Below are positions 1 through 64,000 of a stretch of 64,000 nt of DNA, one piece after another. The notes beneath the pieces are model-generated. The model saw only the letters and a program-made list of their open reading frames with translations, did not search any database and was not told the DNA's origin. Position numbers and translations under genes: made by a program. Positions within the stretch are counted from its first letter, which is position 1; every line of letters starts with the position of its first letter. Source of the DNA: Arenicellales bacterium (GTDB lineage: Bacteria > Pseudomonadota > Gammaproteobacteria > Arenicellales > CBDCFT01); contig OZ244198.1 in assembly GCA_965216735.1 (NCBI GenBank), positions 4,927,478 through 4,991,477 on the forward strand, written 5' to 3'.

Positions 1-113
1 CTTGTGTTACTAAATATTATCAATCGTTGCCATGGTGATGCATTTATTTAGAAGAGGCTAAGAGAAAGCATGCACGAAACATTACTAAACGTAAAAGCAA
101 TTGTTTAGATAGT

Positions 114-401
114 ATGCACAATCCACCGCATCCGGGTGAGTTTATCTACGAGATTTACCTGGAACCGTTCAACATCAGTTTGCGTAATGTCGCGGAGAAG
201 CTGAAAGTGTCACCGTCGACGTTCAATCGTCTGATAAACGGTGAAAGTAATGTTAGTCCTGATATGGCGCTACGTCTTTCGAAAACGCTGGGTCGGAGTC
301 CAGAAAGCTGGCTTTCGATGCAAGACAACTACGACCTGTGGCACGCGAAAAAGCAGGTCAATTTAAAGGACGTGGAGAAACTAAAGATATCCGCAGCGTA
401 G
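114..401 (+). CDS. higA: HigA-family antitoxin / XRE-type HTH DNA-binding protein
   Basis: 95-aa ORF. The N-terminal 'HPGEFI..EIYLEP' and the HTH 'LRNVAEKLKVSPSTFNRLINGESNVSPDMALRL' fit the HigA/VapI antidote pattern. No recognisable HigB-like reading frame in the 113 nt upstream. Confidence 0.8.
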   Translation: MHNPPHPGEFIYEIYLEPFNISLRNVAEKLKVSPSTFNRLINGESNVSPDMALRLSKTLGRSPESWLSMQDNYDLWHAKKQVNLKDVEKLKISAA

Positions 402-550
402 CGCAAAGAAGGTATGAAATCGGCGTGCGTGCCAAAATCGTGACACGCCCCTAAAATTTCAACTCGTTTTCTGTTTTTAATTGACACACGATTTTTAGCA
501 AGCGTCGCAAGTGACTGATTAGAATTAAGAATTAGTCGTACTTTCGAGGT

Positions 551-594
551 CTCATAATCGCAAGGTCGGTGGTTCATCCCACCCATAGCCACCA
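551..594 (+). pseudogene. 3' fragment of a tRNA(CAU) gene (Met/Ile2-like), running from the anticodon loop to CCA; the 5' half is absent
   Basis: 'CTCATAA TCGCA AGGTC GGTGG TTCATC CCACC CATAGCC ACCA' reads as anticodon loop (CAT), 3' anticodon stem, variable loop, T-arm (loop one nt short) and acceptor 3' strand plus CCA. It resembles E. coli metT/ileX 3' halves. There is no GGCTATG acceptor 5' strand or D-arm in the ~90 nt upstream. Confidence 0.5.
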
Positions 595-789
595 ATTCGT
601 TCCTCATCCGTTCTCGCCGCCGTTTTGTGAAAAATTCTGCACGGATAGTGTGCGTTAACTGGTAGAAGGATGGCCCGCAAACGAATAAATATTTTTCCTT
701 TATAAACAACCGTACGTTGGTGACCCGCCCGCGCACCACTATCTCACATATTTGTCAGGTATAATTGTGCATCGGTTTGTTTTGCGCAG

Positions 790-1782
790 TTGGGGGGTTT
801 AATTCTTATGTTATTCAGGGAATACAGCACAGACGGCGAATGCCGCCTGTCCGCGTTTAAACCCGGTGTTGCAGGTGGTGTGGAGATTTCCGCGTCGGTG
901 GGTGAAAACGGCAGGAACCGGTATGAAGACGTACGAACGATTCAGGATGCGTTGAATCAAGTGCCTGCGGAACGGGGTGGGCCGCAGCCAGCACTTAAAG
1001 TGGATGGTTACGTGGGGCCGAAGACCCTGGCGGCCATTCGCAAATTCCAGACCGAGGCCTGTGGTTTCAAGTGGCCGGACGGTCGGGTGGACGTTGAAAA
1101 ACGTACCCATCAGAAACTGCGCGAATTTTATATTGACCCAAATCCTTACCATTTAAAACTGATCTATATCATGTTGCCCAATGCTGTGCATTGGATGAAT
1201 AACGCTAGACGCGCTTTGATGGAGGCACGCATGGCGCTGACTGGCGGGTTTGCCGCCTCGAATAAAGGGCTCAATATTCTCAATAAATATTTCCACATCG
1301 ACACCCTGCCCGTTCCTAAAGCGATCAATGCCATCGGCCGGATTGATCAAATATACCAGACCGGTATTGCGTGCATCGGACATGCTTCTCCGATGACCCG
1401 GGAAGGCAGTGGATATTTTCAGGAAGACCCCAAGCGAAACACGGCACACGCGTACACTTACGAGGGTGGTTATCACGTTGGCCCCAAGTGGAGCAAAGAC
1501 GCCGGATACTCCGGTCCCAACGTTCGCATGGATGCGATCTATATCTGTTCCCGGCGCTACAAGTCCTATAGCCTAGACACGTATACGATGGTCGTCGTGC
1601 ACGAACTTGCCCACTTTTGCGGTCCACCGCGGCCCAACGCGGATATTATCGAGGACCACAGTTATCGCCGCAAAGGTAGTGCTTTCTTCAAGCTATCCGC
1701 GAAAGATGCGATGCGTACCGCGGACTGTTATGCGCATTTCGCCGGCGAAGTCAGCTTAGGCAAAGAGGCGCCCTATCTTTAA
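790..1782 (+). CDS. Zinc metalloprotease: peptidoglycan-binding-like domain plus aspzincin (M35 / peptidyl-Lys endopeptidase-like) domain
   Basis: N-terminal 'DGYVGPKTLAAIRKFQ' is a PG_binding_1-like motif. C-terminal 'VVVHELAHFCG' (HExxH) is followed by 'RTADCYAHFAG', resembling the aspzincin GTxDxxYG third-ligand motif. No obvious signal peptide. The track start is TTG at 790; an in-frame ATG at 808 is more likely. Confidence 0.65.
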   Translation: MGGLILMLFREYSTDGECRLSAFKPGVAGGVEISASVGENGRNRYEDVRTIQDALNQVPAERGGPQPALKVDGYVGPKTLAAIRKFQTEACGFKWPDGRVDVEKRTHQKLREFYIDPNPYHLKLIYIMLPNAVHWMNNARRALMEARMALTGGFAASNKGLNILNKYFHIDTLPVPKAINAIGRIDQIYQTGIACIGHASPMTREGSGYFQEDPKRNTAHAYTYEGGYHVGPKWSKDAGYSGPNVRMDAIYICSRRYKSYSLDTYTMVVVHELAHFCGPPRPNADIIEDHSYRRKGSAFFKLSAKDAMRTADCYAHFAGEVSLGKEAPYL

Positions 1783-2043
1783 GCTGTAGTTTCTAGTCGA
1801 CGATCGGCTATCCGTTAGCCGCGTTCCCGACACCAACACAATACCGCGAGATCGTTGGTTCGATTTATTTTCTTGACTGAAACCAGTGGGCTCACAATCA
1901 GTGATGGAGTATTCTTCGCCGGTCAACCACTGGGTGTTTTAGGGCTTTACGGTTTTGTGTTTAATTGGAAATTCCTGTGGCCATGAGTACAAGATGGAGA
2001 AGATATTCTGAGTGATATATAACCACCGCGAACGATAATGGCT

Positions 2044-2562
2044 CTAAGAAAGAATTTCTTCGAGTGCGTAGAGTGTCTTTTGGGGAAATTTTTCTAACGG
2101 GTAAAATTGTGTGATGATAGAAAGCGCGTGGTCATGGGATTCGATATTTAGATAGCGCAGCAGGTAACGCACATCGGCCTCATCGTGAAATTCGAGGCCG
2201 ATACGCATGGCCAGGCATTTCATTGCGAGTAGATATTCCGGTTGTGCGACATACACCTTAAGGTTCGACAGATCGATGTAGTCGTCAAACGACCCTTTCT
2301 CGCTTAAAAATTCTTTAACGGCGTCGTTAAGCCATCGTTCGCCAAAACCGGTTTCCCTGCTGATTTTTTGTGCTGCTTCCCGTATTCGTCGCGCCGGTTT
2401 GAAGAAACCGTCGACATCAACGGTAGAAACACGCGCATCGTACATTAGACACATGACGGCTCCACCGACAAGGTACAGATCCCCCATAACTGATTCTTGT
2501 TTGAGTTCGTCGTTTAAAAGGTCGAACAGTTTTCGAATATCCGCCCGCGATAAAGAAGTCAT
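2044..2562 (-). CDS. Nucleotidyltransferase-fold protein (AbiEii/DUF6036-like), possible toxin-type NTase
   Basis: 172-aa ORF. 'LYLVGGAVMCLMYDARVSTVDVDGFF' matches the hGG..(x)n..DhD minimal nucleotidyltransferase signature. It lies 3 nt downstream of a small partner ORF on the same strand. Confidence 0.5.
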   Translation of the reverse strand: MTSLSRADIRKLFDLLNDELKQESVMGDLYLVGGAVMCLMYDARVSTVDVDGFFKPARRIREAAQKISRETGFGERWLNDAVKEFLSEKGSFDDYIDLSNLKVYVAQPEYLLAMKCLAMRIGLEFHDEADVRYLLRYLNIESHDHALSIITQFYPLEKFPQKTLYALEEILS

Positions 2563-2565
2563 CGT

Positions 2566-2775
2566 TTAGACACGATCACCTGCGGTCGCATCAATAAAAA
2601 TATTCCTGCGGCGAAATGCGATGGGCGACGACACAAGCAAATACAGTCGTAATTTGGATAATTCAGAGCCAAAATAAGGCGTTTGCGGTGGACGAATAGT
2701 TTTTGTCCATTCAGGCGCGGGAACCTTCTTCAGGTGTGCGGCATGTTTCACCATTGCCGCAAGGTAGCTGAACAA
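2566..2775 (-). CDS. Small ORF upstream of the NTase-fold gene; possible (truncated) antitoxin/partner
   Basis: 69-aa ORF with a TTG start, separated by 3 nt from the NTase-fold gene. No motif recognised. Only 56 nt remain before the divergent aldolase gene, so it may be an N-terminally truncated remnant. Confidence 0.3.
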   Translation of the reverse strand: MFSYLAAMVKHAAHLKKVPAPEWTKTIRPPQTPYFGSELSKLRLYLLVSSPIAFRRRNIFIDATAGDRV

Positions 2776-2849
2776 TGTTTATTCGGACTGTCGGTTCTTG
2801 GTTAGAATGTCCGTATCAAAATTAAAAACGTTTGATCTGGAAAGTAAAA

Positions 2850-3632
2850 ATGATTAATTCACCAAAACTAAAGTCACGGTTCTTAAACAACGAAAAACTA
2901 ACCGGTTGCTGGTTGGAAACTTTCAGTCCAATCGCCGCTGAGATCATGGCGTATGCGGGTTATGATGTTGTCATGATCGATTTGGAGCATGGCCCGGGGT
3001 CGGTGCTCGACGCGATTTCCATGGTACAGGCAATTCACGGAACGAATTGTCTACCGATCATTCGCGTTACGGATAGCGATGCCGCGACGATAAAACGCGT
3101 TATGGATGTCGGGCCGGCAGGTATCATGGTGCCCAACATACGCAATGTCGATGAAGCCCGCGCAGTAGTCGGCGCTTGCCGTTACGGACCATCCGGTATT
3201 CGCGGAGCCGCACCGGGGATAATACGGGCATCGGGTTACGGTGAGAATGTAAACGAATATTTACATTGGTTCGAAAACGAATTTTTGTTGATTGGTCAGA
3301 TCGAATCGAAAAGCGCCGTCGAACAAATCGGTGATATTGCGGCGGTTGAAGGTCTTGATATGTTGTTTATTGGGCCGTCGGATTTGTCCGCGTCCCTGGG
3401 AGAGTTGGGAAACTATGAAACGGATCAATTTAAGAAAGCAATGAAAAATATAGAAAGAGCGGCGAAGGAAAGTAGGAAATTATTGGGCACTATTCCTTTC
3501 CCCGGATATTCTGCAGAAAAACTGTATCGATCCGGTTATTCCTTTGTCGTCTCCGGAGCGGATACATTGTTGTTGCAAGAGGCCGCTAAAAACGACGTGA
3601 AATCTTTGCGCGAAGCCATTGCATCGGCTTAG
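2850..3632 (+). CDS. HpcH/HpaI-family 2-keto-3-deoxy-acid aldolase
   Basis: 'GCWLETFSPIAAEIMAYAGYDVVMIDLEHGPGS' and 'LLIGQIESKSAVEQIGDIAAVEGLDMLFIGPSDLS' are typical of the HpcH/HpaI aldolase family. ATG at 2850 is preferred over the track's TTG at 2832. Confidence 0.85.
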   Translation: MINSPKLKSRFLNNEKLTGCWLETFSPIAAEIMAYAGYDVVMIDLEHGPGSVLDAISMVQAIHGTNCLPIIRVTDSDAATIKRVMDVGPAGIMVPNIRNVDEARAVVGACRYGPSGIRGAAPGIIRASGYGENVNEYLHWFENEFLLIGQIESKSAVEQIGDIAAVEGLDMLFIGPSDLSASLGELGNYETDQFKKAMKNIERAAKESRKLLGTIPFPGYSAEKLYRSGYSFVVSGADTLLLQEAAKNDVKSLREAIASA

Positions 3633-3666
3633 GTAGAAATATCCTTCACAATGCATCCCTCCTAAC

Positions 3667-5091
3667 TTGACCGATACATCTAACTCACGCAGAAAGTTTC
3701 TCATTGCAAGTGCCGGCACGATTGCGAGCACTGCTTTGCCTCGATTGACTCGGGCGCAGACAGATCGAACAAGGGAATATCATTTAACGGCAACACATGG
3801 AACCGCGTATTTTCAAGGTGGTCCGTTCCCGCCAACACCGGTGTGGTGTTACAACGAGATGGTGCCGGGGCCGGTTATTCGTTCGAAACAAGGTGAACGT
3901 GTGCGCATCAAGCTTGAAAACCGGCTGGACGAACCCACCACCTTGCATTGTCATGGTATCCGCCTGCCGAACGCAATGGACGGTGTGCCCGATATCACGC
4001 AAGCGCCTGTAGAGCCGGGTAACTCCTTTGTCTATGAATTCAAGGTGCCGGACGCCGGGACGTTTTGGTATCACCCTCACATGAATAGTAATGAACAAGT
4101 TGGTCGCGGATTGTCCGGTGCCTTGATTGTTGAAGAACAAGAACCCGTTATCGTTGATCGCGAATTAGTCTTGGTACTGAACGACTGGCGCGTAACTGTG
4201 GAAGCAACGATTTCTGAGAGCTTCAAACGCATGCGCGATTTGAGTCACGCGGGCCGACTCGGCAACACCGTCACCGTCAATGGACTTATGGAACCCGAGT
4301 TGAGAGTGCGCAGTGGCGAACGCCTGCGACTGCGTTTAATCAACGCTTCCAATGCCCGCTCGTTCGCTTTGGATTTCGGGTTAACTAATGCGCGCATTAT
4401 TGCGATTGATGGGCAACCGGTTGGGCCGCATGCACCGGACGATGGTTTTGTTATTTTGGGTGCAGCTATGCGTGCGGATGTGGTGTTGGATATGATGGGT
4501 GCGCCAGGCGAGGTGGTCCCGATCACTGATCGATTTTATCGTAATCAATACGAAGCTTTTAGATTCTTTTATGCAAAACAAGATGCACTGCGTAATGAGC
4601 CATTAGATGCTCCGTTAGATTTACCAGCGAATCCGTTGCCGGAACCTGATATTAGCGATGCGCAACGTCACGAAGTGCTGTTAGCGGGTGGGGCCATGGG
4701 TAGGATGCGTGGCGCAAAAATCAATGGTCAGTGGACGGATATTCGAGAGATGGTGGATCGCGGTATGGTGTGGGCCATCAACGAGGATGTAGGCATGAAG
4801 CCTTTAAAAAAACCGTTGTTTGAATTTCAGGAAAATCAATCGGTGATATTGAAAATTAGAAATGACACCGCATTTGATCACCCCATGCATTTGCACGGTC
4901 ATTCGTTTCGAGTGATTAGCCGTGATGGCACACTAACAAAACATCGTGAGTGGCAGGATACGGTGTTGGCGATGAGTCGAGAAACCGTGGAGGTTGCATT
5001 CGTTGCAGACAATCCCGGAGATTGGATGTTTCATTGCCATGTGTTGGAGCATCAAATTAGTGGTATGACCAGTTTTATTCGTGTGCTGTGA
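3667..5091 (+). CDS. Tat-exported multicopper oxidase
   Basis: Twin-arginine signal 'SRRKFLIASAG'. Copper-site motifs 'HCHG', 'WYHPH', 'HPMHLHGH' and 'HCHVLEHQISGM'. Confidence 0.9.
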   Translation: MTDTSNSRRKFLIASAGTIASTALPRLTRAQTDRTREYHLTATHGTAYFQGGPFPPTPVWCYNEMVPGPVIRSKQGERVRIKLENRLDEPTTLHCHGIRLPNAMDGVPDITQAPVEPGNSFVYEFKVPDAGTFWYHPHMNSNEQVGRGLSGALIVEEQEPVIVDRELVLVLNDWRVTVEATISESFKRMRDLSHAGRLGNTVTVNGLMEPELRVRSGERLRLRLINASNARSFALDFGLTNARIIAIDGQPVGPHAPDDGFVILGAAMRADVVLDMMGAPGEVVPITDRFYRNQYEAFRFFYAKQDALRNEPLDAPLDLPANPLPEPDISDAQRHEVLLAGGAMGRMRGAKINGQWTDIREMVDRGMVWAINEDVGMKPLKKPLFEFQENQSVILKIRNDTAFDHPMHLHGHSFRVISRDGTLTKHREWQDTVLAMSRETVEVAFVADNPGDWMFHCHVLEHQISGMTSFIRVL

Positions 5092-5744
5092 TGACCGCGA
5101 AAAACTACTTATTCGATGCTGTTATTTTTGATTGTGACGGAGTATTAATTGATAGTGAACCCATCTACAACCGCATTTTAGCGGAATTGCTGATGGAGAA
5201 CGGTGTGTCGACCACTACGGAAGAATGCATCGACCGTTACATAGGCATGGATCTCAATCGTTGCATCGAGCTTGTCAACATGGCATTCAATACAACATTA
5301 CCCCCAACCTTCGTATCGGACTACAAAACCCGATCATTTGAGTCTTTTCAAACAGGACTCGTTTGCATGCCAGGGATTGAAGAACTTATACAATCAATGA
5401 CATTGCCGCTAGCGGTGGCTTCCAGCAGCGGGCATGATGAACTGCGTTTTACGCTTGATTTGGTTGGGCTTTATCAACGGTTTGACGGACGTATTTTCAG
5501 TGTCGATGATGTGGAGCGAGGCAAACCGCACCCCGATGTTTATTTTTACGCAGCGGAGCAACTAAACGTGGACCCCACTCGCTGCGCAGTCATTGAGGAT
5601 AGCGTGAACGGTGCAAAAGCGGGTATTGCAGCGGGAATGACCGTGTATGGTTACGCCAGCTTGACCGACGGGGATTTGCTGAGGAAAACGGGCGCGCATG
5701 TGTTTAAACACATGCGCGAATTGCACACATTGTTGAAACTTTGA
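5088..5744 (+). CDS. HAD-IA family hydrolase (beta-phosphoglucomutase-like)
   Basis: 'VIFDCDGVLIDSE' (DxDG motif I) and the C-terminal 'EDSVNGAKAGIAAGM' motif. Its start overlaps the multicopper oxidase stop (GTGATGA). Confidence 0.85.
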   Translation: MMTAKNYLFDAVIFDCDGVLIDSEPIYNRILAELLMENGVSTTTEECIDRYIGMDLNRCIELVNMAFNTTLPPTFVSDYKTRSFESFQTGLVCMPGIEELIQSMTLPLAVASSSGHDELRFTLDLVGLYQRFDGRIFSVDDVERGKPHPDVYFYAAEQLNVDPTRCAVIEDSVNGAKAGIAAGMTVYGYASLTDGDLLRKTGAHVFKHMRELHTLLKL

Positions 5745-5765
5745 ATAGATTTACTGGTTTAACTC

Positions 5766-6845
5766 TTAGCCCTCACCCAGAGCATCCAACACAAACGTAT
5801 TCAAAGCTTTAATCGTGTGTTCGCTGTTGGCGCCGCGCGCAGGATCGATGACTAATTGGCCCGGTTTGTAACCGCGGCTGTTTAATCCACGTTGTACTGA
5901 ATTAATCAAGGCCAGGTCTTCATCGAATGTGGTCGTACGGTCTAGTTCAATCAAGTTCGCATGATCGTCGGAAATTTCACCATTTGGTAACCACCACTCG
6001 CGATACACTGTTGTGCCTTTTACCTGGTCGGTGTGCCAGCGATAGGTGTTGACGATGTTGCCCGGATAAACCTGCAGGCCGAAATTCGGCCATAAGTACC
6101 AACTGCTGTACTGGTCATTTACAGCGTCGCCGTAGTCATAAGCGGACTTGTTGGAAGGTTTGGCGATGTGCCGGAAGCTATAACCATTGGTTTCGATGTG
6201 GTAGGAGTCACCGGACACCACGCTGCTAGTGAAGGCTTTATGCACCACCCGACAGTGATAACACTCATTATAGTTTTCGACGGACACTTTCCAGTTGACC
6301 GGATCACTTACGCTGTGCGTATGGGCTAATGCCACATTTTCGACGTTGGGGTTAAAGTCACGTATTTGCTGTTCGATTCCAGGAAAGGTGTCCGCCATAC
6401 TTTTCGCATTGTCATCCAGGTTGACAAAAACAAAGCCACAAAAGGTTTCCAATCGAACTTCCGTCAAACAAATTTCAGAAGCATCGAATCCCGGTGTCGT
6501 TTCCGAGTTTCTCGCTTTACGCAATTTACCGTCAGTTTCATAAGTCCAGGCGTGATACGGACAAGAAATCAAGGTCTTGTTGCCGCTTCCTTCCAGTAAT
6601 TCGTGGGCGCGGTGTTGGCACACGTTATAAAAGGCACGCAACGTACCGTCGGTTCCACGTATGGCAAATAGGTCCTGATCGCACACACTAAACGTGACAT
6701 AGTCACCGGGTTGTTGCAGTTGCGATACATGTCCGGCCACTTGCCATGTTTTAAAGAAAATATGTTCCTTTTCCCGTTCAAAAACCGCGGGGTCGTTGTA
6801 GTAGCGCGGATGCAACGCACGCGCCGGTTGCGAAATATCATTCAT
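5766..6845 (-). CDS. Rieske [2Fe-2S] non-heme iron oxygenase alpha subunit, CntA/YeaW-like
   Basis: Rieske motif 'CQHRAHEL...CPYHAWTY'. 'NWKVSVENYNECYHC' and 'DEDLALINSVQRGLNSRGY' run colinear with E. coli YeaW / carnitine monooxygenase CntA as I recall them. Confidence 0.85.
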   Translation of the reverse strand: MNDISQPARALHPRYYNDPAVFEREKEHIFFKTWQVAGHVSQLQQPGDYVTFSVCDQDLFAIRGTDGTLRAFYNVCQHRAHELLEGSGNKTLISCPYHAWTYETDGKLRKARNSETTPGFDASEICLTEVRLETFCGFVFVNLDDNAKSMADTFPGIEQQIRDFNPNVENVALAHTHSVSDPVNWKVSVENYNECYHCRVVHKAFTSSVVSGDSYHIETNGYSFRHIAKPSNKSAYDYGDAVNDQYSSWYLWPNFGLQVYPGNIVNTYRWHTDQVKGTTVYREWWLPNGEISDDHANLIELDRTTTFDEDLALINSVQRGLNSRGYKPGQLVIDPARGANSEHTIKALNTFVLDALGEG

Positions 6846-6919
6846 GTCGATCTACCTCTATGCACAAACTCGTAGTCAAATAACCGTATGCAAAGCCTTA
6901 TGGCGTTATGATTTTGCGC

Positions 6920-7795
6920 TTAAGTCGCGGTGCAGTAAACATCAGATTCATAACGTGCACGATGAAAATCCTCTATCTTCGATACCACTTTCGCGCCCGC
7001 ATCCGCCACCATGAATGCGGTCAAGGATTCCAACAATGCGCCACTAGCGAGCAAAGAAGGAAAAAATTGTGGTGTTTCGGTGCTCACCACGAATACATGA
7101 TCGGCCTTCAATGCTATGGGCGACGCACGGCTGTCGGTCAAAGATACGATTTTCGCACCTCGTTCCCGTGCAACATGAACGGCATTGACGACTTCGCGCC
7201 GGTAAGGATCAAATGTCATGGCTAATAGGACATCTTGTTTGCCGATCCGGGCGATATCGTCGATGGGTAAGCTCCCGTGTCGAGGCACCAGAACCAGATG
7301 GTCGAATGCCATACGTGCGATGTACCAGAAGTTGTGTGCCAGTGCATAACAACTGCCAACACCGAATATGTAAGTGTTCTTGGACTTAACAATTAGACCC
7401 GCCGCCTGTTTGACTTCGTCCGCGCTAATGTTAGAAAACAACTCTTCGATATTCGATAAACTGGTGGCGGCCATTTCTCCATAAAGTTTGCCATGGCGCT
7501 TGCCACGAGTAACGGATTGCAACCAGCGGGCACGATCGGGGAAGTTCACCACACCGTCACGTAACACTACACGAAACGGTTCACGGAACGATTCATAGCC
7601 CTCGAAACCGAGAGTTTTAGCCATCCTTACCAGTGTATTTGGATTCACCTCAGCGGCGGTGGCGACGGCACGCATAGAGTTCACTCCGATTTCGTTGGGG
7701 TTATCAAGCACGTATTGCGCGGCCTGGCGCAGTTGCGGGCTAAAGTCGCCGTAGCTATCCGCCAGTTTGTCGAGAATGTTAGTGGTCGGTGACAT
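6920..7795 (-). CDS. MurR/RpiR-family transcriptional regulator (HTH_6 + SIS domain)
   Basis: N-terminal 'LRQAAQYVLDNPNEIGVNSMRAVATAAEVNPNTLVRMAKTLGFEGY', then a SIS-like 'TYIFGVGSCYALAHNF' region. Divergent from the DMGDH-like gene. Confidence 0.85.
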   Translation of the reverse strand: MSPTTNILDKLADSYGDFSPQLRQAAQYVLDNPNEIGVNSMRAVATAAEVNPNTLVRMAKTLGFEGYESFREPFRVVLRDGVVNFPDRARWLQSVTRGKRHGKLYGEMAATSLSNIEELFSNISADEVKQAAGLIVKSKNTYIFGVGSCYALAHNFWYIARMAFDHLVLVPRHGSLPIDDIARIGKQDVLLAMTFDPYRREVVNAVHVARERGAKIVSLTDSRASPIALKADHVFVVSTETPQFFPSLLASGALLESLTAFMVADAGAKVVSKIEDFHRARYESDVYCTAT

Positions 7796-7797
7796 GG

Positions 7798-7849
7798 TAC
7801 AATTGTATCAAAAATTATTGTAAATAGTACAAACATATCTATACAATTG
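7798..7849. promoter_or_regulatory. Divergent promoter region with a repeated TACAATTG(TA) motif; candidate RpiR-type operator
   Basis: A perfect 10-bp palindrome TACAATTGTA at 7798-7807 and a second TACAATTG at 7842-7849, within the 60-bp gap between the divergent regulator and the DMGDH-like gene. Confidence 0.3.
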
Positions 7850-7855
7850 CCACCT

Positions 7856-10279
7856 ATGAAAGAGCGTGTGCAGGTAGTGATTGTCGGTGGTGGCATCATG
7901 GGTACCAGTTTGTTGTATCACCTGACGAAAGAGGGATGGACGGATTGTGCTCTGATTGAAAAATCGGAGTTGACTTCCGGTTCTACCTGGCACGCTGCTG
8001 GGCAGGTCACCCACTCGGTGTCCGGATTTGCCCTGGGCAAGATGGCGGGTTATGCCATCGAATTGTATCCGACGTTGGAAGCCGAGACTGGTCAATCCGT
8101 GACCTGGCACGGTTGTGGCAGTCTGCGCATGGCTTACAGCGATGACGAAGTCGACTGGTTGCGCTATACCATGAGTGTCGGCCGCGGTTTGGGTTTTGAG
8201 ATGGCGATTATCTCACCTGAAGAAATCGCGGCCATTCATCCCTTTTATAACTTGGACGGCATCCAAGCCGCGTTGCACACACCAAACGACGGTCATGTCG
8301 ATCCGGCCGGCGCGTGTTTCGCGCTCGCGAAAGGCGCGCGGCAAATGGGTGCGACGATCATTCGCAATACCCGTGTCACTGACATAAGGCAAACACCGAA
8401 CGGTGAATGGAACGTTATTACGGAAAAGGGAAATATCATTTGCGAACATGTAGTTAACGCGGGAGGCACTTACGCCCGCCAAATCGGCGCATGGGTCGGT
8501 TTGGATTTACCCATTACCAATATGACCCATCATTATTTGGTCACCGATACAGTGCCGGAGTTTGCCGATCTGGGCAAGGAATTACCGGTGGTGCGTGACG
8601 ACCGCCAGGTCAGCGGTTATATCCGCATGGAACAAAAAAGCGGTCTCATCGGTGTTTATGAAAAAGCTAACCCTAATACCGTTTGGGATGACGGCACGCC
8701 GTGGGATGTGGATCACGAATTGTTCGAGGCGGACTATGACCGCATCATGCCGTGGTTAGAGAATTCCTTTGAACGTATGCCTGTCTTGGCGGAGCTCGGT
8801 ATCAAGCGTGTGGTGCACGGCGCCATCACCCATCCACCGGACGGAAACATGTTACTCGGTCCGGCACCGGGGCGGAAAAACTTTTGGTGTTGTTGTGGTT
8901 CGCAAATTGGCATTGCCTGGGGGCCGGGTGCGGGCAAGTACTTGGCCCAGTGGATGGTGTATGGCGCAGCGGAAATCAACATGCGCGATTTCGATCCGCG
9001 CCGTTATGGTGCCTTCGCCGATCGCGAGTATCAAATCATCAAGGCCAAGGAAGACTATTTATTACGGCATGAAATACCTTATCCGGGATTTAACCGAACC
9101 GATGGCCGTCCGGTCAAAACCAGTCCGTTGTATGACCGGCTCAAACAGGCAGGTGCGGTTTATGAAGAGGTGTATGGTTGGGAACGGCCACGATGGTTTG
9201 CCCGTGACGGTATGGAGCGAAAAGATGTGCACAGTTTCCGGCACACAACTTGGTTCGACGCCGTAGCGGCCGAGTGCCGGGCGGTACGTGAGCAGGCAGG
9301 TATCATGGATATCTCGGCATTCAGTAAACTGATCGTTAGCGGCGACGATGCAGAAACTTTTTTGAACCGCATGGCGGCGAACCGGGTTCCGCGCAAAACC
9401 GGCGGTATTGTTCTTACCCATTTACTGAACCGCAAAGGAACCATAGAGGCGGAAGTCACCATCGCGCGTACTGGCGACGAAACGTTCTACTTAGTGTTTG
9501 CTGCTTTTTTTGAACAACGCGTTTTGGATTGGCTAATCCAGCATAAGGCGACGGGCGAGAATGCAAGTATTGAAAATATCTCCGAATCATTTGGTGCGTT
9601 GGCGCTGTCCGGCCCTCGTGCTCGAGATGTGTTATCCCAAGTAACCAGTGCCGACCTATCCAACGAGGACTTTCCGTGGTTAAGAGCAAAGGTAATTAAT
9701 ATTGACGGCGTAAGTGTGATTGCCTTGCGTTTGTCGTATGTGGGTGAGCTGGGGTGGGAACTGCATTTACCGATGGAAAAGTTGAAAAATGTATATGATG
9801 CTCTGTGGCGGGCAGGACAAGCTCAAGGTATCGAAAATTTTGGCTCCTACGCTATGAACAGTATGCGCTTGGAGAAGGCATTCAAAGGTGCAAGCGAACT
9901 CACCAACGAAGTGACGCTTCCGGAAGCGGATGTCATGCGATTTGTGAAATTGAATAAACCTGATTTCATCGGCCGTGATCGCACTATCCAAAGCATGGAA
10001 AACGCGTTGCCATGGAAATGTGTTTATCTTCAGATGGATAATGATGATGCCGATTGCCACGGTGGTGAGACGGTCTATCACCAAGGCCGCCGCGTGGGCG
10101 CAGTCAGTTCTGGCGGTTATGGCCATACGGTCCAGAAAAGCCTGGCCTTTGCCTATGTGGAACCCGCCGCAGCGGTGCCGGGTACCACGCTCGAGGTACT
10201 GGTGCTGAATCAGATACTCCCCGCTCAAGTTTTAAATCAACCCGTATATGATGCAAACAATGAAAAGCCTCGCGCCTAA
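7856..10279 (+). CDS. FAD-dependent oxidoreductase fused to a GcvT aminomethyltransferase domain (dimethylglycine/sarcosine dehydrogenase family)
   Basis: Dinucleotide-binding 'VVIVGGGIMGTSLLYHL'. About 800 aa with a C-terminal GcvT-like region ('LSYVGELGWELH', 'GGETVY..GRRVGAVSSGGYGHT'). ATG at 7856 is preferred over the track's TTG at 7847. Confidence 0.9.
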   Translation: MKERVQVVIVGGGIMGTSLLYHLTKEGWTDCALIEKSELTSGSTWHAAGQVTHSVSGFALGKMAGYAIELYPTLEAETGQSVTWHGCGSLRMAYSDDEVDWLRYTMSVGRGLGFEMAIISPEEIAAIHPFYNLDGIQAALHTPNDGHVDPAGACFALAKGARQMGATIIRNTRVTDIRQTPNGEWNVITEKGNIICEHVVNAGGTYARQIGAWVGLDLPITNMTHHYLVTDTVPEFADLGKELPVVRDDRQVSGYIRMEQKSGLIGVYEKANPNTVWDDGTPWDVDHELFEADYDRIMPWLENSFERMPVLAELGIKRVVHGAITHPPDGNMLLGPAPGRKNFWCCCGSQIGIAWGPGAGKYLAQWMVYGAAEINMRDFDPRRYGAFADREYQIIKAKEDYLLRHEIPYPGFNRTDGRPVKTSPLYDRLKQAGAVYEEVYGWERPRWFARDGMERKDVHSFRHTTWFDAVAAECRAVREQAGIMDISAFSKLIVSGDDAETFLNRMAANRVPRKTGGIVLTHLLNRKGTIEAEVTIARTGDETFYLVFAAFFEQRVLDWLIQHKATGENASIENISESFGALALSGPRARDVLSQVTSADLSNEDFPWLRAKVINIDGVSVIALRLSYVGELGWELHLPMEKLKNVYDALWRAGQAQGIENFGSYAMNSMRLEKAFKGASELTNEVTLPEADVMRFVKLNKPDFIGRDRTIQSMENALPWKCVYLQMDNDDADCHGGETVYHQGRRVGAVSSGGYGHTVQKSLAFAYVEPAAAVPGTTLEVLVLNQILPAQVLNQPVYDANNEKPRA

Positions 10280-10309
10280 GTGCGGGGATAACGAAACAGG
10301 AGTTAGAAA

Positions 10310-11638
10310 ATGAATAATCCACAACCCGTGCCTATAGCCAGCCCGCTCACGCTAACACAAGCCGATTACTACAGTATAGCCGAAGCCAATTTACCTGGCG
10401 CTGGTCTCGGTGGCTATTCGCTGCCCGAAGATGTCCGATTTGTCATTAAACGCGGGCAGGGTTCCCGGGTGGAATCGGTAGACGGCCGTTGGTACATCGA
10501 CTATGTGGGCGGTGCCGGCGCCAATATCATTGGTCATGCCCATCCACAGGTCATTGAAGCTGTGCAACAACAAGTCACTAAAGGATTGCATTTCTTTGGC
10601 ACGCTTAATGACACAGCTATCGAACTGTCGCAAAAGTTAGTGGATACGATTCCTTGTGCGGAAAAGATTATTTTCACGACAACCGGCTCGGAAGCAACTT
10701 TCTACGCGCTACGTATTGCGCGTGCCGCGACTGGACGTAACAAGATATTGAAATTTGAAGGCGCTTATCATGGTAATCACGATTATTCCTCGTTTGCGTT
10801 GTTTCCCACCGGGCCGGCCCAATATCCCGTAGGCAAGGCGGATACCGGTGGCGTTCCTGACGCCCTGCAGTTCAGCGTGCTGGTGGCACCCTATAACGAT
10901 CTCGAAACGGTTGAGCGGATTGTTAAGGAACATCGCGATGATCTAGCGGCCATCATCGTTGAGCCGGTACAACGCATTATTTTTCCTCAACCTGGATTCT
11001 TGCAAGGGCTGCGAAAAATTTGCGACGAAAACAATGTGATTTTCATATTTGACGAAGTTGTTACCGGTTTCCGTTTGGCCTTGGGCGGTGCTCAAGAATA
11101 TTTTGACGTTACGCCAGACCTCGCCAGCTACGGAAAAATTGTCGGTGGTGGTGGCCCATTGGGTTGTGTTGCCGGTCGGGCAGACTTGATTGAGTGTTCC
11201 AATCCACGGAAAAAAGGCCAAACCAACTACGCTTATGTTAACGGCACGTTACATGGCAATCCGATCGCTGCCGCTGCTGGGCTGGCCACCATTGATGTGA
11301 TCTCGCAAGCGGATTTTTACCGGGGTTTACACAGCAAAACAGACGAGTTGCTCGCTGCATTGCAAAGTATGTTCAATGATTGCAGTGTGCCTGCCATTGC
11401 CGCCGGTCGTGCCTCGTTTTGGCAAATTCTTTTTATGCAACAAGAACCTGCCAATCAAATGGACTTATTGCATAGCGATACGCAGCAAATGCGGGTGTTG
11501 GATATCGAAATGTTGCGGCGTGGAATTTATACCTTGCCGGGTGTGCGCCGTTTTGTGTCGTCGGCTAATACCAAGGAGGATATTCGAGAAACGGTGGAAG
11601 CGCTGAAATCCGCAATCGATGTGTTGGGATTAGGGTAG
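10310..11638 (+). CDS. Class III (PLP) aminotransferase, glutamate-1-semialdehyde aminomutase-like
   Basis: 'YIDYVGGAGANIIGHAHP', 'FTTTGSEATFYALRIARA', 'IFDEVVTGFRLALGGAQEYF' and 'DLASYGKIVGGG' (putative PLP lysine). Confidence 0.85.
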   Translation: MNNPQPVPIASPLTLTQADYYSIAEANLPGAGLGGYSLPEDVRFVIKRGQGSRVESVDGRWYIDYVGGAGANIIGHAHPQVIEAVQQQVTKGLHFFGTLNDTAIELSQKLVDTIPCAEKIIFTTTGSEATFYALRIARAATGRNKILKFEGAYHGNHDYSSFALFPTGPAQYPVGKADTGGVPDALQFSVLVAPYNDLETVERIVKEHRDDLAAIIVEPVQRIIFPQPGFLQGLRKICDENNVIFIFDEVVTGFRLALGGAQEYFDVTPDLASYGKIVGGGGPLGCVAGRADLIECSNPRKKGQTNYAYVNGTLHGNPIAAAAGLATIDVISQADFYRGLHSKTDELLAALQSMFNDCSVPAIAAGRASFWQILFMQQEPANQMDLLHSDTQQMRVLDIEMLRRGIYTLPGVRRFVSSANTKEDIRETVEALKSAIDVLGLG

Positions 11639-11808
11639 GGCGGTTCTCCTGGTGAGGTTGGGATATCCGTACAAATCGTGAGGCGCAACAACGGGCGGGA
11701 ACTTTTTACATTGCTTAACTTTTGCATACATAGCATTCGCGTGCAGATGTACTACCATCCGCCGCTGTTCTTAATTCAGTGAATAGTTAGCAAACGGAGA
11801 AGTGAAAA

Positions 11809-12216
11809 ATGTCAAAATCCATAGAAGCGATTGAAGGAATCGGCCCGGCTTACGGCGCCAAATTACGTAAAGCGGGCTGTTCCAGTCCTGCCAAGTTGCT
11901 CAAAGATGGCGCGACGCCAAAGGGACGCAAGGCGTTGGAGGAAAAAACCGGTATCAGCCGCTCCATCATCTTGCGTTGCGTCAACATGGCGGATTTGTTC
12001 CGTATCAAGGGAGTCGCCAGCCAATACGCGGAATTACTGGAGGCCGCTGGCGTGGATACGGTAAAGGAGCTACGCAATCGAAACGCCGAAAATCTTGCTC
12101 AGAAAATGAAAGAAGTCAACGCCACAAAGCGGCTTTGCAAAATGGTTCCCAGCGCCAAGATGGTAAATGGTTGGATAAAACAGGCAAAAAAGTTGAAACC
12201 GGCGATAAGTTATTAA
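11809..12216 (+). CDS. DUF4332 domain protein (helix-hairpin-helix-like)
   Basis: 'IEGIGPAYGAKLRKAG' and 'IKGVASQYAELLEAAGVDTVKELRNRNAENLAQKM' match the DUF4332 pattern as I recall it. Confidence 0.75.
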   Translation: MSKSIEAIEGIGPAYGAKLRKAGCSSPAKLLKDGATPKGRKALEEKTGISRSIILRCVNMADLFRIKGVASQYAELLEAAGVDTVKELRNRNAENLAQKMKEVNATKRLCKMVPSAKMVNGWIKQAKKLKPAISY

Positions 12217-12233
12217 AGACAAGTACACGACTC

Positions 12234-12260
12234 GCCGGCAAGGATTAACGCCTTGCCGGC
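12234..12260 (+). terminator. 10-bp GC-rich hairpin downstream of the DUF4332 gene (no U-tract)
   Basis: GCCGGCAAGG-attaacg-CCTTGCCGGC, starting 18 nt after the stop codon. No T-run follows, so intrinsic-terminator status is uncertain. Confidence 0.35.
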
Positions 12261-12442
12261 AACCAGACGTAAAAACAGCGCATTCCACGCTCTAAAAACC
12301 TCATTTCAAGGTCACCGCAGCAAGCGGTGGTGTAAGGGGTCAATACCTTTCTATTCTCCCACTTCATGGCTCGCACGAAAGGCAGGGAGTCACTGATAGA
12401 ATGTGACCACGATTCACCGGAAATGATGTTTTCTACTTGAAC

Positions 12443-14557
12443 ATGCCTAACCGCCTGTCCACCGCTACCCTTGAACAAATGCTCGAGCGCTTGCTGGAAG
12501 CGGTGTTGTCGTCGCGCCGTACGGCGGGAGAGCCGGCAAAGGCGATGTCACGGTTGGATCGTGAGCATCAGGAATTTGTGCTGCATTGGTTGCGTATTAT
12601 TGCCAAAACCAATGTCGAACTGGCTTATCAGTTTGTCTCGAATGTCAGCCATGCATTCGACGTGATGGACCAAGATCAGATCAAACAATGGATCATGCAC
12701 GCTCTCGATGTTTATGATCGAGATGGTCTTTATCCCGGTAGTTCAGTGTTGCGCGAAGTGCAGGGTTTTGGCGCCATGGTCCAGCAGCGGCAAAGCGGCG
12801 TCACACTGGAAGATGCGTACAAGGTGTTGCATGCCTATGTCAATGGCTTGTCGGGACGATCGTTGCAAATTGATGGTGGTGCACAGTCTTACACCAGCGG
12901 TGAAACACTTTACTTGCCACACAGTCTGCATCGATTTGATAAAAAACAACTGAATTTCAAACTGTACAAAGCGACCATTGCCCATCTGTGGGCGCAGATG
13001 TGGTTCGGCACGTTCCGTCGCAAAGACGGCCAGAGCAGCCTAACGACTTTGTTCAAGACGTTTGATTCTCCGAGTAAGGCGCAGGAGTTGTTTTATTTTT
13101 TGGAAACGATTCGGCTCGACGCGTGCATCGGACGAGAACTGCCGGGTCTAGCGCGCGATATGCAGCAACTGCAATCGATGACGGATGAAGTTGAAATACC
13201 GCAAGCGTGGCAAGCCATCGTCGAAAGATTGAAGCAAGCTTCGACCAGTGTGACCGATACACGCCGTGCATTGGCCAGGCTATACCCGCTCGTCCATGAA
13301 TTGCCCTCAGCTAAATGTTATCAAGGCACGTTTCGCGCGGAGCTTACCGAGGCGACGGTGGAGCAGCGGCAACAACGGGAGAAAGAGCAATTTCAGCAGG
13401 AATTAGCGAATTTGTGTGATAAATTGACCCTGCCTTATGAAGCCATGGCAGGCGCCAGCCTGGAACAACTCAGTGAAGGTCAACCGGCGCCGGAGCAAGC
13501 CTATGCATTAAATGTGGAGGAGCAAACGCTGACTCCAAACGACGATTTGCAGGCGCTATTACAGTCGATTACTCAGGATTTTGGTGAAGTGCCGGACGAC
13601 TATTGGCAGGCAGTGAGTACACAAAACGGCGCAACCGACGAAACAAATAGTTTAAGCAAAAAGCCGCAGCGCGAAAAGGTGGAGGGGGACGCCATCAGTT
13701 ACGATGAATGGGATTTTCGCCGCCAGAGCTATCGCAAGGGATGGTGCTTTTTGCGTGAACAAGATGTGCGCTGCGGTGACGCAGAATTTGTCGAAAAGAC
13801 CCTGCAAAAATACGCTGGCGTCGTGCGCGAGTTGCGCAAGACATTCGAAGCATTGCGCTCGCAACCACGCCCATTGAAACGGCAACGAGAAGGCGATGAT
13901 ATCGATTTGGATGCGTTCATCGAAGCCTATTCCGATATTGTCACCGGCAACGAATTACCGGAACGCGTTTTTCGGCACATGCATACCCAAGAACGCGACA
14001 TGGCAGTGGTATTTATGGTTGACATGAGTGGTTCAACCAAAGGATGGATCAACGACGCTGAGCGTGAGAGCCTGATATTGTTGTGTGAAGCTTTGGAAAT
14101 TTTGGGGGATCGCTATGCCATATTTGGTTTTTCCGGCATGACACGCAAACGTTGTGAATTATTTCGTATAAAAGGACTGAAAGAGGATTATAGCGACGAA
14201 GTTAAACGGCGCATCAGCGGCATGTGTCCACAGGATTACACTCGCATGGGGGTAATTATTCGTCATTTGACCAAAGTGCTTACCGAAATTGATGCCCAAA
14301 CGCGCTTGTTAATCACCTTGTCAGATGGAAAACCGGATGACTATGATGGCTATCGTGGTGAATACGGAATTGAGGATACTCGACGTGCCTTAATGGAGGC
14401 TAAGCAAACCGGTGTCCATCCATTTTGTATCACTATCGATTCGGAGGCGCGCTCCTATTTGCCGCATATGTACGGTGCGGTGAATTATACGGTGGTCGAC
14501 GATGTCAGCCGGCTGCCATCCAAGGTGTCGGATATCTACCGGCGCCTGACCAGCTGA
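12443..14557 (+). CDS. NorD/CbbO-family protein with a C-terminal von Willebrand factor A (VWA) domain
   Basis: C-terminal 'VVFMVDMSGSTKGW...IFGFSG...YTRMGVIIRHL...LITLSDGKPDDYDGYRGEYGIEDTRRALMEAKQTGVHPFCITID' is colinear with NorD/CbbO VWA domains (MIDAS DxSGS). ATG at 12443 is preferred over TTG at 12437. Confidence 0.8.
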   Translation: MPNRLSTATLEQMLERLLEAVLSSRRTAGEPAKAMSRLDREHQEFVLHWLRIIAKTNVELAYQFVSNVSHAFDVMDQDQIKQWIMHALDVYDRDGLYPGSSVLREVQGFGAMVQQRQSGVTLEDAYKVLHAYVNGLSGRSLQIDGGAQSYTSGETLYLPHSLHRFDKKQLNFKLYKATIAHLWAQMWFGTFRRKDGQSSLTTLFKTFDSPSKAQELFYFLETIRLDACIGRELPGLARDMQQLQSMTDEVEIPQAWQAIVERLKQASTSVTDTRRALARLYPLVHELPSAKCYQGTFRAELTEATVEQRQQREKEQFQQELANLCDKLTLPYEAMAGASLEQLSEGQPAPEQAYALNVEEQTLTPNDDLQALLQSITQDFGEVPDDYWQAVSTQNGATDETNSLSKKPQREKVEGDAISYDEWDFRRQSYRKGWCFLREQDVRCGDAEFVEKTLQKYAGVVRELRKTFEALRSQPRPLKRQREGDDIDLDAFIEAYSDIVTGNELPERVFRHMHTQERDMAVVFMVDMSGSTKGWINDAERESLILLCEALEILGDRYAIFGFSGMTRKRCELFRIKGLKEDYSDEVKRRISGMCPQDYTRMGVIIRHLTKVLTEIDAQTRLLITLSDGKPDDYDGYRGEYGIEDTRRALMEAKQTGVHPFCITIDSEARSYLPHMYGAVNYTVVDDVSRLPSKVSDIYRRLTS

Positions 14558-14720
14558 TTTTGCCATTTCGATCACCTTAATATTAAGGGTCGCCGCGGCC
14601 GCTGATGGGGTATTAGGAAAAGGTGAGCTCCGGATCCTCGCCAGTTTTGGATTTGGGTGTATGGAAGATTATCAGCCGAGCGATTCTCGGCCTGCTATTG
14701 TAAAAAAATTTAAATTTTAT

Positions 14721-14775
14721 TTGACGGACACAATATCTAGGGGTATGCTCCGATCTTGTACCCCAGATATAGTGT
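14721..14775 (+). promoter_or_regulatory. nrdJ promoter (TTGACG-17-TATGCT) overlapped by two NrdR boxes
   Basis: Box 1 is ACACAATATCTAGGGGT (14728-14744) and box 2 is ACCCCAGATATAGTGT (14760-14775). Both are imperfect palindromes resembling the NrdR consensus acaCwAtATaTwGtgt. Their starts are 32 bp apart, and they sit in the spacer and over the predicted transcription start site. Confidence 0.6.
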
Positions 14776-14889
14776 TTTTCATCAATATGTGATTAAATAC
14801 CGGGGGTTGTCAGACAGATCTAACACATAGGATTAACTTTGAAAGCGGATCCTGTAATAACTTTAACGATAGGGGAGGTATTGGCGTAG

Positions 14890-17016
14890 ATGAGTGCCGC
14901 CAGCCTAGAGCAAGCTGTTCAAACCACAACACAAGAAATCCCGTTGCAATCTGCTTCGGTTGATATCTGGGACAAAAAATATCGATTAAAAAGCAAAACC
15001 GGTGAAGTTCTCGATAACGATATCGAGGACTCTAATTACCGCGTTGCGCGTGCCTTGGCTTTAGTGGAAACCACACCGGAAAAACGTTCGGAGTGGTTCG
15101 ATAAGTTCTATTGGGCACTGCAGAACGGCGCGATCCCCGCAGGCCGTGTTTTATCCAACGCTGGTGCACAGGAGCACAAGCCCGCTACCAGCACCATCAA
15201 CTGCACCGTTTCAGGCACCGTCCCCGACTCTATGGACGGCATTCTAAGTATGGTTCACGAAGCTGGACTCACCCTTAAGGCGGGTTGCGGCATCGGATAT
15301 GAGTTCTCTACCCTCCGCCCCAAAGGGGCATTTGTGAGTGGCGCCGGGGCCTATACCTCCGGCGCCCTCTCTTTTATGGATATCTTTGACGCTATGTGTT
15401 TTACCGTGTCGTCCGCCGGCGGACGCCGCGGCGCGCAAATGGGTACGTTTAATATCTCTCATCCGGATATCATGGATTTCATCCGCGCCAAACGCAGTGA
15501 TGGCCGTTTACGCCAGTTCAATTTGTCCTGTCTGATAACTAACGAATTTATCCGTGCGGTAAAAAATGATGCCGATTGGGATTTAGTGTTTCCGGCTACG
15601 GAAGCTGAATATAACGACCAAGAGTGCCGCAAGGTCTGGCGTCCATGGCCAGTGAACAAGGGCTATGTGACAAACGAACGTGGCGAAGTCGCCTGTCGAG
15701 TGTATAAAACTATTCCGGCCAAACGTTTGTGGAACATGATTATGGTATCCACTTACGACTATGCCGAACCGGGGTTCATCTTGATAGATCGTATCAATGA
15801 GATGAATAACAACTGGTTCTGTGAGGACATTCGCGCAACCAACCCTTGTGGTGAACAACCCTTGCCGCCCTATGGTAGTTGCTTGTTAGGGTCGGTCAAC
15901 TTGACCAGGTTTGTCGATGCACCGTTTACCGATGCTGTCAGCTTCGATTGGAAGCGATTTCGCGAAGTGGTTGCTGTATTCAGCCGTATGTTGGACAACG
16001 TAGTGGAGATTAACGGCCTACCCTTGCCACAACAACGTCACGAACTGATGTACAAACGCCGGCACGGTATGGGTTTTCTGGGCTTGGGCTCGGCCATGGT
16101 CATGATGCGTATGAAGTATGGCGAGGCCGATTCGTTGGCGTTTACCGAACGTGTGGCGCGTGAAATGGCTGAAGTCGGCTGGCAAGTGGGATTGGAACTG
16201 GCGCGTGAGAAGGGCGCTGCACCGATCGCACTAGAGTATTTCACTATAACGCCGGAAATGATGGCTAAACGCCCGGAAATGGCAAAAGACGGTATTAAAG
16301 TCGGTGACAAGATTCGTGGTTCGGTGTTACTGGCTAAATACAGCCGCTACATGCAGCAATTCCCAAAGGATTTAACCGACCGCATCGCGCGTGAAGGGGT
16401 GCGTTATACCCATCACACCTCGATCGCACCAACCGGAACCATAAGTTTATCCGTGGGCAACAATGCTAGTAACGGCGTTGAACCGTCTTTTGCACACCAA
16501 TACAGTCGTAATGTGATACGCGAGGGACGCAAGACCAAAGAAAAAATCGACGTCTTTTCCTATGAGCTACTGGCATACCGGACATTGGTTAATCCCGATG
16601 CAATACCGGGTGGTAAAGATGAAAACGGATTGCCCGAATATTTTGTCAGCGCTGAAACCATTACGCCCAAGCAACATGTCGATGTACAGGCAGCGGCGCA
16701 AAAATGGGTGGATTCTTCCATTTCCAAGACAGCCAACGTGCCAACCGACTACCCCTTCGAGGAGTTTAAGGATATTTACATGTATGCCCATGACAAGGGT
16801 TTAAAAGGGTGTACCACATTTCGCTTTAACCCGGCCGCGTTTCAGGGTGTATTGGTGAAAGAACAAGATTTGGCCAATACCACTTATCAATTTGAACTTG
16901 ATAACGGCGAAATAGTAGAAGTTAAAGGCAACGAACAGATTAAATATGATGGTGAGATCCATACCGCAGCTAATTTGTACGATGCGCTAAAAGAAGGCTA
17001 TTACGGTCGTTTTTAA
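14890..17016 (+). CDS. nrdJ: Class II (adenosylcobalamin-dependent) ribonucleotide reductase, large N-terminal polypeptide NrdJa
   Basis: Active-site 'TNPCGEQPLPPYGSCLLGSVNL', 'AGCGIGYEFSTLRPKG' and 'SIAPTGTISL'. It ends before the usual C-terminal region, which the next ORF supplies. Confidence 0.9.
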   Translation: MSAASLEQAVQTTTQEIPLQSASVDIWDKKYRLKSKTGEVLDNDIEDSNYRVARALALVETTPEKRSEWFDKFYWALQNGAIPAGRVLSNAGAQEHKPATSTINCTVSGTVPDSMDGILSMVHEAGLTLKAGCGIGYEFSTLRPKGAFVSGAGAYTSGALSFMDIFDAMCFTVSSAGGRRGAQMGTFNISHPDIMDFIRAKRSDGRLRQFNLSCLITNEFIRAVKNDADWDLVFPATEAEYNDQECRKVWRPWPVNKGYVTNERGEVACRVYKTIPAKRLWNMIMVSTYDYAEPGFILIDRINEMNNNWFCEDIRATNPCGEQPLPPYGSCLLGSVNLTRFVDAPFTDAVSFDWKRFREVVAVFSRMLDNVVEINGLPLPQQRHELMYKRRHGMGFLGLGSAMVMMRMKYGEADSLAFTERVAREMAEVGWQVGLELAREKGAAPIALEYFTITPEMMAKRPEMAKDGIKVGDKIRGSVLLAKYSRYMQQFPKDLTDRIAREGVRYTHHTSIAPTGTISLSVGNNASNGVEPSFAHQYSRNVIREGRKTKEKIDVFSYELLAYRTLVNPDAIPGGKDENGLPEYFVSAETITPKQHVDVQAAAQKWVDSSISKTANVPTDYPFEEFKDIYMYAHDKGLKGCTTFRFNPAAFQGVLVKEQDLANTTYQFELDNGEIVEVKGNEQIKYDGEIHTAANLYDALKEGYYGRF

Positions 17017-17049
17017 GGATCAGGCAATCGAACTTTGGGGTAGAACAAC

Positions 17050-17823
17050 ATGGTAATGAAAATCAGTAACAAAATTGTCGGCTATTCAGTTGTAAAGCAG
17101 ACAGATGTCACGGCAAAGGAAGAAGTGGTTGACACCAAACCATTAGAGAATGTTGTGCAGCAACAAGAAAAGCCACCGCAACTCGCGCCGGCCGCGCCAA
17201 GTGTTATTGCAGACGATCAAGATCTGCCGGCCAATGTTGTGCAAATGCACGAAAAGGTCGAACGACCCGAATCGTTGTTGGGCAGCACCTACAAGATTAA
17301 AACGCCTCTTTCTGATCACGCATTGTATGTAACGATTAACGACATCGTGCTAAATCCGGATACACCTTACGAGAAGCGCCGGCCATTTGAAATTTTTATT
17401 AACTCAAAAAATATGGACCACTTTCAATGGATAGTGGCCCTAACACGTATTATTTCTGCGGTGTTCCGCAAAGGTGGCGATGCAACGTTTTTGGTAGAAG
17501 AACTACGCAGTGTATTCGATCCACAAGGTGGTTATTTCAAGCGTGGTGGTAAATATATGCCTTCATTAGTTGCCGAAATAGGTGATGCGATTGAAACACA
17601 CATGCGTATGATTGGCATGATTAAAGATCCCGGACTCGATGAACATCAACAAAAATTAATTGAGGAAAAACGTAAAGAATACGAATCACGTCGATCAAAT
17701 ACCAACGTTGAACAAGATTTCCCTACGGAAGCGCAATTGTGTAAAAAATGTCATACCAAAGCGGTCATGATGATGGATGGTTGCATGACATGTTTGAATT
17801 GCGGTGATTCAAAATGTGGGTAA
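17050..17823 (+). CDS. nrdJb: NrdJb, C-terminal polypeptide of a split class II RNR (TSCPD domain + Cys-rich tail)
   Basis: 'GSTYKIKTPL..LYVTINDI...PFEIFINSKNMDHFQWIVALTRIISAVFRKGG' is TSCPD-like. The C-terminal tail is 'CKKCHTKAVMMMDGCMTCLNCGDSKCG'. It lies 33 nt downstream of nrdJa, the same split known in Pseudomonas aeruginosa. Confidence 0.8.
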   Translation: MVMKISNKIVGYSVVKQTDVTAKEEVVDTKPLENVVQQQEKPPQLAPAAPSVIADDQDLPANVVQMHEKVERPESLLGSTYKIKTPLSDHALYVTINDIVLNPDTPYEKRRPFEIFINSKNMDHFQWIVALTRIISAVFRKGGDATFLVEELRSVFDPQGGYFKRGGKYMPSLVAEIGDAIETHMRMIGMIKDPGLDEHQQKLIEEKRKEYESRRSNTNVEQDFPTEAQLCKKCHTKAVMMMDGCMTCLNCGDSKCG

Positions 17824-17881
17824 TGAACTAAAAATCGATCTTTAAACGGGATTGTTGTTAAAAGTTTTTTGCATTGTTTTC

Positions 17882-17909
17882 TTGACATTTATATTTTGAT
17901 CGATATAGT
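17882..17909 (+). promoter_or_regulatory. Strong sigma70-like promoter (TTGACA-16-TATAGT) in the nrdJb / histone-like gene intergenic region
   Basis: TTGACA at 17882-17887, a 16-nt spacer, TATAGT at 17904-17909. It sits about 350 nt upstream of the next start codon. Confidence 0.45.
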
Positions 17910-18102
17910 TCGCAATAACTCATACTAGAGGGGATTGCTTTTCTCTCTGATGACGCGAAAGTTAAGCAAGTAACAGAAGACTGAGTACTGATTAACGGGC
18001 TAAAGTTTTCGACCGACAACGGTATAGCTGATACGCGTATAGAAGGAAAAGAAATATTTTGTTCAAGTTAGAAAAGACGAATCAATTTGGTTCGCCTCAC
18101 TT

Positions 18103-18140
18103 CCTCGCACGTGTTATGCGAGGCACTTCGTTTTATTTTT
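18103..18140 (+). terminator. Terminator-like hairpin with a displaced T-run
   Basis: CCTCGCA-cgtgtta-TGCGAGG (18103-18123), a 7-nt gap, then TTTTATTTTT (18131-18140). Confidence 0.35.
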
Positions 18141-18260
18141 CCAAGCGAACGGTTTTTTATCGAACACTGGGAAACTTGTGTGCGGCAAGGGTCCTGCGTG
18201 TGTTGTTCAAACCCTTAACTTAAACCCTGGCTCTCAATCGAAAAGAGGAGGAGCAATATT

Positions 18261-18578
18261 ATGGCAGCAAAGAAGAAGCGTACTAAGAAGAAGGCGGGTA
18301 AGAAGACCGCAAAGAAACGAGTCGCCAAACGGAAGGCGACAAAGAAAAAGGCTAAAAAGAAGGTAGCTAAACGTAGACCGGCTAAGAAGAAGGCCACAAG
18401 AAAAAAAGCTACTAAGAAAAAAGCGACAAAGAAAAAAGCCAAGAAAAAGGCTAAAAAGAAGGTAGCTAAACGTAGACCGGCTAAGAAAAAAGCCAAGAAA
18501 AAGGCTACTAAGAAAAAAGCGACAAAGAAAAAGGCTACGCGGAAAAAGGTTGCAAGGAGAACAACAAAAAAAAAATAA
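18261..18578 (+). CDS. Histone H1-like / AlgP-like Lys-Ala-rich basic nucleoid protein
   Basis: 105 aa, almost entirely K/A/R/T ('KKKATKKKA' repeats). Strong RBS AAGAGGAGGA, and a canonical terminator follows. Confidence 0.8.
   Translation: MAAKKKRTKKKAGKKTAKKRVAKRKATKKKAKKKVAKRRPAKKKATRKKATKKKATKKKAKKKAKKKVAKRRPAKKKAKKKATKKKATKKKATRKKVARRTTKKK
18341..18532 (+). repeat. In-frame 96-99 bp tandem duplication inside the histone-like gene
   Basis: 'GGCTAAAAAGAAGGTAGCTAAACGTAGACCGGCTAAGAA' occurs at 18350 and 18449 (offset 99). 'GCTACTAAGAAAAAAGCGACAAAGAAAAA' occurs at 18408 and 18504 (offset 96). Confidence 0.8.
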
Positions 18579-18618
18579 GAAGGCGGGGTTAAAAATACCT
18601 CTGCCGTTCTGATCTAAC

Positions 18619-18657
18619 GGGCAACCGGTTAGCGCCGGTTGCCCGGCCCCTTTTGAT
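18619..18657 (+). terminator. Rho-independent terminator of the histone-like gene
   Basis: GGGCAACCGG-ttagcg-CCGGTTGCCC followed by GGCCCCTTTTGATTT. Confidence 0.75.
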
Positions 18658-18796
18658 TTATTGTTCGCCTCACATTCGTAGGATTTTTCTTTTTATATCA
18701 GTGTGTTATCCAGTGGTATATTGCGTCCCAGACGTTGTCGATTGGTGGCCTGGGGGACAAAACGTTAACATACGGAGTCGTTTTGACAGGCCGGTC

Positions 18797-19267
18797 TTAA
18801 CGAATTTGCGCATCGACTATTAAAAACTGCCAACGCGCATGTCGTTTTGGTTTGCTTGATCCGAGATAAACATTATCCGAAAAATCCCGTGCTTGACCGG
18901 GGGGGATAGTCACTGTAACGCGCGCAAGCTCTTCACCGATAATGCTACAACTAGCGTCTTCCGCACTTGCGTCGTCACAGTCTTTGAGCGTCACTTGTAT
19001 GGTTACTTGTCTGATTGTTGTTTCCGATTGATTGCTGATACGCCCGGTAAACTGGTAACTGTCGGCATACCCGGGTGTCATTTGTGTGTTAATTAATTTT
19101 AGTTGGGCAGCCCTCGACGATGCATCTTGTTCATTGTCCTTACCCAACATCAATAAGATACCAATCAAGAGTACTAATGCACCTAAGATCCCGAAGGCTA
19201 TTTTGGGGTACCGAGTTGCCATCAACAATAAGCCAACAACAATCAGCACTAATACTATCCATTGCAT
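18797..19267 (-). CDS. Hypothetical membrane protein (two N-terminal TM helices)
   Basis: 156-aa ORF with a GGAGG RBS 5 nt upstream of the ATG. The N-terminus 'WIVLVLIVVGLLLM...IAFGILGALVLLIGILLM' is hydrophobic. No family recognised. Confidence 0.55.
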   Translation of the reverse strand: MQWIVLVLIVVGLLLMATRYPKIAFGILGALVLLIGILLMLGKDNEQDASSRAAQLKLINTQMTPGYADSYQFTGRISNQSETTIRQVTIQVTLKDCDDASAEDASCSIIGEELARVTVTIPPGQARDFSDNVYLGSSKPKRHARWQFLIVDAQIR

Positions 19268-19562
19268 AGCGAACCTCCGGTTAGCAACTCAGTGACGATC
19301 AAACGGGAACACATGATTGTTTACCCAACAGTTCTCGGCGGTAAACTTTAATCAAGGGATTTGCAAAAAGGAAATGTACAATTGTTCTATTTTGTCGCCT
19401 ATGTGGGCTCCTATCAATTCGGCAAAATAACATTGAATCTCGATCCCGGGTACGTAGACCCGGGACATTACTATACGGCGACACGGTGTATTATTATCCC
19501 AACATATAGCTGAACGGCAGTAATATTTTAATTCAAGATTATCCACGATACAGACGGATACC

Positions 19563-20657
19563 ATGACCTACTATACGGGGAAATCGGACTATCGTCATGG
19601 CAACGTTGGCACTACGGGGATTTTAATCGTTAACCTCGGTTCTCCTAATGCTCCTACTTCCGGCGCCGTGCGGCGGTATTTGGCGCAATTTCTTTGGGAT
19701 AGACGTGTGGTCGAATTTCCCCGTTGGCTGTGGTGGTTGATATTGCATAGCATTATTTTGCGTATTCGCCCGGCACGCAGTGCGCGCGCCTATGCCAAGA
19801 TTTGGACCGATGAAGGTTCACCACTGATGGTCTACAGTCGAGCGCTATGCACAAAACTTCAAGAACGGGTACAAACTGAAAATTTGGATGTAACGGTACG
19901 TTTGGCCATGTGTTATGGTGAGCCGAGTATATCGAATGCCATTGCAGAACTTAACGCTGCGGGTATGCGGCGTCTATTGGTATTGCCCTTGTATCCGCAG
20001 TATTCTGGGACGACCACCGGTGCGGTATTTGATGCAGTAGCTGGGGAGCTGCAACGCATGCGTTGGGTGCCGGAGGTACGATTTATCAACGATTATCATG
20101 CCCAAACCAGATATATTCAGGCCATAGCGGCCAGTATTCGGCAATATTGGCATGAAAATGGTCAAAGTAAGTTATTGTTGTTCTCGTTCCACGGAATCCC
20201 ACAACGTTATTTCAAGACGGGAGACCCTTATCATTGTTGTTGCCACGCTAGCGCACGTTTGATAGCGCAAACGTTAGCGTTGCCGGAAAATAAATGGCGT
20301 GTGACCTTTCAGTCACGATTCGGCCGTGAACCGTGGCTGGCACCATACACCGATGAAACTCTGAAACGACTACCCTCCGAGGGAACCACCAGCGTGGATG
20401 TGGTATGTCCGGGATTTGCAGTGGATTGCCTGGAGACATTGGAAGAGATTGACATACAAAATCGCGATTTTTTTCTACAGGCCGGTGGTCAGCAATTTCA
20501 ATACATCCCTTGTTTGAATGACGATGACATTCACGCTGCAGCCTTAGCGGATTTAATCACGTCCCACTTGCATGCTTGGCCAGTCAACATGGATGTGGAT
20601 GCGGAAGATCGCAGACAAAGCCGGGAGCGCGCTTTGGCGCTGGGTGCGGCACAGTGA
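19563..20657 (+). CDS. hemH: Ferrochelatase
   Basis: 'GILIVNLGSPNAPT...VRRYLAQFLWDRRVVE', 'LVLPLYPQYSGTTTG', 'LLFSFHGIP' and 'VVCPGFAVDCLETLEEI' are typical HemH motifs. Confidence 0.93.
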   Translation: MTYYTGKSDYRHGNVGTTGILIVNLGSPNAPTSGAVRRYLAQFLWDRRVVEFPRWLWWLILHSIILRIRPARSARAYAKIWTDEGSPLMVYSRALCTKLQERVQTENLDVTVRLAMCYGEPSISNAIAELNAAGMRRLLVLPLYPQYSGTTTGAVFDAVAGELQRMRWVPEVRFINDYHAQTRYIQAIAASIRQYWHENGQSKLLLFSFHGIPQRYFKTGDPYHCCCHASARLIAQTLALPENKWRVTFQSRFGREPWLAPYTDETLKRLPSEGTTSVDVVCPGFAVDCLETLEEIDIQNRDFFLQAGGQQFQYIPCLNDDDIHAAALADLITSHLHAWPVNMDVDAEDRRQSRERALALGAAQ

Positions 20658-20728
20658 TTTATATATCCACACGGGTATTGAGTTAGCCTGAACAGTGGTT
20701 TGAGTAGCGACCGCAGCGTTAGCAAGTT

Positions 20729-23401
20729 ATGAGAGCGACCGAAACTTGGTTGCCGTTATACCGATCCGGTTGCACCGTTGTGACCGCAACACACCGGTTA
20801 GCGCGTTATTTATTTAACGCGCACGATCAAGCCCAAATCGCCGCCGACGCCGGCGCTTGGGAAACTCCCGATATCTTACCCTGGGATGCCTGGTTACAAC
20901 GCCAATGGTCACGTCTTACAGACGATGACAAACCTCTTCTGTTAAATGATTCCCAGGAACAATTTCTGTGGGAGCAAGCGATTAAAACGGAAATTACCAA
21001 AGCTGGGGATGAGCATGTATTGTGGCAGTTAGATAAGACCGCGAACACTGCGCGCGCAGCTTGGCGCTTACTACATGATTGGAACATGAAAACGGGTTCT
21101 TCAGTGATCAGCCAAGACCATCGGATGTTTCAAAATTGGTCGAAATGGTATAGGCGGATCTGCGCGAAATCAGGTTTTATCGATAGCGCTCAATTGGCCG
21201 GTGAAATAGGGGTCCGTCTTGATCGAAGTCCGCTACCGACATGTCTGGTGTTAGTGGGTTTTGATCAAATTCTGCCGGCACAACAACATCTGCTATCGAT
21301 GTTCGAACAACGAGGTTGCGTGGTTCGCTATCAACCGCCGCTTAGCAGTCAAGCTCAAAAAAGTGAGTGCCATGAATATGTCGATGTCGATAGCGAATTT
21401 CATGCGGCCGCGTTGTGGGCGCGAAAAATACTGGAAACTGATACCCGGGCTCATATCGGTGTGGTGATACCCGAGTTACAACGTCACCGCGCAAAGGTGG
21501 AGAGCCTATTCGAAAACGTGTTTTATCCTCAGGGCTCGTTGTTAGCGCGCCCTGTACAGGATAAATCATTTCATATATCGCTGGGTGTGCCGCTGTCGTC
21601 GCTGCCGTTGATTAAGGCCGCTGTGATGTTGTTGAAGTTGGTAAGCCAGGATCGAATGCTGTTGTGTGACTTTGGTTTCTTGCTACGTTCCCCATTTTTT
21701 GCTGGTGCCGAACAGGAACGCTTAGCAAGGGCCATGCTCGATCAATGGCTTCGTGCGCACAGTGACATCCGTTTATCGTGGAATGATGTACTTAAGGTTT
21801 TGCAAAAACCGGTTAAGCAAAACACTCATTGTCCAATACTGACCCGGCAAATAGCGCGGATCAGTGAGTTACGCGATGATGGAGTAAACTCAAAAACACC
21901 ACGGCAGTGGGCGAGGCAATTTACCGATTGGTTGGATTGTTTTTCCTGGCCTGGGGAGCGAACCTTGGATACCGTTGAGTATCAGGCCATGCAGGCATGG
22001 GATGGTTTGCTGGCGGATTTCACCGTCTTGGAAATGATTCAATCGGACATGACATTGGATACCGCGTTGACGCGTTTAAGCCAAATGACACAGCGGATAT
22101 TTCAACCGGAAGAAAACCCCGCACCGGTACAAATATTGGGTGTGTTCGAAGCCGGTGGTATGTCATTTACTCATTTATGGGTTACCGGTCTGCACGACGC
22201 TGCATGGCCGTCGCGAATTCAGCCTAATCCGTTTCTACCCATCGGTGCACAAAGAGTGGCCGGTGTACCACAAGCAGATATCGCGTTGGCCCACGAACAA
22301 TCGAAACGATTGTTTAAACGTTTGTATGCCTCGGCACCGATAACGGTGATGAGCTACCCGCGCATCGGCGACAATGCCAGTTACGGCCCCAATGCTTTGC
22401 TTGACTCATTCTCTGTCCAACCCGTCGATTTTCACAATCGATCGACTCTTACGGGTTATACCATCGAGTTCCAACACTCTGAATTGGAGTCGATTAGCGA
22501 TCCTGACGGTTTGCCGGTTAACAGCGGCGTTACTCGCGGGACTAGTTTGTTTACCGATCAATCCGCGTGTCCGTTTCGCTGCTACACCCGGCACAGGCTT
22601 GGCGCCAGCGCGTTGCATACGCCCGCGCAGGGCCTGGATGCGGCGCAGCGTGGTAACACGATGCATGATTTGTTGCGATTGCTGTGGTCAGAACTGGGCT
22701 CACAACATGCTCTATGTGAGCTGTCAACTGAAGCGTTACAGGATCTAACGAAGAAGAAAGCCTTTTCGGTGCTAAATAAACACGCTTCCATCCGTCAATC
22801 GAAAAGATTAATGCAGCTGGAAATAGAGCGGTTGGTGCGGAGAGTATCGGAATGGTTAGCGTTGGAACGAGAGCGTGAACCATTTGTGATTGAGTACCTG
22901 GAACAAGATAGTCAGGGCGTCATTGGAGACATCAAGGTAAAACTGCGTCCGGATCGGGTGGATCGCCTCGAAGACGACAGTCTACTCATTATTGACTATA
23001 AAACCGGAGCGGTTGATAGGAGAAATTGGCTAGGCCCACGACCACGGGAACCGCAACTACCTGTTTACCGCTTATTGTTAGGCGACGATGTGCAAGCCGT
23101 CGCCTACGGGTGTCTGAAGGCGGGCAAGGTCGAACTGACGGGGTTGGCGTCACGCGACAATATCGCACCTGATATCGATGATGTTACCACTGCAAAAAAG
23201 CCCGTGGAGTTAAAACAATATCGAGATTGGCAAACTTTGTCTGCTTCGTGGGAACGCGTATTGACTGAACTGTCTGCTCAGTTTTGTGCAGGTGATGCCA
23301 GAGTGAATCCGCGTGACGATGAGGCATGCCGTCTGTGTGATATACGCCCCGTGTGTCGCATCGACAAAATGTCACCGATGCAGAGCAACGAGTCAGAATG
23401 A
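20729..23401 (+). CDS. addB: PD-(D/E)XK nuclease-family protein, AddB-like subunit
   Basis: 890 aa. C-terminal nuclease motif 'LLIIDYKTG' plus a Cys cluster 'CRLCDIRPVCR'. It sits immediately upstream of, and overlaps, a UvrD-type helicase-nuclease gene. Confidence 0.75.
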   Translation: MRATETWLPLYRSGCTVVTATHRLARYLFNAHDQAQIAADAGAWETPDILPWDAWLQRQWSRLTDDDKPLLLNDSQEQFLWEQAIKTEITKAGDEHVLWQLDKTANTARAAWRLLHDWNMKTGSSVISQDHRMFQNWSKWYRRICAKSGFIDSAQLAGEIGVRLDRSPLPTCLVLVGFDQILPAQQHLLSMFEQRGCVVRYQPPLSSQAQKSECHEYVDVDSEFHAAALWARKILETDTRAHIGVVIPELQRHRAKVESLFENVFYPQGSLLARPVQDKSFHISLGVPLSSLPLIKAAVMLLKLVSQDRMLLCDFGFLLRSPFFAGAEQERLARAMLDQWLRAHSDIRLSWNDVLKVLQKPVKQNTHCPILTRQIARISELRDDGVNSKTPRQWARQFTDWLDCFSWPGERTLDTVEYQAMQAWDGLLADFTVLEMIQSDMTLDTALTRLSQMTQRIFQPEENPAPVQILGVFEAGGMSFTHLWVTGLHDAAWPSRIQPNPFLPIGAQRVAGVPQADIALAHEQSKRLFKRLYASAPITVMSYPRIGDNASYGPNALLDSFSVQPVDFHNRSTLTGYTIEFQHSELESISDPDGLPVNSGVTRGTSLFTDQSACPFRCYTRHRLGASALHTPAQGLDAAQRGNTMHDLLRLLWSELGSQHALCELSTEALQDLTKKKAFSVLNKHASIRQSKRLMQLEIERLVRRVSEWLALEREREPFVIEYLEQDSQGVIGDIKVKLRPDRVDRLEDDSLLIIDYKTGAVDRRNWLGPRPREPQLPVYRLLLGDDVQAVAYGCLKAGKVELTGLASRDNIAPDIDDVTTAKKPVELKQYRDWQTLSASWERVLTELSAQFCAGDARVNPRDDEACRLCDIRPVCRIDKMSPMQSNESE

Positions 23402-26400
23402 ATCTACCTGCTGACTTCGCACAACGACAACAGGCGCTGGATATCACGCGTTCATTTGTAGTGCAGGCGCCCGCTGGTTCGGGCAAGACCGGGTTATTGA
23501 TTCGTCGTTATTTGCGATTGTTAGCCTACGTTAACAAACCGGAAGAAATTCTGGCAATCACTTTTACTATCAAGGCTGCGGATGAAATGCGCCACCGCAT
23601 TTTGCAGGCGTTGCGCGTCGGTAACGACGCCGAACCCGCTGACCCCGGCGAAAAAGAGGTATTGATACTGGCACAGGCGGCTAGGGAACAGGATAAACGC
23701 ATGCAATGGGGGATACTCGAGCGGCCTACACGTTTGCGTGTTCAAACCATCGACTCATTTTGCAACGCATTAGTGGCGCAAATGCCCTGGTCAGCGCGTC
23801 TCGGTGCATCACCTGAACTCACCGACAACGCCCGCGAATTGTACCAGCAAGCGGCGTCCGACATGTTGAATGAAATAGACAATGAAGGAACACCATGGCC
23901 TGACGCCATTTCACGTGTATTGCAACATTTTGATGGTGACGTGTCCGGTTTGCGCGCGAATTTGGCTGCAATGTTGCCGCAGCGCGAGCAGTGGTTGCGT
24001 TTTGCCGGCGATACCGGGTGCCAGCCGGCGTTGCAACGTGACACGCTGGAAAAAACATGGCGTAAAGTCATTCATCGGGAATTGGAAGATATTCATGAAC
24101 TATTCCCGCCACAGTTGCGAGACGAGGTCGTGACCTGTTCCTGCTTTGCCGCAGCGAATCTAGTCGACGAAGGACGCGACTCGCCGATAGTTCATTGTGA
24201 GGGACTCGATCACTTTCCATTGCCGGACACGGACGAACTAGCACTCTGGCGCGGTGTTGCCGACTTATTATTGTTGAAAGATAAGGACGTTTTTCGTGAG
24301 AAAGTGGACAAACGACATGGTTTTCCAGCGGATAAGCTGGAACACGCGACCGCTATAAAGCGACGCATGCGAAAGTTGTTACGCGATGTGCAAGCGATAC
24401 CTGAGTTAGCGAAGAAATTGGGTAGGGTGCGGCGTTTACCGGGTGCGTTGTTTACCGATGAGCAGTGGCAGGTGTTACAGGCCGGCTTGCACGTGCTGCG
24501 GTTGTCGGCCGCAAAATTAAGGTTGGTATTCCAAGACGCAGGCTGTATAGATTTTGCTGAACTCACTCACTGCGCGCGCTTGGCGCTGGGCAGTGCTGAT
24601 GCGCCGACGGATCTGGCTTTGGCAATGGATTACCGTATCCAGCATTTATTAGTCGATGAGTTTCAGGATACCTCGCTGACTCAGATGCAATTAGTCGAAA
24701 GTCTTACCGCCGGATGGCAAGATGACGACGGTCGCACGTTGTTCTTGGTAGGGGACCCAATGCAATCGATTTACCGCTTTCGCGAATCCGAGGTCGGATT
24801 ATTTCTAAACGCAGCCAAATACGGTGTGGGATCGGTCAGTACAGGTAGTGTCGCGTTACATACCAATTTTCGCTCACAAGCGAGTATTGTCAATTGGGTC
24901 AATACTGTGTTCGCTGAAATTTTCCCCACCGCGATGGACGCAACCGCCGGTAGCGTGCCTTTCCTAAGTTCAAATCCATTTATACAGGGTGGGGAACAAG
25001 GGGTAGTGCAGTTACACTCGCTGGTGAATGATAACGACTACGCCGCAGAGGCCGCCTGTGTGGTCGATATTGTACGCAATGCGCTGGATCGGGATGCGCA
25101 CGCTAAAGTCGCCGTTTTGGTACGTAACCGGCTGCACCTGCAAAAAATCATCCCGGCATTACAACAAACCCGTATTCCACTTCAAGGAGTTGAGATCGAA
25201 CCGCTGCAACATCGATTGGTGGTACAAGATTTGTTGTCGTTGACAAAAGCATTATTGCATCCTGCAGATCGTATCGCCTGGTTAGCACTGCTACGTGCGC
25301 CGTGGTGTGGCTTGTCATTGGACGATCTAACGCGATTGTGTGCTGATCACCACGACTTGTCGGTATGGGATCGAATCTGCGACAACACTACAGTAGCGGG
25401 ATTAAGTGACGCGGGACAAATTCGTTTGCTGCGACTAAAAGAAACGCTGCAACAAGCATTTGAACATCGTCAGCGCCGCAATTTGCGCCGTTATGTGGAG
25501 TCCGTCTGGCTAAGTTTAGGTGCCCCATTGTGTATCGACGAACGTGATATGACTAACGCGCAGGTCTATTTCGATATTTTGGAATCACACGAAACCGGCG
25601 CCGATATTATTGACTTTGAGCAGCTCCACCGCGCCGTGGCAGGGTTATGGGCGTTGCCCGATGCACAAGAACATGCGCTGCAGATCATGACTATTCACAA
25701 AGCCAAGGGTCTGGAGTTCGACACTGTCATACTTCCCGGTTTGGCACGGCATCCAGGTAATACAGGCCCTACATCCGGCCGGTTGTTAGAGTGGCTCGAA
25801 CTCGATCCGGGTCATGGCGGTGAAATATTGTTGGCACCCGTAGCACCTGTGGGCAACGAAAAAGATCCCATGCACAGTTACATCGGCGAAGTGAAAGCGG
25901 ACAAGGAACGCCATGAACAACTTCGTTTGTTATATGTAGCGTGTACACGCGCCAAGACCCACTTGCATTTGATAGCAAACTTGAAAGCGAAGTCGACGGG
26001 TGAACTCAGTCCGCCGGGAAAAGACACCGCTTTATCTTTTTTGTGGCCGGTTATCGGAGAGGAATTTCTGCGCAAGGTAACGCCATTTAAAGATGCGTCA
26101 ATAAAAAAGGAGTTGCCGGCGCGTGACATTGCTTTGCATCGTTTACCCGAATCTTGGCGATTACCAAACTCGCCCGAAGATGTGCAGGGTTTATCTTCAC
26201 CCTCGGTGCCTTTTAAAACTGTTTCACCCATCGAGTTCGACTGGGCGGGACATTTGGCCCGACGGGTGGGAACAGTAGTACACACGCTGTTCAATGAAAT
26301 GCACAGCACAGGATTGCAAGCGCCCATCCGGACCCGTTGTTACACATTATTACGGGAGGCGGGGATCAACCAGCAAGAAATGGAATGGGCGTTGGAGCGG

Positions 26401-26766
26401 GTGGAGATGGCCATGGAAAATACGCACAACGATGCACGTGCTCAATGGATTTTCGACCAGAACCATCGAGACCGGAAAAGCGAGTGGCCATTAAGTGGCG
26501 TGATCGACGGCCGGGTGGTGAGGGCTGTCATCGACCGGTCGTTTATCGATGATCGGGGTAATCGTTGGATTGTCGATTTCAAGACCAGTTCGCATGAGGG
26601 AGGCGGGGTGGAACGTTTCCTGGACGATGAGGTGACGCGTTACCGGGATCAGATAAGGCAATATGGATATTTGGTATCGGCGCTGGAATCAAGACCCATT
26701 AAACTAGGACTATACTTTCCGTTGTTAAAAGCGTGGCGGGAAATACCGTTTGCCCAAGGCAATTAA
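23398..26766 (+). CDS. addA: UvrD/Rep-family helicase with C-terminal PD-(D/E)XK nuclease, AddA-like
   Basis: Walker A 'APAGSGKTG', 'LLVDEFQDTS', 'TIHKAKGLEFD', 'LLYVACTRAK', and C-terminal 'WIVDFKTS'. ATG at 23398 overlaps the addB stop (ATGA) and is preferred over the track start at 23353. Confidence 0.85.
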   Translation: MNLPADFAQRQQALDITRSFVVQAPAGSGKTGLLIRRYLRLLAYVNKPEEILAITFTIKAADEMRHRILQALRVGNDAEPADPGEKEVLILAQAAREQDKRMQWGILERPTRLRVQTIDSFCNALVAQMPWSARLGASPELTDNARELYQQAASDMLNEIDNEGTPWPDAISRVLQHFDGDVSGLRANLAAMLPQREQWLRFAGDTGCQPALQRDTLEKTWRKVIHRELEDIHELFPPQLRDEVVTCSCFAAANLVDEGRDSPIVHCEGLDHFPLPDTDELALWRGVADLLLLKDKDVFREKVDKRHGFPADKLEHATAIKRRMRKLLRDVQAIPELAKKLGRVRRLPGALFTDEQWQVLQAGLHVLRLSAAKLRLVFQDAGCIDFAELTHCARLALGSADAPTDLALAMDYRIQHLLVDEFQDTSLTQMQLVESLTAGWQDDDGRTLFLVGDPMQSIYRFRESEVGLFLNAAKYGVGSVSTGSVALHTNFRSQASIVNWVNTVFAEIFPTAMDATAGSVPFLSSNPFIQGGEQGVVQLHSLVNDNDYAAEAACVVDIVRNALDRDAHAKVAVLVRNRLHLQKIIPALQQTRIPLQGVEIEPLQHRLVVQDLLSLTKALLHPADRIAWLALLRAPWCGLSLDDLTRLCADHHDLSVWDRICDNTTVAGLSDAGQIRLLRLKETLQQAFEHRQRRNLRRYVESVWLSLGAPLCIDERDMTNAQVYFDILESHETGADIIDFEQLHRAVAGLWALPDAQEHALQIMTIHKAKGLEFDTVILPGLARHPGNTGPTSGRLLEWLELDPGHGGEILLAPVAPVGNEKDPMHSYIGEVKADKERHEQLRLLYVACTRAKTHLHLIANLKAKSTGELSPPGKDTALSFLWPVIGEEFLRKVTPFKDASIKKELPARDIALHRLPESWRLPNSPEDVQGLSSPSVPFKTVSPIEFDWAGHLARRVGTVVHTLFNEMHSTGLQAPIRTRCYTLLREAGINQQEMEWALERVEMAMENTHNDARAQWIFDQNHRDRKSEWPLSGVIDGRVVRAVIDRSFIDDRGNRWIVDFKTSSHEGGGVERFLDDEVTRYRDQIRQYGYLVSALESRPIKLGLYFPLLKAWREIPFAQGN

Positions 26767-26787
26767 ATCGAGACCATCATAACTGAC

Positions 26788-27690
26788 GTGCCGGCAACAC
26801 TAGACGAAAAATTAGTAGTGGCCATTTCCTCCAGAGCACTATTTGATCTGGAGGAAAGTCATCGTGTTTTTACCGAGCAAGGCGTGGACGCGTATTGCCG
26901 TTATCAAATCGAGCACGAGGACACGCTGTTGAAACCCGGTGTCGCTTTTTCTTTAGTAAAAAAATTGTTACATCTAAACAATAACCCGATGGGGCGTTCC
27001 TATGTCGAGGTGGTATTGATTTCGCGTAACAGTGCGGATACCGGTTTGCGTGTGTTCAATTCCATTCAACATTACAAATTAAATATTTCCCGTGCGGCTT
27101 TTTCCAGTGGCGACAGTCCGTATCGCTATGTGAAACCGTTTAACGCGCACTTGTTTTTGTCGGCGGATACCGTCGACGTCGACAGTGCACTCAATGCTGG
27201 TATCGCGGCGGCGACTATTTTGCCATCTAAAGTAGAAGCCGGTGCGGGTAGTGAACAACTACGCATCGCATTTGACGGTGATGCGGTTTTGTTTTCCGAT
27301 GAGGCGGAGCGCGTATACCGCAGTGAAGGTTTGGATGCATTCGCTACTTCCGAAGCTAAAAAAGCCAAACGGCCCTTACCCGGCGGTCCTTTCAAGAATG
27401 TCCTGGCGGCCCTGCATCGCATTCAAACGGATTTTCCCGCTGATCAACCCATAATCCGTACGGCTTTGATCACCGCCCGTGCCGCACCTGCCCATGAACG
27501 TGTCGTACGCACCTTGCGCGCCTGGGATATACGTATAGACGAAGCGGTGTTTCTAGGTGGCTTAGACAAAGGCGAGTTTCTAAAAACATTCGGTGCCGAT
27601 ATTTACTTCGACGATCAACAAGGACACTGCGATTCCACCCGGCAACATGTCCCGACCGGGCATGTTCCGCACGGGGTCGCCAACGACTAG
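26788..27690 (+). CDS. cN-IA-type 5'-nucleotidase family protein
   Basis: 'LVVAISSRALFDLEESHRVFTEQGVDAYCRYQIEHED', 'VVLISRNSADTGLRVFNSIQHY' and 'RIAFDGDAVLFSDEAE' fit the bacterial 5'-nucleotidase (PF06189-like) pattern as I recall it. GTG start. Confidence 0.7.
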   Translation: MPATLDEKLVVAISSRALFDLEESHRVFTEQGVDAYCRYQIEHEDTLLKPGVAFSLVKKLLHLNNNPMGRSYVEVVLISRNSADTGLRVFNSIQHYKLNISRAAFSSGDSPYRYVKPFNAHLFLSADTVDVDSALNAGIAAATILPSKVEAGAGSEQLRIAFDGDAVLFSDEAERVYRSEGLDAFATSEAKKAKRPLPGGPFKNVLAALHRIQTDFPADQPIIRTALITARAAPAHERVVRTLRAWDIRIDEAVFLGGLDKGEFLKTFGADIYFDDQQGHCDSTRQHVPTGHVPHGVAND

Positions 27691-27700
27691 GTTCTTGAAT

Positions 27701-30154
27701 TTACAGCGCTGCCTTGCGTAAACGCAACGCATTGCCGATGACAGATACCGAACTCAGACTCATGGCGGCGGCAGCAATCATGGGGCTGAGTAATAATCCA
27801 AAAAAAGGATATAAAACACCGGCCGCGATAGGTACGCCCAGTGTGTTGTAAACGAAGGCGAAAAATAAATTCTGCCGGATATTGCCCATAGTGCGGCGGC
27901 TCAATCCCCGGGCTTTCGCGATGCCGCGTAAATCACCTTTAACCAAGGTAACACCGGCGGTTTGCATGGCAACATCAGTGCCATGCCCCATGGCAATGCC
28001 GACATCGGCTTGCGCCAGTGCTGGTGCATCGTTTATTCCGTCTCCCGCCATTGCAACGATCCGGCCTTCTTGTTGCAGTTGTTTCACGTAGTCCGCTTTG
28101 TCTTGTGGTAAAACACCCGCCTTCACCCGTTCTATACCGAGTTCTCTGCCAACTGCACGTGCGGTTTTTTCAGTATCCCCGGTTAGCATGACGATCTCAA
28201 CACCGCTCGTTTTTAGAATATCCACTGCTTCCCGGGTAGATGATTTGATTGTGTCGGCCACGCTGATCAGACCCGCATAGTTTTCGCCGACACCGATAAA
28301 AACAACGGTGTGTCCTTGATCGCGCAGTTGGTTGGCTCGTTCCGATGCAATATCTGTATGAATGTTGTTTTCTGCAAGAAGGTCAGAAGTGCCGACGAAC
28401 ACGCGTTCGCTTTCAATGCTTGCACTCACACCTTTGCCGGTGATCGATTGGAAGTCGTTTGCTTTTGGCAAATCGACATCGTTTTCGACAGCGTGATTAA
28501 TGATGGCCTGAGCCAATGGATGTTCACTGACTTTTTCCACCGCTCCCGTTAGTTGCAAAAGTCGTTTTACGTCGAACCCCGTAGCGGGTTCGACGATTTG
28601 TACCTTTGGCCTGCCTTCAGTCAGTGTCCCGGTTTTGTCCACTACCAGTGTGTCGATCTCTTCCAAACGTTCGAGGGATTCGGCATCTTTAATTAACACC
28701 CCGTTCTCCGCACCCCGGCCGATTCCCACCATGACGGACATGGGTGTGGCTAAACCGAGCGCACAGGGACAAGCAATGATTAACACGGCCACGGCATTAA
28801 TGACAGCGTATGCAAGTGCGGGAGCCGGTCCCACGAATGACCAAATCAAAAAAGTCAGTACGGCAACGGCCACGACAATGGGAACGAAATAAGAGGCAAC
28901 TTTGTCAGCGAGCTTTTGAATAGGGGCACGGCTGCGTTGCGCCTCACTGACCATTTGTACAATTTGTGCCAGCACGGTATCGCTGCCTACACGCTCAGCC
29001 CGCATCACCAAAGTGCTTGTGCCGTTTACCGTTGCACCGATTAATGTATCGCTGATGGTTTTTTCTACCGGGATAGGTTCGCCGGTGACCATGGATTCGT
29101 CTACCGAACTGACGCCTTCAATAACCACGCCGTCCACCGGTATCTTCTCGCCGGGGCGGATACGCAATTGATCGCCGGCCTGTACTTCCGTTAACGGGAT
29201 ATCTTTCTCATCACCGTGTTCATCGATGCGACGGGCGGTGTTGGGTGCCAAACCGAGTAAGGCACGCACTGCAGATCCTGTCTGGCTACGTGCCTTTAAT
29301 TCCAACACTTGTCCCAATAACACCAGGGTAATAATGACTGCCGCAGCCTCGAAATAGACACTCACATCGCCCGAATGGGTGCGGAACGATTGCGGAAATA
29401 GGTGTGGCACCAGGGTCGCAACGACACTATAGACAAAGGCAACGCCTGTTCCCATGGCGATCAAGGTAAACATATTAGGACTGCGATTGACGATAGACTG
29501 GTAGCCACGTTCAAAGAACGGCTTTCCGCCCCACAACACAACAGGTGTTGTGAGTATCAATTGAATCCAGATTAGCGTTCGCGGTGCGGCGATACGGGAA
29601 AATAAATCGCCAAACTGCATTTCACCCATGGCGATGACGAACACCGGAACGGTGAATGCCAGACTCCACCAGAATCGCCGCCGCATGTCGGTGAGTTCCG
29701 GATTCTCCTCTTGTTCCAAAATAACGGTTTGCGCTTCCAATGCCATGCCGCACTTGGGGCAAATACCCGGTTCGTCCTGCACCACCTCGGGATGCATCGG
29801 ACAACTATATTGTGTGCGTGTCGATGCAAGAACCAGTGCGGCGGATTCCAATGCCATACCGCATTTGGGACATGCCGCGGGCACGTCGCTTTCCACACCC
29901 GGACACATAGGGCATATATACGGGCCGTGGCCGGCAGGAATACTTTCTTTGGCTTGTCTAGATAAATACTGTTGGGCATTCGCGGCGAACTTGTCGCGGC
30001 AACCCTTGCAACAAAAATAATAGTCAACACCTTCCTGTTGAACCGAAATGGCCGTCGCCGGATCGACACTCATGCCGCACACAGGATCGACGGCTTTCGG
30101 GCTATGACAGCAATGCGACTGTTCGTTTACCGATTCATTTAAAACCTCATTCAT
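27701..30154 (-). CDS. copA: Copper-translocating P1B-type ATPase
   Basis: 'CPC' in '[13 protein letters not shown]', 'DKTGTLT', 'TGD', '[10 protein letters not shown]'. The N-terminus carries a TRASH/YHS-like 'CGMSVDP...[12 protein letters not shown]' and two '[13 protein letters not shown]' zinc-ribbon metal-binding modules. The start at 30154 (MNEVLNES) overlaps the cueR stop by 8 nt; the track's longer ORF runs into cueR. Confidence 0.93.
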
Positions 30155-30551
30155 CTTTTGATAAAGCCTCAATAATAGGACAGCCGCTGACCGGGCCATG
30201 ACCTGAGCATTCTGCCGACAATTGCGACAGCACCTTGCGCATACGCTCCAGATCAGCGAGTTTTTGCTCAATGTGTTTTAACTTTGATTTAGTCATGGAC
30301 TTAACGCTTGCACGGTCACTGTTTGGATCGTCATGCAAAGTCAGTAGCTCGGCGATTTCTTCCAGGGTAAAACCGAGATGCTTCGCGCGTCTTATAAACC
30401 TCAAACGGTCAACGGTAGTCTGTGGAAAGCGGCGATAGCCCGCTGGAGACCGTTCCGGACGAGGCAGTAACTCGCGTTTTTCATAGAAGCGTATGGCTTC
30501 GATACCGACGTCGGCAGCTTTTGCCAGTTCTCCGATGCTCAGTGTTTTCAT
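30147..30551 (-). CDS. cueR: MerR-family metal-responsive regulator, CueR/HmrR-like
   Basis: N-terminal HTH '[24 protein letters not shown]' and C-terminal metal loop '[16 protein letters not shown]', comparable with CueR 'CPGDDSADCPIIENL'. Confidence 0.85.
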
Positions 30552-30558
30552 GGATCAA

Positions 30559-30590
30559 AGCATAAACCCTGTAGTATGGTACAGAGTCAA
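30559..30590 (-). promoter_or_regulatory. MerR-type promoter/operator with a 20-bp spacer; predicted leaderless cueR-copA transcript
   Basis: Minus strand: TTGACT (30590-30585), 20-bp spacer, TATGCT (30564-30559). A 22-bp imperfect palindrome ACTCTGTACCATACTACAGGGT (30587-30566) spans the spacer. Only 7 nt separate the -10 element from the ATG, and there is no SD. Confidence 0.55.
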
Positions 30591-30708
30591 GCATAAACTT
30601 GCGATATGGGACAAGCCTCGCTAGATTTCAGGGGCGTGGGGAATTCCTGGTGGGCAAATTGATCTAAGCCAACGAATCGATTTTCCTTAGTAATATAAAT
30701 ACCGAAAA

Positions 30709-31227
30709 ATGCATCGTATATTTTATTTCCTTCTTGCAGGTTTGTTCGCCTTTACCCTCGCCATGGCTGAACTGCCGAAGGGTTTGACCTATGTCTACGA
30801 AACCCCGCCTGCTGAGGATTTCGAACTACCTACCCTGAATGGCGAGACCATGAAGCTCTCGGATCACCTCGGCAAAGTCGTGCTGGTTAATTTTTGGGCG
30901 ACCTGGTGCCCACCCTGCCGTGAAGAAATGCCCGGTATTCACAACGTTTGGATACAGTTGCAAGATAAGGGTTTTGAAGTACTCGCGGTGAATCTGGGCG
31001 AAGACGCTGAGGATGTCGAACGTTTTGTGTTCGAATATGGTCTGGAAAATTCGTTTCCGTTTTTGCTGGACACCGAGAGCATGGCAATGCAGTCGCTTGG
31101 AGTGAAAGGCTTGCCGACAACTTTTATCGTCGATAAACAAGGCAACAAATATTACGAAGCTTTAGGGCCGAGACAATTCGATTCGGAAGAGATTGTTGGA
31201 TTAATTCAGGAGCTACTCGAAAAATAA
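30709..31227 (+). CDS. TlpA/ResA-family periplasmic thiol:disulfide oxidoreductase
   Basis: Signal/anchor 'FYFLLAGLFAFTLAMA' and thioredoxin motif 'NFWATWCPPCREEMP'. Confidence 0.85.
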   Translation: MHRIFYFLLAGLFAFTLAMAELPKGLTYVYETPPAEDFELPTLNGETMKLSDHLGKVVLVNFWATWCPPCREEMPGIHNVWIQLQDKGFEVLAVNLGEDAEDVERFVFEYGLENSFPFLLDTESMAMQSLGVKGLPTTFIVDKQGNKYYEALGPRQFDSEEIVGLIQELLEK

Positions 31228-31290
31228 ATTTTGCATCTTATGTAACGGCAATAGATGTAGCACTGACCATCTCGAGTTCTCCTTAAAAAA

Positions 31291-31533
31291 CATGTCGTCC
31301 TGCGCTTTCAGCGCTTAGGAAGAGTGACTTTCTTTTGCGCGAAAAGAAAGTCACAAAAAAAGCGTGCCCCTGCGTTCTGATTCCTAACGGAACTGCCCTC
31401 ACCGAAAGCCCAATGTCAAACAACAAGGGCAACGGGTGGGTTCCACGAATCATCCACGATTCGGCGAACCTTACCGACATTCTTGTTCAATTATCCCTGC
31501 AACCGTGTTTCGTCTCGGCAAAACGCAAAGGGG
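31291..31533 (+). repeat. Copy A of a dispersed non-coding element (partner at 46667-46873); candidate structured RNA
   Basis: Shared blocks with copy B: 'AAAGCG(T/C)GCCCCTG(C/T)GTTCTG', 'CCGAAAGCC', 'CGAATCATCCACGATT(C/T)GGCGAACCT', 'TCCCTGCAACCGT(G/C)TTTCGT(C/T)TCGGCA(A/G)AACGC'. The ORFs called over the two copies are in different frames across the shared blocks. Confidence 0.7.
31324..31361 (+). repeat. Perfect 13-bp inverted repeat plus A7, present only in copy A of the element
   Basis: GTGACTTTCTTTT-gcgcg-AAAAGAAAGTCAC followed by AAAAAAA. There is no counterpart at the equivalent position of copy B. Confidence 0.7.
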
Positions 31534-31906
31534 TAGAGAATGTTCGGACAGATTGATGCTGCGTAATGAATCAGAATCGAAGGGCGTCAAAATAGATCTA
31601 GAGTAATGTTTTCCTACATCCTACTTCTCCAGATTTGCGATCGCTTTTTGTCAGCCGTTGTTGAAAAAAATATGCAACGTTACCCAACTTGACAGGTAAG
31701 TGAATGCGGCGCAGACTTTATAGAGAATGCCTATATTTTTTAAGTCGTTTCGGTATATTTGTATGGGCGTTCAGGGAGCGAATGATCAAAAAGCCATGAT
31801 CGAACGGCGTTGTGGCGAAGATCATTGCATGGCTGTCGGCATAAGCTGAGCTATGAGGTCTCTATGTCGACAATATCTAACAAATATCCAAGGGAGGAAT
31901 CCCACA

Positions 31907-32389
31907 ATGACTTTAAAATTACCATTCCTTAGTACTATTGCTGTCGCTGCGACCTTCGCTACCATACCGACCCTCGCTGACGCTTTGCGTTCCAATGTCG
32001 CGTTTAACAACAGCATCTCCGAGCAGACTTCGGACCAACCAGAAAACGGAGTCAAAGTTTCCTACCAGGTTACGCTACAGGGCGGCGATCTCGACGGTTG
32101 TACTATTGACATCGTTGAGGCTCTGTATGGCCGTGATGAAGGCGCTTGGGGAATTTTTGATATCGTGGGCGACGTGAGTTGTGCCAGCGGTAGTTTTTCC
32201 TACACTTCGTCCGGCTCTTGGGATGGCAACGGATTCCACGCCTCTGGCGATATCAAAGAAGGCAGTGGCAGCGGAGATTTCGAAGGCATCACTGGCCGTG
32301 TCGCGCAGCTTGGCGGTTCCGTAGCTGTTGCAGCAGATGAATCTCTGGATGTTTCCTATGAACTGGTCGTCGATAAAGCTGGCGACTGA
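31907..32389 (+). CDS. Secreted hypothetical protein
   Basis: The ATG at 31907 is preceded by AAGGGAGGA. Signal peptide 'MTLKLPFLSTIAVAATFATIPTLADA'. No family recognised. A terminator follows. Confidence 0.55.
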   Translation: MTLKLPFLSTIAVAATFATIPTLADALRSNVAFNNSISEQTSDQPENGVKVSYQVTLQGGDLDGCTIDIVEALYGRDEGAWGIFDIVGDVSCASGSFSYTSSGSWDGNGFHASGDIKEGSGSGDFEGITGRVAQLGGSVAVAADESLDVSYELVVDKAGD

Positions 32390-32406
32390 GTGATTCTCTA
32401 TCATTT

Positions 32407-32440
32407 TGGCGGCGTCGAGATTCAGGCGCCGCCGGTTATT
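32407..32440 (+). terminator. Probable rho-independent terminator
   Basis: GGCGGCG-(12 nt)-CGCCGCC followed by GGTTATTTTA, 18 nt after the stop codon. Confidence 0.5.
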
Positions 32441-32623
32441 TTAGCTCATGACGGATCATTCTGGAAAAAACGTTGACTTAACGTAGTCTTCTGAACGCTG
32501 AGATCCATTCCATGATGGTAAAATATGTCCGCTGCAGACATTGCGTCATCAATCCCTTTCTAAACACCTAAGTTTAGCCTCCGTAAACCGCAAAGAGGAT
32601 AGATGATTGGTCAAGGAAGATCG

Positions 32624-33220
32624 TTACGTACTCGATTCGTCATTTGCATGTGAACCCAATACTTCGGAGAGACGTCCAGTAATTCGCTCCATTGTCGCTT
32701 CGGAGCGTTCAAATCCATAGACCGTGAGTGGGAAGTTCAAAGGTTTTTGAATCTCCCAAATACGTTCATGCTCGCTCGGTGGCAGTATTTGCGCTGGATT
32801 TCCGACAGCAACCCAGCCAATGGGTACAGTCTCTCCAGTGGCTAATTGGGTCTTGACGTGTACGACGCCGTTAACGCGCACCTCGCTGCCTTTACCAAGA
32901 TGAGCCGAATGAAACACAGCAGCTCCCGTTGCGATGAAAACTTCGTCCTCCACGGTACAACCTACGACATGAGCATTCGGGCCGACGAGACAATTGTTGC
33001 CAATACTCATGGGATGACGGGCCGAGCTTCGAAGGACGGCGTTCTCCATAATAATGCACTCGCTACCAATAGATATAGAGCCACTCTCGGCGATAATTTG
33101 AGCGCCATACATGATTCGGCAACCTGGATCTACTGTGACGTTGCCGCAGACAACAGCATTTGGCGCGACCCAAGCTGTCGGATCGATCTGCGGTAGAACT
33201 CCATCATGTTTAATAAGCAT
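32624..33220 (-). CDS. Left-handed beta-helix (hexapeptide repeat) protein, gamma-carbonic-anhydrase/PaaY-like
   Basis: 'PQIDPTAWVAPNAVVCGNVTVDPGCRIMYGAQI...SIGSECIIMENAVL...IGNNCLVGPNAHVVGCTVEDEVFIATGAAV' shows a hexapeptide periodicity typical of the gamma-CA-like family. Confidence 0.75.
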   Translation of the reverse strand: MLIKHDGVLPQIDPTAWVAPNAVVCGNVTVDPGCRIMYGAQIIAESGSISIGSECIIMENAVLRSSARHPMSIGNNCLVGPNAHVVGCTVEDEVFIATGAAVFHSAHLGKGSEVRVNGVVHVKTQLATGETVPIGWVAVGNPAQILPPSEHERIWEIQKPLNFPLTVYGFERSEATMERITGRLSEVLGSHANDESST

Positions 33221-33351
33221 GTAATTTCCCGTTGTGAGTTGAGAAGTCCTAGTCGGTGAGTCAACAATGCATTTCTATGCTTTAATTCAGCAATTGTAGC
33301 CTGGATGGAGCACAGCGTAATCCAGGAAACCAAGCGCAAAGCCCGTTACGC

Positions 33352-33777
33352 TTATTGGTTTATTTGCGTCATCCAAATCTCGTAAGGTTCGTCAGGCCAT
33401 AACGACGTTAACCAGGTGATGATGGCGTCGATTTGTTCATCGTCGAGTGTGTCTTGCCATGCCGGCATGCTTCCGCCAAGCTGTATTGTGCCTTGCTGAA
33501 TAGTTTGCATTAATGCGGCGCGAGGATGATGCCAGGTATGGGCCGTGCCGTTAAGTGGCGGCGGTGGGAATTTGCCGTCCTCACCGCGTTGTTGCCAATT
33601 TCCTGCTCCTCCGGCACTGGTTCCGTGACACACTGCGCAGTTTACCCGGAATAAAGTTTTACCGGTTTTTAGTACTTCAGCATCATATTCACGCTCTGCA
33701 GCAAAGCTTGCCATGCTAATCATTAACAATGAAACGAATATTGTGTACGTAAGGAAATTAGAAAGGGGGAAGATCAT
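33352..33777 (-). CDS. Monoheme c-type cytochrome (periplasmic)
   Basis: Signal peptide, heme-binding 'CAVCHG', and distal 'GGSMPAW'. Confidence 0.8.
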   Translation of the reverse strand: MIFPLSNFLTYTIFVSLLMISMASFAAEREYDAEVLKTGKTLFRVNCAVCHGTSAGGAGNWQQRGEDGKFPPPPLNGTAHTWHHPRAALMQTIQQGTIQLGGSMPAWQDTLDDEQIDAIITWLTSLWPDEPYEIWMTQINQ

Positions 33778-33873
33778 GGATTTTTCCGGTAAATTTCAAG
33801 TAGATAACATTTTATCGTGGCGAGGGCGCCCCTCCCACAGTATCTGTCATGCTCCGCACTACACGTTTGGAAA

Positions 33874-35289
33874 TTAACCATTCCACAATCCTTCGCGTCG
33901 GACATCGTCCATGGCTTTTTCGATCCCCTTACGCAAAATATCTACCATGTCGTCAACTTGCGATTTGGTAATCACCAACGGTGGTGACATGACACACATG
34001 TTGATAATAGGTCGAACGATTAAACCCAATTCCTGACAATATTTATCGATTCGATTACCGACTTCGTAATCCAGCGTCAATGGGTCTTTGCTTTCCTGAC
34101 TAATAACACATTCCACACAAGCCATCAGACCCATGCCACGCACATCGCCGACAATAGGAATGTCGATCAATTCGCGCATGCATTCTTGCAGGTACGGACC
34201 AACCTCCCGGGCATGTTCCAGTAAACCTTCTCGCTCGATAATATCGATATTTTCCAATGCCGCTGCGCTCGCTATGGGATGGCCGGAATAAGTAAAACCG
34301 TTGGAAAAATAGCCGATTTCTTCCGGTGCATCGCCAAGGGTTTTTAGCAAGCGGTCAGAAATCAAGACACCACCCATGGGAACATAGCCGGAGGTCAAAC
34401 CTTTGGCGGTGGTAATCATGTCCGGGACGATATCGAACACGGCTTCGCTGGCGAAGAAATGACCCAGCCGTCCGAATGCGGTGACCACCTCGTCGGAAAT
34501 ATACAAAACGTCATGCTTGCGGCAGACTTCGAGACAGCGTTTGTGATAACCAGGTGGTGGGACAATGACGCCACCGGATGCCAGAATCGGTTCGGCAATA
34601 AACGCGGCTACTTTATCCGCGCCGATTTGCAGAATTTTATTTTCCAGGTCGGCTACTTTTGCGTCACAAAATTCTTCTATGCTCATGCCGTCCGGGCGGC
34701 GGTAGGGATTGGGCGACGGTAGGTGATGCACGGTATTGCGCTCGAAATCGAGAAAGCTCTTATCGCGGGTTTTGCCTGATACGGAGGCGGCGAGGTAAGT
34801 GCTGCCGTGGTAGGCATCAGCACGCGAAATAAGATGTTTCTTTTGTGGGCGGCCGAGAAAATTGTTATAGAACATGGCAAAACGTAAGGCTGAATCGACC
34901 GCCGTCGATCCACCCGTAGTAAAAAACACGTGATTCAAATCGCCGGGCGATAACCCGGCTATTTTTTCCGCTAAAATCGAGGCCGGCGCATTAGTCAAAC
35001 TCCAAGGGCTGTAGTACGCCATTTGTATGGCTTGTTGCGCGATCACATCGGCGATTTCTTTACGGCCATGTCCGACATTGACGCACCACATGCCACCCGG
35101 TCCGTCGATAAGCCGGTTGCCGTCGGAATCATGTAAGTAAACACCTTCCGACTGGGTGACCACCGTGCGTTGATTCTTGCCTATGTTTTTAACGTTGTCC
35201 CAAGGATGCAAAAATGCATTGTCGGCACGTTGTAGCTCATCGGTGTGCATAGTCTTTAGTGCGGTATTGGATTCCACATCAATCTCCAA
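33874..35289 (-). CDS. Class III PLP aminotransferase (omega-amino acid/polyamine:pyruvate transaminase-like)
   Basis: 'LIDGPGGMWCVNVGHGR', 'FFTTGGSTAVDSALR', 'YISDEVVTAFGRLGHFF' and 'DMITTAKGLTSGYVPMGG' (PLP lysine). Confidence 0.88.
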   Translation of the reverse strand: MEIDVESNTALKTMHTDELQRADNAFLHPWDNVKNIGKNQRTVVTQSEGVYLHDSDGNRLIDGPGGMWCVNVGHGRKEIADVIAQQAIQMAYYSPWSLTNAPASILAEKIAGLSPGDLNHVFFTTGGSTAVDSALRFAMFYNNFLGRPQKKHLISRADAYHGSTYLAASVSGKTRDKSFLDFERNTVHHLPSPNPYRRPDGMSIEEFCDAKVADLENKILQIGADKVAAFIAEPILASGGVIVPPPGYHKRCLEVCRKHDVLYISDEVVTAFGRLGHFFASEAVFDIVPDMITTAKGLTSGYVPMGGVLISDRLLKTLGDAPEEIGYFSNGFTYSGHPIASAAALENIDIIEREGLLEHAREVGPYLQECMRELIDIPIVGDVRGMGLMACVECVISQESKDPLTLDYEVGNRIDKYCQELGLIVRPIINMCVMSPPLVITKSQVDDMVDILRKGIEKAMDDVRREGLWNG

Positions 35290-35307
35290 GATAGGCTTTG
35301 CGCTAAG

Positions 35308-36510
35308 TTAAAAGTCTTTCGGCGGCGTGACGTAGCGCCGCGGTGGATTAAAAAAGGGTTCTTCCACAATGCGGCAACGTTCCATGGTGCGTTGCCACTT
35401 AAGTTCCTTTTGTACATAAATATCCGCCCACAAGTCGTTCCACATGCCTTGCCGTCCGGCCTGGATAGTGGCGATTGCAATATTGCGTTTGCACGTCGGC
35501 GACCACATGGCCGAGGTAACATGCCCGATTTCGGTTTTCCGGGCGTAATACAACAGAGCATCCCTGGCGGGTTTGTTACCACACACATCCAACGGTACGG
35601 TTTCGAAACGCGAACCGTTTTTTCTTTCCTCAACCAATGCATGGTGCCCGTTGAAATGTCCCTTGCGAAAATCCACCAGCCAACCAAGACCCAGCTCGAA
35701 TGGTGAGCGTCCGCGATTAGGCCGCAAACATAACTGCGCTGGAATAAAATCGGCGTGCGGCAAAATAAAGCCGGCTTCGATGCGCAACAGATTCAGGGCA
35801 CGCGATCCTAGCGGTACGATCTGATAAAACACCTGAAGCGCCATTAACTCATCCCACAATATTTCCGCGCATTCTGGATCGACCCATAGTTCGTATCCGA
35901 GATCGCCGGTAAAACCCGTGCGCGAAACCGTTAGCGAGCCACCGTGATATTCATAATCAGTAAATTGAAATGGTCTTAGATTTTCCACGTCACTGAGTCC
36001 AAAGCGCTTTAGAACGGCGCAAGAGGTCGGACCCTGCACTGCTAATGCGGCGATGTCCTCAGTCACATCATCAATTTCGACTTTAAAACCAAAGGCGGTA
36101 TCCAGTAACCAGGGTAAGTGCCGGTCTTGTACACATAAACGAAAATCGTTTTCACTTACGCGAAATAGCGTGCCATCGTCTAACACATAACCGCGGTCAT
36201 TGCAGAACACCACATAAGCAACGGCGCCGATTTTTAGTTTACGCACGTCTCGTGTTACCAACCGGTTAAGAAAATCGACTGCTTGATTGCCGTAAACGTG
36301 ATATTTGATCATTGGCGACATATCGAACAGGCTGGTTTGATTACGTGTCGCAAAATATTCGCTTTCCACCGTGTTGTAGCAGTCTACTGTAGTGTAGGCA
36401 CCCCAACGTATCCATTCATTGGTTTTACACACTGCGGATGTACGCGAGTGAAAAGGCGTGTTCACGGCCTTTTGGATTTTTGTTGGGGTAATATTTGCGT
36501 TTACGTTCAT
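35308..36510 (-). CDS. GcvT-family aminomethyltransferase-like (folate-binding) protein
   Basis: 'LFDMSPMIKYHVYG', 'ALAVQGPTS', 'SRTGFTGDLGYELW', 'LLRIEAGFI'. The ATG at 36510 shares one nt with the upstream stop (TAATG). The track's longer ORF overlaps the upstream gene. Confidence 0.85.
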   Translation of the reverse strand: MNVNANITPTKIQKAVNTPFHSRTSAVCKTNEWIRWGAYTTVDCYNTVESEYFATRNQTSLFDMSPMIKYHVYGNQAVDFLNRLVTRDVRKLKIGAVAYVVFCNDRGYVLDDGTLFRVSENDFRLCVQDRHLPWLLDTAFGFKVEIDDVTEDIAALAVQGPTSCAVLKRFGLSDVENLRPFQFTDYEYHGGSLTVSRTGFTGDLGYELWVDPECAEILWDELMALQVFYQIVPLGSRALNLLRIEAGFILPHADFIPAQLCLRPNRGRSPFELGLGWLVDFRKGHFNGHHALVEERKNGSRFETVPLDVCGNKPARDALLYYARKTEIGHVTSAMWSPTCKRNIAIATIQAGRQGMWNDLWADIYVQKELKWQRTMERCRIVEEPFFNPPRRYVTPPKDF

Positions 36511-38072
36511 TAACCCATCTCCCGCATGAGTGCGCGTGCTGCATTCATACCTGCTGCACCCATGACACCGCCACCGGGATGACATCCCGCACCACACAAA
36601 AACAAACCCGGTATCGGGGTGGTGTACTGTGCGAAACATGGTATCGGACGCAGCATCATAAAGCGCTCCAGACCCATCTCGCCGTGATGCCAGTGCCCAC
36701 CGGTCATTTTGAATTGAGTTTCAAGATCGGCTGGGTTTAAAAGTTGCGTGTCGATAATTTTTTCTTGGATATCCGGAGCGTACGCCGTCAACGTATCGAT
36801 TACGGTCTTAGTAAATTGGTCCCGCGCATTGTCCCAGCCACCGGTTAAACTGTGCGGTGCATATTGGACAATAGCGGATAATACATGTTTTCCCTCCGGG
36901 GCCAGGCTTTGGTCATGAATCGATGGAATAGTAATTTCCATAACCGGTTCTCTTGAAAATTCACCGTACTTGGAGTGGTTATGTGCAGTTTCGACGGCTT
37001 CAATACTCGGAGCGATGAGCAATCGTGCGCTCAAGCGCTGTACATCCAAACCGGTGAATTGCGGTAAATCATCCAATGCAATATTTACTTTGGCGGCATT
37101 ACCTATCATTGGAATGTTGCGAACACGTCGTAGGAAGCCGGTATCTAAATGTTCATTACCCAGCAAAGATAAAAACGTTCGTTTGGGATCCGCATTCGAT
37201 ATGACGGCGTTCGCCGCTACGATTTCCCCCGTTTCGAGTTCGACGCCTGCAGCACGATCGTTTTCCACCACAATACGTGTCACCCTAGCCTGTGTCCGAA
37301 TGTCAACACCCAACTGCATGGCCATTGTCGCTAGTGTGTCACTTAGTGTGCCCATGCCGCCGATGGGATGTGATAGCTCATTCCAGATGTGTGCCCGGCG
37401 ATGCAAATAAGTCAGCACTGTGTTTGGCGCCTGCGGTCCGTAACGTGTACCGAGTGTGGCATCGAATGCTAACGCACCCTGTAACAAAGGTGTGTTGAAA
37501 TTCTCCCTTAGCCAATCGGCGATATTCATTCCGGCAATTCGCAATAACTCGCGCATATCGCTTTTACCCAGCCGCCGAATCCGAAGGCCAAGCGCGAGCA
37601 ATTCGAAACGTTCGTGCCAACCCCTATCTTTTAAACGTGGTGGGCTATTCGCATAAACCCTGCGCAGTAGGTCGGCAAACTTTTCTACGTGGTGCTCGAA
37701 TTGCTGGTAATGAGTCGCATCCAATTCGGAAAAAGCCAGCAAATGTTCGGTCGTTCGCGCGGCGTCATGTTCGATGACTAAGTGCCGACCGTCTCTACTG
37801 AGAGAGATCGATGGCATGTGAGTGGCGGAAAATTCCAAACCATTCGCCTCAAGTCGCAAGTCTTTCCAAACATCGGGATGCAAACCATAAAACAGGTGCG
37901 CGCAACTGGACACACGGAAACCAGGACAAATTTCACCGGTCACAGCGGCGCCCCCCACTTGATCCGATGCTTCCAGTATGGTGACGTTATGACCGCTGCG
38001 TGCCAGATAGACCGCACACACCAAACCATTGTGTCCGGCACCGATGATGACAATATCCAAACGCCGGCTCAT
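36510..38072 (-). CDS. Phytoene desaturase (CrtI)/amine oxidase-family FAD-dependent oxidoreductase, paralog 2
   Basis: 'DIVIIGAGHNGLVCAVYLARSGHNVTILE' and the C-terminal 'LFLCGAGCHPGGGVMGAAGMNAA' CrtI-family signature. Confidence 0.85.
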   Translation of the reverse strand: MSRRLDIVIIGAGHNGLVCAVYLARSGHNVTILEASDQVGGAAVTGEICPGFRVSSCAHLFYGLHPDVWKDLRLEANGLEFSATHMPSISLSRDGRHLVIEHDAARTTEHLLAFSELDATHYQQFEHHVEKFADLLRRVYANSPPRLKDRGWHERFELLALGLRIRRLGKSDMRELLRIAGMNIADWLRENFNTPLLQGALAFDATLGTRYGPQAPNTVLTYLHRRAHIWNELSHPIGGMGTLSDTLATMAMQLGVDIRTQARVTRIVVENDRAAGVELETGEIVAANAVISNADPKRTFLSLLGNEHLDTGFLRRVRNIPMIGNAAKVNIALDDLPQFTGLDVQRLSARLLIAPSIEAVETAHNHSKYGEFSREPVMEITIPSIHDQSLAPEGKHVLSAIVQYAPHSLTGGWDNARDQFTKTVIDTLTAYAPDIQEKIIDTQLLNPADLETQFKMTGGHWHHGEMGLERFMMLRPIPCFAQYTTPIPGLFLCGAGCHPGGGVMGAAGMNAARALMREMG

Positions 38073-39676
38073 GAAAACGGTACAACGTCAGTCGGCATTT
38101 TCAGATCGCGCAGCATTTCACGGGCAGCATTAGCGCCTGGCGCACCCATGACACCACCGCCAGGATGAGTGCTCGAACCACACATGTATAAACCGGGAAT
38201 GGGTCCACGGTATTGTGCGAATCCGGGTAATGGGCGGTTAAACAACAATTGATCTAGAGTGAGTTCCCCTTGAAAGATGTTGCCCTCCGTCAAACCGACT
38301 TCGGCTTCCAGTTCCCGCGGCGTGCGTATCTCGGCATGCAGGATCAAATCTCTAAAATCCGGGCTGTGCTCGGCGATGGCGTCGATAACCGTATTGCCAA
38401 ACGCATCGCGGTCGGCATCCGTCCACTCCCCGGTCGCTAGCCTGGGAGGCACGTATTGCACGAATACCGTCATCATGTGTTTACCCGCTGATGCCATAGT
38501 TGGATCGATTTGTGTTGGTATCAACATATCCACATAAGGCTGCCTCGACCAGGCGCCATTTTTCCAGTCGTCATAAGCACGTTCCAGTGTTAGCATGGAA
38601 TCCGTGATATGCATGTCTCCCTGGGAGGCGGGGCAGTCATCCGGGATGGCGGTAAACGTAGGTAATCCATCCAACGCTATGTTTAGCTTTCCTGACGAAC
38701 CTCGGATTTTGAAATTTTTTACTTGACGTAAGAATTCGTCCGATAAGTGTTTATCATCTACCAGGTTTAGAAACGTTCGTTTTAGATCAAGATTCGACAC
38801 CACTTGTTGCGCGTAAAACTCATCACCGTTAGCCAATGCCACACCGGTAACACGGCCGTCGTATACCATGATATCGGTCGCTTCAGCGTTAACACGTATA
38901 TCGCCACCGGCGGCTTGCAGGGCATTTGCCAAAGCTTGAGTAATTGCACCCATACCACCACGGGCAAATCCCCACGCGCCGATTTGACCGTCCACTTCCC
39001 CCATATAATGATGTAACAATACGTATGCAGACCCGGGCGAGTACGGGCCTAAACCGGTACCGATAATAGAACTTCCAGCCAAGGCTCCTTTGATAACTTC
39101 GGATTCGAAATACTGGTCCAGAAAATCGGCACAACTAATCGTGTAGAAACGAAGTGTGTCGTAAAGCTGTTCCTCGTCAAGATCGAAAAACGCTTGCCCC
39201 AGTTGCCATAGTTCTTTGAGATCACGCCATTTAAACGAGGCTGGGTCGGGGGGCGTGCGCATGAGCATTGGTTTAATAAACCGGCATTGACGCGATACTT
39301 CCAGGCTGTAGTCATCATAAGCCTCCGAGTCCCGTGCGGAGTGACGCGCCATCTCACGGCGGTTCGCTTCATGATCGGAATAGCTGCAAAGATAGTTGCC
39401 GTCACGCATCAAGGTAATATTGCCTTCGTAAGGTATGATTTGTAGACCGAAACGGGACAACTCAAGAGTGCGCATGATTTCCGGGCGTAGCAAACTGCAT
39501 ACATAGGAGCAATTGGAATAAGTAAATCCCGGATACAATTCACGGCTGATGGCGGCGCCACCGACTTGGTCATTTTTTTCCAGCACCAAAACACGCACGC
39601 CCGCATTGGCCAGATAGCAGGCGTTGATCAAGCCGTTGTGACCCGCACCGATAACGATGACGTCGTAGCTATTCAC
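38069..39676 (-). CDS. Phytoene desaturase (CrtI)/amine oxidase-family FAD-dependent oxidoreductase, paralog 1
   Basis: 'DVIVIGAGHNGLINACYLANAGVRVLVLE' and C-terminal 'LYMCGSSTHPGGGVMGAPGANAA'. 4-nt ATGA overlap with paralog 2. Confidence 0.85.
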   Translation of the reverse strand: MNSYDVIVIGAGHNGLINACYLANAGVRVLVLEKNDQVGGAAISRELYPGFTYSNCSYVCSLLRPEIMRTLELSRFGLQIIPYEGNITLMRDGNYLCSYSDHEANRREMARHSARDSEAYDDYSLEVSRQCRFIKPMLMRTPPDPASFKWRDLKELWQLGQAFFDLDEEQLYDTLRFYTISCADFLDQYFESEVIKGALAGSSIIGTGLGPYSPGSAYVLLHHYMGEVDGQIGAWGFARGGMGAITQALANALQAAGGDIRVNAEATDIMVYDGRVTGVALANGDEFYAQQVVSNLDLKRTFLNLVDDKHLSDEFLRQVKNFKIRGSSGKLNIALDGLPTFTAIPDDCPASQGDMHITDSMLTLERAYDDWKNGAWSRQPYVDMLIPTQIDPTMASAGKHMMTVFVQYVPPRLATGEWTDADRDAFGNTVIDAIAEHSPDFRDLILHAEIRTPRELEAEVGLTEGNIFQGELTLDQLLFNRPLPGFAQYRGPIPGLYMCGSSTHPGGGVMGAPGANAAREMLRDLKMPTDVVPFS

Positions 39677-39778
39677 ACAGATTAGAGGAGCTTTGGATTA
39701 CTTAGTTATCTACACGAATGGTCGCATATCCCCTTGCGTGTGGAAACTCCGTCCCGGTTCAGAAGTTCCCTTTTTGAT

Positions 39779-40573
39779 CTAAATTGGGCGGTACAAAATG
39801 AACGACAAATCGTCCGGATGAGCAGGGGTTTTATCGGAAGGTGGCCATCGTTTCATACGCTCGCTGGCTTGATCGACTAACGTCTGTGCCGATTCCGGTA
39901 ATGGGCCCTTGCGCACGGATTCAATAATTTCTTCTTCGAATAAGTTATCAAATAATCCATCACTCGCCACCAGCACCGTATCGCGCGGGGCTAACGTAAT
40001 TCGGGTTCCTACATCGATATACATGTCTATGCTTCCAATAACGTTAGACACCAAATTACGCTCGCTATGCAGCAGCGCATCGATTTCGGATAATCTTCCC
40101 GACTCCAGCGCCTCGCCTACCGGTGAGTGCGTTGGCGCGCGGAACTTAGGTTTGCCTTGTTGTCCGATTACCCACACGGAGGAATCACCCACTTGGTAGG
40201 TCAGTAACTCGTTTTCGCGAATCTCGGCCACTGACAATGTGGTTGCGTTACCCGCTTCTTCGCTAACTAGCACGTTGTTACAGCCGTTGACAATTTCCTC
40301 TATGGTATTGTTGCGGTTGTTATTGAGGCCGTGTGCCAGGTCGTCAACTACCCGCTTCGAGGCAGCCGCGCCTTTAGGTAGACCACCTAATCCGTCAGCA
40401 ACGGCCAGAACATTATGTTTTTGGTTGATTTGGATCACGGCGACGGAATCTTCATTGTCCCTGGTTTTTCCGGGCGCTCGTCTAGTAAATACCACCGCGT
40501 CACCACCGCTCAACTTGATTTCGCTGGGTGTATCAAAATCCATCCCGCTGTAGATAAACGGTTGATAAGTCAA
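39779..40573 (-). CDS. PP2C-family Ser/Thr protein phosphatase
   Basis: 'NEDSVAV', 'LAVADGLGG', 'VLVASDGLFDNL'. Confidence 0.8.
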   Translation of the reverse strand: MTYQPFIYSGMDFDTPSEIKLSGGDAVVFTRRAPGKTRDNEDSVAVIQINQKHNVLAVADGLGGLPKGAAASKRVVDDLAHGLNNNRNNTIEEIVNGCNNVLVSEEAGNATTLSVAEIRENELLTYQVGDSSVWVIGQQGKPKFRAPTHSPVGEALESGRLSEIDALLHSERNLVSNVIGSIDMYIDVGTRITLAPRDTVLVASDGLFDNLFEEEIIESVRKGPLPESAQTLVDQASERMKRWPPSDKTPAHPDDLSFILYRPI

Positions 40574-40608
40574 GGGAAATCCCCTTGCAACGAATTACAG
40601 AACAATAC

Positions 40609-41340
40609 TTAGGACCATTCAAGATTCTCGATATAAGCACGCAGTTTACCTGCAGTGCGAAATTTCTTCACAATCAGGGATTGTTTTAGTCCACAGCATA
40701 TCCCTTTGATTTCCGGCGGCAGCGAGGCGTAATGCTTTTGTCCTCCCATTGCATCGTAAAAAATACGTACCAGGCAAATTACATCATGGCGAATGTTTTC
40801 TGCGTTGGGCGGGCCCCAATGAAACATATCCAACAATTTTAGATCAAAGCCTAACCCAAGGCGTTGCACAATCACATTGTCCGTGTGTAAGTCGCCGTGA
40901 TAATCGCCTAACGCGTGAATTTGTTGAATACCCGTAGCCAGCGCGTGCAACAAGTGCAAGGCCTGAAATGGGCTGAGCCGCTTACCTTTTTGACGCTTCA
41001 AGAAATCGGTAAGTAACTCACCTTCCACATAATCGGATACCAGGAACGAGATTTTATGATCCTTGTGCTCGAATTGGTCTTGGGTGTGATACTGAATGAC
41101 GATTGGGCATTGACGCAATTTGTGCAACTTACGCGCGTAAAACTTGAGTGCTCTGTCACGCACATTTCGGTGTGGAAAAAAGAATTTTGCTGTGCGTTCG
41201 ATACCGGTCGCTAGTTCTCGCACCAAATACACTTCACCCTCCCACCCGCCACCGAGAAAACTAGTCACACTGTATTTACCGGCGATAAGGACACCGGGAC
41301 GCAGCCGAAATTTGTCTATTCGGTTTGATTTTTTTCGCAT
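40609..41340 (-). CDS. Small Ser/Thr protein kinase-like protein
   Basis: Gly-rich loop 'LGGGWEGEVYL', 'AKFF' (catalytic Lys region), catalytic loop 'HGDLHTDNVIV', then 'KLLDMF'. Confidence 0.75.
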   Translation of the reverse strand: MRKKSNRIDKFRLRPGVLIAGKYSVTSFLGGGWEGEVYLVRELATGIERTAKFFFPHRNVRDRALKFYARKLHKLRQCPIVIQYHTQDQFEHKDHKISFLVSDYVEGELLTDFLKRQKGKRLSPFQALHLLHALATGIQQIHALGDYHGDLHTDNVIVQRLGLGFDLKLLDMFHWGPPNAENIRHDVICLVRIFYDAMGGQKHYASLPPEIKGICCGLKQSLIVKKFRTAGKLRAYIENLEWS

Positions 41341-41466
41341 ACTGTTCCTTACCCACCTTTTCCACCTTTTTGGGGCGCGAATGATAACTTAAATAATCAT
41401 CAACCACTCATAAATAGGTTATCTTCAGCGTTTACCCACTGTTATAACGTTTATAATCGGAAAGCC

Positions 41467-41976
41467 ATGCAACGCATTCTGTACTTGCTCAGACACGCGA
41501 AGTCCGATTGGTCGAAAAACGTGCCAGACTTCGACCGGCCACTGAATAGACGTGGTCGGCGATCTACGGATGCTATGGGGCAATGGATGTTACAACACGA
41601 CGCTCTACCAAAACGGATTGTGAGTTCTCCTGCGCAAAGAGCAAAGCAAACGGCTCTGAAAATCTGTGTGGCCGCCAATATTGATGAGCGCGTTGTCGAA
41701 TGGGACGAACGAATCTATGAAGCTGATTTAGAGACACTATTGTATGTATTAGCCGATTATGCGGACGAACCACAGTCGATTATGTTGGTCGGCCACAATC
41801 CCGGTTTTGAAACCCTGGTACGTTATCTGGCGGGGAGTAGTATCGAGAAGCACGAGCGTTTGAAGCTGATGCCCACCGCTGCCCTGGCAAAGTTAAACAT
41901 GCCTTTGCAGTGGGGTGAACTTGATCAAGGGAGCGGGAAACTTATATCCATTACGCGGCCGAAAGAGATCGCTTGA
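41467..41976 (+). CDS. sixA: SixA-type phosphohistidine phosphatase (histidine phosphatase superfamily)
   Basis: 'LYLLRHAKSDW' (RHG motif) and 'IMLVGHNPGFE'. Confidence 0.8.
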   Translation: MQRILYLLRHAKSDWSKNVPDFDRPLNRRGRRSTDAMGQWMLQHDALPKRIVSSPAQRAKQTALKICVAANIDERVVEWDERIYEADLETLLYVLADYADEPQSIMLVGHNPGFETLVRYLAGSSIEKHERLKLMPTAALAKLNMPLQWGELDQGSGKLISITRPKEIA

Positions 41977-42017
41977 TATAAAAAATTCGATGCATTCATT
42001 GGAACCCCTGAGACGCA

Positions 42018-43532
42018 ATGTCTGAACGAACAGCCCAAGGAAATGGCCAGGAAAATAATGCCATCGCCGGGATTGATCTCGGTTCCAACAGTTTTCATTT
42101 GGTGGTCGCTCACGTCAATGGTGACGATGTTCAAGTGGTCGACCGTATCAAGGAGACGGTACGTTTGGGTGCGGGGCTGGATGAAAAACGTCGTTTAACC
42201 GGAGAGGCAATACAACGTGGGTTGGATTGCCTCACTTTGTTTGCCCAGCGTGTTCGTGAAATTACGCCCGGCCGGGTATATGCGGTGGGAACCAATGCCT
42301 TACGCCAGGCCCGAAACCGTGACGAGTTCGTACGCCAAGGCGCGAGTATTCTTGGTCATCCTATCAATGTCATCAACGGTCGGGAAGAAGCGCGGCTTAT
42401 TTATGCTGGAGTGGCGCGAACAGTTGCATCCGATGACCGCCGCCGCCTGGTAATGGACATCGGCGGCGGCAGCACCGAGTTCATTGTCGGCCAAGGCAGC
42501 TATCCTTTGTTGCTGGAAAGTCTTTATATGGGGTGTGTCAGTTGGACGGCACAGTTTTTCCCAAGTGGTAAGATTTCCCGCAAAGCATTCGACGCGGCGG
42601 TGGTGGCTGCGCGTCAGGAGCTCGAGGCTATCGAGTTCGAGTACCGCAATATGGGTTGGGAAACCAGTATTGGTTCGTCGGGCACTAACCTCGCTATTGC
42701 TGACATAGTCAGCAGGCGTATGAACCTCTCCTATATGAACAAGCTGGCGATATTGGATTTGCGCGATCAGGTTTTGCAATTGGGTAAGTTCGAAGCGTTG
42801 ACCGAATTGGGTGTACCGGTTGAGCGCGCTCAGGTGTTGCCAGGCGGTCTGGCGATTCTGCTAGCCGCTTTTGAATCATTGGGCATTGGCGAGATGTCGG
42901 TGTCTCATGGTGCATTGCGTGAAGGATTGTTGTACGACATTGTCGAACGTATGAATCGCCGTGATATTAGAGATGACGCGGTGGAAGAATTAATGGAACG
43001 TTACGGCGTTGACCGCGAACAAGTTAACCGTGTCGAACGAACGGTCTTGCAGTGTTTTGACGATGTACAGGATAAATGGAAGTTGGATGATAGCGTTGCA
43101 CGAAAATTATTGGCGTGGGCAGTGCGGTTGCATGAGATCGGTCGCACCGTGTCGCACAATCAGTATCATAAGCATGGCGCATATCTGGTGCGTCATCACG
43201 ATTTACGTGGATTTTCGCGTGAACAACAGGCGTTATTAGCGACCCTGGTGCGGGGTCACCGGCGCAAGTTTCCTGTGGGTGTTATCAAGGAGTTACCGGA
43301 AGATCACAGAACCCTCGCCACTCGATTGAGTGTTTTGTTGCGTTTAGCGGTATTGCTGCATCGTAGCCGTAGCCCCAACGCCCTGGGTGATTTTGACCTT
43401 AATGTAAAGAACACGCGATTGACATTGGAGTTTGAGCCGGGTTGGTTAGACGAGCACCCGTTGACCCGCGCCGATCTTTTTCAGGAGGCGGAGTACCTGG
43501 GTAAGGCCGAAATAGAACTACGTATCAAATAA
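42018..43532 (+). CDS. ppx: Exopolyphosphatase / guanosine pentaphosphate phosphohydrolase (Ppx/GppA family)
   Basis: 'AGIDLGSNSFHLVVA', 'VMDIGGGSTEF', and a C-terminal HD-like 'HNQYHKHGAYLV'. Confidence 0.9.
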   Translation: MSERTAQGNGQENNAIAGIDLGSNSFHLVVAHVNGDDVQVVDRIKETVRLGAGLDEKRRLTGEAIQRGLDCLTLFAQRVREITPGRVYAVGTNALRQARNRDEFVRQGASILGHPINVINGREEARLIYAGVARTVASDDRRRLVMDIGGGSTEFIVGQGSYPLLLESLYMGCVSWTAQFFPSGKISRKAFDAAVVAARQELEAIEFEYRNMGWETSIGSSGTNLAIADIVSRRMNLSYMNKLAILDLRDQVLQLGKFEALTELGVPVERAQVLPGGLAILLAAFESLGIGEMSVSHGALREGLLYDIVERMNRRDIRDDAVEELMERYGVDREQVNRVERTVLQCFDDVQDKWKLDDSVARKLLAWAVRLHEIGRTVSHNQYHKHGAYLVRHHDLRGFSREQQALLATLVRGHRRKFPVGVIKELPEDHRTLATRLSVLLRLAVLLHRSRSPNALGDFDLNVKNTRLTLEFEPGWLDEHPLTRADLFQEAEYLGKAEIELRIK

Positions 43533-43746
43533 CCTTGTTCGCGGTTTGGTTAGCCCGATCAGCACTCGGCGGTGGCAGTAAGACACGGTCATTCCTCTTA
43601 GCCGGCGATACATAGGCGCGTAGAAGAACCTGACGAAATGCACCTTTCGATTTACGTGACAACCGAGCGTTTTAGATTAAACTTTTCCGTTTTTTGCCGC
43701 TATGCGGGTGATGTGGCCCTGGTGCTGCTCCGGGGTGCAGGTTTTA

Positions 43747-45204
43747 CTATTGCACGATCTTTATCAACTGACCGGGTGTGGGTTCGCCGTCAGGATACAA
43801 ACCGTTAATCAGTCGTAATTGATCTTCAGCATAATTAGTCAACGCTGACTTTTTCGCCAATTTGGCAAACGTGTCGCCCTTACGTGCCCGTATAATCTTG
43901 ACATGCCGTGCACGGGCGAGTTTTTTCTCGTTGCTGTGCAGCCTGCGCATGCTCTCAACGGTATCAAAAAACGCATCACCCGGTAGACCAGTCTTACTGG
44001 CGGCTTGTGCGATAAACACTTTCTTGCTGTCTCGGAATATTGCGGCCGCCCGAGTTGGTTTTTGTCCCCACGGTGTCTGGGAGCTTACCACACCCGAATA
44101 CGCCGCTTCGCCGTCAATGCGCATGGTTTGACCGTCGTCTACGCGCTTGAACGCTTGTTTCAAAAATTGTTCCGGTGTCTGTTTTTTGTTCAAGTCTTGT
44201 AGACGAAGCTGGAATATGGAGTCATTGGTTTTCGAAGTCGCCAGTAGCCGGTCAGATAAATTTTCAACACGCCAATCCCGTGGGAATTCAACAAACAGAT
44301 CGAGATCTTTGTGATAAAACTTGTTGCCACGTAGCACGCCTTGATCTTCACCATGGCCGTACACCAGTCCATCCATGCGTTTTAAAAATGCTTCGTCATC
44401 CGGTTGGCGGGCGGGTCCGGTTTGATACTGCTTGGTCTCGTCGATTAATTCTTGTAAACGTGTATCGTTACGCGGGTGGGTAGAAAACAAATGATAGGTT
44501 TGTGGCTGTCGGCCCTCTGCTTTGGCGCGTGCGGTTTCATATTCCTCGTGAAATTTTAGAATTTCGATGGTTTTAATCATTTCGGTTGGGTCGTAATTGG
44601 TTCGAGCGAGGTATTCCGCCCCAAGACGGTCGGCTTCCAATTCGTGCTTTCGACCGTAACCTGCTATCGCGGCGCCACCAAGAATATTGGATAAGTCGCC
44701 TACCGCCCGATTACCGGTCGCCGCGGTGGCTACTGCTCCCAAGATACCGGCGAGCGATGCACTGGCATGCCGGCGCACCGAATGCCGTGCTGTGACATGA
44801 CCGATCTCATGACCTAAAACACCGACAAGTTGGCTTTCCGACACCATGTGCGCCATGATGCCGCGGGTAATGTAAATATAACCCCCAGGTAACGCGAAGG
44901 CATTAAACATCGGTGTATCAAGAACAGTGAAGTGATACACTAGGTTGTCTCGGTGGCTTTTTGCTGCCAACTCTTCGCCCAGACGCGTGACATAAGCCTG
45001 TAGCTCCGGATCATCCACTGCCTTGAACTGTTGCATGACTTTTTGATGCTCTTGCCGGCCCAGGGCGAGTTCTTGCTCCTCCGACATCATGACAAAGTCA
45101 GATTTGCCTGTGACTGGGTTGGTCGCACATCCAGTAAGTGTTGTAATCGTAAAAATTAAGACAATAAAAACAAAAAGATACCCGACTTTATTTGATCTAC
45201 CCAT
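43747..45204 (-). CDS. M48-family zinc metalloprotease lipoprotein with a C-terminal LysM domain
   Basis: Lipobox 'LTGCA', 'GVLGHEIGHVTARH' (HExxH), and C-terminal LysM-like 'HVKIIRARKGDTFAKLAKK...LINGL'. Confidence 0.85.
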   Translation of the reverse strand: MGRSNKVGYLFVFIVLIFTITTLTGCATNPVTGKSDFVMMSEEQELALGRQEHQKVMQQFKAVDDPELQAYVTRLGEELAAKSHRDNLVYHFTVLDTPMFNAFALPGGYIYITRGIMAHMVSESQLVGVLGHEIGHVTARHSVRRHASASLAGILGAVATAATGNRAVGDLSNILGGAAIAGYGRKHELEADRLGAEYLARTNYDPTEMIKTIEILKFHEEYETARAKAEGRQPQTYHLFSTHPRNDTRLQELIDETKQYQTGPARQPDDEAFLKRMDGLVYGHGEDQGVLRGNKFYHKDLDLFVEFPRDWRVENLSDRLLATSKTNDSIFQLRLQDLNKKQTPEQFLKQAFKRVDDGQTMRIDGEAAYSGVVSSQTPWGQKPTRAAAIFRDSKKVFIAQAASKTGLPGDAFFDTVESMRRLHSNEKKLARARHVKIIRARKGDTFAKLAKKSALTNYAEDQLRLINGLYPDGEPTPGQLIKIVQ

Positions 45205-45392
45205 GATTCGACTCTCTCGATTCTAGTAACACGGAAAGTGGTTATTTTAACCCAATCAAACCATGGCTTCGTCGTGCAATGAGAAGCAAACCTTAGGCGA
45301 AGATCTAGATCGGATAGACTAAGCCTCTTGTCCGAATCTTTTTTACTAGGTAACTTTATCGCCCCGAAATCATGCAGGCATAAAAACGAATT

Positions 45393-46211
45393 TTGGACGA
45401 CATAGGATCCACAGTTCTAGAGTTCAAAAGTACTCTTAATGGGCCGATTGCGTCCATGAGCCATCTTCGGCAATCGCTGTTGTTTGCGGAATTAGCTCAT
45501 GTATCTTATTTGAACGAGGATAGAGCGAGTAAAGTCGTCACGGAGATAGGTTTGCATGAATCGGTATTGTTTGATCAGGCAGGTGCACAAGCTTATATAT
45601 TTGAAAATGATATCGATTGCATTGTCGCTTGCCGTGGAACAGAGCCGAATGATTGGAACGATATTAAAGCGGATGCAAACGCACTAGCGGCGATCGCAGA
45701 AACCTTCGGCCGGGTTCATCGAGGTTTTAAGGAAGAGGTAGATCATTTGTGGCCAAATCTAGAACAAGAATTAGTCAGCAATACCAAAACTCTTTGGTTT
45801 GCAGGTCATTCTCTGGGTGGGGCTATGGCGACGATTTGTGCCGGCCGTTGTATGTTGTCACATATCAATTCCAATCCCCATGGACTATTTACCTATGGTA
45901 GTCCACGTGTCGGTGACAAGCGTTACATCAATTATGTCAAACTCAACTACACTCGTTGGGTGAACAACAACGATATTGTCACGCGGGTGCCACCACCGTG
46001 GATGGGTTACCGGCACACCGGTCGGGAAATGTATTTAAACGCCTACGGGAAAATTCGGAAAATGACGGGATGGCAGCGAACCAAGGACCGGTGGCGCGGG
46101 TTTGTGATGGGTGTTAGAAAGGGCAAGGTCGATCACTTTGCTGATCATTCCATTAAACGTTATGTTGAATATATTCATAACGCGGTTATGGAACATGAAG
46201 TTAAGGAATGA
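45393..46211 (+). CDS. Class 3 lipase (alpha/beta hydrolase)
   Basis: 'IVACRGTEPNDWNDIKAD', nucleophile elbow 'FAGHSLGGAMA', 'YGSPRVGD', 'NNNDIVTRVP'. The track start is TTG; an alternative ATG lies at 45456. Confidence 0.8.
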   Translation: MDDIGSTVLEFKSTLNGPIASMSHLRQSLLFAELAHVSYLNEDRASKVVTEIGLHESVLFDQAGAQAYIFENDIDCIVACRGTEPNDWNDIKADANALAAIAETFGRVHRGFKEEVDHLWPNLEQELVSNTKTLWFAGHSLGGAMATICAGRCMLSHINSNPHGLFTYGSPRVGDKRYINYVKLNYTRWVNNNDIVTRVPPPWMGYRHTGREMYLNAYGKIRKMTGWQRTKDRWRGFVMGVRKGKVDHFADHSIKRYVEYIHNAVMEHEVKE

Positions 46212-46651
46212 TCAGTACTGAACTCGTAGGCTTATTGTTTGTAGTAGCAGGTATGTTGCTGTGTTTTGGCATGATTTCAGGTCACTTCAAATTAAAGAGC
46301 ATGCAAAATTGACCTACTACTGAAGGTGTTGTGATCAAATCGAAAGTCGTGGGGCTAGTAGAAAGCGAAAACAAAACACAACTGCAGATTAAATATCAAT
46401 ACTCAGTCAATAAGGAGACATTTGAGGGGCACAAAATTCATCTGTTATACGGTTCTAAGTCTAAGGAATCAGCACTCGAACGCATGTACAAATACTTAGA
46501 AGGCTCAAGAGTGTCAATTTTCTATAATCCAAAAAAGCTAAAGGACTCTTATTTGGAAACTAATTGTCCAGTAGAACTTGTGGTTAGTTTTGGATTAGGC
46601 GGAATTGTTTTCATAATTGCAGGTATAGGATTGTTTTTAGAGTTAATTTGA
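46208..46651 (+). pseudogene. DUF3592 membrane protein gene interrupted by one in-frame TGA at the conserved Trp position
   Basis: The frame opens at ATG 46208 (ATGA overlap with the lipase stop). It encodes an N-terminal TM helix, then 'QN*PTTEGVVIKSKV' where the family has 'WP.T.G.V', with TGA at 46310-46312. The remainder (track ORF 46331-46651) carries the DUF3592 core and a C-terminal TM helix. Confidence 0.7.
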
Positions 46652-46666
46652 CGATGCTCTTGAAAT

Positions 46667-46873
46667 CATTTCGTCCCACGCTTTTAGCGCGCAACGAAAA
46701 TAGCCAAAGAAAGCGCGCCCCTGTGTTCTGGTTCCTGAAAGGAACTTCCCTTGCCGAAAGCCGTTTGTGGCGGGCCGGTTCGACGAATCATCCACGATTT
46801 GGCGAACCTCAAATCGACCTCCGTGTCGATTTGTCCCTGCAACCGTCTTTCGTTTCGGCAGAACGCTAAGGGA
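46667..46873 (+). repeat. Copy B of the dispersed non-coding element (partner at 31291-31533)
   Basis: Same orientation and block order as copy A. It starts 16 nt after the DUF3592 stop. It contains a perfect 8-bp hairpin AAATCGAC-ctccgt-GTCGATTT that is only weakly retained in copy A. Confidence 0.7.
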
Positions 46874-46992
46874 GGAAGGAGGTAGGAGTAAGCCTGCTCA
46901 CGAAGGGTATCACTGGATACTTATTTCATGTTCCAGGCTCTGATGGCGGTACATTCCTGTATCAACGTTCAGGGTATAGCGATTTTTGTTGT

Positions 46993-48246
46993 TTACAGTT
47001 CAAATATCGATTCACCAGCCAATAACTCGTCAATGGTTTCGCGTTTGCGGACAACTTGAAACCGATTGCCGTCAACCATCACTTCGGCGGCGCGCGGCCG
47101 TGTGTTGTAGTTCGAGCTCATGACGGCACCGTAAGCACCGGCGGAACGCACGGCGAGCAAATCACCTGTTTCCATAGATAACTCGCGGTCGCGGCCTAAA
47201 TAGTCTCCGGTTTCACAAACCGGTCCGACCACATCATAAGTCAGTTTTGAATCGCTTCGCCGAATAACGGGAACGATTTCCTGATACGCTTGGTATAACG
47301 CTGGCCGCAGCAAATCGTTCATAGCCGCGTCGACCACAGCGAAATTTTTCGGTTGACCGTGTTTCAAATATTCCACGCGTGTCAAAAGTATGCCGGCATT
47401 GCCTGCGATGGCACGGCCCGGTTCGATATGGATGGGTAAATCGCAATCATATTGCTTCATACATGCCAGCAAATTTTCTGCATAATCCGCCGGCAAGGGT
47501 GGTTGCTCGTCGTTGTAGCGAATTCCCAACCCGCCGCCGATGTCGATGTGTTGGAGCGCCAGGCCTTGTTCAGCTAGTTGTCGGGTGAACGACAACACGC
47601 GATCCAGTGCATCGCGGTGGGGTGTGGAATCAGTCAATTGCGAACCAATGTGACAAGCGATGCCGATAACTTCGATAAACGATGAATCCACTGCCATACC
47701 ATAAATATGCATAGCTTCGTCCAGTGGAAGGCCAAATTTGTTTTCGCGCAGTCCGGTGGCTATATACGGATGAGTTTTGGCGTCAACATCCGGATTTATG
47801 CGCACTGCGATCGGCACGACGATGTTTTCCTGTTGCGCGATTTGAATAAGCCGGTCTAATTCACCGCTGGATTCAATGTTGATGCATTGAATTCTTGCCT
47901 TAACGGCTTGACGTAGCTCGGTTTCGTTTTTGCCAACACCGGAAAACACGATTTTTTCCGGTTTGCCTCCGGCGTGTAAAACGCGCTCCAGTTCGCCGCC
48001 TGAAACGACGTCAAACCCCGAGCCAAGCCGTGCAAAGATGTTTAAAACGGCGAGATTGCTGTTGGCCTTTACCGAATAACAAATTTGATGGGGATGATCG
48101 GCGAACGCCTTGTCGAAGGCATGCCAGTGTCGTTCCAATGTGGCGCGAGAGTAGACATAACACGGCGTACCCACTTGCACCGCAATGGAGCGTAAGGCAA
48201 CGTCCTCGGCGAATAATTCATCGCCGTGGTATTCGAAGTAATCCAC
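46993..48246 (-). CDS. lysA: Diaminopimelate decarboxylase
   Basis: 'TPCYVYS', 'ICYSVKANSNLAVL', 'HIGSQ', 'IDIGGGLGI', 'EPGRAIAGNAG', 'GPVCETGD'. Confidence 0.93.
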   Translation of the reverse strand: MDYFEYHGDELFAEDVALRSIAVQVGTPCYVYSRATLERHWHAFDKAFADHPHQICYSVKANSNLAVLNIFARLGSGFDVVSGGELERVLHAGGKPEKIVFSGVGKNETELRQAVKARIQCINIESSGELDRLIQIAQQENIVVPIAVRINPDVDAKTHPYIATGLRENKFGLPLDEAMHIYGMAVDSSFIEVIGIACHIGSQLTDSTPHRDALDRVLSFTRQLAEQGLALQHIDIGGGLGIRYNDEQPPLPADYAENLLACMKQYDCDLPIHIEPGRAIAGNAGILLTRVEYLKHGQPKNFAVVDAAMNDLLRPALYQAYQEIVPVIRRSDSKLTYDVVGPVCETGDYLGRDRELSMETGDLLAVRSAGAYGAVMSSNYNTRPRAAEVMVDGNRFQVVRKRETIDELLAGESIFEL

Positions 48247-48255
48247 GAAGGAAGA

Positions 48256-48405
48256 TTAACCGCTGTCCTGATTTTCTTGTTCTTCTTCCTGTTCTTCGTC
48301 GGGTAAGTACAACGCCCCTTTTTGCCCGCATCCGCCTATTAATACGGATATCACGAGCAGGGTGAAAAGCAGGCGAGCAATTGTTTTAGTGAAAGAGTGA
48401 GTCAT
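48256..48405 (-). CDS. lptM: Small lipoprotein LptM/YifL-like (below the ORF-track length cutoff)
   Basis: My own translation gives 'MTHSFTKTIARLLFTLLVISVLIGGCGQKGALYLPDEEQEEEQENQDSG*'. It has the lipobox LIGGC, the 'GCGQKG.LYLP' signature and an acidic tail, and sits immediately upstream of lysA as in many gammaproteobacteria. Confidence 0.7.
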   Translation of the reverse strand: MTHSFTKTIARLLFTLLVISVLIGGCGQKGALYLPDEEQEEEQENQDSG

Positions 48406-48487
48406 GTTTGTTCGCTTTAAAAATTGGTAAATCGGTGAATGGGATCAATGTCCGTCGTCGACACATTGCAGTTCGATTTGCGGTGTG

Positions 48488-49876
48488 TCAATCCCTTTCA
48501 CTCAATCGGGTCCGCGCCCGCTGAACGGCTGCCAATACCTGCTTAGGCGCGGTTCCGCCGATGTGGTCGCGTGCTTTAACCGAGCCCTCAAGCGTCAGCG
48601 AATCGTAAACATCAGCCTCAATATGTTTACAATATGACCGCAGAACGTCAATCGCTAACTCTCCTAATTCCAGCTTGTTGTCAATGGCATGTCGCACCAC
48701 TTGACCGACGATGGCATGCGCTTCCCGGAACGGAATGTTTTTGCGTACCAAATAGTCCGCCAAATCGGTAGCGGTGGCATACCCCTTGATGGCTGCTGTA
48801 CGCATGTTCTCGCGATTAACTGACATCTGCGGAATCATGGCTGCCAATACTTCCAAACATTCGATGACGGTATGCGCTGTATCAAATAGCGGCTGTTTGT
48901 CCTCTTGATTGTCACGGTTGTAACTGAGTGGTTGGCCTTTCATCAGCATTAACAGCGCTTGCAGATTTCCGCTGACCCGGCCGGTTTTTCCACGGATGAG
49001 CTCGGCCACATCAGGATTTTTCTTTTGCGGCATGATACTGGAGCCGGTACAAAAGGCATCGCTCAAGTCGATAAACCGGAATTGTTCCGATGACCATAAC
49101 ACCATTTCTTCAGCTATGCGTGATAAGTGCATCATCAGCACACCGGCATGGGCGCAAAACTCGATAGCGAAATCGCGGTCTGAAACCGCATCCAATGAAT
49201 TTTCCGAGACGGCATCGAAACCCAATTCGGTTGCAGTCATTTCACGATCAATGGGAAAACTGGTGCCCGCTAATGCGGCCGAACCCAAGGGTGATACATT
49301 GACCCGTGTGCGGCAATCGATGAAACGCGCCCGATCGCGTCGCAACATCTCATTCCAGGCGAGTAAATGATGACCAAAAGTAATGGGTTGCGCCGGTTGC
49401 ATATGGGTGAAACCAGGCATGACGGTAGCGGCTTCCTGTTCCGCTAAGTGCACCAACGCTGTTTGAGCACTATGGATTTTTTCGATCGTATTATCCACCA
49501 CATCACGCACATACAAACGCATATCGGTCGCAACTTGATCGTTACGCGAGCGCGCGGTGTGCAGTTTTTTCCCGCTGTCGCCGATGACATCCGTGAGACG
49601 TGCTTCGATGTTCATGTGCACATCTTCAAGTTGCGTTGACCATTCAAACTCACCCGATTCAATTTGCGCACGAATCGTTTCCAGCCCACTAATAATCGAC
49701 TCGCCCTCTGTATTCGATAGCACACCGACACTGGACAACATACGTGCGTGTGCAAGGGATCCGGCAATGTCATACAAAGCCAGTTGCCGGTCCGTATCGA
49801 CCGACGCAGTAAACTTTTCAACTATTTCGTTGGTGGGCGAGGTGAACCGTCCGCTCCACATTTTCTTGTCGTTCAT
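48488..49876 (-). CDS. argH: Argininosuccinate lyase
   Basis: 'WSGRF', 'SRNDQVATD', '[17 protein letters not shown]', '[12 protein letters not shown]'. Confidence 0.95.
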
Positions 49877-49998
49877 CTCGGTGTTTAATCAATCGGAAAT
49901 TGGCGCGAGTATACGCGAAATGCAATCCACCACTTTTTCATTCGATCGCCTGTTTTTCGCCTCATCTTATACTTGATGCTAAATTTCAGGAGTCGAGG

Positions 49999-50026
49999 TT
50001 GACATATTTGTTGTAAACGATATATC
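49999..50026 (+). promoter_or_regulatory. Sigma70-like promoter (TTGACA-16-TATATC) in the argH / algZ intergenic region
   Basis: TTGACA at 49999-50004, a 16-nt spacer, TATATC at 50021-50026. Confidence 0.45.
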
Positions 50027-50049
50027 TTCCGTTTATCCCTTAAATCGAA

Positions 50050-50058
50050 CCGTTTGTC
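50050..50058 (+). promoter_or_regulatory. AlgR-box-like 9-mer CCGTTTGTC
   Basis: 8/9 match to the P. aeruginosa AlgR core CCGTTCGTC as I recall it. Located just downstream of the putative promoter, upstream of algZ-algR. Confidence 0.25.
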
Positions 50059-50189
50059 TGTCGATGGATTGTTCCAAAATCATCTTTTTACTACTCTCAA
50101 CGTGGGCAGGTCACCGGTGATCTGTCCACAACCTGGTTCGGGACACCTTCCTCAGACACCCCCACCTAGTATCCGAATCAGGCACTATA

Positions 50190-50217
50190 CCCCCCGATCC
50201 GTCGGGGGGTTTTTTTC
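50190..50217 (+). terminator. Strong rho-independent terminator with no upstream protein gene
   Basis: CCCCCCGA-tccg-TCGGGGGG followed by T7, about 100 nt upstream of the algZ start. Confidence 0.8.
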
Positions 50218-50313
50218 TGTGCTTGTACCTAATCCGCTAATAAATCATTCGACAGGCATGGTGCTGCCTGATTCTGTGCGTCGGTCTGATATGCGGTCGA
50301 ATTCTTCTGGGCG

Positions 50314-51435
50314 ATGAGAAGACCTAAACGGATGGCGCAGACAAATAAACACTTTCTCACGCGAATGCTTCAACGCCGTACATCCAAAGATGTTGTGAGT
50401 AGCAACTTGGATAATGGTTTCTTACCCAATTTTTGTGTTGGAGGCTCCATCGTCAACGTCGTGGTGCTGGCGGAAATGATTGCGTTAGCGATTACTGTGT
50501 TGACGGATCGAATATCGGCAAATATTTATCAAGATTTCATACTGATTTCACTATTTGTGCAGTGGGTTGCATTGACCAGCATTGCGGTATTGTGTGTGTT
50601 GCGCCGATTACTCAATCGGCTGCCGCCTTGGCGTGCCATTTTTATGGCTTACCTTATCTTGCTTTGTATCACTTGGGTGGTCAGTGAGTTAGCTATCTGG
50701 ATTTTAGCCTGGACGGGTCTCATTACCACGCCTCGCCCTTCATGGTATTTGTATTTTCACGTGCAAAACATCGTCGTCAGCGGTGTGGTGAATGCTTTAG
50801 CTTTGCGCTATTTTCTGGCCCGCGATCAGTTACGCGAAAAAACCTTGGCAGCCGCCGCGGCCCATGCGGAAGTTCAAAAACACCGCGTGCGAAGACATTT
50901 TCTGTTTAACAGCATGAATAGCATCGCCAGTTTAACCCAACGCTCACCGACCAAGGCTGAAGAAGCAATTGAGGACATGTCGGATCTGTTTCGCTTGATG
51001 CTGGATGAAAGCAAAGGTTTGATTGCCGTGCATAAAGAAATTGCCTTGGCAAAAAAATACGTCAAAATGGAAAAACTGCGTTTTCAACGACGGTTGAAAG
51101 TGTCTTGGTCTGTTGGGGAGATACCACGATTTGCGTTAACACCAACATTATTGTTACAACAGTTGTTGGAGGATGCGATCCATGGTGGCATCGAAGCCTC
51201 ACTTACGGGTGGTGAGATTCATGTCAAGGTGAGCGTGCAGGGTGACAAAATCGAATATGCGCTGGATAGTCCTTGGTCTGCGGAAGAACAACACCACCGT
51301 AACCCGTCGGAGTTGATAGAACATATCCGTGCGTGCTTGCAGGAAGAATATCAAGAAAATGCGGAGATTCGGGTTAATAAATCGGGCGAACGCCAATCCG
51401 TCGTTGTTCGCCATCCGATCAGTGTTGAAATATGA
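50314..51435 (+). CDS. algZ: LytS/AlgZ(FimS)-type sensor histidine kinase (His_kinase PF06580-like)
   Basis: Multiple N-terminal TM helices. 'RVRRHFLFNSMNSIASL' is the unorthodox H-box of the LytS/YehU/AlgZ family. 4-nt overlap with algR, and argH is adjacent as in Pseudomonas. Confidence 0.85.
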   Translation: MRRPKRMAQTNKHFLTRMLQRRTSKDVVSSNLDNGFLPNFCVGGSIVNVVVLAEMIALAITVLTDRISANIYQDFILISLFVQWVALTSIAVLCVLRRLLNRLPPWRAIFMAYLILLCITWVVSELAIWILAWTGLITTPRPSWYLYFHVQNIVVSGVVNALALRYFLARDQLREKTLAAAAAHAEVQKHRVRRHFLFNSMNSIASLTQRSPTKAEEAIEDMSDLFRLMLDESKGLIAVHKEIALAKKYVKMEKLRFQRRLKVSWSVGEIPRFALTPTLLLQQLLEDAIHGGIEASLTGGEIHVKVSVQGDKIEYALDSPWSAEEQHHRNPSELIEHIRACLQEEYQENAEIRVNKSGERQSVVVRHPISVEI

Positions 51436-52169
51436 AAATCCTGATTGTCGATGACGAAGTGCTGGCCCGCGACCGTTTACGAGAGCATGTGTTGCGTTTG
51501 GAACCCGAAGCGGATATCGAGGACGCGCAAAACGGCAGCGAAGCAATAGAAAAAGTAAACGCTGGGCAACCCGATATTGTTTTAATGGACATTCGCATGC
51601 CGGTGATGGATGGTTTACAAGCGGCGTCTTACATGATGTCGCTGGACGATCCGCCGGCGGTTGTTTTCACCACGGCGTATGAGGATCATGCGTTGGAGGC
51701 ATTCGAAGTCAATGCCGTCGACTATTTGCTAAAACCCGTGCGTCAGGAGCGCTTACGCCAAGCTTTCGAAAAAGCCGAGCGCTTTTTACGTCAGCCATCG
51801 GACAGAGAAACAACGCGTCGAGACCGGCGAGCGACGCGTTCCCACGTCAGTGTCAACACCCGCGGGCATATTCGCCTGATTCCAGTGAAAGAAATTATTT
51901 ATTTCATGGCCGACAGCAAATACATTACAGTACGCACCGCAAATGCGCGACACTTAATCGAAGATTCCCTGTCTAACCTTGAGAAAGAATTTGGTGATCG
52001 ATTCATGCGGGTGCATCGTAACTCCCTAGTGTCGACGGACTACATACGCGGCCTTGACAAACGAACAGGCAGTAAGTGGGTAGTGATATTGGATAATGTT
52101 GACGAACGTATCGAAGTCAGCCGGCGCCGGTTGCCCACGGTGCGGCGCTGGACTCGGCGCGAATCATGA
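51432..52169 (+). CDS. algR: LytTR-family response regulator AlgR
   Basis: Receiver 'MKILIVDDE...PDIVLMDIRMPVMDG' and a C-terminal LytTR domain 'IIYFMADSKYITVRT...FMRVHRNSLV'. Confidence 0.9.
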   Translation: MKILIVDDEVLARDRLREHVLRLEPEADIEDAQNGSEAIEKVNAGQPDIVLMDIRMPVMDGLQAASYMMSLDDPPAVVFTTAYEDHALEAFEVNAVDYLLKPVRQERLRQAFEKAERFLRQPSDRETTRRDRRATRSHVSVNTRGHIRLIPVKEIIYFMADSKYITVRTANARHLIEDSLSNLEKEFGDRFMRVHRNSLVSTDYIRGLDKRTGSKWVVILDNVDERIEVSRRRLPTVRRWTRRES

Positions 52170-53317
52170 CTGGCATAATCCAAAAATCTTTTACATGGCC
52201 GTTGTTTTTTGTTTTCGCCGCATGTTCTTCGAATTTCGTAATCGCCGCCGATAAAAATATCCTTGGCGAGTACGAATCCAAACACCATACTTTCAAGACC
52301 GTGCGACTGGCGGACAAGTTATCCCATCCTTGGTCTTTGGCTTTTTTACCCAACGGTGATTTCCTGATTACTGAACGACCCGGTCGCCTAAGACAGTTTA
52401 GTAGTGGCGTGCTTGACCCTGATCCTATCGCCGGATTACCGGAAATTGCCGCAACCGGGCAAGGCGGCTTACTGGATATCGCAGCGCATCCGGATTTCGC
52501 CAATAATCAACTGATTTACTTCACCTATTCGGCGTCCAACTGGCGCGGAGCCGGTACCGAACTCGCAAGGGCACGGTTAGTCGACCACCAACTCCAAGAT
52601 CTTGAAGTAATATTTGCCGCAGATCCCAAGTCCTTCGGTGGCCGGCATTTTGGTTCCCGTATTTTGTTTGCGCCGGATGGATTTTTGTACCTATCCCTGG
52701 GGGATCGTGGTAAACGTGAACCAGCGCAGGATTTGTCCAGTCACACCGGTTCAATGATTCGGCTTAATCCGGACGGTAGTGTGCCCGGGGATAACCCGTT
52801 TGTGAGTCAAAATAACGCACAACCTGAAATCTATAGCTACGGTCATCGCAATATCCAAGGTTTGGCGGCGCAACCCGAAACAGGATTGCTTTGGTCGCAT
52901 GAGCATGGACCGCAAGGCGGTGACGAACTCAATATTGTTCGCGCCGGTGCGAACTACGGTTGGCCGGTGATTACTTACGGCCGCAACTACGGTTCGGGCA
53001 CGAAGATCGGTGAAGGAACGGAAAAAGCGGATATGCAGCAACCGGTGTATTATTGGGTGCCTTCTATTGCACCGTCGGGTATGGCGTTTTACAAAGGCGA
53101 TGCATTTCCGAGATGGAACGGTCATTTGTTTATTGGATCGTTAAAATTTCGACACTTGGTTCGGCTGGAACTACAGGGTGAGACGGTGGCAAAAGAAGAA
53201 ATTCTACTGGCACAAGAACTTGGCCGTATTCGCGATGTACGCAGTGGTCCGGACGGTTTTCTTTATTTGTTAACGGACCATGATAATGGGATGTTGCTAC
53301 GTCTTGAACCTGACTAA
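52166..53317 (+). CDS. PQQ-dependent soluble sugar (aldose/sorbosone) dehydrogenase
   Basis: Signal peptide. 'GQGGLLDIAAHPDF', 'HFGSRILFAPDGFLYLSLGD', 'YGHRNIQGLA', 'EHGPQGGDELN...GANYGWP'. Confidence 0.87.
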   Translation: MTGIIQKSFTWPLFFVFAACSSNFVIAADKNILGEYESKHHTFKTVRLADKLSHPWSLAFLPNGDFLITERPGRLRQFSSGVLDPDPIAGLPEIAATGQGGLLDIAAHPDFANNQLIYFTYSASNWRGAGTELARARLVDHQLQDLEVIFAADPKSFGGRHFGSRILFAPDGFLYLSLGDRGKREPAQDLSSHTGSMIRLNPDGSVPGDNPFVSQNNAQPEIYSYGHRNIQGLAAQPETGLLWSHEHGPQGGDELNIVRAGANYGWPVITYGRNYGSGTKIGEGTEKADMQQPVYYWVPSIAPSGMAFYKGDAFPRWNGHLFIGSLKFRHLVRLELQGETVAKEEILLAQELGRIRDVRSGPDGFLYLLTDHDNGMLLRLEPD

Positions 53318-53325
53318 TTTACTGT

Positions 53326-53844
53326 TTACATTCCTTCAAGACTAATCATTCTTGGCGGATGATCTACCGCGTTCAAGAATTTAATTAGATCTTCGCTGGC
53401 GATAGTCGTCGTCATGGCGTTGTCTAACGGATGAAAATGCAGTTTTTCAAAACCCAGCAATTTTTCATCGAGTGCGATTAGTACTTCTCCACCGGTATCG
53501 TTCATCACCGCAAACGGAGTGACCGCGCCGGGCATGACACCGAGATAACGATGCAGCCTTTCCTCGCTGGCGAAGGAAACCCGGCCAATACCCAACAATT
53601 CCCCTAACTGCTTCAAGTTCACCACGGCATCTTCATGACAGGTGACCAACCACATTGTTCCTTTTTTATTTCGTAAAAATAAATTTTTGCTGTAACCACC
53701 TTCGGGATTGGATCGCCAGGCTTTGGAATGTTCCACCGTGAACATCGGCTGATGACTAACCGTACGCTGGACAATATTCAGTTCGTCCAATTTTGCCAAC
53801 AAATCTTCCGCACTCGTCACAGGTAGCTTTAATGTTTTACACAT
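53326..53844 (-). CDS. YbaK/ProX-type aminoacyl-tRNA editing domain protein
   Basis: 'KNLFLRNKKG', 'PGAVTPFAVMND' and 'HPLDNAMTTTI' are typical of prolyl-tRNA-synthetase-associated editing domains. Confidence 0.78.
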   Translation of the reverse strand: MCKTLKLPVTSAEDLLAKLDELNIVQRTVSHQPMFTVEHSKAWRSNPEGGYSKNLFLRNKKGTMWLVTCHEDAVVNLKQLGELLGIGRVSFASEERLHRYLGVMPGAVTPFAVMNDTGGEVLIALDEKLLGFEKLHFHPLDNAMTTTIASEDLIKFLNAVDHPPRMISLEGM

Positions 53845-53894
53845 GAAATCATTACGATGATCGTTACCTCATTCACTAAATTTTTCCGCCGTGG

Positions 53895-55253
53895 TCAGGT
53901 TTGCAAATACCACTCGTATTCTTTAGCAGTTATCACGTCTTCAAAAGCTTCGAGTTCAGCCTGTTTGCATTCAGTATAAGCTTGCACATAGCGGTCACCG
54001 AGGTAGTCTTTTAATACAGCGCTTGCCGCCATACGATCAAGTGCCAGTTGCAGGCGGAAGGGTAAATTCGGGTCGCATGTTTCACAGGCATTACCGTCAT
54101 GTGGTTCGCCTGGATCGATCTTATTGTCTATGCCATAGTGCATCCCGGCTAATATTACAGCCAGTGCCAAATAAGGATTAGCGTCAGCGCCAGCGACTCG
54201 GTGTTCGATACGTCTGGATGCACCGTCGCCGATGGGGATACGAATTGCCGTGGAACGATTTTCGAATCCCCAGCTTGCTTGGGTAGGAACGAAATGGTCG
54301 GGTTGAAAACGACGATAGGAATTGACGCTTGGTGCCAACACTGCCATGTATCCTGGCATGAGTCGCAACACGCCACCGATGGCGTGACGCATAGTGTCGG
54401 AAATGTTGTTACCGGTTTGGCCGCCGCCATCGAACATGTTTGTATCGTTTTTGCCGTAAAGACTAATGTGTAGATGCAATCCGCTTCCCGCCTGTTCCAA
54501 GTAAGGCTTAGGCATAAAAGTCGCTTGCATACCGTGTTTACGCGCAATGCCTTGCACTGCTCGTTTGAACATCACGCACTCATCCGCCGCCCGCAGCAAG
54601 TCATTTGTGTGATTCAGGTTAATTTCGAATTGACCGGGTGCATACTCGGAGGTAATCGCACCGATTTTTATGTTTTGTAGTTCACAACAGCGAGTAACGT
54701 CTGCCAAATACTCAGCGAAATCGTCCAAAGCATTGAAACCATATACTTGGATTGATGACGCCCTGGTGTTGGCAGAAGGTGCTTTCGGTGCTTGTGGAAA
54801 TCCGGCAGCGGTTCTTTGTTGGTCGATAAGATAGAACTCTAGCTCAAACGCCGTCACCGGTTTTAATTCACTATCATCGAACCTTTCTAACACCCGTCGT
54901 AAAACATTACGCGGTTCGAAGTGGTAAGGTACATTGTCCGTGCAGTGCAAAGTCATCATGGCTTGCGCGGTCGGGTAATCAGCCCACGGAACCGGCGCCA
55001 GGGTGCCGGGAATAACACTGACCAATTCATCCGGGTCACCGTCGGAAAAGCCCAGTCCGAGCGGGTTCATGTTTTCACCGGTTACCGAAAGTAAGAATAC
55101 CGAGCCACAGTGAGCCGCGCCTTTTTCGAAGACTTTTTCTAGCTGATCGGCTGGATAACGTTTGCCACGGACGACGCCACATAGGTCGCCATAAAAAAGA
55201 TCGAAATATTGGAGATCGGGATAGCTTTTTCGAAAGGTCTTCAGTGAGTCCAT
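53895..55253 (-). CDS. Glutamine synthetase-family gamma-glutamyl-amine ligase (PuuA/GmaS-like)
   Basis: 'ELEFYL', 'EYAPGQFEINL', 'ATFMPKP...GSGLHLHISL', 'NSYRRF', 'NRSTAIRIP' and 'RIEHRVAGADANPYL' give the type I GS fold. No adenylylation-loop context noted. Confidence 0.88.
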   Translation of the reverse strand: MDSLKTFRKSYPDLQYFDLFYGDLCGVVRGKRYPADQLEKVFEKGAAHCGSVFLLSVTGENMNPLGLGFSDGDPDELVSVIPGTLAPVPWADYPTAQAMMTLHCTDNVPYHFEPRNVLRRVLERFDDSELKPVTAFELEFYLIDQQRTAAGFPQAPKAPSANTRASSIQVYGFNALDDFAEYLADVTRCCELQNIKIGAITSEYAPGQFEINLNHTNDLLRAADECVMFKRAVQGIARKHGMQATFMPKPYLEQAGSGLHLHISLYGKNDTNMFDGGGQTGNNISDTMRHAIGGVLRLMPGYMAVLAPSVNSYRRFQPDHFVPTQASWGFENRSTAIRIPIGDGASRRIEHRVAGADANPYLALAVILAGMHYGIDNKIDPGEPHDGNACETCDPNLPFRLQLALDRMAASAVLKDYLGDRYVQAYTECKQAELEAFEDVITAKEYEWYLQT

Positions 55254-55264
55254 TATTGTTGGTT

Positions 55265-56296
55265 TTACTTCGTTTTGTTGTTAGACGAACTCCCACGATA
55301 GTCGAACGTAGCATTGATTCGGTCGATCAAATATCGTCCTCCCGTCGTCGGTGGGTATTTTGGCAGGTTGTCCGGTGTTTGACAGCTTTCCAGACAGGTA
55401 ATAGGTGTATCAAACTCAGGATCGTAAAAGAAGGCAATGGAATAGCGGTGTTTGTAGGGATGACTGATGACACGATGCACCGTAGACGAAAACAACTTAT
55501 TGGTCCATCGCTCCAACATATCACCAACATTGATGACAAACGTGTCGTCGATGGGTATCGCATTTAGCCAGTTGCCAGCCTTGTCTTTGATTTGCAGACC
55601 GCCCACGTCATCTTGGGCAAGAATGGTCAGGCAACCGAAGTCGGTATGCACACCGGCGCCGAGCCGTGATTCGTCAAAGTTGTTTGACCGTGGTGGATAA
55701 TGCAATGGACCGATAGTCGCCATAGGATGGCGCAGATATTTATCAAAGAAGTTTTCGTTTAAATCCAGCGCTAGCGCAAAAGCACGCATGAGTTCCAACC
55801 CGAGCTTTTGGCACACCTTGTAATAGACTTGCATGGACTCTTTCCAGCCCGGTAGACCGTCCGGCCATTGGTTGGGGCCATGCAAAGGTGTGTTGGCAGT
55901 TACCGTAGGATGATCCATTGCCAGGTCACGGCCAATCTTTATTCCTTCTTTATAGTCGCCACCGTATTGTTGTTTGGCCGGGTCCAGATTTTCGCCACCG
56001 ATTGCAAAATAACCACGGTGATAGGGTGAGTTTTCGATGGCAATTCCTGATTTTGTTTTCAATGGCAGGTCAAAAAAAAGTTTGGCCTGTGCGAATGTTT
56101 CGTCGATCAGGTCTTGGTCGACACCATGATTTTTAATGTAGAAAAATCCAATATTCCGGCAAGCGTCGCCGATTTCCTTAGCCACGCCCTGCCGTTGCCG
56201 GGTGTTGCCGTGCAAATACGGTTGTAAGTCGATAACAGGAATCGAATGAAAACGTGGATTTTTACCACACGATTCCCGGTTTTCAACAACTGCCAT
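55265..56296 (-). CDS. 2-oxoglutarate/Fe(II)-dependent oxygenase (isopenicillin N synthase family)
   Basis: 'IPVIDL', 'GFFYIKNHGV', facial triad 'GVHTDFGCLTIL...' and 'STVHRV'. Confidence 0.85.
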   Translation of the reverse strand: MAVVENRESCGKNPRFHSIPVIDLQPYLHGNTRQRQGVAKEIGDACRNIGFFYIKNHGVDQDLIDETFAQAKLFFDLPLKTKSGIAIENSPYHRGYFAIGGENLDPAKQQYGGDYKEGIKIGRDLAMDHPTVTANTPLHGPNQWPDGLPGWKESMQVYYKVCQKLGLELMRAFALALDLNENFFDKYLRHPMATIGPLHYPPRSNNFDESRLGAGVHTDFGCLTILAQDDVGGLQIKDKAGNWLNAIPIDDTFVINVGDMLERWTNKLFSSTVHRVISHPYKHRYSIAFFYDPEFDTPITCLESCQTPDNLPKYPPTTGGRYLIDRINATFDYRGSSSNNKTK

Positions 56297-56393
56297 TTTT
56301 ATTCACAAAACATCATCATACAGTTCGATTTGCAATGTACCATACCGGATATATGGGCTATAACTTTTTATTTAACGTTTTTAAAAAAAGAAT

Positions 56394-57941
56394 TTGACTC
56401 AAGCACTACTCGGTATTGATCTGGGTGCAAGCGGCCTCAAAGCAACCATCGTCTGTCCGGACGGCGGTGATGTATTGGGAGCAAGTTCGCATCCGATAAG
56501 TACGCAACGACCACAAGCGAATTGGTCCGAGCAAAATCCGTTCGATTGGTACCACGCATTATGTATCGCTGTGCCAAAAGCACTGGCCAAGAGCAAGCTC
56601 GATTCCAGTGCCGTCAAGGGCATTGCTATTAGCGCCGGCGCTCACATTCCGGTGTTGCTGGATAAGAATGACAAGATTATTCGTCCGGCCATTATGTGGA
56701 ATGATCAACGTAGCGCGACCCAGGCACTAGCGTTGGAAGAACAACACGGCGATCTGATTATTGGCAAATCCTTGAACAGGGTGAATCCCACTTGGTCACT
56801 GGCCATGTTGCATTGGTTACAACAACACGAACCCGAAAATATCGCTCGAGTGCACAAACTGTGTATGGCCAAGGACTATTTGCGCTTGTGTTTGACCGGT
56901 GAATGGGCAACGGATTTCGGCGATGTCATCGGTGCATTGATGGGTGATATTGAAACTCGCGCCTGGTCAGAGGAAGTTTCCAAGTCGATCGATTGGCCGG
57001 TGGACACGTTGCCACCGGTAAAAAGTGCGACCGATGTAAGTGGCGAAATTTCTACAGAGGTTGCAGGAGACACAGGTTTGAAAACGGGAACACCGGTGAT
57101 GGTGGGCAGTATTGACACGACCGTCGAATTGCTAGGTGCCGGTGTAATGGACGAAGGCCAGGCCGCGATAAAACTGGCGACGGCGGGTGTTTTATCTTTG
57201 GTGGCAAACGAACCCGTTTTAAAACCACCTATTTCCTGTTATCCGCATTTACAGAATGATCGTTACTACGTTGCGGCGGGTACTAATTCATGCGCGTCAG
57301 CCCATCAATGGGCACGCGATCAATTGGTGTTTCCGAAAGGTATTACTAACGACGGAACACTGGTTGACGGTTTCAAAGCAATGGATGATCTCGCGGCTAA
57401 AGTGGCACCCGGAAGCGACGGTCTGATTTTTCATCCTTACTTGCAAGGTGAACGCGCACCGTACTGGGATCCTGATCTGCGTGCAGACTTCCTAGGTTTG
57501 ACCATGCAACATACAAGCGCGCACATCGCCCGCGCCGTATATGAGGGCATTGCATATTCCATAAGGGACTTATTGCACGATGCCGGAGAAAAAGATTTTC
57601 ACTTTAATTCGGCACGTTTGATTGGTGGTGGAGCAAGCAGTGTCACCTGGCGTCAAATTACGGCCGATGTCACAGGACTGATGTTACATATTCCAACACA
57701 CGGTGACGCGTCGTTCGGCAGCGCATTACTGGCAGGCATTGGAATCGGCGAATTTACCGACGCTGCCGATGCGATCAATCGTTGCGTAAAAATAATCGAC
57801 CAGGTGAAACCGGATCCCGGCACACGTAGTATTTACGATACGATGTTTGATTTGTACCGGCGCGCCCAACAAGTCTTAGTGCCCATCAATCACGAATTAG
57901 CAGAGTTAAACAGACAAAATGAACTGGGCAACAAAACTTAG
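56394..57941 (+). CDS. FGGY-family carbohydrate kinase (xylulokinase-like)
   Basis: 'LLGIDLGASGLKA', 'MWNDQRS', 'GGGASSVTWRQITADV'. TTG start in the track. Confidence 0.88.
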   Translation: MTQALLGIDLGASGLKATIVCPDGGDVLGASSHPISTQRPQANWSEQNPFDWYHALCIAVPKALAKSKLDSSAVKGIAISAGAHIPVLLDKNDKIIRPAIMWNDQRSATQALALEEQHGDLIIGKSLNRVNPTWSLAMLHWLQQHEPENIARVHKLCMAKDYLRLCLTGEWATDFGDVIGALMGDIETRAWSEEVSKSIDWPVDTLPPVKSATDVSGEISTEVAGDTGLKTGTPVMVGSIDTTVELLGAGVMDEGQAAIKLATAGVLSLVANEPVLKPPISCYPHLQNDRYYVAAGTNSCASAHQWARDQLVFPKGITNDGTLVDGFKAMDDLAAKVAPGSDGLIFHPYLQGERAPYWDPDLRADFLGLTMQHTSAHIARAVYEGIAYSIRDLLHDAGEKDFHFNSARLIGGGASSVTWRQITADVTGLMLHIPTHGDASFGSALLAGIGIGEFTDAADAINRCVKIIDQVKPDPGTRSIYDTMFDLYRRAQQVLVPINHELAELNRQNELGNKT

Positions 57942-58331
57942 TCGCGACGAGTTGCTTCAGGACATCGATGCAATTCGAAATCATTGCGACTTCATTTCAG
58001 TCAGAGAAGAATATCTAAAAGCCGTATCCAAAATATGGATATTGAACTCATACAAACGTTATTAAACGCAGGCACAAATCCCAATATCGTTGAACCTTGG
58101 GGTGACGATTTATTGATCGGTCTTGTTTACGAATACTCTGCTTCAAGAACTACGAAGCAAGAAGACATCATCGCGATTATCAAGATGTTGTTAGAACACG
58201 AGGCTGATCCGAACTTCGTTGGTCAGGGAAACTGACGTGCTATCGATCGCTGTATAGAATGAAACTACAGTGATCTCGCCGAGTTGTTCGTCAATTTCGG
58301 CGTCGAACCGGAACAGCGTGAACATGTTTAG
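57919..58331 (+). pseudogene. Degraded ankyrin-repeat gene (one frameshift, two in-frame TGA codons)
   Basis: A 48-codon ORF from ATG 57919 ends out of frame with the track ORF 57984-58235 ('DIELIQTLLNAGTNPN...IIKMLLEHEADPN', ANK-like). The same frame continues 'GN*RAIDRCIE*NYSDLAELFVNFGVEP' to TAG at 58329-58331. Confidence 0.55.
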
Positions 58332-58430
58332 CTCCGTCGGATGCAATACGTTGTGCCGAGTGTAGTAATTAAATCCATATTGTGGTTGTTTGGATCGAAC
58401 GTCACCTATCCTAGGACTGTCGAAGATTTG

Positions 58431-58571
58431 TCGATAGACATTAGGAAGCCAAATCCTATGTCAGTCCCGACTTCAAGAACCGATGATGTCCATTCGAAAA
58501 TGTTCGATGTGTATCGCTGCGCACAACGCGCGTTGGTACCCGTTAGCCACGAATTAGCGAACATCAAATGA
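58431..58571 (+). pseudogene. Remnant of an FGGY kinase 3' end (diverged duplicate of the C-terminus of the gene at 56394-57941)
   Basis: 'SIDIRKPNP...SKMFDVYRCAQRALVPVSHELANIK*' parallels the intact gene's 'IIDQVKPDP...YDTMFDLYRRAQQVLVPINHELAELN'. There is no upstream kinase body. Confidence 0.6.
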
Positions 58572-58911
58572 TAGAAAGGTAAATCTATGCATTTTCCAAA
58601 ATGTGAAGCAAATACGTTCAAACCTACTAAGCTAGATTACGAGTTGCCTGCGATGGATGTATTGTGTGCAGTGTGACAGCGTGTTGGCGTTGTGGTTAAG
58701 ACGTTGTACAGCAAAGTGGCGATAGAGGGTATGTTGTCGGGAAGTCCGGCACTGATTCACGAAATCGAAAAGATTTTCGCTGAGTCAGCACAGTAGGCCA
58801 ACACGTTGCGCCAAATGGCTCTTGCGTTGTATCGCATGATTAATCATTGATTTGTGCGATGAATTGTGCAAGTATTTGCACAAATACTATTCGTGAACAA
58901 AGTAATTACTC

Positions 58912-59112
58912 GTGGCAACTAATCTTGAGATTAATAACGAACTGATCCAGGAAGCGTTAAGGTTAGGCGAACACCGTACCAAGCGGGCGGTGGTGGAAGA
59001 AGCGTTGCAAGAGTACGTGCAACGACGGAAACAGCTTAAAGTGACGGCGCTATTTGGCACGATCGAATACAACGAAAATTATAACTATAAAAAGCAACGT
59101 CGAAAGAAATGA
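58912..59112 (+). CDS. vapB: VapB-family type II antitoxin (DUF2191/Rv0623-like)
   Basis: 'TNLEINNELIQEALRLGEHRTKRAVVEEALQEYVQRRKQ' is typical of the ribbon-helix-helix VapB family. 4-nt ATGA overlap with vapC. GTG start. Confidence 0.8.
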   Translation: MATNLEINNELIQEALRLGEHRTKRAVVEEALQEYVQRRKQLKVTALFGTIEYNENYNYKKQRRKK

Positions 59113-59528
59113 AGGTCATTGTTGATACCTCAATTTGGTCTCTAGCATTTAGACGTCGTAGAAATCCAGATAATCACCACGTAGAAATGCTTCGAGAACT
59201 CATTACGGACGGACGAGTTGTTCTTCTCGGAGTAGTCAGGCAAGAAATGCTCTCAGGTATAAAACATGTTCAGCAGTTTGAGAGACTCAAAAATGATCTT
59301 CGCGCTTTTCCCGATCTCGCGTTAGAGCAGGAAGATTATGAAGTAGCGGCGGGTTACTTCAATATTTGCCGAAGGAAGGGTGTACAAGGAGCAAACACCG
59401 ATTTTCTGATTTGTGCTTCAGCTGCTCGCAGGGATTATGAAATACTGACGACCGATAATGATTTTGACGGTTTTAGTCAACATTTACCGATTACATTGAT
59501 GGAACAATACCGCGGTATTCCAACTTAA
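59109..59528 (+). CDS. vapC: PIN-domain ribonuclease toxin VapC
   Basis: 'MKVIVDTSIW' (first acidic residue) and 'TDFLICASAARRDYEILTTDNDF' (PIN C-terminal acidic residues). Confidence 0.88.
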   Translation: MKVIVDTSIWSLAFRRRRNPDNHHVEMLRELITDGRVVLLGVVRQEMLSGIKHVQQFERLKNDLRAFPDLALEQEDYEVAAGYFNICRRKGVQGANTDFLICASAARRDYEILTTDNDFDGFSQHLPITLMEQYRGIPT

Positions 59529-59672
59529 GCATTGCAACTGGTATTCTGAGGCCACTTGCGGGCCCAACAACGCACTGTGTCGAATGAGTTTACGATGCTA
59601 GGGGCGTTTCATAGACAGTGCCGGTGCCATATCGCTTTAATATAGACATGCGGCAGACGGACAAACCTTCCT

Positions 59673-59996
59673 TTGCGTTTTAATCCAATTGAATCCCGTG
59701 GTTACCGGGCAGCAATTGCGCTGTTTGAAGGTTGGTTTTTATTAATGGATTACTTTCTAGTTGCCGGTGTTTATAGCTGGTTTGCATTCTTTCTTACCTG
59801 GAATCTTGTTCGGATTATTACATCGCCATTTATCAGATTCTTATGTCACTCGAGTCGTGTATTTGTGGTTCTAGTAATTGTGGCTTTCTTGGCTGGGTTA
59901 GCGGCGGGCCTAGCCCCGGATAATGACGTGCGACTTTTCTTGCTCGCGGCGGTCTGCGTGCTTGGAATTCCATTGTTCATAGTCTTGCATATTTAG
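59673..59996 (+). CDS. Hypothetical small membrane protein
   Basis: The ORF has three hydrophobic stretches. The TTG start is questionable (alternative ATG at 59745). No family recognised. Confidence 0.35.
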   Translation: MRFNPIESRGYRAAIALFEGWFLLMDYFLVAGVYSWFAFFLTWNLVRIITSPFIRFLCHSSRVFVVLVIVAFLAGLAAGLAPDNDVRLFLLAAVCVLGIPLFIVLHI

Positions 59997-60155
59997 CAAT
60001 CCCCGCATTTTCAGAAGGTGTTTTCTTCATTCGAATCCAGTAGGGCGCACAACTTGGAAGTTCGGTAACCCACTTTGCGACACAGTATTTCGTCAATAGT
60101 CCAGGCACAACATGTTGCGCCACGTGCTATTTAGGACAAAACTGACTTTTTAGTC

Positions 60156-60707
60156 TTAGCCGAGCCGCTGAAAACGGTGCGGGTACTCCATCACCAAGCC
60201 GTCAGTATCAACCGTCAGCTCAACTGAAAATTCGGGGTTTAATTTTTCGTACTTATACCGGTGTCCGACCTGTACGCAAGTATAACGTTGTTGTACCGGT
60301 TCAGGTGACAAGCTGGGCATGGAAACATGTACCGTTTTGATATCGCGCATCTGGCCTTCCGCCAGATTGAGTCGACGAACGGGTAGTGTGTTGGTAAATG
60401 GCGTGACGGCGATGTCGATATCGATGCAACCGGACAGGTTTTGCAAGGCAAATCCCTTACCATCAATCCAGTTTCCTTCACCATCAGTGTTAAGTTCGAG
60501 AAACCAGGTCGAGCCAGTCATTTCCACCTTGGCGTAACGCACCCGCCAATACTCATCGCATTCCACACGATATCGCAGACCGTAGGATTTCTCATCCACA
60601 TCGCAAATGACCACACTATCCGCAATAATCCGGTGCGGATCTTGTCTTAGTGTTAAGTGTTCTAGCCCAATCCCATCCCACGTGCTCCAACGAACATCGG
60701 TATTCAT
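60156..60707 (-). CDS. Putative glycolipid-binding domain protein (PF06475-like)
   Basis: 'WSTWDGIGLEHLTL...ADSVVI...YGLRYRVECDEYWRVRYAKVE' resembles the family pattern as I recall it. Moderate certainty. Confidence 0.55.
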   Translation of the reverse strand: MNTDVRWSTWDGIGLEHLTLRQDPHRIIADSVVICDVDEKSYGLRYRVECDEYWRVRYAKVEMTGSTWFLELNTDGEGNWIDGKGFALQNLSGCIDIDIAVTPFTNTLPVRRLNLAEGQMRDIKTVHVSMPSLSPEPVQQRYTCVQVGHRYKYEKLNPEFSVELTVDTDGLVMEYPHRFQRLG

Positions 60708-60735
60708 CTAAACCCCTTGTTATCGAATATTAAAC

Positions 60736-61452
60736 TTACTTGCGGAATTTTCCGTGTTTTAAGAAGTATATGCTCTGTTCAATGACAGACCGGTTATTCA
60801 TTATAAACGTGTGACCGCTGTCCACCACAAAAAAATCTGCCATTTCCTCCAACTTAGTACTTTCAACGGAGACTTTTCCGTCATCACTGCCGCTGATAAG
60901 CGGTGAAAACCAGGGATCGGAACTGGATTCGCCCGCAATGATGCCAATGTGCAGGGCGATTGGCGCCAACTGTTTGGGCAAGCTGTTTTCTTCTGTGCCG
61001 AGTTGTTGTCCAGCTGGGCCGGTGGATGCAGAGAATATCCAATAGTCCTTCAATACATCGACTATTTCGCTACCTTGATTCGGCGACGCCAGCATAACGG
61101 CACGAGAACTTTTTGGCGCAGGATGCGTTTGAAAATATTGTCTTAGCAAGATCCCACCCATCGAATGGGTTACAAAGTGGACTTGGCTTGCATTGTTTTC
61201 GTTACAGTAAACCAAACCTTTTGATAGATGGTCTTTAGCCAGATCAGCTATGGTTTCATCAGTGGACGGATAACTTTCATTCCACACCATATATCCTGCT
61301 TTGCGTAGGCTGCGTTCCATCAGATACATCGACCATTTGGTACGACCCAGGCCATGCAGAATGATGACACATGTATCATTCGCCCAAACATTTGCTTCGG
61401 TCCAGGTGAACGACAAGATTAGCGCTGCAATGGCGAACTTCAAGCGACTCAT
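60736..61452 (-). CDS. Secreted alpha/beta hydrolase (esterase/lipase-like)
   Basis: The ATG at 61452 (MSRLKFAIAALILSF, signal peptide) overlaps the upstream stop (ATGA). 'VIILHGLGRT' and nucleophile elbow 'THSMGG'. Confidence 0.8.
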   Translation of the reverse strand: MSRLKFAIAALILSFTWTEANVWANDTCVIILHGLGRTKWSMYLMERSLRKAGYMVWNESYPSTDETIADLAKDHLSKGLVYCNENNASQVHFVTHSMGGILLRQYFQTHPAPKSSRAVMLASPNQGSEIVDVLKDYWIFSASTGPAGQQLGTEENSLPKQLAPIALHIGIIAGESSSDPWFSPLISGSDDGKVSVESTKLEEMADFFVVDSGHTFIMNNRSVIEQSIYFLKHGKFRK

Positions 61453-62192
61453 GTTTTTTCCCGTCGCTTTAACTTGGCAAACACACCGTATTCCCATTTG
61501 CGCAGTGCCAACACCATGGTAGTGCCATGGCGTTGCTCCAAGCTCAGATTGGCATCGTCGTTATTTAGCTCGGTGAATTCACTGGCAAGACGTTGCATAC
61601 GGCGTTGTAGTACTGCGTTCGATGTGTCTGACAACATGCCGTTGATGCACACGAGTAGTTCGGTTTGTTGATCGAATCTAGAATTGAAAAACTCCGCTTC
61701 CACGCGGGACAAAAAAAATCGTTGAATGGGTCCGCCCTCCAGCCATTTAAAATTCGGTGCTACGCGAAGTTTGACCCGATTATTCGGTAATAAATCAATG
61801 AACTTTAACCGGTCCAGCTTTGCCAGTTTGCGAACGCAGTCGGTTTTGCGGATAGCGTAGCTTTCAAGAATCTCGCCCACTGTCCAATGATTCAATAAAC
61901 AAATTGCGATCAGCATCAACAAAGGATCGGAGGCGATCTCCTGTTCCTGCTCTTCCGTAAGTTGATTGATTTGATGCTGGTCGTCGTTCATCAACTGCAC
62001 CAGGTCGGAGATTTCCATCTCCATCATTTGGCAAATGCGATCCAGTCGTCGTAACGAAAAACTCTTTTCCGAAAACAATCGTTTTACACTAGCCTCGGTC
62101 AATTCTAATGCGTCCGCTACATCGGCATAGGTTTTGCCATGAGTCTTGAGAGTTTTCTTTAATATATTGATCAGCGGAGCTGTCTGCGCCAT
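61449..62192 (-). CDS. XRE-family HTH transcriptional regulator with a C-terminal uncharacterised domain
   Basis: 'LKTHGKTYADVADALELTEASVKRLFSEKSFSLRRLDRICQMMEMEISDL'. Confidence 0.8.
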   Translation of the reverse strand: MAQTAPLINILKKTLKTHGKTYADVADALELTEASVKRLFSEKSFSLRRLDRICQMMEMEISDLVQLMNDDQHQINQLTEEQEQEIASDPLLMLIAICLLNHWTVGEILESYAIRKTDCVRKLAKLDRLKFIDLLPNNRVKLRVAPNFKWLEGGPIQRFFLSRVEAEFFNSRFDQQTELLVCINGMLSDTSNAVLQRRMQRLASEFTELNNDDANLSLEQRHGTTMVLALRKWEYGVFAKLKRREKT

Positions 62193-62330
62193 ACCGGTTA
62201 CCTCTTTAAAAAGTATCTTATTTTAATACCATTAGTTATATAAAACACTTCTTTTTCTACTTAAGTTGCGATATATAGACCTTACTCGATATGTTGCGCG
62301 CTGGCAACTTGAATTTAACAGGACAAAACC

Positions 62331-64000
62331 ATGCGCAGCATTTTCAAGACTCACGGCTTTTTCGCATTCGTATCTGTGTTGTTTTTGAACGCGTTCGTAG
62401 ATCTCGGACACAAAATCGTAATTCAAAACACCGTCTTCAAATTCTACGACGGCGAACTGCAAATCGTTCTCACCGCGATCGTCAATGGTTTGATCCTATT
62501 GCCATTTGTCTTGTTGTTTACGCCGGCCGGCTTTCTGTCGGATAAATTTTCCAAACCAAATGTCATGCGTTATAGCGCATGGGCGGCGGTTGCCGTTACC
62601 CTGGCTATAACATTCTGTTATCACCTCGGACTATTTTGGGCGGCATTTGGCCTAACTTTTTTACTGGCGGTGCAAAGCGCTATTTATTCGCCGGCTAAAT
62701 ACGGTTACATCAAAGAGTTGGTGGGTAGCAGAAATCTCGCGCGGGCCAACGGCATCGTGCAGGCTGTCACTATCGTCTCCATGTTGTTGGGGATTTTTAC
62801 TTTTTCTATGTTGTTTGAGCATTTATTGACTGGCCACGGTTGGAACCAACCCGCGGATATTGTGCATTTAGTCGCGCCCATGGGTTGGCTGCTGGTTATT
62901 GCTGCCACATTGGAGTTGATCCTTTCTTATCGCTTACCGCAAATCATGAAACCGCAAGACACACTAGTGTTTGACTGGCAACGTTATCGTAGCGGCGCGT
63001 ACTTACAAACCAATTTTAAAGCCATTACCGGTAACCGCGTGATCTGGTTATCCATCGTCGGACTTTCCATCTTTTGGGCCATATCTCAGGTGATGCTGGC
63101 AGCGTTTCCTGCATTCGCCAAAGAAGTGTTGGCTGAAAACAATACCGTGGTCATCCACGGCTTGATGGCATGCTCGGGCATAGGCATCGTCATCGGATCG
63201 TTAATTGCCGGCCGGTTATCGAGGGATTTTATCGAAACCGGTTTGATTCCTTTAGGTGCTGTTGGTGTTGCGGGTGTGCTGACGGTATTTCCGGGACTGC
63301 AAAATGCATGGGCGATGGGCGCGAGTTTTATCGCTCTGGGTGCGTTGGGCGGATTGTTTATCGTGCCTTTGAACGCCCTCATTCAGTTTCATGCCGGTGA
63401 GAAACAATTGGGTCGTGTATTAGCTGGCAATAACCTGGTTCAAAATAGTGTGATGCTGAGTTTTCTCGCCTTGACAGCAACATTTGCTTTTGCTGGCGCG
63501 GATGGGCGGATGCTGTTTGTAGTAATTGTGTTCGTCGGCATCGCGGGCGCTGTGTATACCATCTACCAACTGCCGCAATCACTAACGCGGTTCGTATTAC
63601 GCTTGCTTGTACGAAACCGTTATCGATTTCAGGTGCTGGGATTTAAAAATATCCCTGAGCAGGGCGGTGTGTTGATGTTAGGCAATCACGCGAGTTGGAT
63701 CGATTGGGCTATACTGCAAGTTGCTTCGCCCCGGCCGATTCGCTTCGTTATGGAACGCCGTATTTATGAAAAATGGTACTTGAAATCCTTGCTCAATTTG
63801 TTTGGGGTTGTTCCGATTTCCAAAGGCGCGAGTAAAGCCTCGTTGGAAAAGGTCAGTGAATTACTGAATGCCGGCGAAGTCGTTTGCCTGTTTCCGGAAG
63901 GCACGATCACACGCACCGGTCACATGAACGAATTCAAACGCGGTTATGAACGTGCCGCCGAGAATGCGCAAGGTGTGATCCTGCCGTTTTATTTGCACGG
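62331..64000 (+). CDS. Fused lysophospholipid transporter (MFS, LplT-like) / PlsC-type acyltransferase (Aas-like), 3'-truncated by the window end
   Basis: Not in the ORF track because there is no stop before the window end. My translation from ATG 62331 is open to 64000: 'MRSIFKTHGFFAFVSVLFLNAFVDLGHK...' (MFS), then 'GNHASWIDWAIL' (HX4D acyltransferase motif) and 'LFPEGTITRTG'. Confidence 0.88.
   Translation, partial: MRSIFKTHGFFAFVSVLFLNAFVDLGHKIVIQNTVFKFYDGELQIVLTAIVNGLILLPFVLLFTPAGFLSDKFSKPNVMRYSAWAAVAVTLAITFCYHLGLFWAAFGLTFLLAVQSAIYSPAKYGYIKELVGSRNLARANGIVQAVTIVSMLLGIFTFSMLFEHLLTGHGWNQPADIVHLVAPMGWLLVIAATLELILSYRLPQIMKPQDTLVFDWQRYRSGAYLQTNFKAITGNRVIWLSIVGLSIFWAISQVMLAAFPAFAKEVLAENNTVVIHGLMACSGIGIVIGSLIAGRLSRDFIETGLIPLGAVGVAGVLTVFPGLQNAWAMGASFIALGALGGLFIVPLNALIQFHAGEKQLGRVLAGNNLVQNSVMLSFLALTATFAFAGADGRMLFVVIVFVGIAGAVYTIYQLPQSLTRFVLRLLVRNRYRFQVLGFKNIPEQGGVLMLGNHASWIDWAILQVASPRPIRFVMERRIYEKWYLKSLLNLFGVVPISKGASKASLEKVSELLNAGEVVCLFPEGTITRTGHMNEFKRGYERAAENAQGVILPFYLH

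Follow-up and report, generated by a model that had tools for sequence, protein, structure and literature searches.

A duplicated, non-coding multi-hairpin element in an Arenicellales genome, tentatively likened to the TwoAYGGAY repeats

The TwoAYGGAY RNA motif of Weinberg et al. 2010 corresponds to Rfam family RF01731 (PMC2864571). In the TwoAYGGAY elements of Pseudomonadota the basal stem is elongated and is accompanied by a 3' pseudoknot and three extra hairpins, among them one located inside the basal stem and a terminal hairpin at the 3' end (10.64898/2026.09.22.753630). Their copy number ranges from a few to hundreds depending on the strain, and short GMTBT(T) repeats and REP arrays frequently lie beside them (10.64898/2026.09.22.753630). 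These elements have the appearance of mobile elements and may serve as sponges for Csr/Rsm proteins (10.64898/2026.09.22.753630). The element described here occurs twice in a 64-kb stretch of DNA from an Arenicellales bacterium (the window, 64,000 nucleotides in full), and the minus strand of one of its copies shows a near-threshold likeness to this family.

The two copies lie in the same orientation, copy A at 31291-31533 and copy B at 46667-46873, and align by blastn with 74.5% identity over 204 columns (E=6e-32); in a MAFFT alignment, column identity reaches 82% across the complete element and 86% within its core. With a length of approximately 210-245 bases, the element is the sole dispersed repeat recovered by a repeat scan of the window, and a third copy was not found in the 64 kb by blastn, by nhmmer --max or by three block patterns allowing 3 mismatches (0 matches expected in shuffles). 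Conservation between the copies is blocky, hairpin-sized indels set them apart, and the sequences flanking them are unrelated to each other. The nhmmer profile also matches itself on the reverse strand (E=0.0017), reflecting palindromic symmetry. Copy A begins 63 nt after the stop codon of a tlpA-like gene and copy B 15 nt after that of a DUF3592 gene. The coordinates, the shared strand and the placement shortly after plus-strand genes had all been proposed in a sequence-only reading of this DNA and are confirmed, and the pair is a genuine duplicated element.

The element is non-coding. The copies differ in length by indels of 1, 2, 14 and ~25 nt, and because these are not multiples of three, no reading frame stays both open and conserved. 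The shared block CGAATCATCCACGATT falls in different frames of the two overlapping ORFs (31335-31556 and 46648-46869), at offsets of 111 and 136 nt from their respective starts, as had been noted earlier. A composite of the open stretches in all six frames of both copies retrieved no protein at E<=10 among 5.8 billion. The earlier judgement that coding was unlikely is thus upheld by the frame-breaking indels and by the lack of any protein match.

Both copies are assembled from discrete palindromic modules, which are listed below by window coordinates; all are unstranded except the Rfam match in the last line.

31291-31533, unstranded: copy A, whole unit as aligned with copy B (nhmmer profile self-match 31288-31547)
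46667-46873, unstranded: copy B, with the better-preserved fold (model pairs 49/50 on plus, 45/50 on minus)
31295-31320, unstranded: copy A end module, hairpin GCGCT-TTC-AGCGC (5' end on plus, 3' end on minus)
46669-46699, unstranded: copy B end module, a hairpin with TTTCGT...ACGAAA around CGCT-TTT-AGCG
31324-31354, unstranded: perfect 13-bp palindrome GTGACTTTCTTTTGCGCGAAAAGAAAGTCAC, copy A only, between end module and core (gap in copy B)
31367-31379, unstranded: copy A basal (closing) helix, left arm CCCCTGCGTTCTG, pairing with 31519-31533
31519-31533, unstranded: copy A basal helix, right arm CAAAACGCAAAGGGG, pairing with 31367-31379
46718-46730, unstranded: copy B basal helix, left arm CCCCTGTGTTCTG, pairing with 46859-46872
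46859-46872, unstranded: copy B basal helix, right arm CAGAACGCTAAGGG, pairing with 46718-46730
31380-31393, unstranded: copy A small hairpin ATTCC-TAAC-GGAAC within the basal stem (end pair A.C on plus, G.U on minus)
46731-46745, unstranded: copy B small hairpin GTTCC-TGAAA-GGAAC
31408-31430, unstranded: extra hairpin GCCC...GGGC, copy A only (14-nt insertion relative to copy B)
31439-31470, unstranded: hairpin H2 of copy A, the best-conserved block (loop ATCCAC on plus, GUGGAU on minus)
46777-46808, unstranded: copy B hairpin H2, 11-bp stem, minus-strand loop GUGGAU
46810-46833, unstranded: copy B hairpin H1, perfect 9-bp stem, minus-strand loop ACGGAG
31474-31489, unstranded: copy A remnant of H1, 3 pairs in the register of copy B, minus-strand loop AAGAAU without GGA
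31494-31520, unstranded: conserved block TCCCTGCAACCGTGTTTCGTCTCGGCA in copy A, providing the right-hand strand for the inner basal helices
46834-46860, unstranded: copy B counterpart of the conserved block TCCCTGCAACCGTGTTTCGTCTCGGCA
31578-31589, unstranded: candidate outlying block CGAAGGGCGTCA to the right of copy A, membership uncertain
46901-46912, unstranded: candidate outlying block CGAAGGGTATCA to the right of copy B, membership uncertain
46771-46839, minus strand: sub-threshold match to Rfam TwoAYGGAY (RF01731) that spans H1, H2 and the inner part of the basal stem in copy B

The helices named earlier, namely the closing helix, the CGAATC/GATTYG hairpin (H2) and the RTTCC/GGAAC hairpin, are present in both copies. 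H2 is the sole helix common to the minimum-energy folds of the two, and H1 is the segment most diverged between them. The copy-A-only palindrome at 31324-31354 is unique in the window and is followed on the plus strand by a run of A7 (U7 before the palindrome on the minus strand). Beyond the copies, at distances of 45 nt (A) and 28 nt (B), lie the outlying blocks with the consensus CGAAGGG(C/T)(G/A)TCA; since a conserved block is found to the right of both copies, the unit may reach further than the limits given above. On the minus strand these blocks are upstream and read TTGACG and GTGATA, which would make a poor -35-like hexamer.

No Rfam family reaches its gathering threshold anywhere in the window, and to that extent the earlier statement that the element was not recognised as any common RNA family stands; what it missed is that the top sub-threshold Rfam match in all 64 kb belongs to TwoAYGGAY and lies in copy B, on the strand opposite to the one that had been proposed as RNA. 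This match reaches 39.2 bits, short of the gathering threshold of 43, in DNA whose richness in hairpins may inflate scores of this type. Its E-value amounts to 0.01 for the window and to 7.4e-5 when 451 nt are searched, and the local value is the relevant one, the region having been selected ahead of any Rfam search. The alignment agrees at the conserved junction letters CAG, AG and CGG as well as at the two YGGA loops of copy B, and the chance that YGGA would occupy the loops of two adjacent hairpins on the same strand is approximately 1e-4. Of the two hairpins on a basal stem, copy B has both (a 9-bp H1 and an 11-bp H2), and copy A keeps H2 intact but has just 3 in-register pairs left of H1. 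For copy A there is no TwoAYGGAY match at E<=10 in searches of 551 nt or of its 81-nt core, so the match depends on H1 of copy B.

Several attributes of the family are present and others are not. The element is multi-copy and intergenic, and its presence varies between related genomes (two copies here, absent in relatives L010, L011, L015 and L016). The strict AYGGAY loop is absent: copy B has ACGGAG and GUGGAU, which keep the YGGA core with one flank off in each, and copy A has GUGGAU and AAGAAU. A GMTBT(T) array, frequent in the family although not obligatory, was not found within 200 nt upstream (0-1 occurrences on the minus strand and 2 on the plus strand, against a window null of 1.4±1.1), and the minus strand of the copies carries no excess of GGA (5 and 6 against 4.3 expected). 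No TwoAYGGAY match was obtained in 60 kb of relatives' DNA. As the gathering score is not reached, the element is filed as TwoAYGGAY-like and not as a member of the family.

Authentic TwoAYGGAY sequences were sought in plasmids and viral contigs. A blastn comparison of the Rfam TwoAYGGAY consensus with plasmids returned unrelated hairpins only, and a TwoAYGGAY pattern scan of IMG/VR gave approximately the chance number of matches, none at the gathering threshold. One of the viral contigs, L042 (IMG/VR UViG_3300035491_000319), carries on the minus strand at 2320-2357 of its reverse complement a GC-rich sequence with the look of a TwoAYGGAY core, in which two adjacent AUGGAU-loop hairpins stand on a long basal stem; nothing in it reaches the Rfam gathering threshold.

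Searches for further copies of the element itself were similarly negative. A two-block exact pattern run against 596 Gb of species-representative genomes yielded 9 matches, about the number expected by chance and none homologous. Two metagenome pattern scans gave 0 matches and 2 chance matches in coding DNA, four scans of IMG/VR viral contigs gave seed-length matches only, and plasmids gave nothing by blastn. The further copies in relatives that had been suggested as a check on the element did not emerge: none was found at syntenic sites, and the scans of collections returned only chance matches.

Other repeats and structures were encountered in the window. A 59-nt direct repeat of 73% identity at 57843-57901 and 58500-58558, its two units spaced 657 nt apart, probably represents paralogous gene segments. 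On the plus strand, 18261-18578 encodes a 105-aa ORF composed almost entirely of Lys, Ala, Thr and Arg (KKKATKKKAKKK...) in diverged in-frame tandem repeats, resembling a basic protein of the histone-H1-like or AlgP-like type. Weak matches to anti-hemB (RF02837; 23.2 and 22.3 bits against a threshold of 49.5) occur at 50138-50218 on the plus strand and at 8039-8119 on the minus strand of L015; both lie in the same syntenic gap, from argH to a LytS-type histidine kinase, and their coincidence suggests that this gap may hold a conserved structured intergenic sequence.

All scanned ORFs of at least 150 aa in the window are housekeeping or metabolic by Pfam, and among these and two shorter ORFs no transposase, integrase, reverse transcriptase, TnpB, IscB or IS110 recombinase was detected. 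In the nearest relatives, TlpA and LysA are 82-83% identical to the proteins encoded in the window, and the 15-kb stretch that separates the copies has kept its gene order. The element is missing at both syntenic sites in L010, L011, L015 and L016: lipase and lysA are adjacent in L015 and L016, with neither the DUF3592 gene nor copy B, and downstream of tlpA the relatives have other genes and other REP-like palindromes. This absence in relatives with differing gene content places both copies in lineage-variable gaps, and both copy-bearing gaps are hotspots of gene gain and loss. Lineage-specific genes, judged against the closest relatives, are found after copy A (DUF3224-like and hexapeptide-transferase genes, 31853-33220) and before copy B (the DUF3592 gene, 46331-46651); the 15 kb around them are syntenic.

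Palindromes of the Pseudomonas REP/REPIN style are present in the relatives' gaps, at 9526-9596 and 9750-9790 of L011, 10660-10730 of L010 and in the gap 2782-3244 of L016, with the sequences GTAGGAGCGAGCTTGCTCGCGAA...TTCGCGAGCAAGCTCGCTCCTAC and GCGGATAAGTCGCGTAGCG.C.CCATCCGC; none of these emerged from the repeat scan of the window. A 29-nt match of 83% identity between the syntenic gap of L011 and the end module was considered and set aside as not significant (score 23 against a null of 18.7±2.2; nhmmer E=1.5). Copy B is situated where the plus-strand DUF3592 gene and the minus-strand lysA gene converge, between their 3' ends, so that at this site a 3'-UTR reading is possible for either strand. 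Consensus scans, which are weak tests, detected no promoter or intrinsic terminator on either strand of either copy; the promoter and terminator of its own that a stand-alone small RNA gene would have were not found by them.

The sequence-only reading had regarded the element as a candidate structured RNA and had held that its substitutions were tolerated only if the plus strand was the RNA. The element does have the potential to fold, being more stable than shuffled sequences on both strands (z-scores for the two copies of -4.3 and -2.9 on plus, -2.4 and -1.8 on minus). The gap between the strands arises from the base composition of the null, as absolute energies are equal, with a mean minimum free energy of the core of -59.8 kcal/mol on plus versus -58.8 kcal/mol on minus. 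The two minimum-energy folds have a single hairpin in common, and the structure conservation index of 0.57 is not distinguishable from that of column-shuffled alignments (0.53±0.07, with 27% of shuffles as high). The general notion of a stably folding sequence is therefore retained, whereas plus-strand specificity is not.

The substitutions themselves were counted in a model of 50 pairs, composed of the helices named in the sequence-only reading and those common to both folds, and therefore derived in part from the fold of copy B. Of these pairs, 37 are invariant, 4 survive through a wobble, a single one shows a compensatory change (U-A to C-G), and the remaining 8 no longer form in one of the copies. 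Read on plus, 43/50 pairs form in copy A and 49/50 in copy B (92/100 in total); on the minus strand the corresponding values are 44/50 and 45/50 (89/100). Copy A thus leaves 7 pairs unpaired on plus and 6 on minus, and 4 of the 7 become wobble pairs when read on minus. The plus strand of copy B contains 5 G.U pairs, two of which are kept in both copies. Twelve pairs changed on one side, of which 4 still pair on plus only and 5 on minus only, where a rough neutral expectation for a DNA palindrome (a back-of-envelope estimate from transition and transversion counts) is ~3.5/12 per strand; the single compensatory pair compares with ~0.7 by chance. A shuffle control is powerless with two sequences, as 248/500 shuffles reach the observed value.

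The one-sided changes are divided about evenly between the strands, and the substitutions neither assign a strand nor demonstrate selection for structure. The individual examples that had been cited for the plus strand illustrate this division. The change in the GATT(C/T)G hairpin does favour the plus strand. In the closing helix, the C-to-T change behaves as described (G.U on plus, C.A on minus), but the A/G site leaves a C.A mismatch on the plus strand of copy A and forms G.U on minus; the change in the (A/G)TTCC hairpin also favours minus, giving an A.C mismatch on plus and G.U on minus. Nor is there support for selection on the structure, given the 8/50 pairs broken in one copy and a conservation index equal to the null. 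The lesson is that wobble-compatible changes between two sequences cannot assign a strand or prove structure, and here they are evenly divided.

A number of established classes were considered and rejected. Inverted repeats of the kind expected of a MITE are internal only (31367-31379 with 31519-31533, and a copy-A-only 24-nt pair of 75% identity), and neither copy has flanking direct repeats at any of the boundaries considered, which are imprecise. The 24-nt pair (31366-31389 with 31562-31585) is marginal and not conserved in copy B, and, H2 apart, the self reverse-complement score does not exceed that of shuffles, contrary to what a long MITE-like palindrome would give. It had been foreseen that the copies might turn out to be remnants of an IS or MITE with terminal inverted repeats and target-site duplications; neither feature was found at the unit ends. 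An integron attC site, defined by R''/L''...L'/R' boxes (RYYYAAC ... GTTRRRY) bounding a cassette, is likewise rejected, as neither end fits the core-site consensus and the copies lie 15 kb apart amid syntenic housekeeping genes. No tRNA or tmRNA was found in the window, and the earlier dismissal of attC, tRNA and tmRNA thus holds. A riboswitch or 5' leader is not compatible with copy B, which stands between convergent 3' ends and not upstream of a same-strand gene. Finally, retron msr-msd, TnpB/IscB omega RNA and IS110 bridge RNA lack both a partner domain in the scanned ORFs and an Rfam match. A csrA/rsmA gene is not in the window, which is uninformative.

The best explanation, although a tentative one, is a lineage-restricted, multi-hairpin, TwoAYGGAY-like dispersed repeat whose minus strand would be functional, with copy B near-intact and copy A decaying. 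The lack of a preference for the plus strand in thermodynamics or wobble counts was counted in favour of this reading, and the slightly better pairing of copy B on plus (49/50 versus 45/50) was counted against it. An unclassified DNA repeat of the MITE/REP/ERIC/BOX type, decaying neutrally, with RNA structure as a by-product and the TwoAYGGAY likeness due to chance, appears somewhat unlikely and yet accommodates much of the evidence: neutral-looking one-sided changes, a compensatory count and conservation index near their null values, equal folding of both strands, palindromic symmetry with a reverse-strand self-match, hairpin-sized indels between copies, and absence at relatives' sites whose gaps hold other REP-like palindromes. 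It is weakened by the lack of terminal inverted repeats at the unit ends, where homology continues to the left of the internal repeat, by the lack of a visible target-site duplication, and by the presence of just two copies in the window at 14-25% divergence. It also leaves the occurrence of YGGA in both adjacent loops unexplained.

A novel plus-strand structured RNA of ~170-240 nt, arising from the 3' UTR of the upstream gene and acting as an mRNA-stability element or a small RNA, is quite unlikely. Its appeal lies in the start of both copies 15-63 nt past plus-strand stops with no terminator between, in the stronger plus-strand z-scores, and in the 49/50 pairs of copy B with their shared G.U pairs. 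Against it stand the origin of the z-scores in null composition, the unpaired positions of copy A and a model built partly from the fold of copy B; moreover, structure conservation does not exceed that of shuffled alignments, no terminator or U-tract closes the plus-strand 3' end, and relatives have not retained the element after tlpA. Little weight is given to the proposal of a new structured RNA family from a near-unsampled gammaproteobacterial lineage, without descent from TwoAYGGAY, that would work either as a plus-strand 3'-UTR element or as a minus-strand GGA-loop RNA and whose conserved blocks (H2, TCCCTGCAACCGT and the basal helix) would be under selection. Most improbable is a relic, whether a degraded gene fragment, the end of an IS or of a guide-RNA transposon (omega or bridge RNA), a retron RNA, or the leftover of a segmental duplication; the copies do border lineage-specific genes (DUF3592; DUF3224-like and hexapeptide-transferase) and show blocky conservation, but no reading frame matches any protein, none of the mobility or partner genes listed above occurs among the ORFs of at least 150 aa in the window, there are no Rfam matches to HEARO, IS605-orfB, group II intron or retron-type families, and the flanks of the two copies are unrelated.

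If the TwoAYGGAY-like reading is correct, the minus strand would be laid out as a long interrupted basal stem carrying H1 and H2 side by side, whose loops in copy B would present YGGA as ACGGAG and GUGGAU. The small hairpin would be set in the 3' side of the basal stem, and the 3' end would consist of a terminal hairpin followed by a U-rich stretch. The element may have been copied and inserted by a process provided in trans, a route also suggested for the TwoAYGGAY elements of Pseudomonas; the lack of a mobility gene in the window fits this. Copy A would then be decaying, as its loss of H1, gain of two insertions and 7/50 (plus) or 6/50 (minus) unpaired positions suggest. The active strand, if transcribed, would be the minus strand, and its GGA loops could bind a Csr/Rsm-type protein. 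An element of this kind would be a divergent, low-copy outpost, far from Pseudomonas, of a widespread family, and the co-occurrence of an intact and a decayed copy could indicate which parts are needed. If it is not TwoAYGGAY-like, it is one more lineage-specific intergenic repeat; either way, the element by itself opens no new question.

Among known systems, the CsrB/C and RsmX/Y/Z RNAs share with the element the display of GGA in hairpin loops, which on its minus strand applies to H2 of both copies and H1 of copy B. The element differs from them in having one or two GGA loops with no enrichment of GGA (5-6 versus 4.3), and in lacking a recognisable promoter of its own, a recognisable intrinsic terminator and an Rfam match to those families. 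ERIC/IRU, BOX, Correia (NEMIS) and REP/REPIN repeats are similarly small (100-250 nt), non-coding, palindrome-rich and intergenic near gene ends, with a modular build, optional inserted hairpins and variability between related genomes, and they may be co-transcribed with neighbouring genes, as the element here may be. In contrast, they have no sequence similarity to the element, which is without terminal inverted repeats or target-site duplication at its unit ends and whose fold is a branched multi-hairpin rather than one long hairpin. TwoAYGGAY differs from the element in its loops (AYGGAY, not ACGGAG and GUGGAU) and in its upstream GMTBT(T) array, downstream REP array and divergent doublet, none of which accompanies the two copies in the window; copy B stays at 39.2 versus 43 bits, and copy A, with one hairpin degenerate, scores nothing. 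The likeness to TwoAYGGAY nevertheless extends from the adjacent YGGA-loop hairpins that share one basal stem on the minus strand of copy B and the junction letters CAG, AG and CGG to the outline, by description, of the extended Pseudomonadota form, with its elongated basal stem, a hairpin within it and a 3' terminal hairpin, and it includes an intergenic location, more than one copy, presence or absence between related genomes, and the same host phylum.

Follow-up and report, generated by a model that had tools for sequence, protein, structure and literature searches.

Two paralogous flavoproteins and a stand-alone GcvT-family protein in a conserved gene unit: a candidate tetrahydrofolate-linked N-demethylase for methylated amines

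Genes of the locus and their products

The window, that is, the whole stretch of 64,000 nucleotides that was analysed, carries four tightly packed genes (A, B, T and AT, in this order) followed by a monoheme cytochrome c gene, all on the minus strand. An earlier note had described this packing from the sequence, and the five reading frames and the junctions between the four genes were confirmed. Gene A (38069..39676) encodes a 535-aa FAD flavoprotein, the PYROXD2-like subunit, and gene B (36510..38072) a 520-aa FAD flavoprotein that is a diverged paralogue of A. They are followed by gene T (35308..36510), which encodes a 400-aa stand-alone GcvT-family protein (aminomethyltransferase fold), and by gene AT (33874..35289), which encodes a class-III aminotransferase of the omega-amine:pyruvate type. 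The cytochrome c gene (33352..33777) is listed here only as a neighbour excluded from the conserved system.

The stop of A and the start of B overlap by 4 nt in an ATGA at 38069..38072 (minus strand, ttttcATGAgcc), which indicates translational coupling. At the B/T junction, a TAATG at 36508..36512 (minus strand, gggtTAATGaac), the stop TAA of B and the start ATG of T have the A at 36510 in common. The longest open reading frame of T begins at 36639; we take the 400-aa form beginning at 36510 as the predicted start, since its length matches that of the orthologues (395-402 aa). The stop TAA of T lies at 35310-35308 and the first start codon of AT is the TTG at 35289, so that the gap is the 18 nt stated in the earlier note. 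However, an alternative GTG at 35277 is preceded at a distance of 6 nt by a GGAG, and the AT protein of L085, a close relative, has 467 aa, so that this GTG is probably the real start and the gap is probably 30 nt.

All Pfam families came out as predicted: PF01593 (Amino_oxidase, cut-off 19.8) with 59 bits for A and 78 bits for B, PF01571 with 189 bits and PF08669 with 33.5 bits for T, and PF00202 with 289 bits for AT. The paralogues A and B are 37% identical (337 bits); orthologues of A are 58-76% identical. A has the GxGxxG motif at residues 10-15 and an invariant loop EGNIFQGELT. B has an invariant loop of its own, GGHWHHGE, which aligns to 'GSAFSVEP' of CrtI, and neither its FAD dinucleotide motif nor its C-terminal HPGGG motif varies among 27 orthologues.

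Both proteins had been labelled CrtI-type. The PF01593 assignment holds; the narrower label is imprecise, as A and B stay far below the cut-offs of crtI_fam (121 and 131 vs 238) and of CrtO, their best NCBIfam match (296 and 287 vs 1000). A Foldseek search with the AF2 model of A (pLDDT 85.6; that of B reaches only 67) placed 4rep and 4dgk on top, then NicA2 and MAO, and the nearest solved relatives of both proteins are C-C desaturases (CrtI, CrtD-like), not amine oxidases. A matches animal PYROXD2 over its full length with 38-42% identity (E 1e-105 to 1e-128; for the oyster protein 38%, 376 bits, E 1e-128), and the flavin-proximal loop GGNIF(H/Q)G is common to both. B is 34% identical to oyster PYROXD2. 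Judged by homology, A belongs with animal PYROXD2.

The best NCBIfam match of T is the C-terminal half of TMAO demethylase (Tdm residues 381-724, the THF domain) with 244 bits, compared with 217 for GcvT, 128 for DmdA and 47-52 bits for LigM/DesA; it remains below the cut-offs of GcvT, SoxA and DmdA. It aligns to the THF domains of SoxA and DMGO, and the Tdm structure 9q59 was also matched. In the alignment, the folate-site motifs of GcvT and Tdm correspond to D111-D112, the SRTGFTGDLGYE motif and R243/E245 of T. The catalytic Asp pair, the TG(F/Y)TG(D/E)xG(Y/F)E motif and the R-x-E are invariant in 33 orthologues, so the folate-binding residues, whose loss would have spoken against the earlier interpretation, are kept. 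T is presumed to be a THF-binding C1 acceptor.

AT scores 720 bits with NF005447, above the cut-off of 618, and its nearest solved structures are 3i5t (512 bits), the putrescine aminotransferase 6gwi and the polyamine:pyruvate transaminase 9j4z.

Conservation and gene neighbourhoods

Adjacency was counted in species-representative genomes, one per species, at loci flanked by 4 kb or more (n = 52). A adjoins the unit in 51/52 of these loci and B in 49/52, and the order A-B-T on one strand is constant in the species-representative loci. Carriers are found among Gamma-, Alpha- and Betaproteobacteria; those in culture include Kiloniella laminariae DSM 19542, Shinella zoogloeoides, Parasedimentitalea marina and Oceanicoccus sagamiensis. 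In species-representative genomes A and B overlap in 48 of 59 other loci and B and T in 45 of 66, the latter mostly by 4 nt; such packing exceeds what chance would give. A-B-T forms a conserved unit, as the earlier note required of its proposal. We found no published description of such a system in the literature.

Of the database 'fusions' considered as Rosetta-stone support, two are frameshift artefacts and one is dubious. An in-frame B-T reading frame occurs once, in the metagenome-assembled genome L055, but the B homologue closest to it in the protein database, at 89% identity, is encoded as a protein of its own (533 aa). Rosetta-stone evidence is weak.

The link to an aminotransferase is real, as had been suggested; it is not a fixed one. 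A class-III aminotransferase lies flush with A-B-T in 35/55 loci and is absent from this position in the other 20. Orthologues of AT directly follow T in 6/55 loci and a different, non-orthologous class-III enzyme directly precedes A in 29/55, and the two types never co-occur.

Among the 52 loci, a Pot-like ABC transporter and a TetR regulator are each found in 40 and a Rieske oxygenase in 39. By family, the transporter is of the PotF/PotG type, the TetR protein has a BetI-type C-terminal domain and the Rieske oxygenase is GbcA-like. Some loci also carry OYE+Pyr_redox_2 dehydrogenases (DgcA/StcD/TMADH architecture), a PuuC/BADH-like ALDH, a gamma-glutamyl-amine synthetase, an HDAC-type deacetylase or BKACE. 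The context of A-B-T is amine or quaternary-amine catabolism. Close to A-B-T the window has no such transporter or regulator and no Rieske/FMN enzymes; elsewhere in it, a fused DAO-GcvT enzyme is encoded next to a class-III aminotransferase and a Rieske protein that is GbcA-like. On a plasmid of Shinella sumterensis, a single A-like flavoprotein gene is directly followed by a GcvT-family gene. No electron acceptor is consistently encoded at the loci, be it ETF, ferredoxin or a quinone-linked partner.

The proposed reaction and its alternatives

On balance we think that A, B and T rather likely form one functional unit, a THF-linked flavoprotein N-demethylase for a methylated amine, and probably a complex; a heteromer is suggested by gene order and coupling. 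The two FAD subunits would form an iminium by oxidising the N-CH3 bond of a secondary and/or tertiary amine. T would then capture the C1 unit on THF as 5,10-methylene-THF, just as the GcvT domains of sarcosine oxidase alpha, DMGDH and TMAO demethylase do, so that free formaldehyde would not be released. The primary amine product could be converted to an aldehyde by the adjacent omega-aminotransferase. In the fuller loci, the PotF/G-type importer would feed the pathway, the GbcA-like Rieske oxygenases and the FMN/Fe-S dehydrogenases of DgcA/StcD/TMADH architecture would demethylate quaternary or tertiary nitrogen upstream, and the BetI-type TetR protein would be the regulator. As substrates, the gene context suggests an omega-N-methylated diamine, polyamine or omega-amino acid (e.g. 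N-methylputrescine or 4-methylaminobutyrate), methylated lysines, or demethylation products of betaines.

This N-demethylase proposal, in essence the split analogue of DMGDH/sarcosine-oxidase-type enzymes put forward earlier, is the best-supported reading. It draws on the conservation and coupling of A-B-T, on the folate motifs of T and its proximity to the THF domain of TMAO demethylase, on the aminotransferase link (with AT nearest to putrescine and polyamine:pyruvate transaminases), on the transporter, TetR and Rieske context, on the separate A-like/GcvT pairing in Shinella and on the parallel DAO-GcvT cluster in the same window. Independent support comes from the homology between A and PYROXD2. 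Human PYROXD2 variants count among the strongest metabolite QTLs known, with effects on N6-methyl-, dimethyl- and trimethyl-lysine, N-methylpipecolate, TMA and DMA, and lower PYROXD2 expression is accompanied by higher TMA (PMC3169529, PMC4564198, PMC8109053), these associations being genetic correlations and not enzymology. We counted against the proposal this correlative character, the lack of a consistent electron acceptor, the C-C desaturases as nearest solved relatives, the loci lacking a flush aminotransferase, the sparse surroundings in the window and the weak Rosetta-stone evidence.

Stand-alone members of the GcvT family, DmdA and LigM among them, work without a flavoprotein. T alone might likewise transfer an onium or ether methyl group to THF, giving 5-methyl-THF with no redox step, with A and B as CrtI-like C-C desaturases or oxidases of the carbon skeleton, e.g. 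of an acyl-CoA; the proteins would be pathway neighbours and not one enzyme. Besides those precedents and the solved desaturase relatives, an ADP-forming acyl-CoA ligase just downstream in 20 loci, an acyl-CoA dehydrogenase in some, and the Shinella A-like gene, which lies between HADH/ECH/CoA-ligase genes and the GcvT gene in an operon without an annotated acyl-CoA dehydrogenase, would fit this explanation. We nevertheless hold it to be unlikely, as T scores far closer to Tdm and GcvT than to DmdA or LigM/DesA, coupling by 4-nt overlaps, seen in about 50 species, is characteristic of subunits, and PYROXD2 genetics points to N-methyl amines, not acyl chains. Somewhat less probable still is a polyamine oxidase or dehydrogenase in which A-B splits polyamines without methyl groups (spermidine, norspermidine or homospermidine type) at internal secondary amines and T is an accessory unrelated to methyl groups. 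The PotF/PotG-type transporter, the SpuC-like transaminase, PuuA/PuuC/PuuD-like and HDAC-type (acetylpolyamine amidohydrolase-like) genes of the neighbourhoods, the PF01593 matches and N-acetyl-isoputreanine among the PYROXD2-associated metabolites agree with it. However, such a cleavage yields no C1 unit and leaves the invariant folate site and obligate linkage of T unexplained, and the recurrent GbcA-like and DgcA/StcD-architecture enzymes are indicative of N-methyl or quaternary nitrogen.

The cytochrome c CycN is the electron acceptor of the amine-oxidase-fold enzyme NicA2, a structural neighbour of A, and the earlier note had proposed the same role for the cytochrome c next to AT. This protein (PF13442/PF00034, one CAVCH motif) is encoded on the same strand as AT, 96 nt further downstream; no convincing terminator separates the two genes, and the arrangement is kept in L085. 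Yet its hydrophobic N-terminal leader, ending SFA-AE, marks it as exported by a Sec-type signal peptide and periplasmic, whereas A, B and T lack a leader peptide, their catalytic folds beginning directly at the N-terminus (MNSYDVIVIGAGHNG; MSRRLDIVIIGAGHNG), and THF chemistry is cytoplasmic. It lies beside the module in 0/52 other loci, and synteny between L085 and the window extends 10 kb on both sides, so that its retention there reflects relatedness and not selection for linkage. The cytochrome c is therefore not part of the A-B-T system, and we consider its role as acceptor very improbable. Hardly credible, finally, is the database name 'phytoene desaturase family protein', which would make A and B desaturases or ketolases of carotenoids or isoprenoids: the best NCBIfam match to CrtO, the match to the CrtI-family HMM and the folds closest to CrtD-like 4rep and CrtI 4dgk are set against scores far below the cut-offs, fixed partners that are a folate protein and amine-catabolic genes, and no crtB/E/Y or other isoprenoid genes in more than 80 loci. 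No carotenoid or lipid genes were found beside A/B at any locus; action on such substrates would, according to the earlier note, have spoken against its proposal.

Comparison with known systems

Heterotetrameric sarcosine oxidase (SoxBDAG) and the fused dimethylglycine and sarcosine dehydrogenases and oxidases (DMGDH, SARDH, DMGO) couple a flavoprotein for N-methyl amines to a THF site of GcvT fold, which accepts the C1 unit, and betaine-type demethylation pathways end with them. The 4-methylaminobutyrate oxidase (MABO) of Arthrobacter is an enzyme of the same kind. Their flavoproteins, however, are of the DAO/SoxB lineage (PF01266 fold), whereas A and B are of the PYROXD2/CrtI lineage (PF01593, GR2). 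A-B-T also differs in having two paralogous FAD subunits, a GcvT protein as a separate polypeptide and a predicted product that needs a transaminase and so is not glycine; compared with SoxBDAG, it has neither delta/gamma subunits nor the NAD/FMN-binding N-terminal part of SoxA.

Tdm, the C-terminal THF domain of which is the best curated match of T, is non-redox and has an N-terminal metal domain. DmmD of dimethylamine monooxygenase, a subunit of a methylamine demethylase, is GcvT-like and a polypeptide of its own, as T is (PMC5520151); DmmABC, unlike A and B, are not PF01593 flavoproteins. CrtI, CrtD and CrtO share the fold and three-domain architecture of A and B and include their closest solved structures, but A and B fall below all their family cut-offs and have obligate folate-protein and amine-catabolic partners in place of a carotenoid context.

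The fuller loci resemble Pseudomonas glycine betaine catabolism (GbcAB, DgcAB, SoxBDAG) in their Rieske oxygenase for quaternary nitrogen, FMN/Fe-S OYE+Pyr_redox_2 dehydrogenase, putative THF-linked flavoenzyme that would remove the last methyl group(s), and BetI-type regulator. Their Rieske proteins are only paralogues of GbcA (141-294 bits vs a cut-off of 670), their transporter is of the PotF and not the ProX/OpuAC type, and the pathway would end in transamination.

PYROXD2 itself is similar to A in its full-length homology and flavin-proximal loop, and human genetics ties it to N-methylated amines. Unlike A, it is a single gene with a mitochondrial presequence and has no known B-like paralogue or dedicated GcvT-like protein as partner, and the likeness is one of homology, not a characterised precedent for the reaction. 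Conversely, A-B-T offers a testable function for human PYROXD2, namely the removal of methyl groups from amines.

The three-gene unit and its neighbours in the window

Five ORFs are encoded on the minus strand within 33352-39676. A (38069-39676, 535 aa, GTG start) and B (36510-38072, 520 aa) are paralogous FAD flavoproteins. They are followed by T (35308-36510, 400 aa), a stand-alone protein of the GcvT family, by the class-III aminotransferase AT (33874-35289, 471 aa counted from the first start codon) and by a monoheme cytochrome c (33352-33777, 141 aa, PF13442/PF00034, one CAVCH motif). The families that the earlier note had proposed (PF01593 for A and B, PF01571/PF08669 for T, PF00202 for AT) were confirmed using Pfam and NCBIfam: A and B reach 59 and 78 bits against PF01593 (cut-off 19.8), and the two domains of T are both above cut-off (PF01571 189 bits, PF08669 33.5 bits).

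The two overlaps described earlier can be read directly from the sequence: the ATGA at 38069-38072 is common to A and B, and the A of TAATG at 36510 is common to B and T. The gap between T and AT is less certain. It amounts to the 18 nt given in the earlier note if AT starts at the TTG at 35289, the first start codon after the T stop (35310-35308), but this start is probably wrong. The favoured start is the GTG at 35277, which a GGAG Shine-Dalgarno sequence precedes at a distance of 6 nt and from which AT would be 467 aa long; since the AT of the closest relative (locus L085) also has 467 aa, the true gap is probably 30 nt. The longest ORF of T opens at 36639; the 400-aa form fits the orthologues, which have 395-402 aa. 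We were not able to find any Rfam riboswitch or RNA element at gathering score across the window, or at E<=1 in 33000-41600, and a promoter and terminator scan of the cluster gave signals no higher than the shuffled expectation.

T has thousands of near relatives in metagenomes, with 55-65% identity. With a profile of T, we scanned a single genome for each species, retained the best 80 loci and compared their six-frame ORFs with the proteins of the window. These loci belong to Steroidobacteraceae, Woeseiaceae, Kiloniellaceae, Halieaceae/Luminiphilus, Porticoccaceae, Arenicellales and the sponge-associated Poriferihabitaceae, and further to Burkholderiaceae, Hoeflea, Mesorhizobium, Manganibacter, Kiloniella laminariae and Lentisalinibacter. 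Carriers include clades that are abundant in the sea (Porticoccaceae/SAR92, Halieaceae, Luminiphilus, Woeseiaceae), sponge symbionts, soil Steroidobacteraceae and rhizobia. As to the conservation of the neighbourhood, which the earlier note had proposed to check, practically all loci with sufficient flanking sequence have A, B and T in this order on a single strand, with identities to the window proteins of 58-71% (A), 37-54% (B) and 43-60% (T). Stop and start codons overlap, mostly by 4 nt, between A and B in 48 of 59 loci and between B and T in 45 of 66.

Neighbours were counted in those loci, 52 in number, that have 4 kb or more of flank on each side. A is adjacent in 51 of them and B in 49; a class-III aminotransferase of any type is present in 42, Pot-like ABC genes in 40, a TetR regulator in 40 and a Rieske oxygenase in 39. 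A cytochrome c, a Ser/Thr kinase, a PP2C phosphatase or a hexapeptide protein is found in none of the 52. The arrangement kinase-PP2C-A-B-T-AT-cytochrome c is retained in L085 (T 83% identical), where it reflects relatedness and not selection for linkage, since the synteny runs for 10 kb on either side. In the window, the kinase (243 aa) and the phosphatase (264 aa) lie at 39779-41340, on the same strand and 102 nt upstream of A. Being syntenic in L085 only and absent from the other 52 loci, they were rejected as parts of the system, as was the downstream hexapeptide protein, which is absent from the 52 loci and not syntenic in L085.

The same layout is found, under generic names, in two RefSeq-annotated cultured carriers, Shinella zoogloeoides (p1) and Parasedimentitalea marina (pW43C), and A orthologues also occur in Ensifer adhaerens, Rhizobium sp. 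SL42 and Fuscovulum ytuae. Because cultured, sequenced carriers exist, genetics and biochemistry are immediately feasible. A single B sequence can occur on as many as 245 contigs, some of them from Tara Oceans samples. Every database knows the genes of the module only under the names 'phytoene desaturase family' or 'aminomethyltransferase family', so that a pathway for methyl groups and dissolved organic nitrogen is probably being mis-annotated or overlooked.

Gene fusions give weak Rosetta-stone support for a physical association of A, B and T. At 8342-11152 of locus L055, from a Fram Strait Pseudomonadales MAG, B and T form one in-frame ORF of 937 codons with a linker of ~25 residues; the nearest B homologue (89% identity) being a separate protein of 533 aa, the joined ORF has arisen by recent fusion or else by an error of sequencing. 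Two database proteins, P0125 (B-T) and P0126 (A-B), are artefacts with frameshifted stretches, and a third, P0251, in which A is joined to an N-terminally truncated B, is dubious. We accepted none of these cases as solid evidence.

Protein T, the two flavoproteins and PYROXD2

Among curated families, T matches best the C-terminal half of TMAO demethylase (Tdm), which binds THF, with 244 bits against a cut-off of 1100; T spans just positions 381-724 of the 763 in the Tdm profile, and the N-terminal catalytic domain is absent. As GcvT proper it fails (TIGR00528 173 vs 236; NF001567 217 vs 300), and no gcvH or gcvP was called in the loci examined. The match to soxA (154 bits, cut-off 1164) is confined to the C-terminal third of SoxA, and the scores for DmdA (128, cut-off 410) and LigM/DesA (~50) are likewise below the cut-offs. 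The earlier note had made its proposal depend on folate-binding residues in T, and the corresponding motifs are retained: aligned to the solved GcvT proteins 1yx2 and 1woo and to 9q59 (Tdm), T conserves the catalytic Asp pair D111-D112, the SRTGFTGDLGYE motif and R243-x-E245, and the folate-site motif positions are invariant in 33 orthologues. Judged by these motifs, the folate site of T is intact at the level of sequence.

The FAD motif GAGHNG, the acidic residue ending strand beta-2 and a C-terminal HPGGG motif are invariant in both the A and B families. The flavin-proximal loop, which aligns with 'GSAFSVEP' of CrtI, differs: it reads EGNIFQGELT in A (invariant in 38 orthologues) and GGHWHHGE in B (family-invariant). 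We found no solved close homologue of A or B; the nearest are CrtI (4dgk) and a CrtD-like protein (4rep). The AF2 model of A (pLDDT 85.6) predicts a CrtI-like three-domain fold, with 4rep (TMq 0.74) and 4dgk as the best Foldseek matches and NicA2, monoamine oxidases and putrescine oxidase next. With a pLDDT of 67, that of B is too weak for its active site to be read, and the flavin-proximal loops are low-confidence regions in both models. In the June 2026 release of NCBIfam, neither A nor B nor T has a model of its own.

One B orthologue carries the UniRef name 'Pyridine nucleotide-disulfide oxidoreductase domain-containing protein 2', that is, PYROXD2. We used A as the query to search 1.84 billion cluster representatives exhaustively with HMMER; animal PYROXD2 clusters (oyster, mayfly, flatworm) and a choanoflagellate homologue are among the best 150 matches, with 39-42% identity over the full length. 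Residues 2-526 of A align to residues 41-582 of PYROXD2 from the oyster Magallana gigas with 38% identity (376 bits, E 1e-128); for B, the values are 34% and 270 bits. As A and B share 37% identity, A is equally close to animal PYROXD2 and to its own paralogue. The A-type loop, GGNIF(H/Q)G, is kept in the oyster protein (GLTEGNIFQGELTLDQL vs GLTGGNIFHGAISLDQL), where it reads GGNIFHGAIS, and B has its own form instead.

Human PYROXD2 is a mitochondrial protein and a mitochondrial disease gene, of whose 'precise biological function' little is known (PMC8777681), and no reaction was given for it as late as July 2026 (PMC13352909). In the freely accessible literature up to July 2026, we found only genetics and cell biology for PYROXD2, and no enzymology. 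Variants at the locus are associated with urinary trimethylamine and plasma dimethylamine, with higher trimethylamine at lower expression (PMC3169529, PMC4564198). They account for up to 50% of the variance of plasma N6-methyl-lysine and also affect N6,N6-dimethyl-lysine, trimethyl-lysine, N-methylpipecolate and N-acetyl-isoputreanine (PMC8109053), which places the locus among the strongest metabolite QTLs known (PMC3169529, PMC4564198, PMC8109053). Together with the homology of A, these genetic data form an independent line of evidence that flavoproteins of this family act on N-methylated amines, to which the gene order in bacteria adds a folate partner.

Further support comes from a variant of this pairing with one flavoprotein on the Shinella sumterensis plasmid NZ_CP132306.1 (5023-14161 of locus L089), in a carnitine/gamma-butyrobetaine-like context. 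Here an operon encodes ECH, an ADP-forming CoA ligase, HADH, one A-like flavoprotein (39.5% identity to A; its loop reads SGHIFHGE) and, directly after it, a GcvT-family protein that shares 28% identity with T; a class II aldolase and BKACE lie downstream. Other COG1233 paralogues with 35-39% identity, on plasmids of Sphingobium, Roseovarius and Paracoccus aminophilus, have unrelated contexts and no adjacent GcvT gene; the pairing is therefore specific to the A subfamily and the S. sumterensis variant.

Aminotransferases and accessory genes

AT exceeds the cut-off of NF005447 (720 bits vs 618), and its nearest structures are the amine transaminase 3i5t, the putrescine aminotransferase SpuC and polyamine:pyruvate transaminase. 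A class-III aminotransferase lies flush with A-B-T in 35 of 55 loci. In 29 it is of the GSA-aminomutase/GntE-like type and directly upstream of A, in six it is of the PRK07036 type, like AT itself, and directly downstream of T, and the two types never co-occur in the 55 loci. Two mutually exclusive types point to non-orthologous displacement, which argues that transamination belongs beside the A-B-T step.

The fuller loci contain a PotF-like binding protein (322-404 bits), a transporter ATPase of the PotG/PotA type that exceeds the cut-off of TIGR01187, and regulators with a BetI-type TetR_C_6 domain. Their Rieske proteins are paralogues of the glycine-betaine monooxygenase GbcA (141-294 bits vs a cut-off of 670), and a further protein of ~680 aa combines Oxidored_FMN and Pyr_redox_2, the architecture of DgcA, StcD and TMADH. 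Variable extras are a PuuC/BADH-like aldehyde dehydrogenase, an acyl-CoA dehydrogenase, an HDAC-type deacetylase, BKACE, an ADP-forming acyl-CoA ligase (20 loci), a PuuA-like gamma-glutamyl-amine synthetase with a PuuD-like amidotransferase and a DAO oxidase, a carnitine-dehydrogenase-like HADH-thioesterase, GNAT, FMO and a GMC oxidoreductase. Such accessory genes place the unit in the catabolism of cationic amines, polyamines or quaternary amines. The copy in the window is a minimal one with no more than A-B-T-AT.

On pW43C of Parasedimentitalea marina (1-9840 of locus L087), an A-B-T-AT-GNAT block stands beside an amidohydrolase, an HDAC-type deacetylase, BKACE, a second class-III aminotransferase, a LysR regulator, a polar-amino-acid ABC transporter and two Rieske-type 'SRPBCC' proteins. 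Such neighbours hint at an N-acylated or N-methylated substrate of lysine-like or beta-amino-acid type.

A parallel cluster in the window, at 5766-11638, consists of a GbcA-like Rieske oxygenase (5766-6845, minus strand), an RpiR regulator (6920-7795, minus strand), a fused DAO-FAO_M-GCV_T-GCV_T_C enzyme of 810 aa (7847-10279, plus strand) and a GSA-aminomutase-like class-III aminotransferase (10310-11638, plus strand), which is merely 26-30% identical to the type found upstream of A in other genomes. It shares its logic with the A-B-T loci, namely a THF-linked demethylase, a transaminase and a Rieske protein, and so supports the earlier description of A-B-T as a split analogue of the fused enzyme. 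Elsewhere in the window, 53895-56296 encodes a glutamine-synthetase-fold protein nearest to gamma-glutamylputrescine synthetase (258 bits vs a cut-off of 650) and an adjoining 2OG-Fe(II) oxygenase (DIOX_N + 2OG-FeII_Oxy) with no NCBIfam match at E<=1e-30; they may be another amine-modifying pair. We also note a 706-aa ORF with no Pfam match at E<=1e-6 (12437-14557, plus strand) and, at 14890-17823, a gene for the large subunit of ribonucleotide reductase (708 aa), after which comes a TSCPD-domain protein of 257 aa.

A putative N-demethylase and its relation to known systems

The reading we favour, with moderate confidence, is that A, B and T form a heteromeric THF-linked flavoprotein N-demethylase, whose C1 product is trapped by T and whose amine product is transaminated by AT. 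The FAD of A and/or B would oxidise an N-methyl C-N bond, T would capture the C1 unit as methylene-THF and AT would transaminate the freed primary amine, the aldehyde then being oxidised by the aldehyde dehydrogenase of the fuller loci. In such loci, the Rieske and FMN/Fe-S enzymes may strip earlier methyl groups from a quaternary or tertiary nitrogen, an order of steps that would parallel GbcAB-DgcAB-Sox in glycine betaine catabolism. The order, coupling and conservation of the genes, their family membership, the folate motifs and the homology to PYROXD2 are observed; the complex, its chemistry, the C1 transfer, the sequence of steps and the electron acceptor are inferred. The context is consistent with N-methylputrescine, 4-methylaminobutyrate and partly demethylated gamma-butyrobetaine or beta-alanine betaine as substrates, and the PYROXD2 data suggest methylated lysines. 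For N-methylputrescine or 4-methylaminobutyrate, there is a precedent in the fused MABO of Arthrobacter.

Two active sites for two methylation states would fit the differing loops of A and B, each invariant in its family, but this is speculation. A wider and clearly more tentative idea is that A-B-T is the bacterial prototype of an unrecognised class of PYROXD2-family N-demethylases, in which A and B would each take one methylation state (tertiary, then secondary) of an omega-N-methylated amine and hand the C1 unit to T as their common THF subunit, and that human PYROXD2 is the orphan mitochondrial demethylase of free N6-methyl- and dimethyl-lysine. The activity of an N6-methyl-lysine oxidase, or epsilon-alkyllysinase, is EC 1.5.3.4; PYROXD2 would have this activity, possibly in a folate-linked form. 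If true, one of the strongest human metabolite QTLs would be explained, and for human PYROXD2 the idea is a concrete hypothesis that is cheap to test.

On the other hand, T alone could act in a DmdA-like manner while A and B desaturate a carbon chain, as their CrtI-like fold and the CoA-ligase and ACAD genes nearby would allow. We regard this as unlikely, since T matches Tdm and GcvT far better than DmdA or LigM, the genes are coupled like those of subunits, and the metabolite spectrum of PYROXD2 speaks against it. Somewhat less likely still is an oxidase of unmethylated polyamines with T as an accessory, which would leave the invariant folate site unexplained. The earlier suggestion that the cytochrome c accepts the electrons, which would resemble NicA2/CycN, did not hold up and is now very improbable: the cytochrome bears an export leader, no leader peptide was found on A, B or T, and the 52 other loci do not share it. 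Least credible of all is that A and B are carotenoid desaturases, as annotated. They remain well below the cut-offs of crtI_fam (TIGR02734; 121 and 131 vs 238) and of the CrtO ketolase (NF045689; 296 and 287 vs 1000), and carotenoid genes are absent from the recurrent neighbour families of more than 80 loci; on both counts we reject the carotenoid role, which the earlier note had named as a possible refutation.

In the freely accessible full-text literature, we found no description of a system made of a PF01593 pair and a GcvT protein; of two leads that we rejected, an 'aminomethyltransferase family protein' turned out to be DmmD and the other ordinary sox operons. Compared with known systems, the favoured N-demethylase differs from heterotetrameric sarcosine oxidase, whose SoxB/D/G-like genes are absent from this cluster, and from the fused DMGDH/SARDH type, whose single DAO + FAO_M + GCV_T + GCV_T_C polypeptide is absent here and present at 7847-10279. 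Nor do A and B match the NicA2-CycN type, with its exported flavoprotein and conserved partner cytochrome c. We class the system as a putative THF-coupled flavoprotein N-demethylase that is new in its flavoprotein lineage and subunit composition; if true, the PYROXD2/CrtI type would be a third flavoprotein lineage for such enzymes, beside the DAO and the non-redox Tdm/DmdA types.

Follow-up and report, generated by a model that had tools for sequence, protein, structure and literature searches.

Between argH and a divergent algZ-like gene in the Arenicellales bacterium considered here lies an intergenic spacer, and the question raised by this locus is what is transcribed from it. AlgZ/AlgR systems are well studied in Pseudomonas, in connection with alginate, type IV pili and virulence; to our knowledge, their outputs outside that genus are largely unknown. 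A first-pass annotation of the surrounding 64-kb stretch of DNA (the window; 64,000 nucleotides) had placed a promoter, a 28-nt hairpin and a very strong intrinsic terminator in the spacer. It offered two readings, a stand-alone sRNA of approximately 185 nt or a device that gates algZ-algR expression, and suggested an Rfam search and an analysis of hairpin conservation and covariation as checks. As judged from the comparative sequence analysis described below, the spacer probably contains the gene for an undescribed regulatory sRNA of approximately 113 nt, and the most likely activator of this gene is the LytTR regulator of AlgR type encoded downstream.

The locus and its predicted RNA

The 437-bp gap between argH and algZ given in the first-pass annotation matches both the gene coordinates and the domain calls (Table 1). 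The argH gene is divergent from the kinase gene, the 3' neighbor of which encodes a protein with Response_reg and LytTR domains. A search of the region for tRNA and tmRNA genes found none. On contigs that are long enough, tblastn recovers a constant locus order: minus-strand argH is followed by the plus-strand RNA, then by a single LytS-type kinase gene or two of them, and then by a LytTR regulator gene, with hemC and hemD next in distant lineages.

Table 1. Genes, predicted promoters, binding boxes and RNA elements at the argH-algZ locus (window positions)
Feature	Position	Strand	Description
argH	48488-49876	minus	Lyase_1 and ASL_C2 domains
P1, sigma-70-like promoter	49999-50028	plus	TTGACA 49999-50004, 18-nt spacer, TATCTT 50023-50028; 10/12 consensus
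Box 1	50029-50037	plus	CCGTTTATC; AlgR/LytTR-type 9-mer
Box 2	50050-50058	plus	CCGTTTGTC; repeats box 1 in direct orientation, with starts 21 bp apart and 12 bp in between
P2, family-wide promoter	50069-50097	plus	weak -35 TTGTTC 50069-50074, 17-nt spacer, -10 TACTCT 50092-50097
Predicted small RNA, P2 transcript	50104-50216	plus	approximately 113 nt; from P2 geometry and folds
5' hairpin	50102-50129	plus	12 bp, of which 10 bp within the P2 transcript; two G.U pairs
Core hairpin	50132-50182	plus	10 bp; arms CCUGGUUCGG (50132-50141) and CCGAAUCAGG (50173-50182)
Open loop of core hairpin	50142-50172	plus	GACACCUUCCUCAGACACCCCCACCUAGUAU; 31 nt, C/U-rich; presumed seed region
Intrinsic terminator	50189-50216	plus	ACCCCCCGA / UCGGGGGGU stem, 4-nt loop, U7; RNA 3' end
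LytS-type histidine kinase gene (algZ-like)	50314-51435	plus	His_kinase PF06580
LytTR regulator gene (algR-like)	51432-52169	plus	Response_reg and LytTR domains

The 185-nt stretch between the upstream promoter and the terminator folds better than its shuffled counterparts (z = -4.0; 0 of 200 shuffles). Its 3' end is formed by the terminator listed in the first-pass annotation, with a G+C-rich stem of 9 bp (7 of them G-C pairs; 50189-50210), a run of seven T residues (50210-50216), and pair probabilities of 0.996-1.0 in both of the candidate transcripts considered below. This element is present in all homologs, where the C6/G6 stem sequence is conserved and the loops are variable. Since the terminator stem is invariant, it is neutral for or against structure.

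The 28-nt hairpin with two G.U pairs, which had been highlighted previously, does fold as described, with 12 bp, and is invariant in four close lineages, but it is specific to that clade and is not the core of the family. Distant homologs have unrelated 5' domains in its place. The most conserved part of the RNA, a core hairpin with a 31-nt loop, was absent from the first-pass annotation.

Pairing in the core hairpin was counted on a MAFFT alignment that had not been fitted to any structure. In its stem, 96.7% of the alignment cells are paired, and compensatory double changes occur in 4 of the 10 pairs. None of 500 shuffles reaches the observed value, and sliding the register by 1-3 columns reduces pairing to 26-65%. 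RNAalifold independently predicts the same two helices, that of the core hairpin and that of the terminator. Of the suggested checks, the one on the hairpins thus comes out in favor of structure, with a core stem that is both conserved and covarying. One of its pairs also indicates the direction of transcription: 14 of the 18 sequences have G.U there, which would be C.A on the opposite strand, so the transcribed strand is the plus strand.

The loop itself contains CCUUCCUC and CACCCCCACC, a C5 run and two GACACC repeats, and is unpaired in the minimum free energy folds of all homologs. At one locus (L023), it is retained on a wholly unrelated stem. A conserved, single-stranded loop presented on a covarying helix is the arrangement looked for in an sRNA seed.

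Conservation across lineages and coding potential

The nearest genome among the matches listed is another Arenicellales metagenome-assembled genome (MAG; L001), with a kinase 72% identical to that of the window. Three further close lineages (L003/L004 and L005) were obtained by a protein search followed by contig look-ups. Across four close lineages, with kinases that are 72-77% identical, a block extending from GGTTGAC to TTTTTTTCT is almost invariant, and both of its flanks diverge sharply, including the approximately 100 nt between the terminator and algZ.

More distant loci were sought by scanning metagenome contigs for an exact 20-mer from the loop, which yielded 21 loci. Loop invariance within this subset is partly a matter of ascertainment, given how the loci were retrieved, and a covariance model (R1) was therefore run on loci chosen only by kinase homology. 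Three distant loci selected by kinase (L006-L008) carry the motif, two of them (L006 and L007) with the exact loop 20-mer. Six others (L030, L031 and L035-L038) score 77-107 bits with R1 in the spacer between argH and the kinase gene, and each of the six has an exact copy of the loop 20-mer; the match in the window itself (50124-50220) scores 106 bits. The entire 51-nt core hairpin is identical to that of the window in L011, L027, L030 and L035-L038, despite kinases that are only 48-50% identical to that of the window in L030 and L035-L038. At other distant loci, AlgR is approximately 54-57% and ArgH 61-69% identical to the window's proteins. One of the loci with the identical hairpin, L030, is a complete genome of 4.68 Mb. 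A diverged copy of the RNA, scoring 43.8 bits, is found in a Sulfurifustis MAG (L002), where stem, terminator, boxes and promoter geometry are retained and the loop differs, although it is still C/U-rich.

In all, the RNA architecture occurs between argH and the kinase genes in approximately 20 distinct lineages. The elements common to true homologs are a pair of boxes, a TTGC.. hexamer 9 nt further on, a 17-nt interval, TA.A.T, the core hairpin and the C6/G6 terminator. Their 5' domain is variable, and they lack both the hairpin and the TTGACA promoter of the first-pass annotation. Taxonomically, this sample covers metagenome contigs, two MAGs (Arenicellales and Sulfurifustis) and one locus with a kinase labeled at its source as Acidiferrobacteraceae. 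Four candidate loci (L010, L022, L025 and L029) were rejected as homologs: they are loop-only matches inside unrelated tandem repeats, and were discarded because under the covariance model they score 18-22 bits and have no stems.

Wherever the RNA is linked to the kinase operon, it is located directly upstream of the operon and in the same orientation. In L023, it lies immediately 5' of a LytTR regulator gene. In two further cases (L016 and L028), the RNA is present behind a consensus TATAAT promoter and without boxes; no homologs of argH, the kinase or the regulator were found on these two contigs, and in L028 the RNA adjoins a gene of the Crp family. No additional copies with up to three mismatches were found within the 64-kb window, and none were found in viral contigs.

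Conservation of this kind could in principle reflect a small protein, encoded by an 87-codon ORF (50054-50317) or by an 18-codon ORF with its ATG at 50064 (MDCSKIIFLLLSTWAGHR). Both ORFs exist in the window, and three of the four close lineages have an open frame across the region. However, a 1-nt indel in L001 shifts the 87-codon frame inside the conserved block, and in 8 of 24 lineages there is no ORF across the loop in any frame, while the remaining lineages differ in frame, start and length. Indels between loop and terminator are not multiples of three, and the amino acid sequence past the terminator is unconserved. The 51 identical nucleotides lack synonymous variation even where neighboring proteins are only approximately 50% identical. 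Neither ORF is preceded by a Shine-Dalgarno sequence, and there is no Pfam match. Both candidates were rejected on the grounds of the frame-shifting indel, the inconsistent frames and the lack of a Pfam match, and a protein-coding function has almost no likelihood here. The 87-codon ORF, which the first-pass annotation had singled out as an objection should it be conserved and translated, is real but not conserved, and its statement that no credible ORF precedes the terminator agrees with the absence of a conserved reading frame. In silico, the region is thus a promoter-to-terminator unit without a conserved ORF, as would be looked for in an sRNA gene.

Promoters and paired AlgR-type boxes

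Two promoters could give rise to this RNA. The first, P1, corresponds to the promoter of the first-pass annotation, in which TATATC (50021-50026), 16 nt from the TTGACA hexamer, was chosen as the -10 element. Its transcription start is predicted near 50033-50035, and its transcript would be approximately 183 nt long (50035-50216). In a 1.2-kb stretch, two promoter matches of this type were found and 1.9 were expected; because such matches are no rarer than chance, P1 alone carries no statistical weight. Two elements of P1, GGTTGAC and a TAT..T hexamer, do not vary across the four close lineages, and the spacer between them changes in sequence but not in length; this pattern suggests that P1 is a genuine promoter. 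In register, it is the 18-nt spacing that is conserved, with TATCTT at 50023-50028. No counterpart of P1 was found upstream of the boxes in distant homologs, and P1 is limited to the close clade of the window. The hexamers reported previously are therefore present, but they are kept only in the close clade, and there in the 18-nt version.

The promoter shared across lineages is instead P2 (TTGTTC-17-TACTCT), approximately 70 nt downstream of the one to which the RNA had been attributed. Its geometry, comprising box 2, 9 or 10 nt, TTG(C/T).., 17 nt and TA.A.T, is found in 16 lineages and also in L002. Transcription from P2 is predicted to start near 50104, and the near-perfect invariance of the sequence in the close clade begins at 50103, at this predicted start. 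Predicted transcripts of the P2 type are 112-131 nt long in the 16 lineages.

Upstream of P2 are two 9-bp boxes of the AlgR/LytTR type. Box 2 was noted in the first-pass annotation as AlgR-box-like and placed at approximately +20; its direct-repeat partner, box 1, was overlooked. The sequence of box 2, CCGTTTGTC, is identical to algD-RB3, an experimentally defined AlgR site (PMC4064291), and box 1 resembles the published AlgR sites CCGTTCGTC, CCGTTTGTC and CCGTTCATC (PMC4064291). In homologs, the boxes read CCGTTCGTC, CCGTTTGTC, CCGCCCATC and similar, of the types CCGTTTRTC and CCGCCYATC. The 64-kb window contains a single match to the paired-box pattern CCGNNNRTC-N12-CCGNNNRTC, with 0.02 matches expected. 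At loci where the RNA lies beside the kinase operon, the paired-box pattern is found exactly once and at the equivalent place in all 28 of 28, and the 21-bp phasing is kept in every locus with paired boxes.

Because the conserved promoter is P2, the boxes are not at +20. They span approximately -75 to -46 relative to the P2 start, with centers near -71 and -50, which is an activator position. The box was thus correctly spotted in the earlier work, but there are two boxes rather than one, and they lie upstream of the promoter. The layout given for LytTR regulators, AgrA among them, is one of two 9-bp direct repeats spaced 12 bp apart (PMC4064291). The sequence here combines AlgR-like 9-mers with 12-bp-spaced repeats ahead of a weak -35 element, as in promoters of the LytTR/AlgR type. 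AlgR sites in P. aeruginosa are reported to depart often from the 9-12-9 layout (PMC4064291), an observation that counts against the preferred reading of the locus.

The boxes and the RNA appear to come and go together: a 170-nt spacer in Acidiferrobacteraceae (L033/L034) has neither boxes nor RNA, and L002 and the other operon-linked RNA loci have both. An RNA gene behind the only paired AlgR-type boxes of the operon would qualify as a candidate target, conserved across lineages, on which the regulator acts directly.

Relation to the kinase operon, proposed mode of action and known parallels

The position of the RNA raises the possibility that it is a cis-acting leader or attenuator, in which most transcripts are terminated, regulated read-through sets the level of algZ-algR in an autoregulatory manner, and the short RNA is a by-product. 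In such a model, read-through might be regulated by a protein or another trans-acting factor on the conserved loop, with transcription from P1 and/or a box-dependent promoter. The constant orientation of the RNA directly upstream of the kinase operon in approximately 20 lineages would fit this model. So would the paired AlgR-type boxes: they are the only such sites at each locus, and any autoregulation would therefore pass through the promoter of the RNA. In addition, no conserved or consensus promoter was seen between the terminator and algZ (50217-50313) in the clade of the window, and algZ-algR may therefore depend on read-through there.

The structural evidence does not favor attenuation, however. 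A search for mutually exclusive terminator and antiterminator folds found none, the terminator forms with a probability near 1, and when its 5' half is blocked, at a cost of 11.7-14.6 kcal/mol, no other helix takes its place. The distance from terminator to gene varies from 80 to 470 nt across lineages, and the sequence in between is poorly conserved. In several distant subclades, merely promoter-like hexamer pairs are located between the terminator and the kinase gene (TTGCAA-17-TATTGT, TTGACT-18-TATTCN, or CATAAT). The copies in L016 and L028, away from any kinase operon and behind TATAAT, are also difficult to reconcile with a leader, and an open loop of 31 nt with an invariant sequence looks more like a trans-acting seed than like an expression platform. 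A leader or attenuator is accordingly unlikely.

Given the lack of a switch fold, the variable distance to the kinase gene, the promoter-like hexamers downstream in some subclades and the detached copies, these comparisons and structure predictions indicate that a stand-alone sRNA is the most likely reading. The sRNA option of the first-pass annotation thus fits the data better than gating of algZ-algR, which finds no structural support, although the predicted length is approximately 113 nt rather than 185 nt. Partial read-through into algZ-algR would be compatible with a stand-alone sRNA and is possible.

A mechanism for such an sRNA can be proposed. Phosphorylated regulator would bind the two direct repeats and recruit RNA polymerase to P2, which combines a poor -35 element with a usable -10 element. 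Transcription is predicted to proceed from the start near 50104 to the intrinsic terminator, producing an RNA with a clade-specific 5' hairpin, a 10-bp hairpin that displays the 31-nt C/U-rich loop, and a terminator hairpin with a U-tail. The CCUUCCUC and CACCCCCACC segments of the loop are anti-Shine-Dalgarno-like and, if the RNA behaves as sX13, RsaE, RepG and RNAIII do (PMC3771888), may repress the translation of mRNAs by pairing with their G-rich or Shine-Dalgarno regions. In the clade of the window, P1 could, more speculatively, make a 183-nt isoform or feed read-through into algZ; since its -10 element abuts box 1, bound regulator might be expected to occlude it.

In the 64 kb of the window, the loop finds no better complements than shuffled seeds do: neither the longest perfect complement (10 nt) nor the counts of 8- to 10-mers exceed those of shuffled seeds. 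A duplex scan that covered translation-start regions and all windows of the sequence gave one strong match (-31.9 kcal/mol; minus strand, approximately 41,240-41,265), which lies approximately 80-100 nt inside a gene of the Pkinase family, at the codons for the glycine-rich loop. It is probably compositional.

It may be, instead, that the RNA acts without base-pairing, with the loop serving as a sponge-like binding platform by which a conserved protein is titrated or recruited. The invariance of 51 nt alongside proteins that are approximately 50% identical exceeds what most base-pairing seeds need, the C6/G6 terminator stem is likewise conserved in sequence, and no convincing mRNA target was found within the window. 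That target search spanned only 64 kb, however, and no known protein-binding motif was recognized in the RNA, which has neither GGA repeats of the CsrA/RsmA type nor an Rfam match. The loop of the Sulfurifustis copy keeps its C/U-rich character but not its exact sequence, a pattern that fits relaxed base-pairing better. A protein platform is thus quite improbable, and pairing of the loop with mRNAs is the preferred model.

With respect to known RNAs, no family in Rfam release 15 matches at gathering score anywhere in the window or in four distant loci. In a permissive search of the spacer, the best sub-threshold matches are anti-hemB (RF02837; 23.2 bits, with a gathering threshold of 49.5) and Phe_leader (RF01859; 24.5 bits, threshold 55). 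What these have in common with the RNA is a C-rich segment and a terminator with C/G runs, and the alignments rest on the terminator; with scores so far below the gathering thresholds, membership in either family was rejected. A literature search located the loop sequence in no paper, and it returned no description of an RNA in the argH-algZ spacer. Both searches bear out the earlier impression that no such RNA had been described at this locus.

The same gene order, with argH divergent from algZ-algR, is found in P. aeruginosa (PMC8787478); in the distant homologs, hemC-hemD are next. The P. aeruginosa spacer contains three Vfr sites and a promoter, PZT1, located 23 bp upstream of algZ, but its description mentions neither an RNA gene nor a terminator nor AlgR boxes (PMC8787478). 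Among characterized sRNAs, sX13 of Xanthomonas is comparable in several respects. It is 115 nt long, with stable stem-loops, C-runs exposed in its loops and no ORF, and it acts as a repressor of algR and of genes for type IV pili (PMC3771888). RNAs with C-rich loops, including sX13, RsaE and RepG/HPnc5490, are expected to pair with G-rich motifs at ribosome-binding sites (PMC3771888). The RNA described here is similar to sX13 in size, in the C-runs of its loop and in its lack of an ORF. However, sX13 is a constitutively abundant RNA from the polA locus with three 4C/5C loops, while the present RNA has a single 31-nt loop, is located at argH-algZ and is preceded by AlgR-type boxes; the two share no sequence similarity, and there is no Rfam match.

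The closest parallel in regulatory logic is the agr P3/RNAIII system of Staphylococcus aureus, where a LytTR regulator (AgrA), paired 9-bp repeats 12 bp apart, a weak -35 element and an RNA gene beside a two-component operon are likewise combined. RNAIII is cited in PMC3771888 as an RNA with C-rich hairpin loops that act on Shine-Dalgarno regions. The parallel does not extend to homology in sequence or structure. RNAIII is 514 nt long, contains the coding sequence for delta-haemolysin and runs divergently to the agr operon, whereas the RNA here is approximately 113 nt long, non-coding and in tandem with its operon, and its regulation is a prediction. The system is, moreover, a gammaproteobacterial one resembling AlgZ/AlgR and not a peptide quorum-sensing system like agr. 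A two-component-controlled sRNA with a C-rich seed is a familiar kind of regulator; what would be new are the family itself and its apparently tight and ancient association with AlgZ/AlgR operons through LytTR-style repeats.

A bolder reading can be entertained, though it is doubtful at present: the RNA might be the main post-transcriptional output of AlgZ/AlgR-type systems in Arenicellales and in related gammaproteobacterial lineages from metagenomes, the Gram-negative equivalent of agr P3/RNAIII. On this view, an RNA with a C-rich loop would be switched on by the LytTR regulator and would silence a regulon by pairing at ribosome-binding sites. In the clade of the window, the regulator would at the same time shut off the overlapping constitutive promoter, switching from the long to the short RNA, and leaky termination of the same transcript would provide feedback on algZ-algR.

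If the prediction of an AlgR-activated sRNA is correct, the RNA would constitute a new and deeply conserved sRNA family. Besides staphylococcal agr, it would also provide a second, independent instance in which a LytTR regulator acts via a neighboring regulatory RNA. Finally, it would offer an experimental handle on control of the AlgZ/AlgR type in little-studied environmental bacteria.

The kinase operon and its neighbours

The LytTR regulator gene is preceded by a single LytS-type kinase gene in the window's clade (four close lineages), versus two in distant lineages. Two tandem kinase genes occur in the homologous loci L006, L007, L009, L012, L014, L015, L019, L021, L026 and L030-L038, and the first of the two shares only 30-34% identity with the kinase of the window. 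As in Pseudomonas, hemC-hemD(-hemX) lies downstream in the distant lineages with two tandem kinases, a position taken in the window's clade by a different gene (see table).

On the other side of the spacer, the window has the motif GCGCGAGTATACGCGAA ahead of argH, at 28-45 nt from the start of that gene, and its core, GAGTATAC, is kept even among distant lineages. Because its minus-strand reading contains TATACT, a good -10 element, this motif is probably the argH promoter. Beyond argH, the small lipoprotein-like ORF is the counterpart of an LptM_cons gene called at the same position in related loci.

Elsewhere in the window, the PP2C-type phosphatase and protein-kinase-domain genes form a Ser/Thr signalling pair of eukaryote-like type. 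Within the window, the loop of the predicted sRNA gives its best duplex, probably a spurious one, at the GGGWEG codons of this protein-kinase-domain gene.

Positions of the features discussed (window coordinates unless a locus is named)
Feature	Position	Strand	Remarks
PP2C-type phosphatase gene	39779-40573	minus	
Short protein-kinase-domain gene	40609-41340	minus	adjoins phosphatase gene
Lipoprotein-like ORF, 49 aa	48256-48405	minus	between lysA and argH
Motif GCGCGAGTATACGCGAA	49904-49921; L030 2055-2068; L033 2268-2282	minus-strand reading	upstream of argH
Glucose/sorbosone dehydrogenase gene	52166-53317		after regulator, replacing hemC-hemD(-hemX)
RNA copy, L016	oriented 435		
RNA copy, L028	1640-1800	minus	
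RNA variant, L023	oriented 380-640		loop unchanged; stem unrelated and longer

Terminator stem and 5' flank

In all homologs, the terminator stem has a constant C6/G6 sequence (50190-50209 in the window), while the terminator loop is free to vary in both length and sequence. Such sequence conservation is unusual for terminator stems. Directly 5' of the core hairpin, many distant lineages (e.g. L011, L013, L015, L027, L030 and L036-L038) have an A-rich AAGAAUAU(A) stretch; in other distant homologs, a UCCU-type arm pairs with an AGGA-type arm in a 5' hairpin. These elements could be chaperone-binding or self-masking features.

Loop matches and RNA copies away from the operon

Four loci found by exact 20-nt loop match (L010, L022, L025 and L029) were rejected as copies of the RNA: the loop motif is present by chance, the stems are all absent, and the loci are unrelated tandem repeats with a unit of about 60-70 nt.

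The stem of the L023 variant consists of GCCAGGGA / UCCCUGGC and an outer helix. Its AlgR-type boxes, CCGTTTAGA and CCGTTTGAC, are spaced at 22 bp, versus 21 elsewhere, with TTGTAC-17-CATTAT downstream of them. The LytTR regulator gene directly follows the RNA, with no intervening kinase gene.

The 5' domain of the RNA is very short in L016 and L028, and a Crp/Fnr-family regulator gene (836-1582) is convergent with the RNA in the latter. Both copies have a consensus TATAAT promoter ahead of them, without AlgR-type boxes, so the RNA can occur without coupling to the kinase operon.
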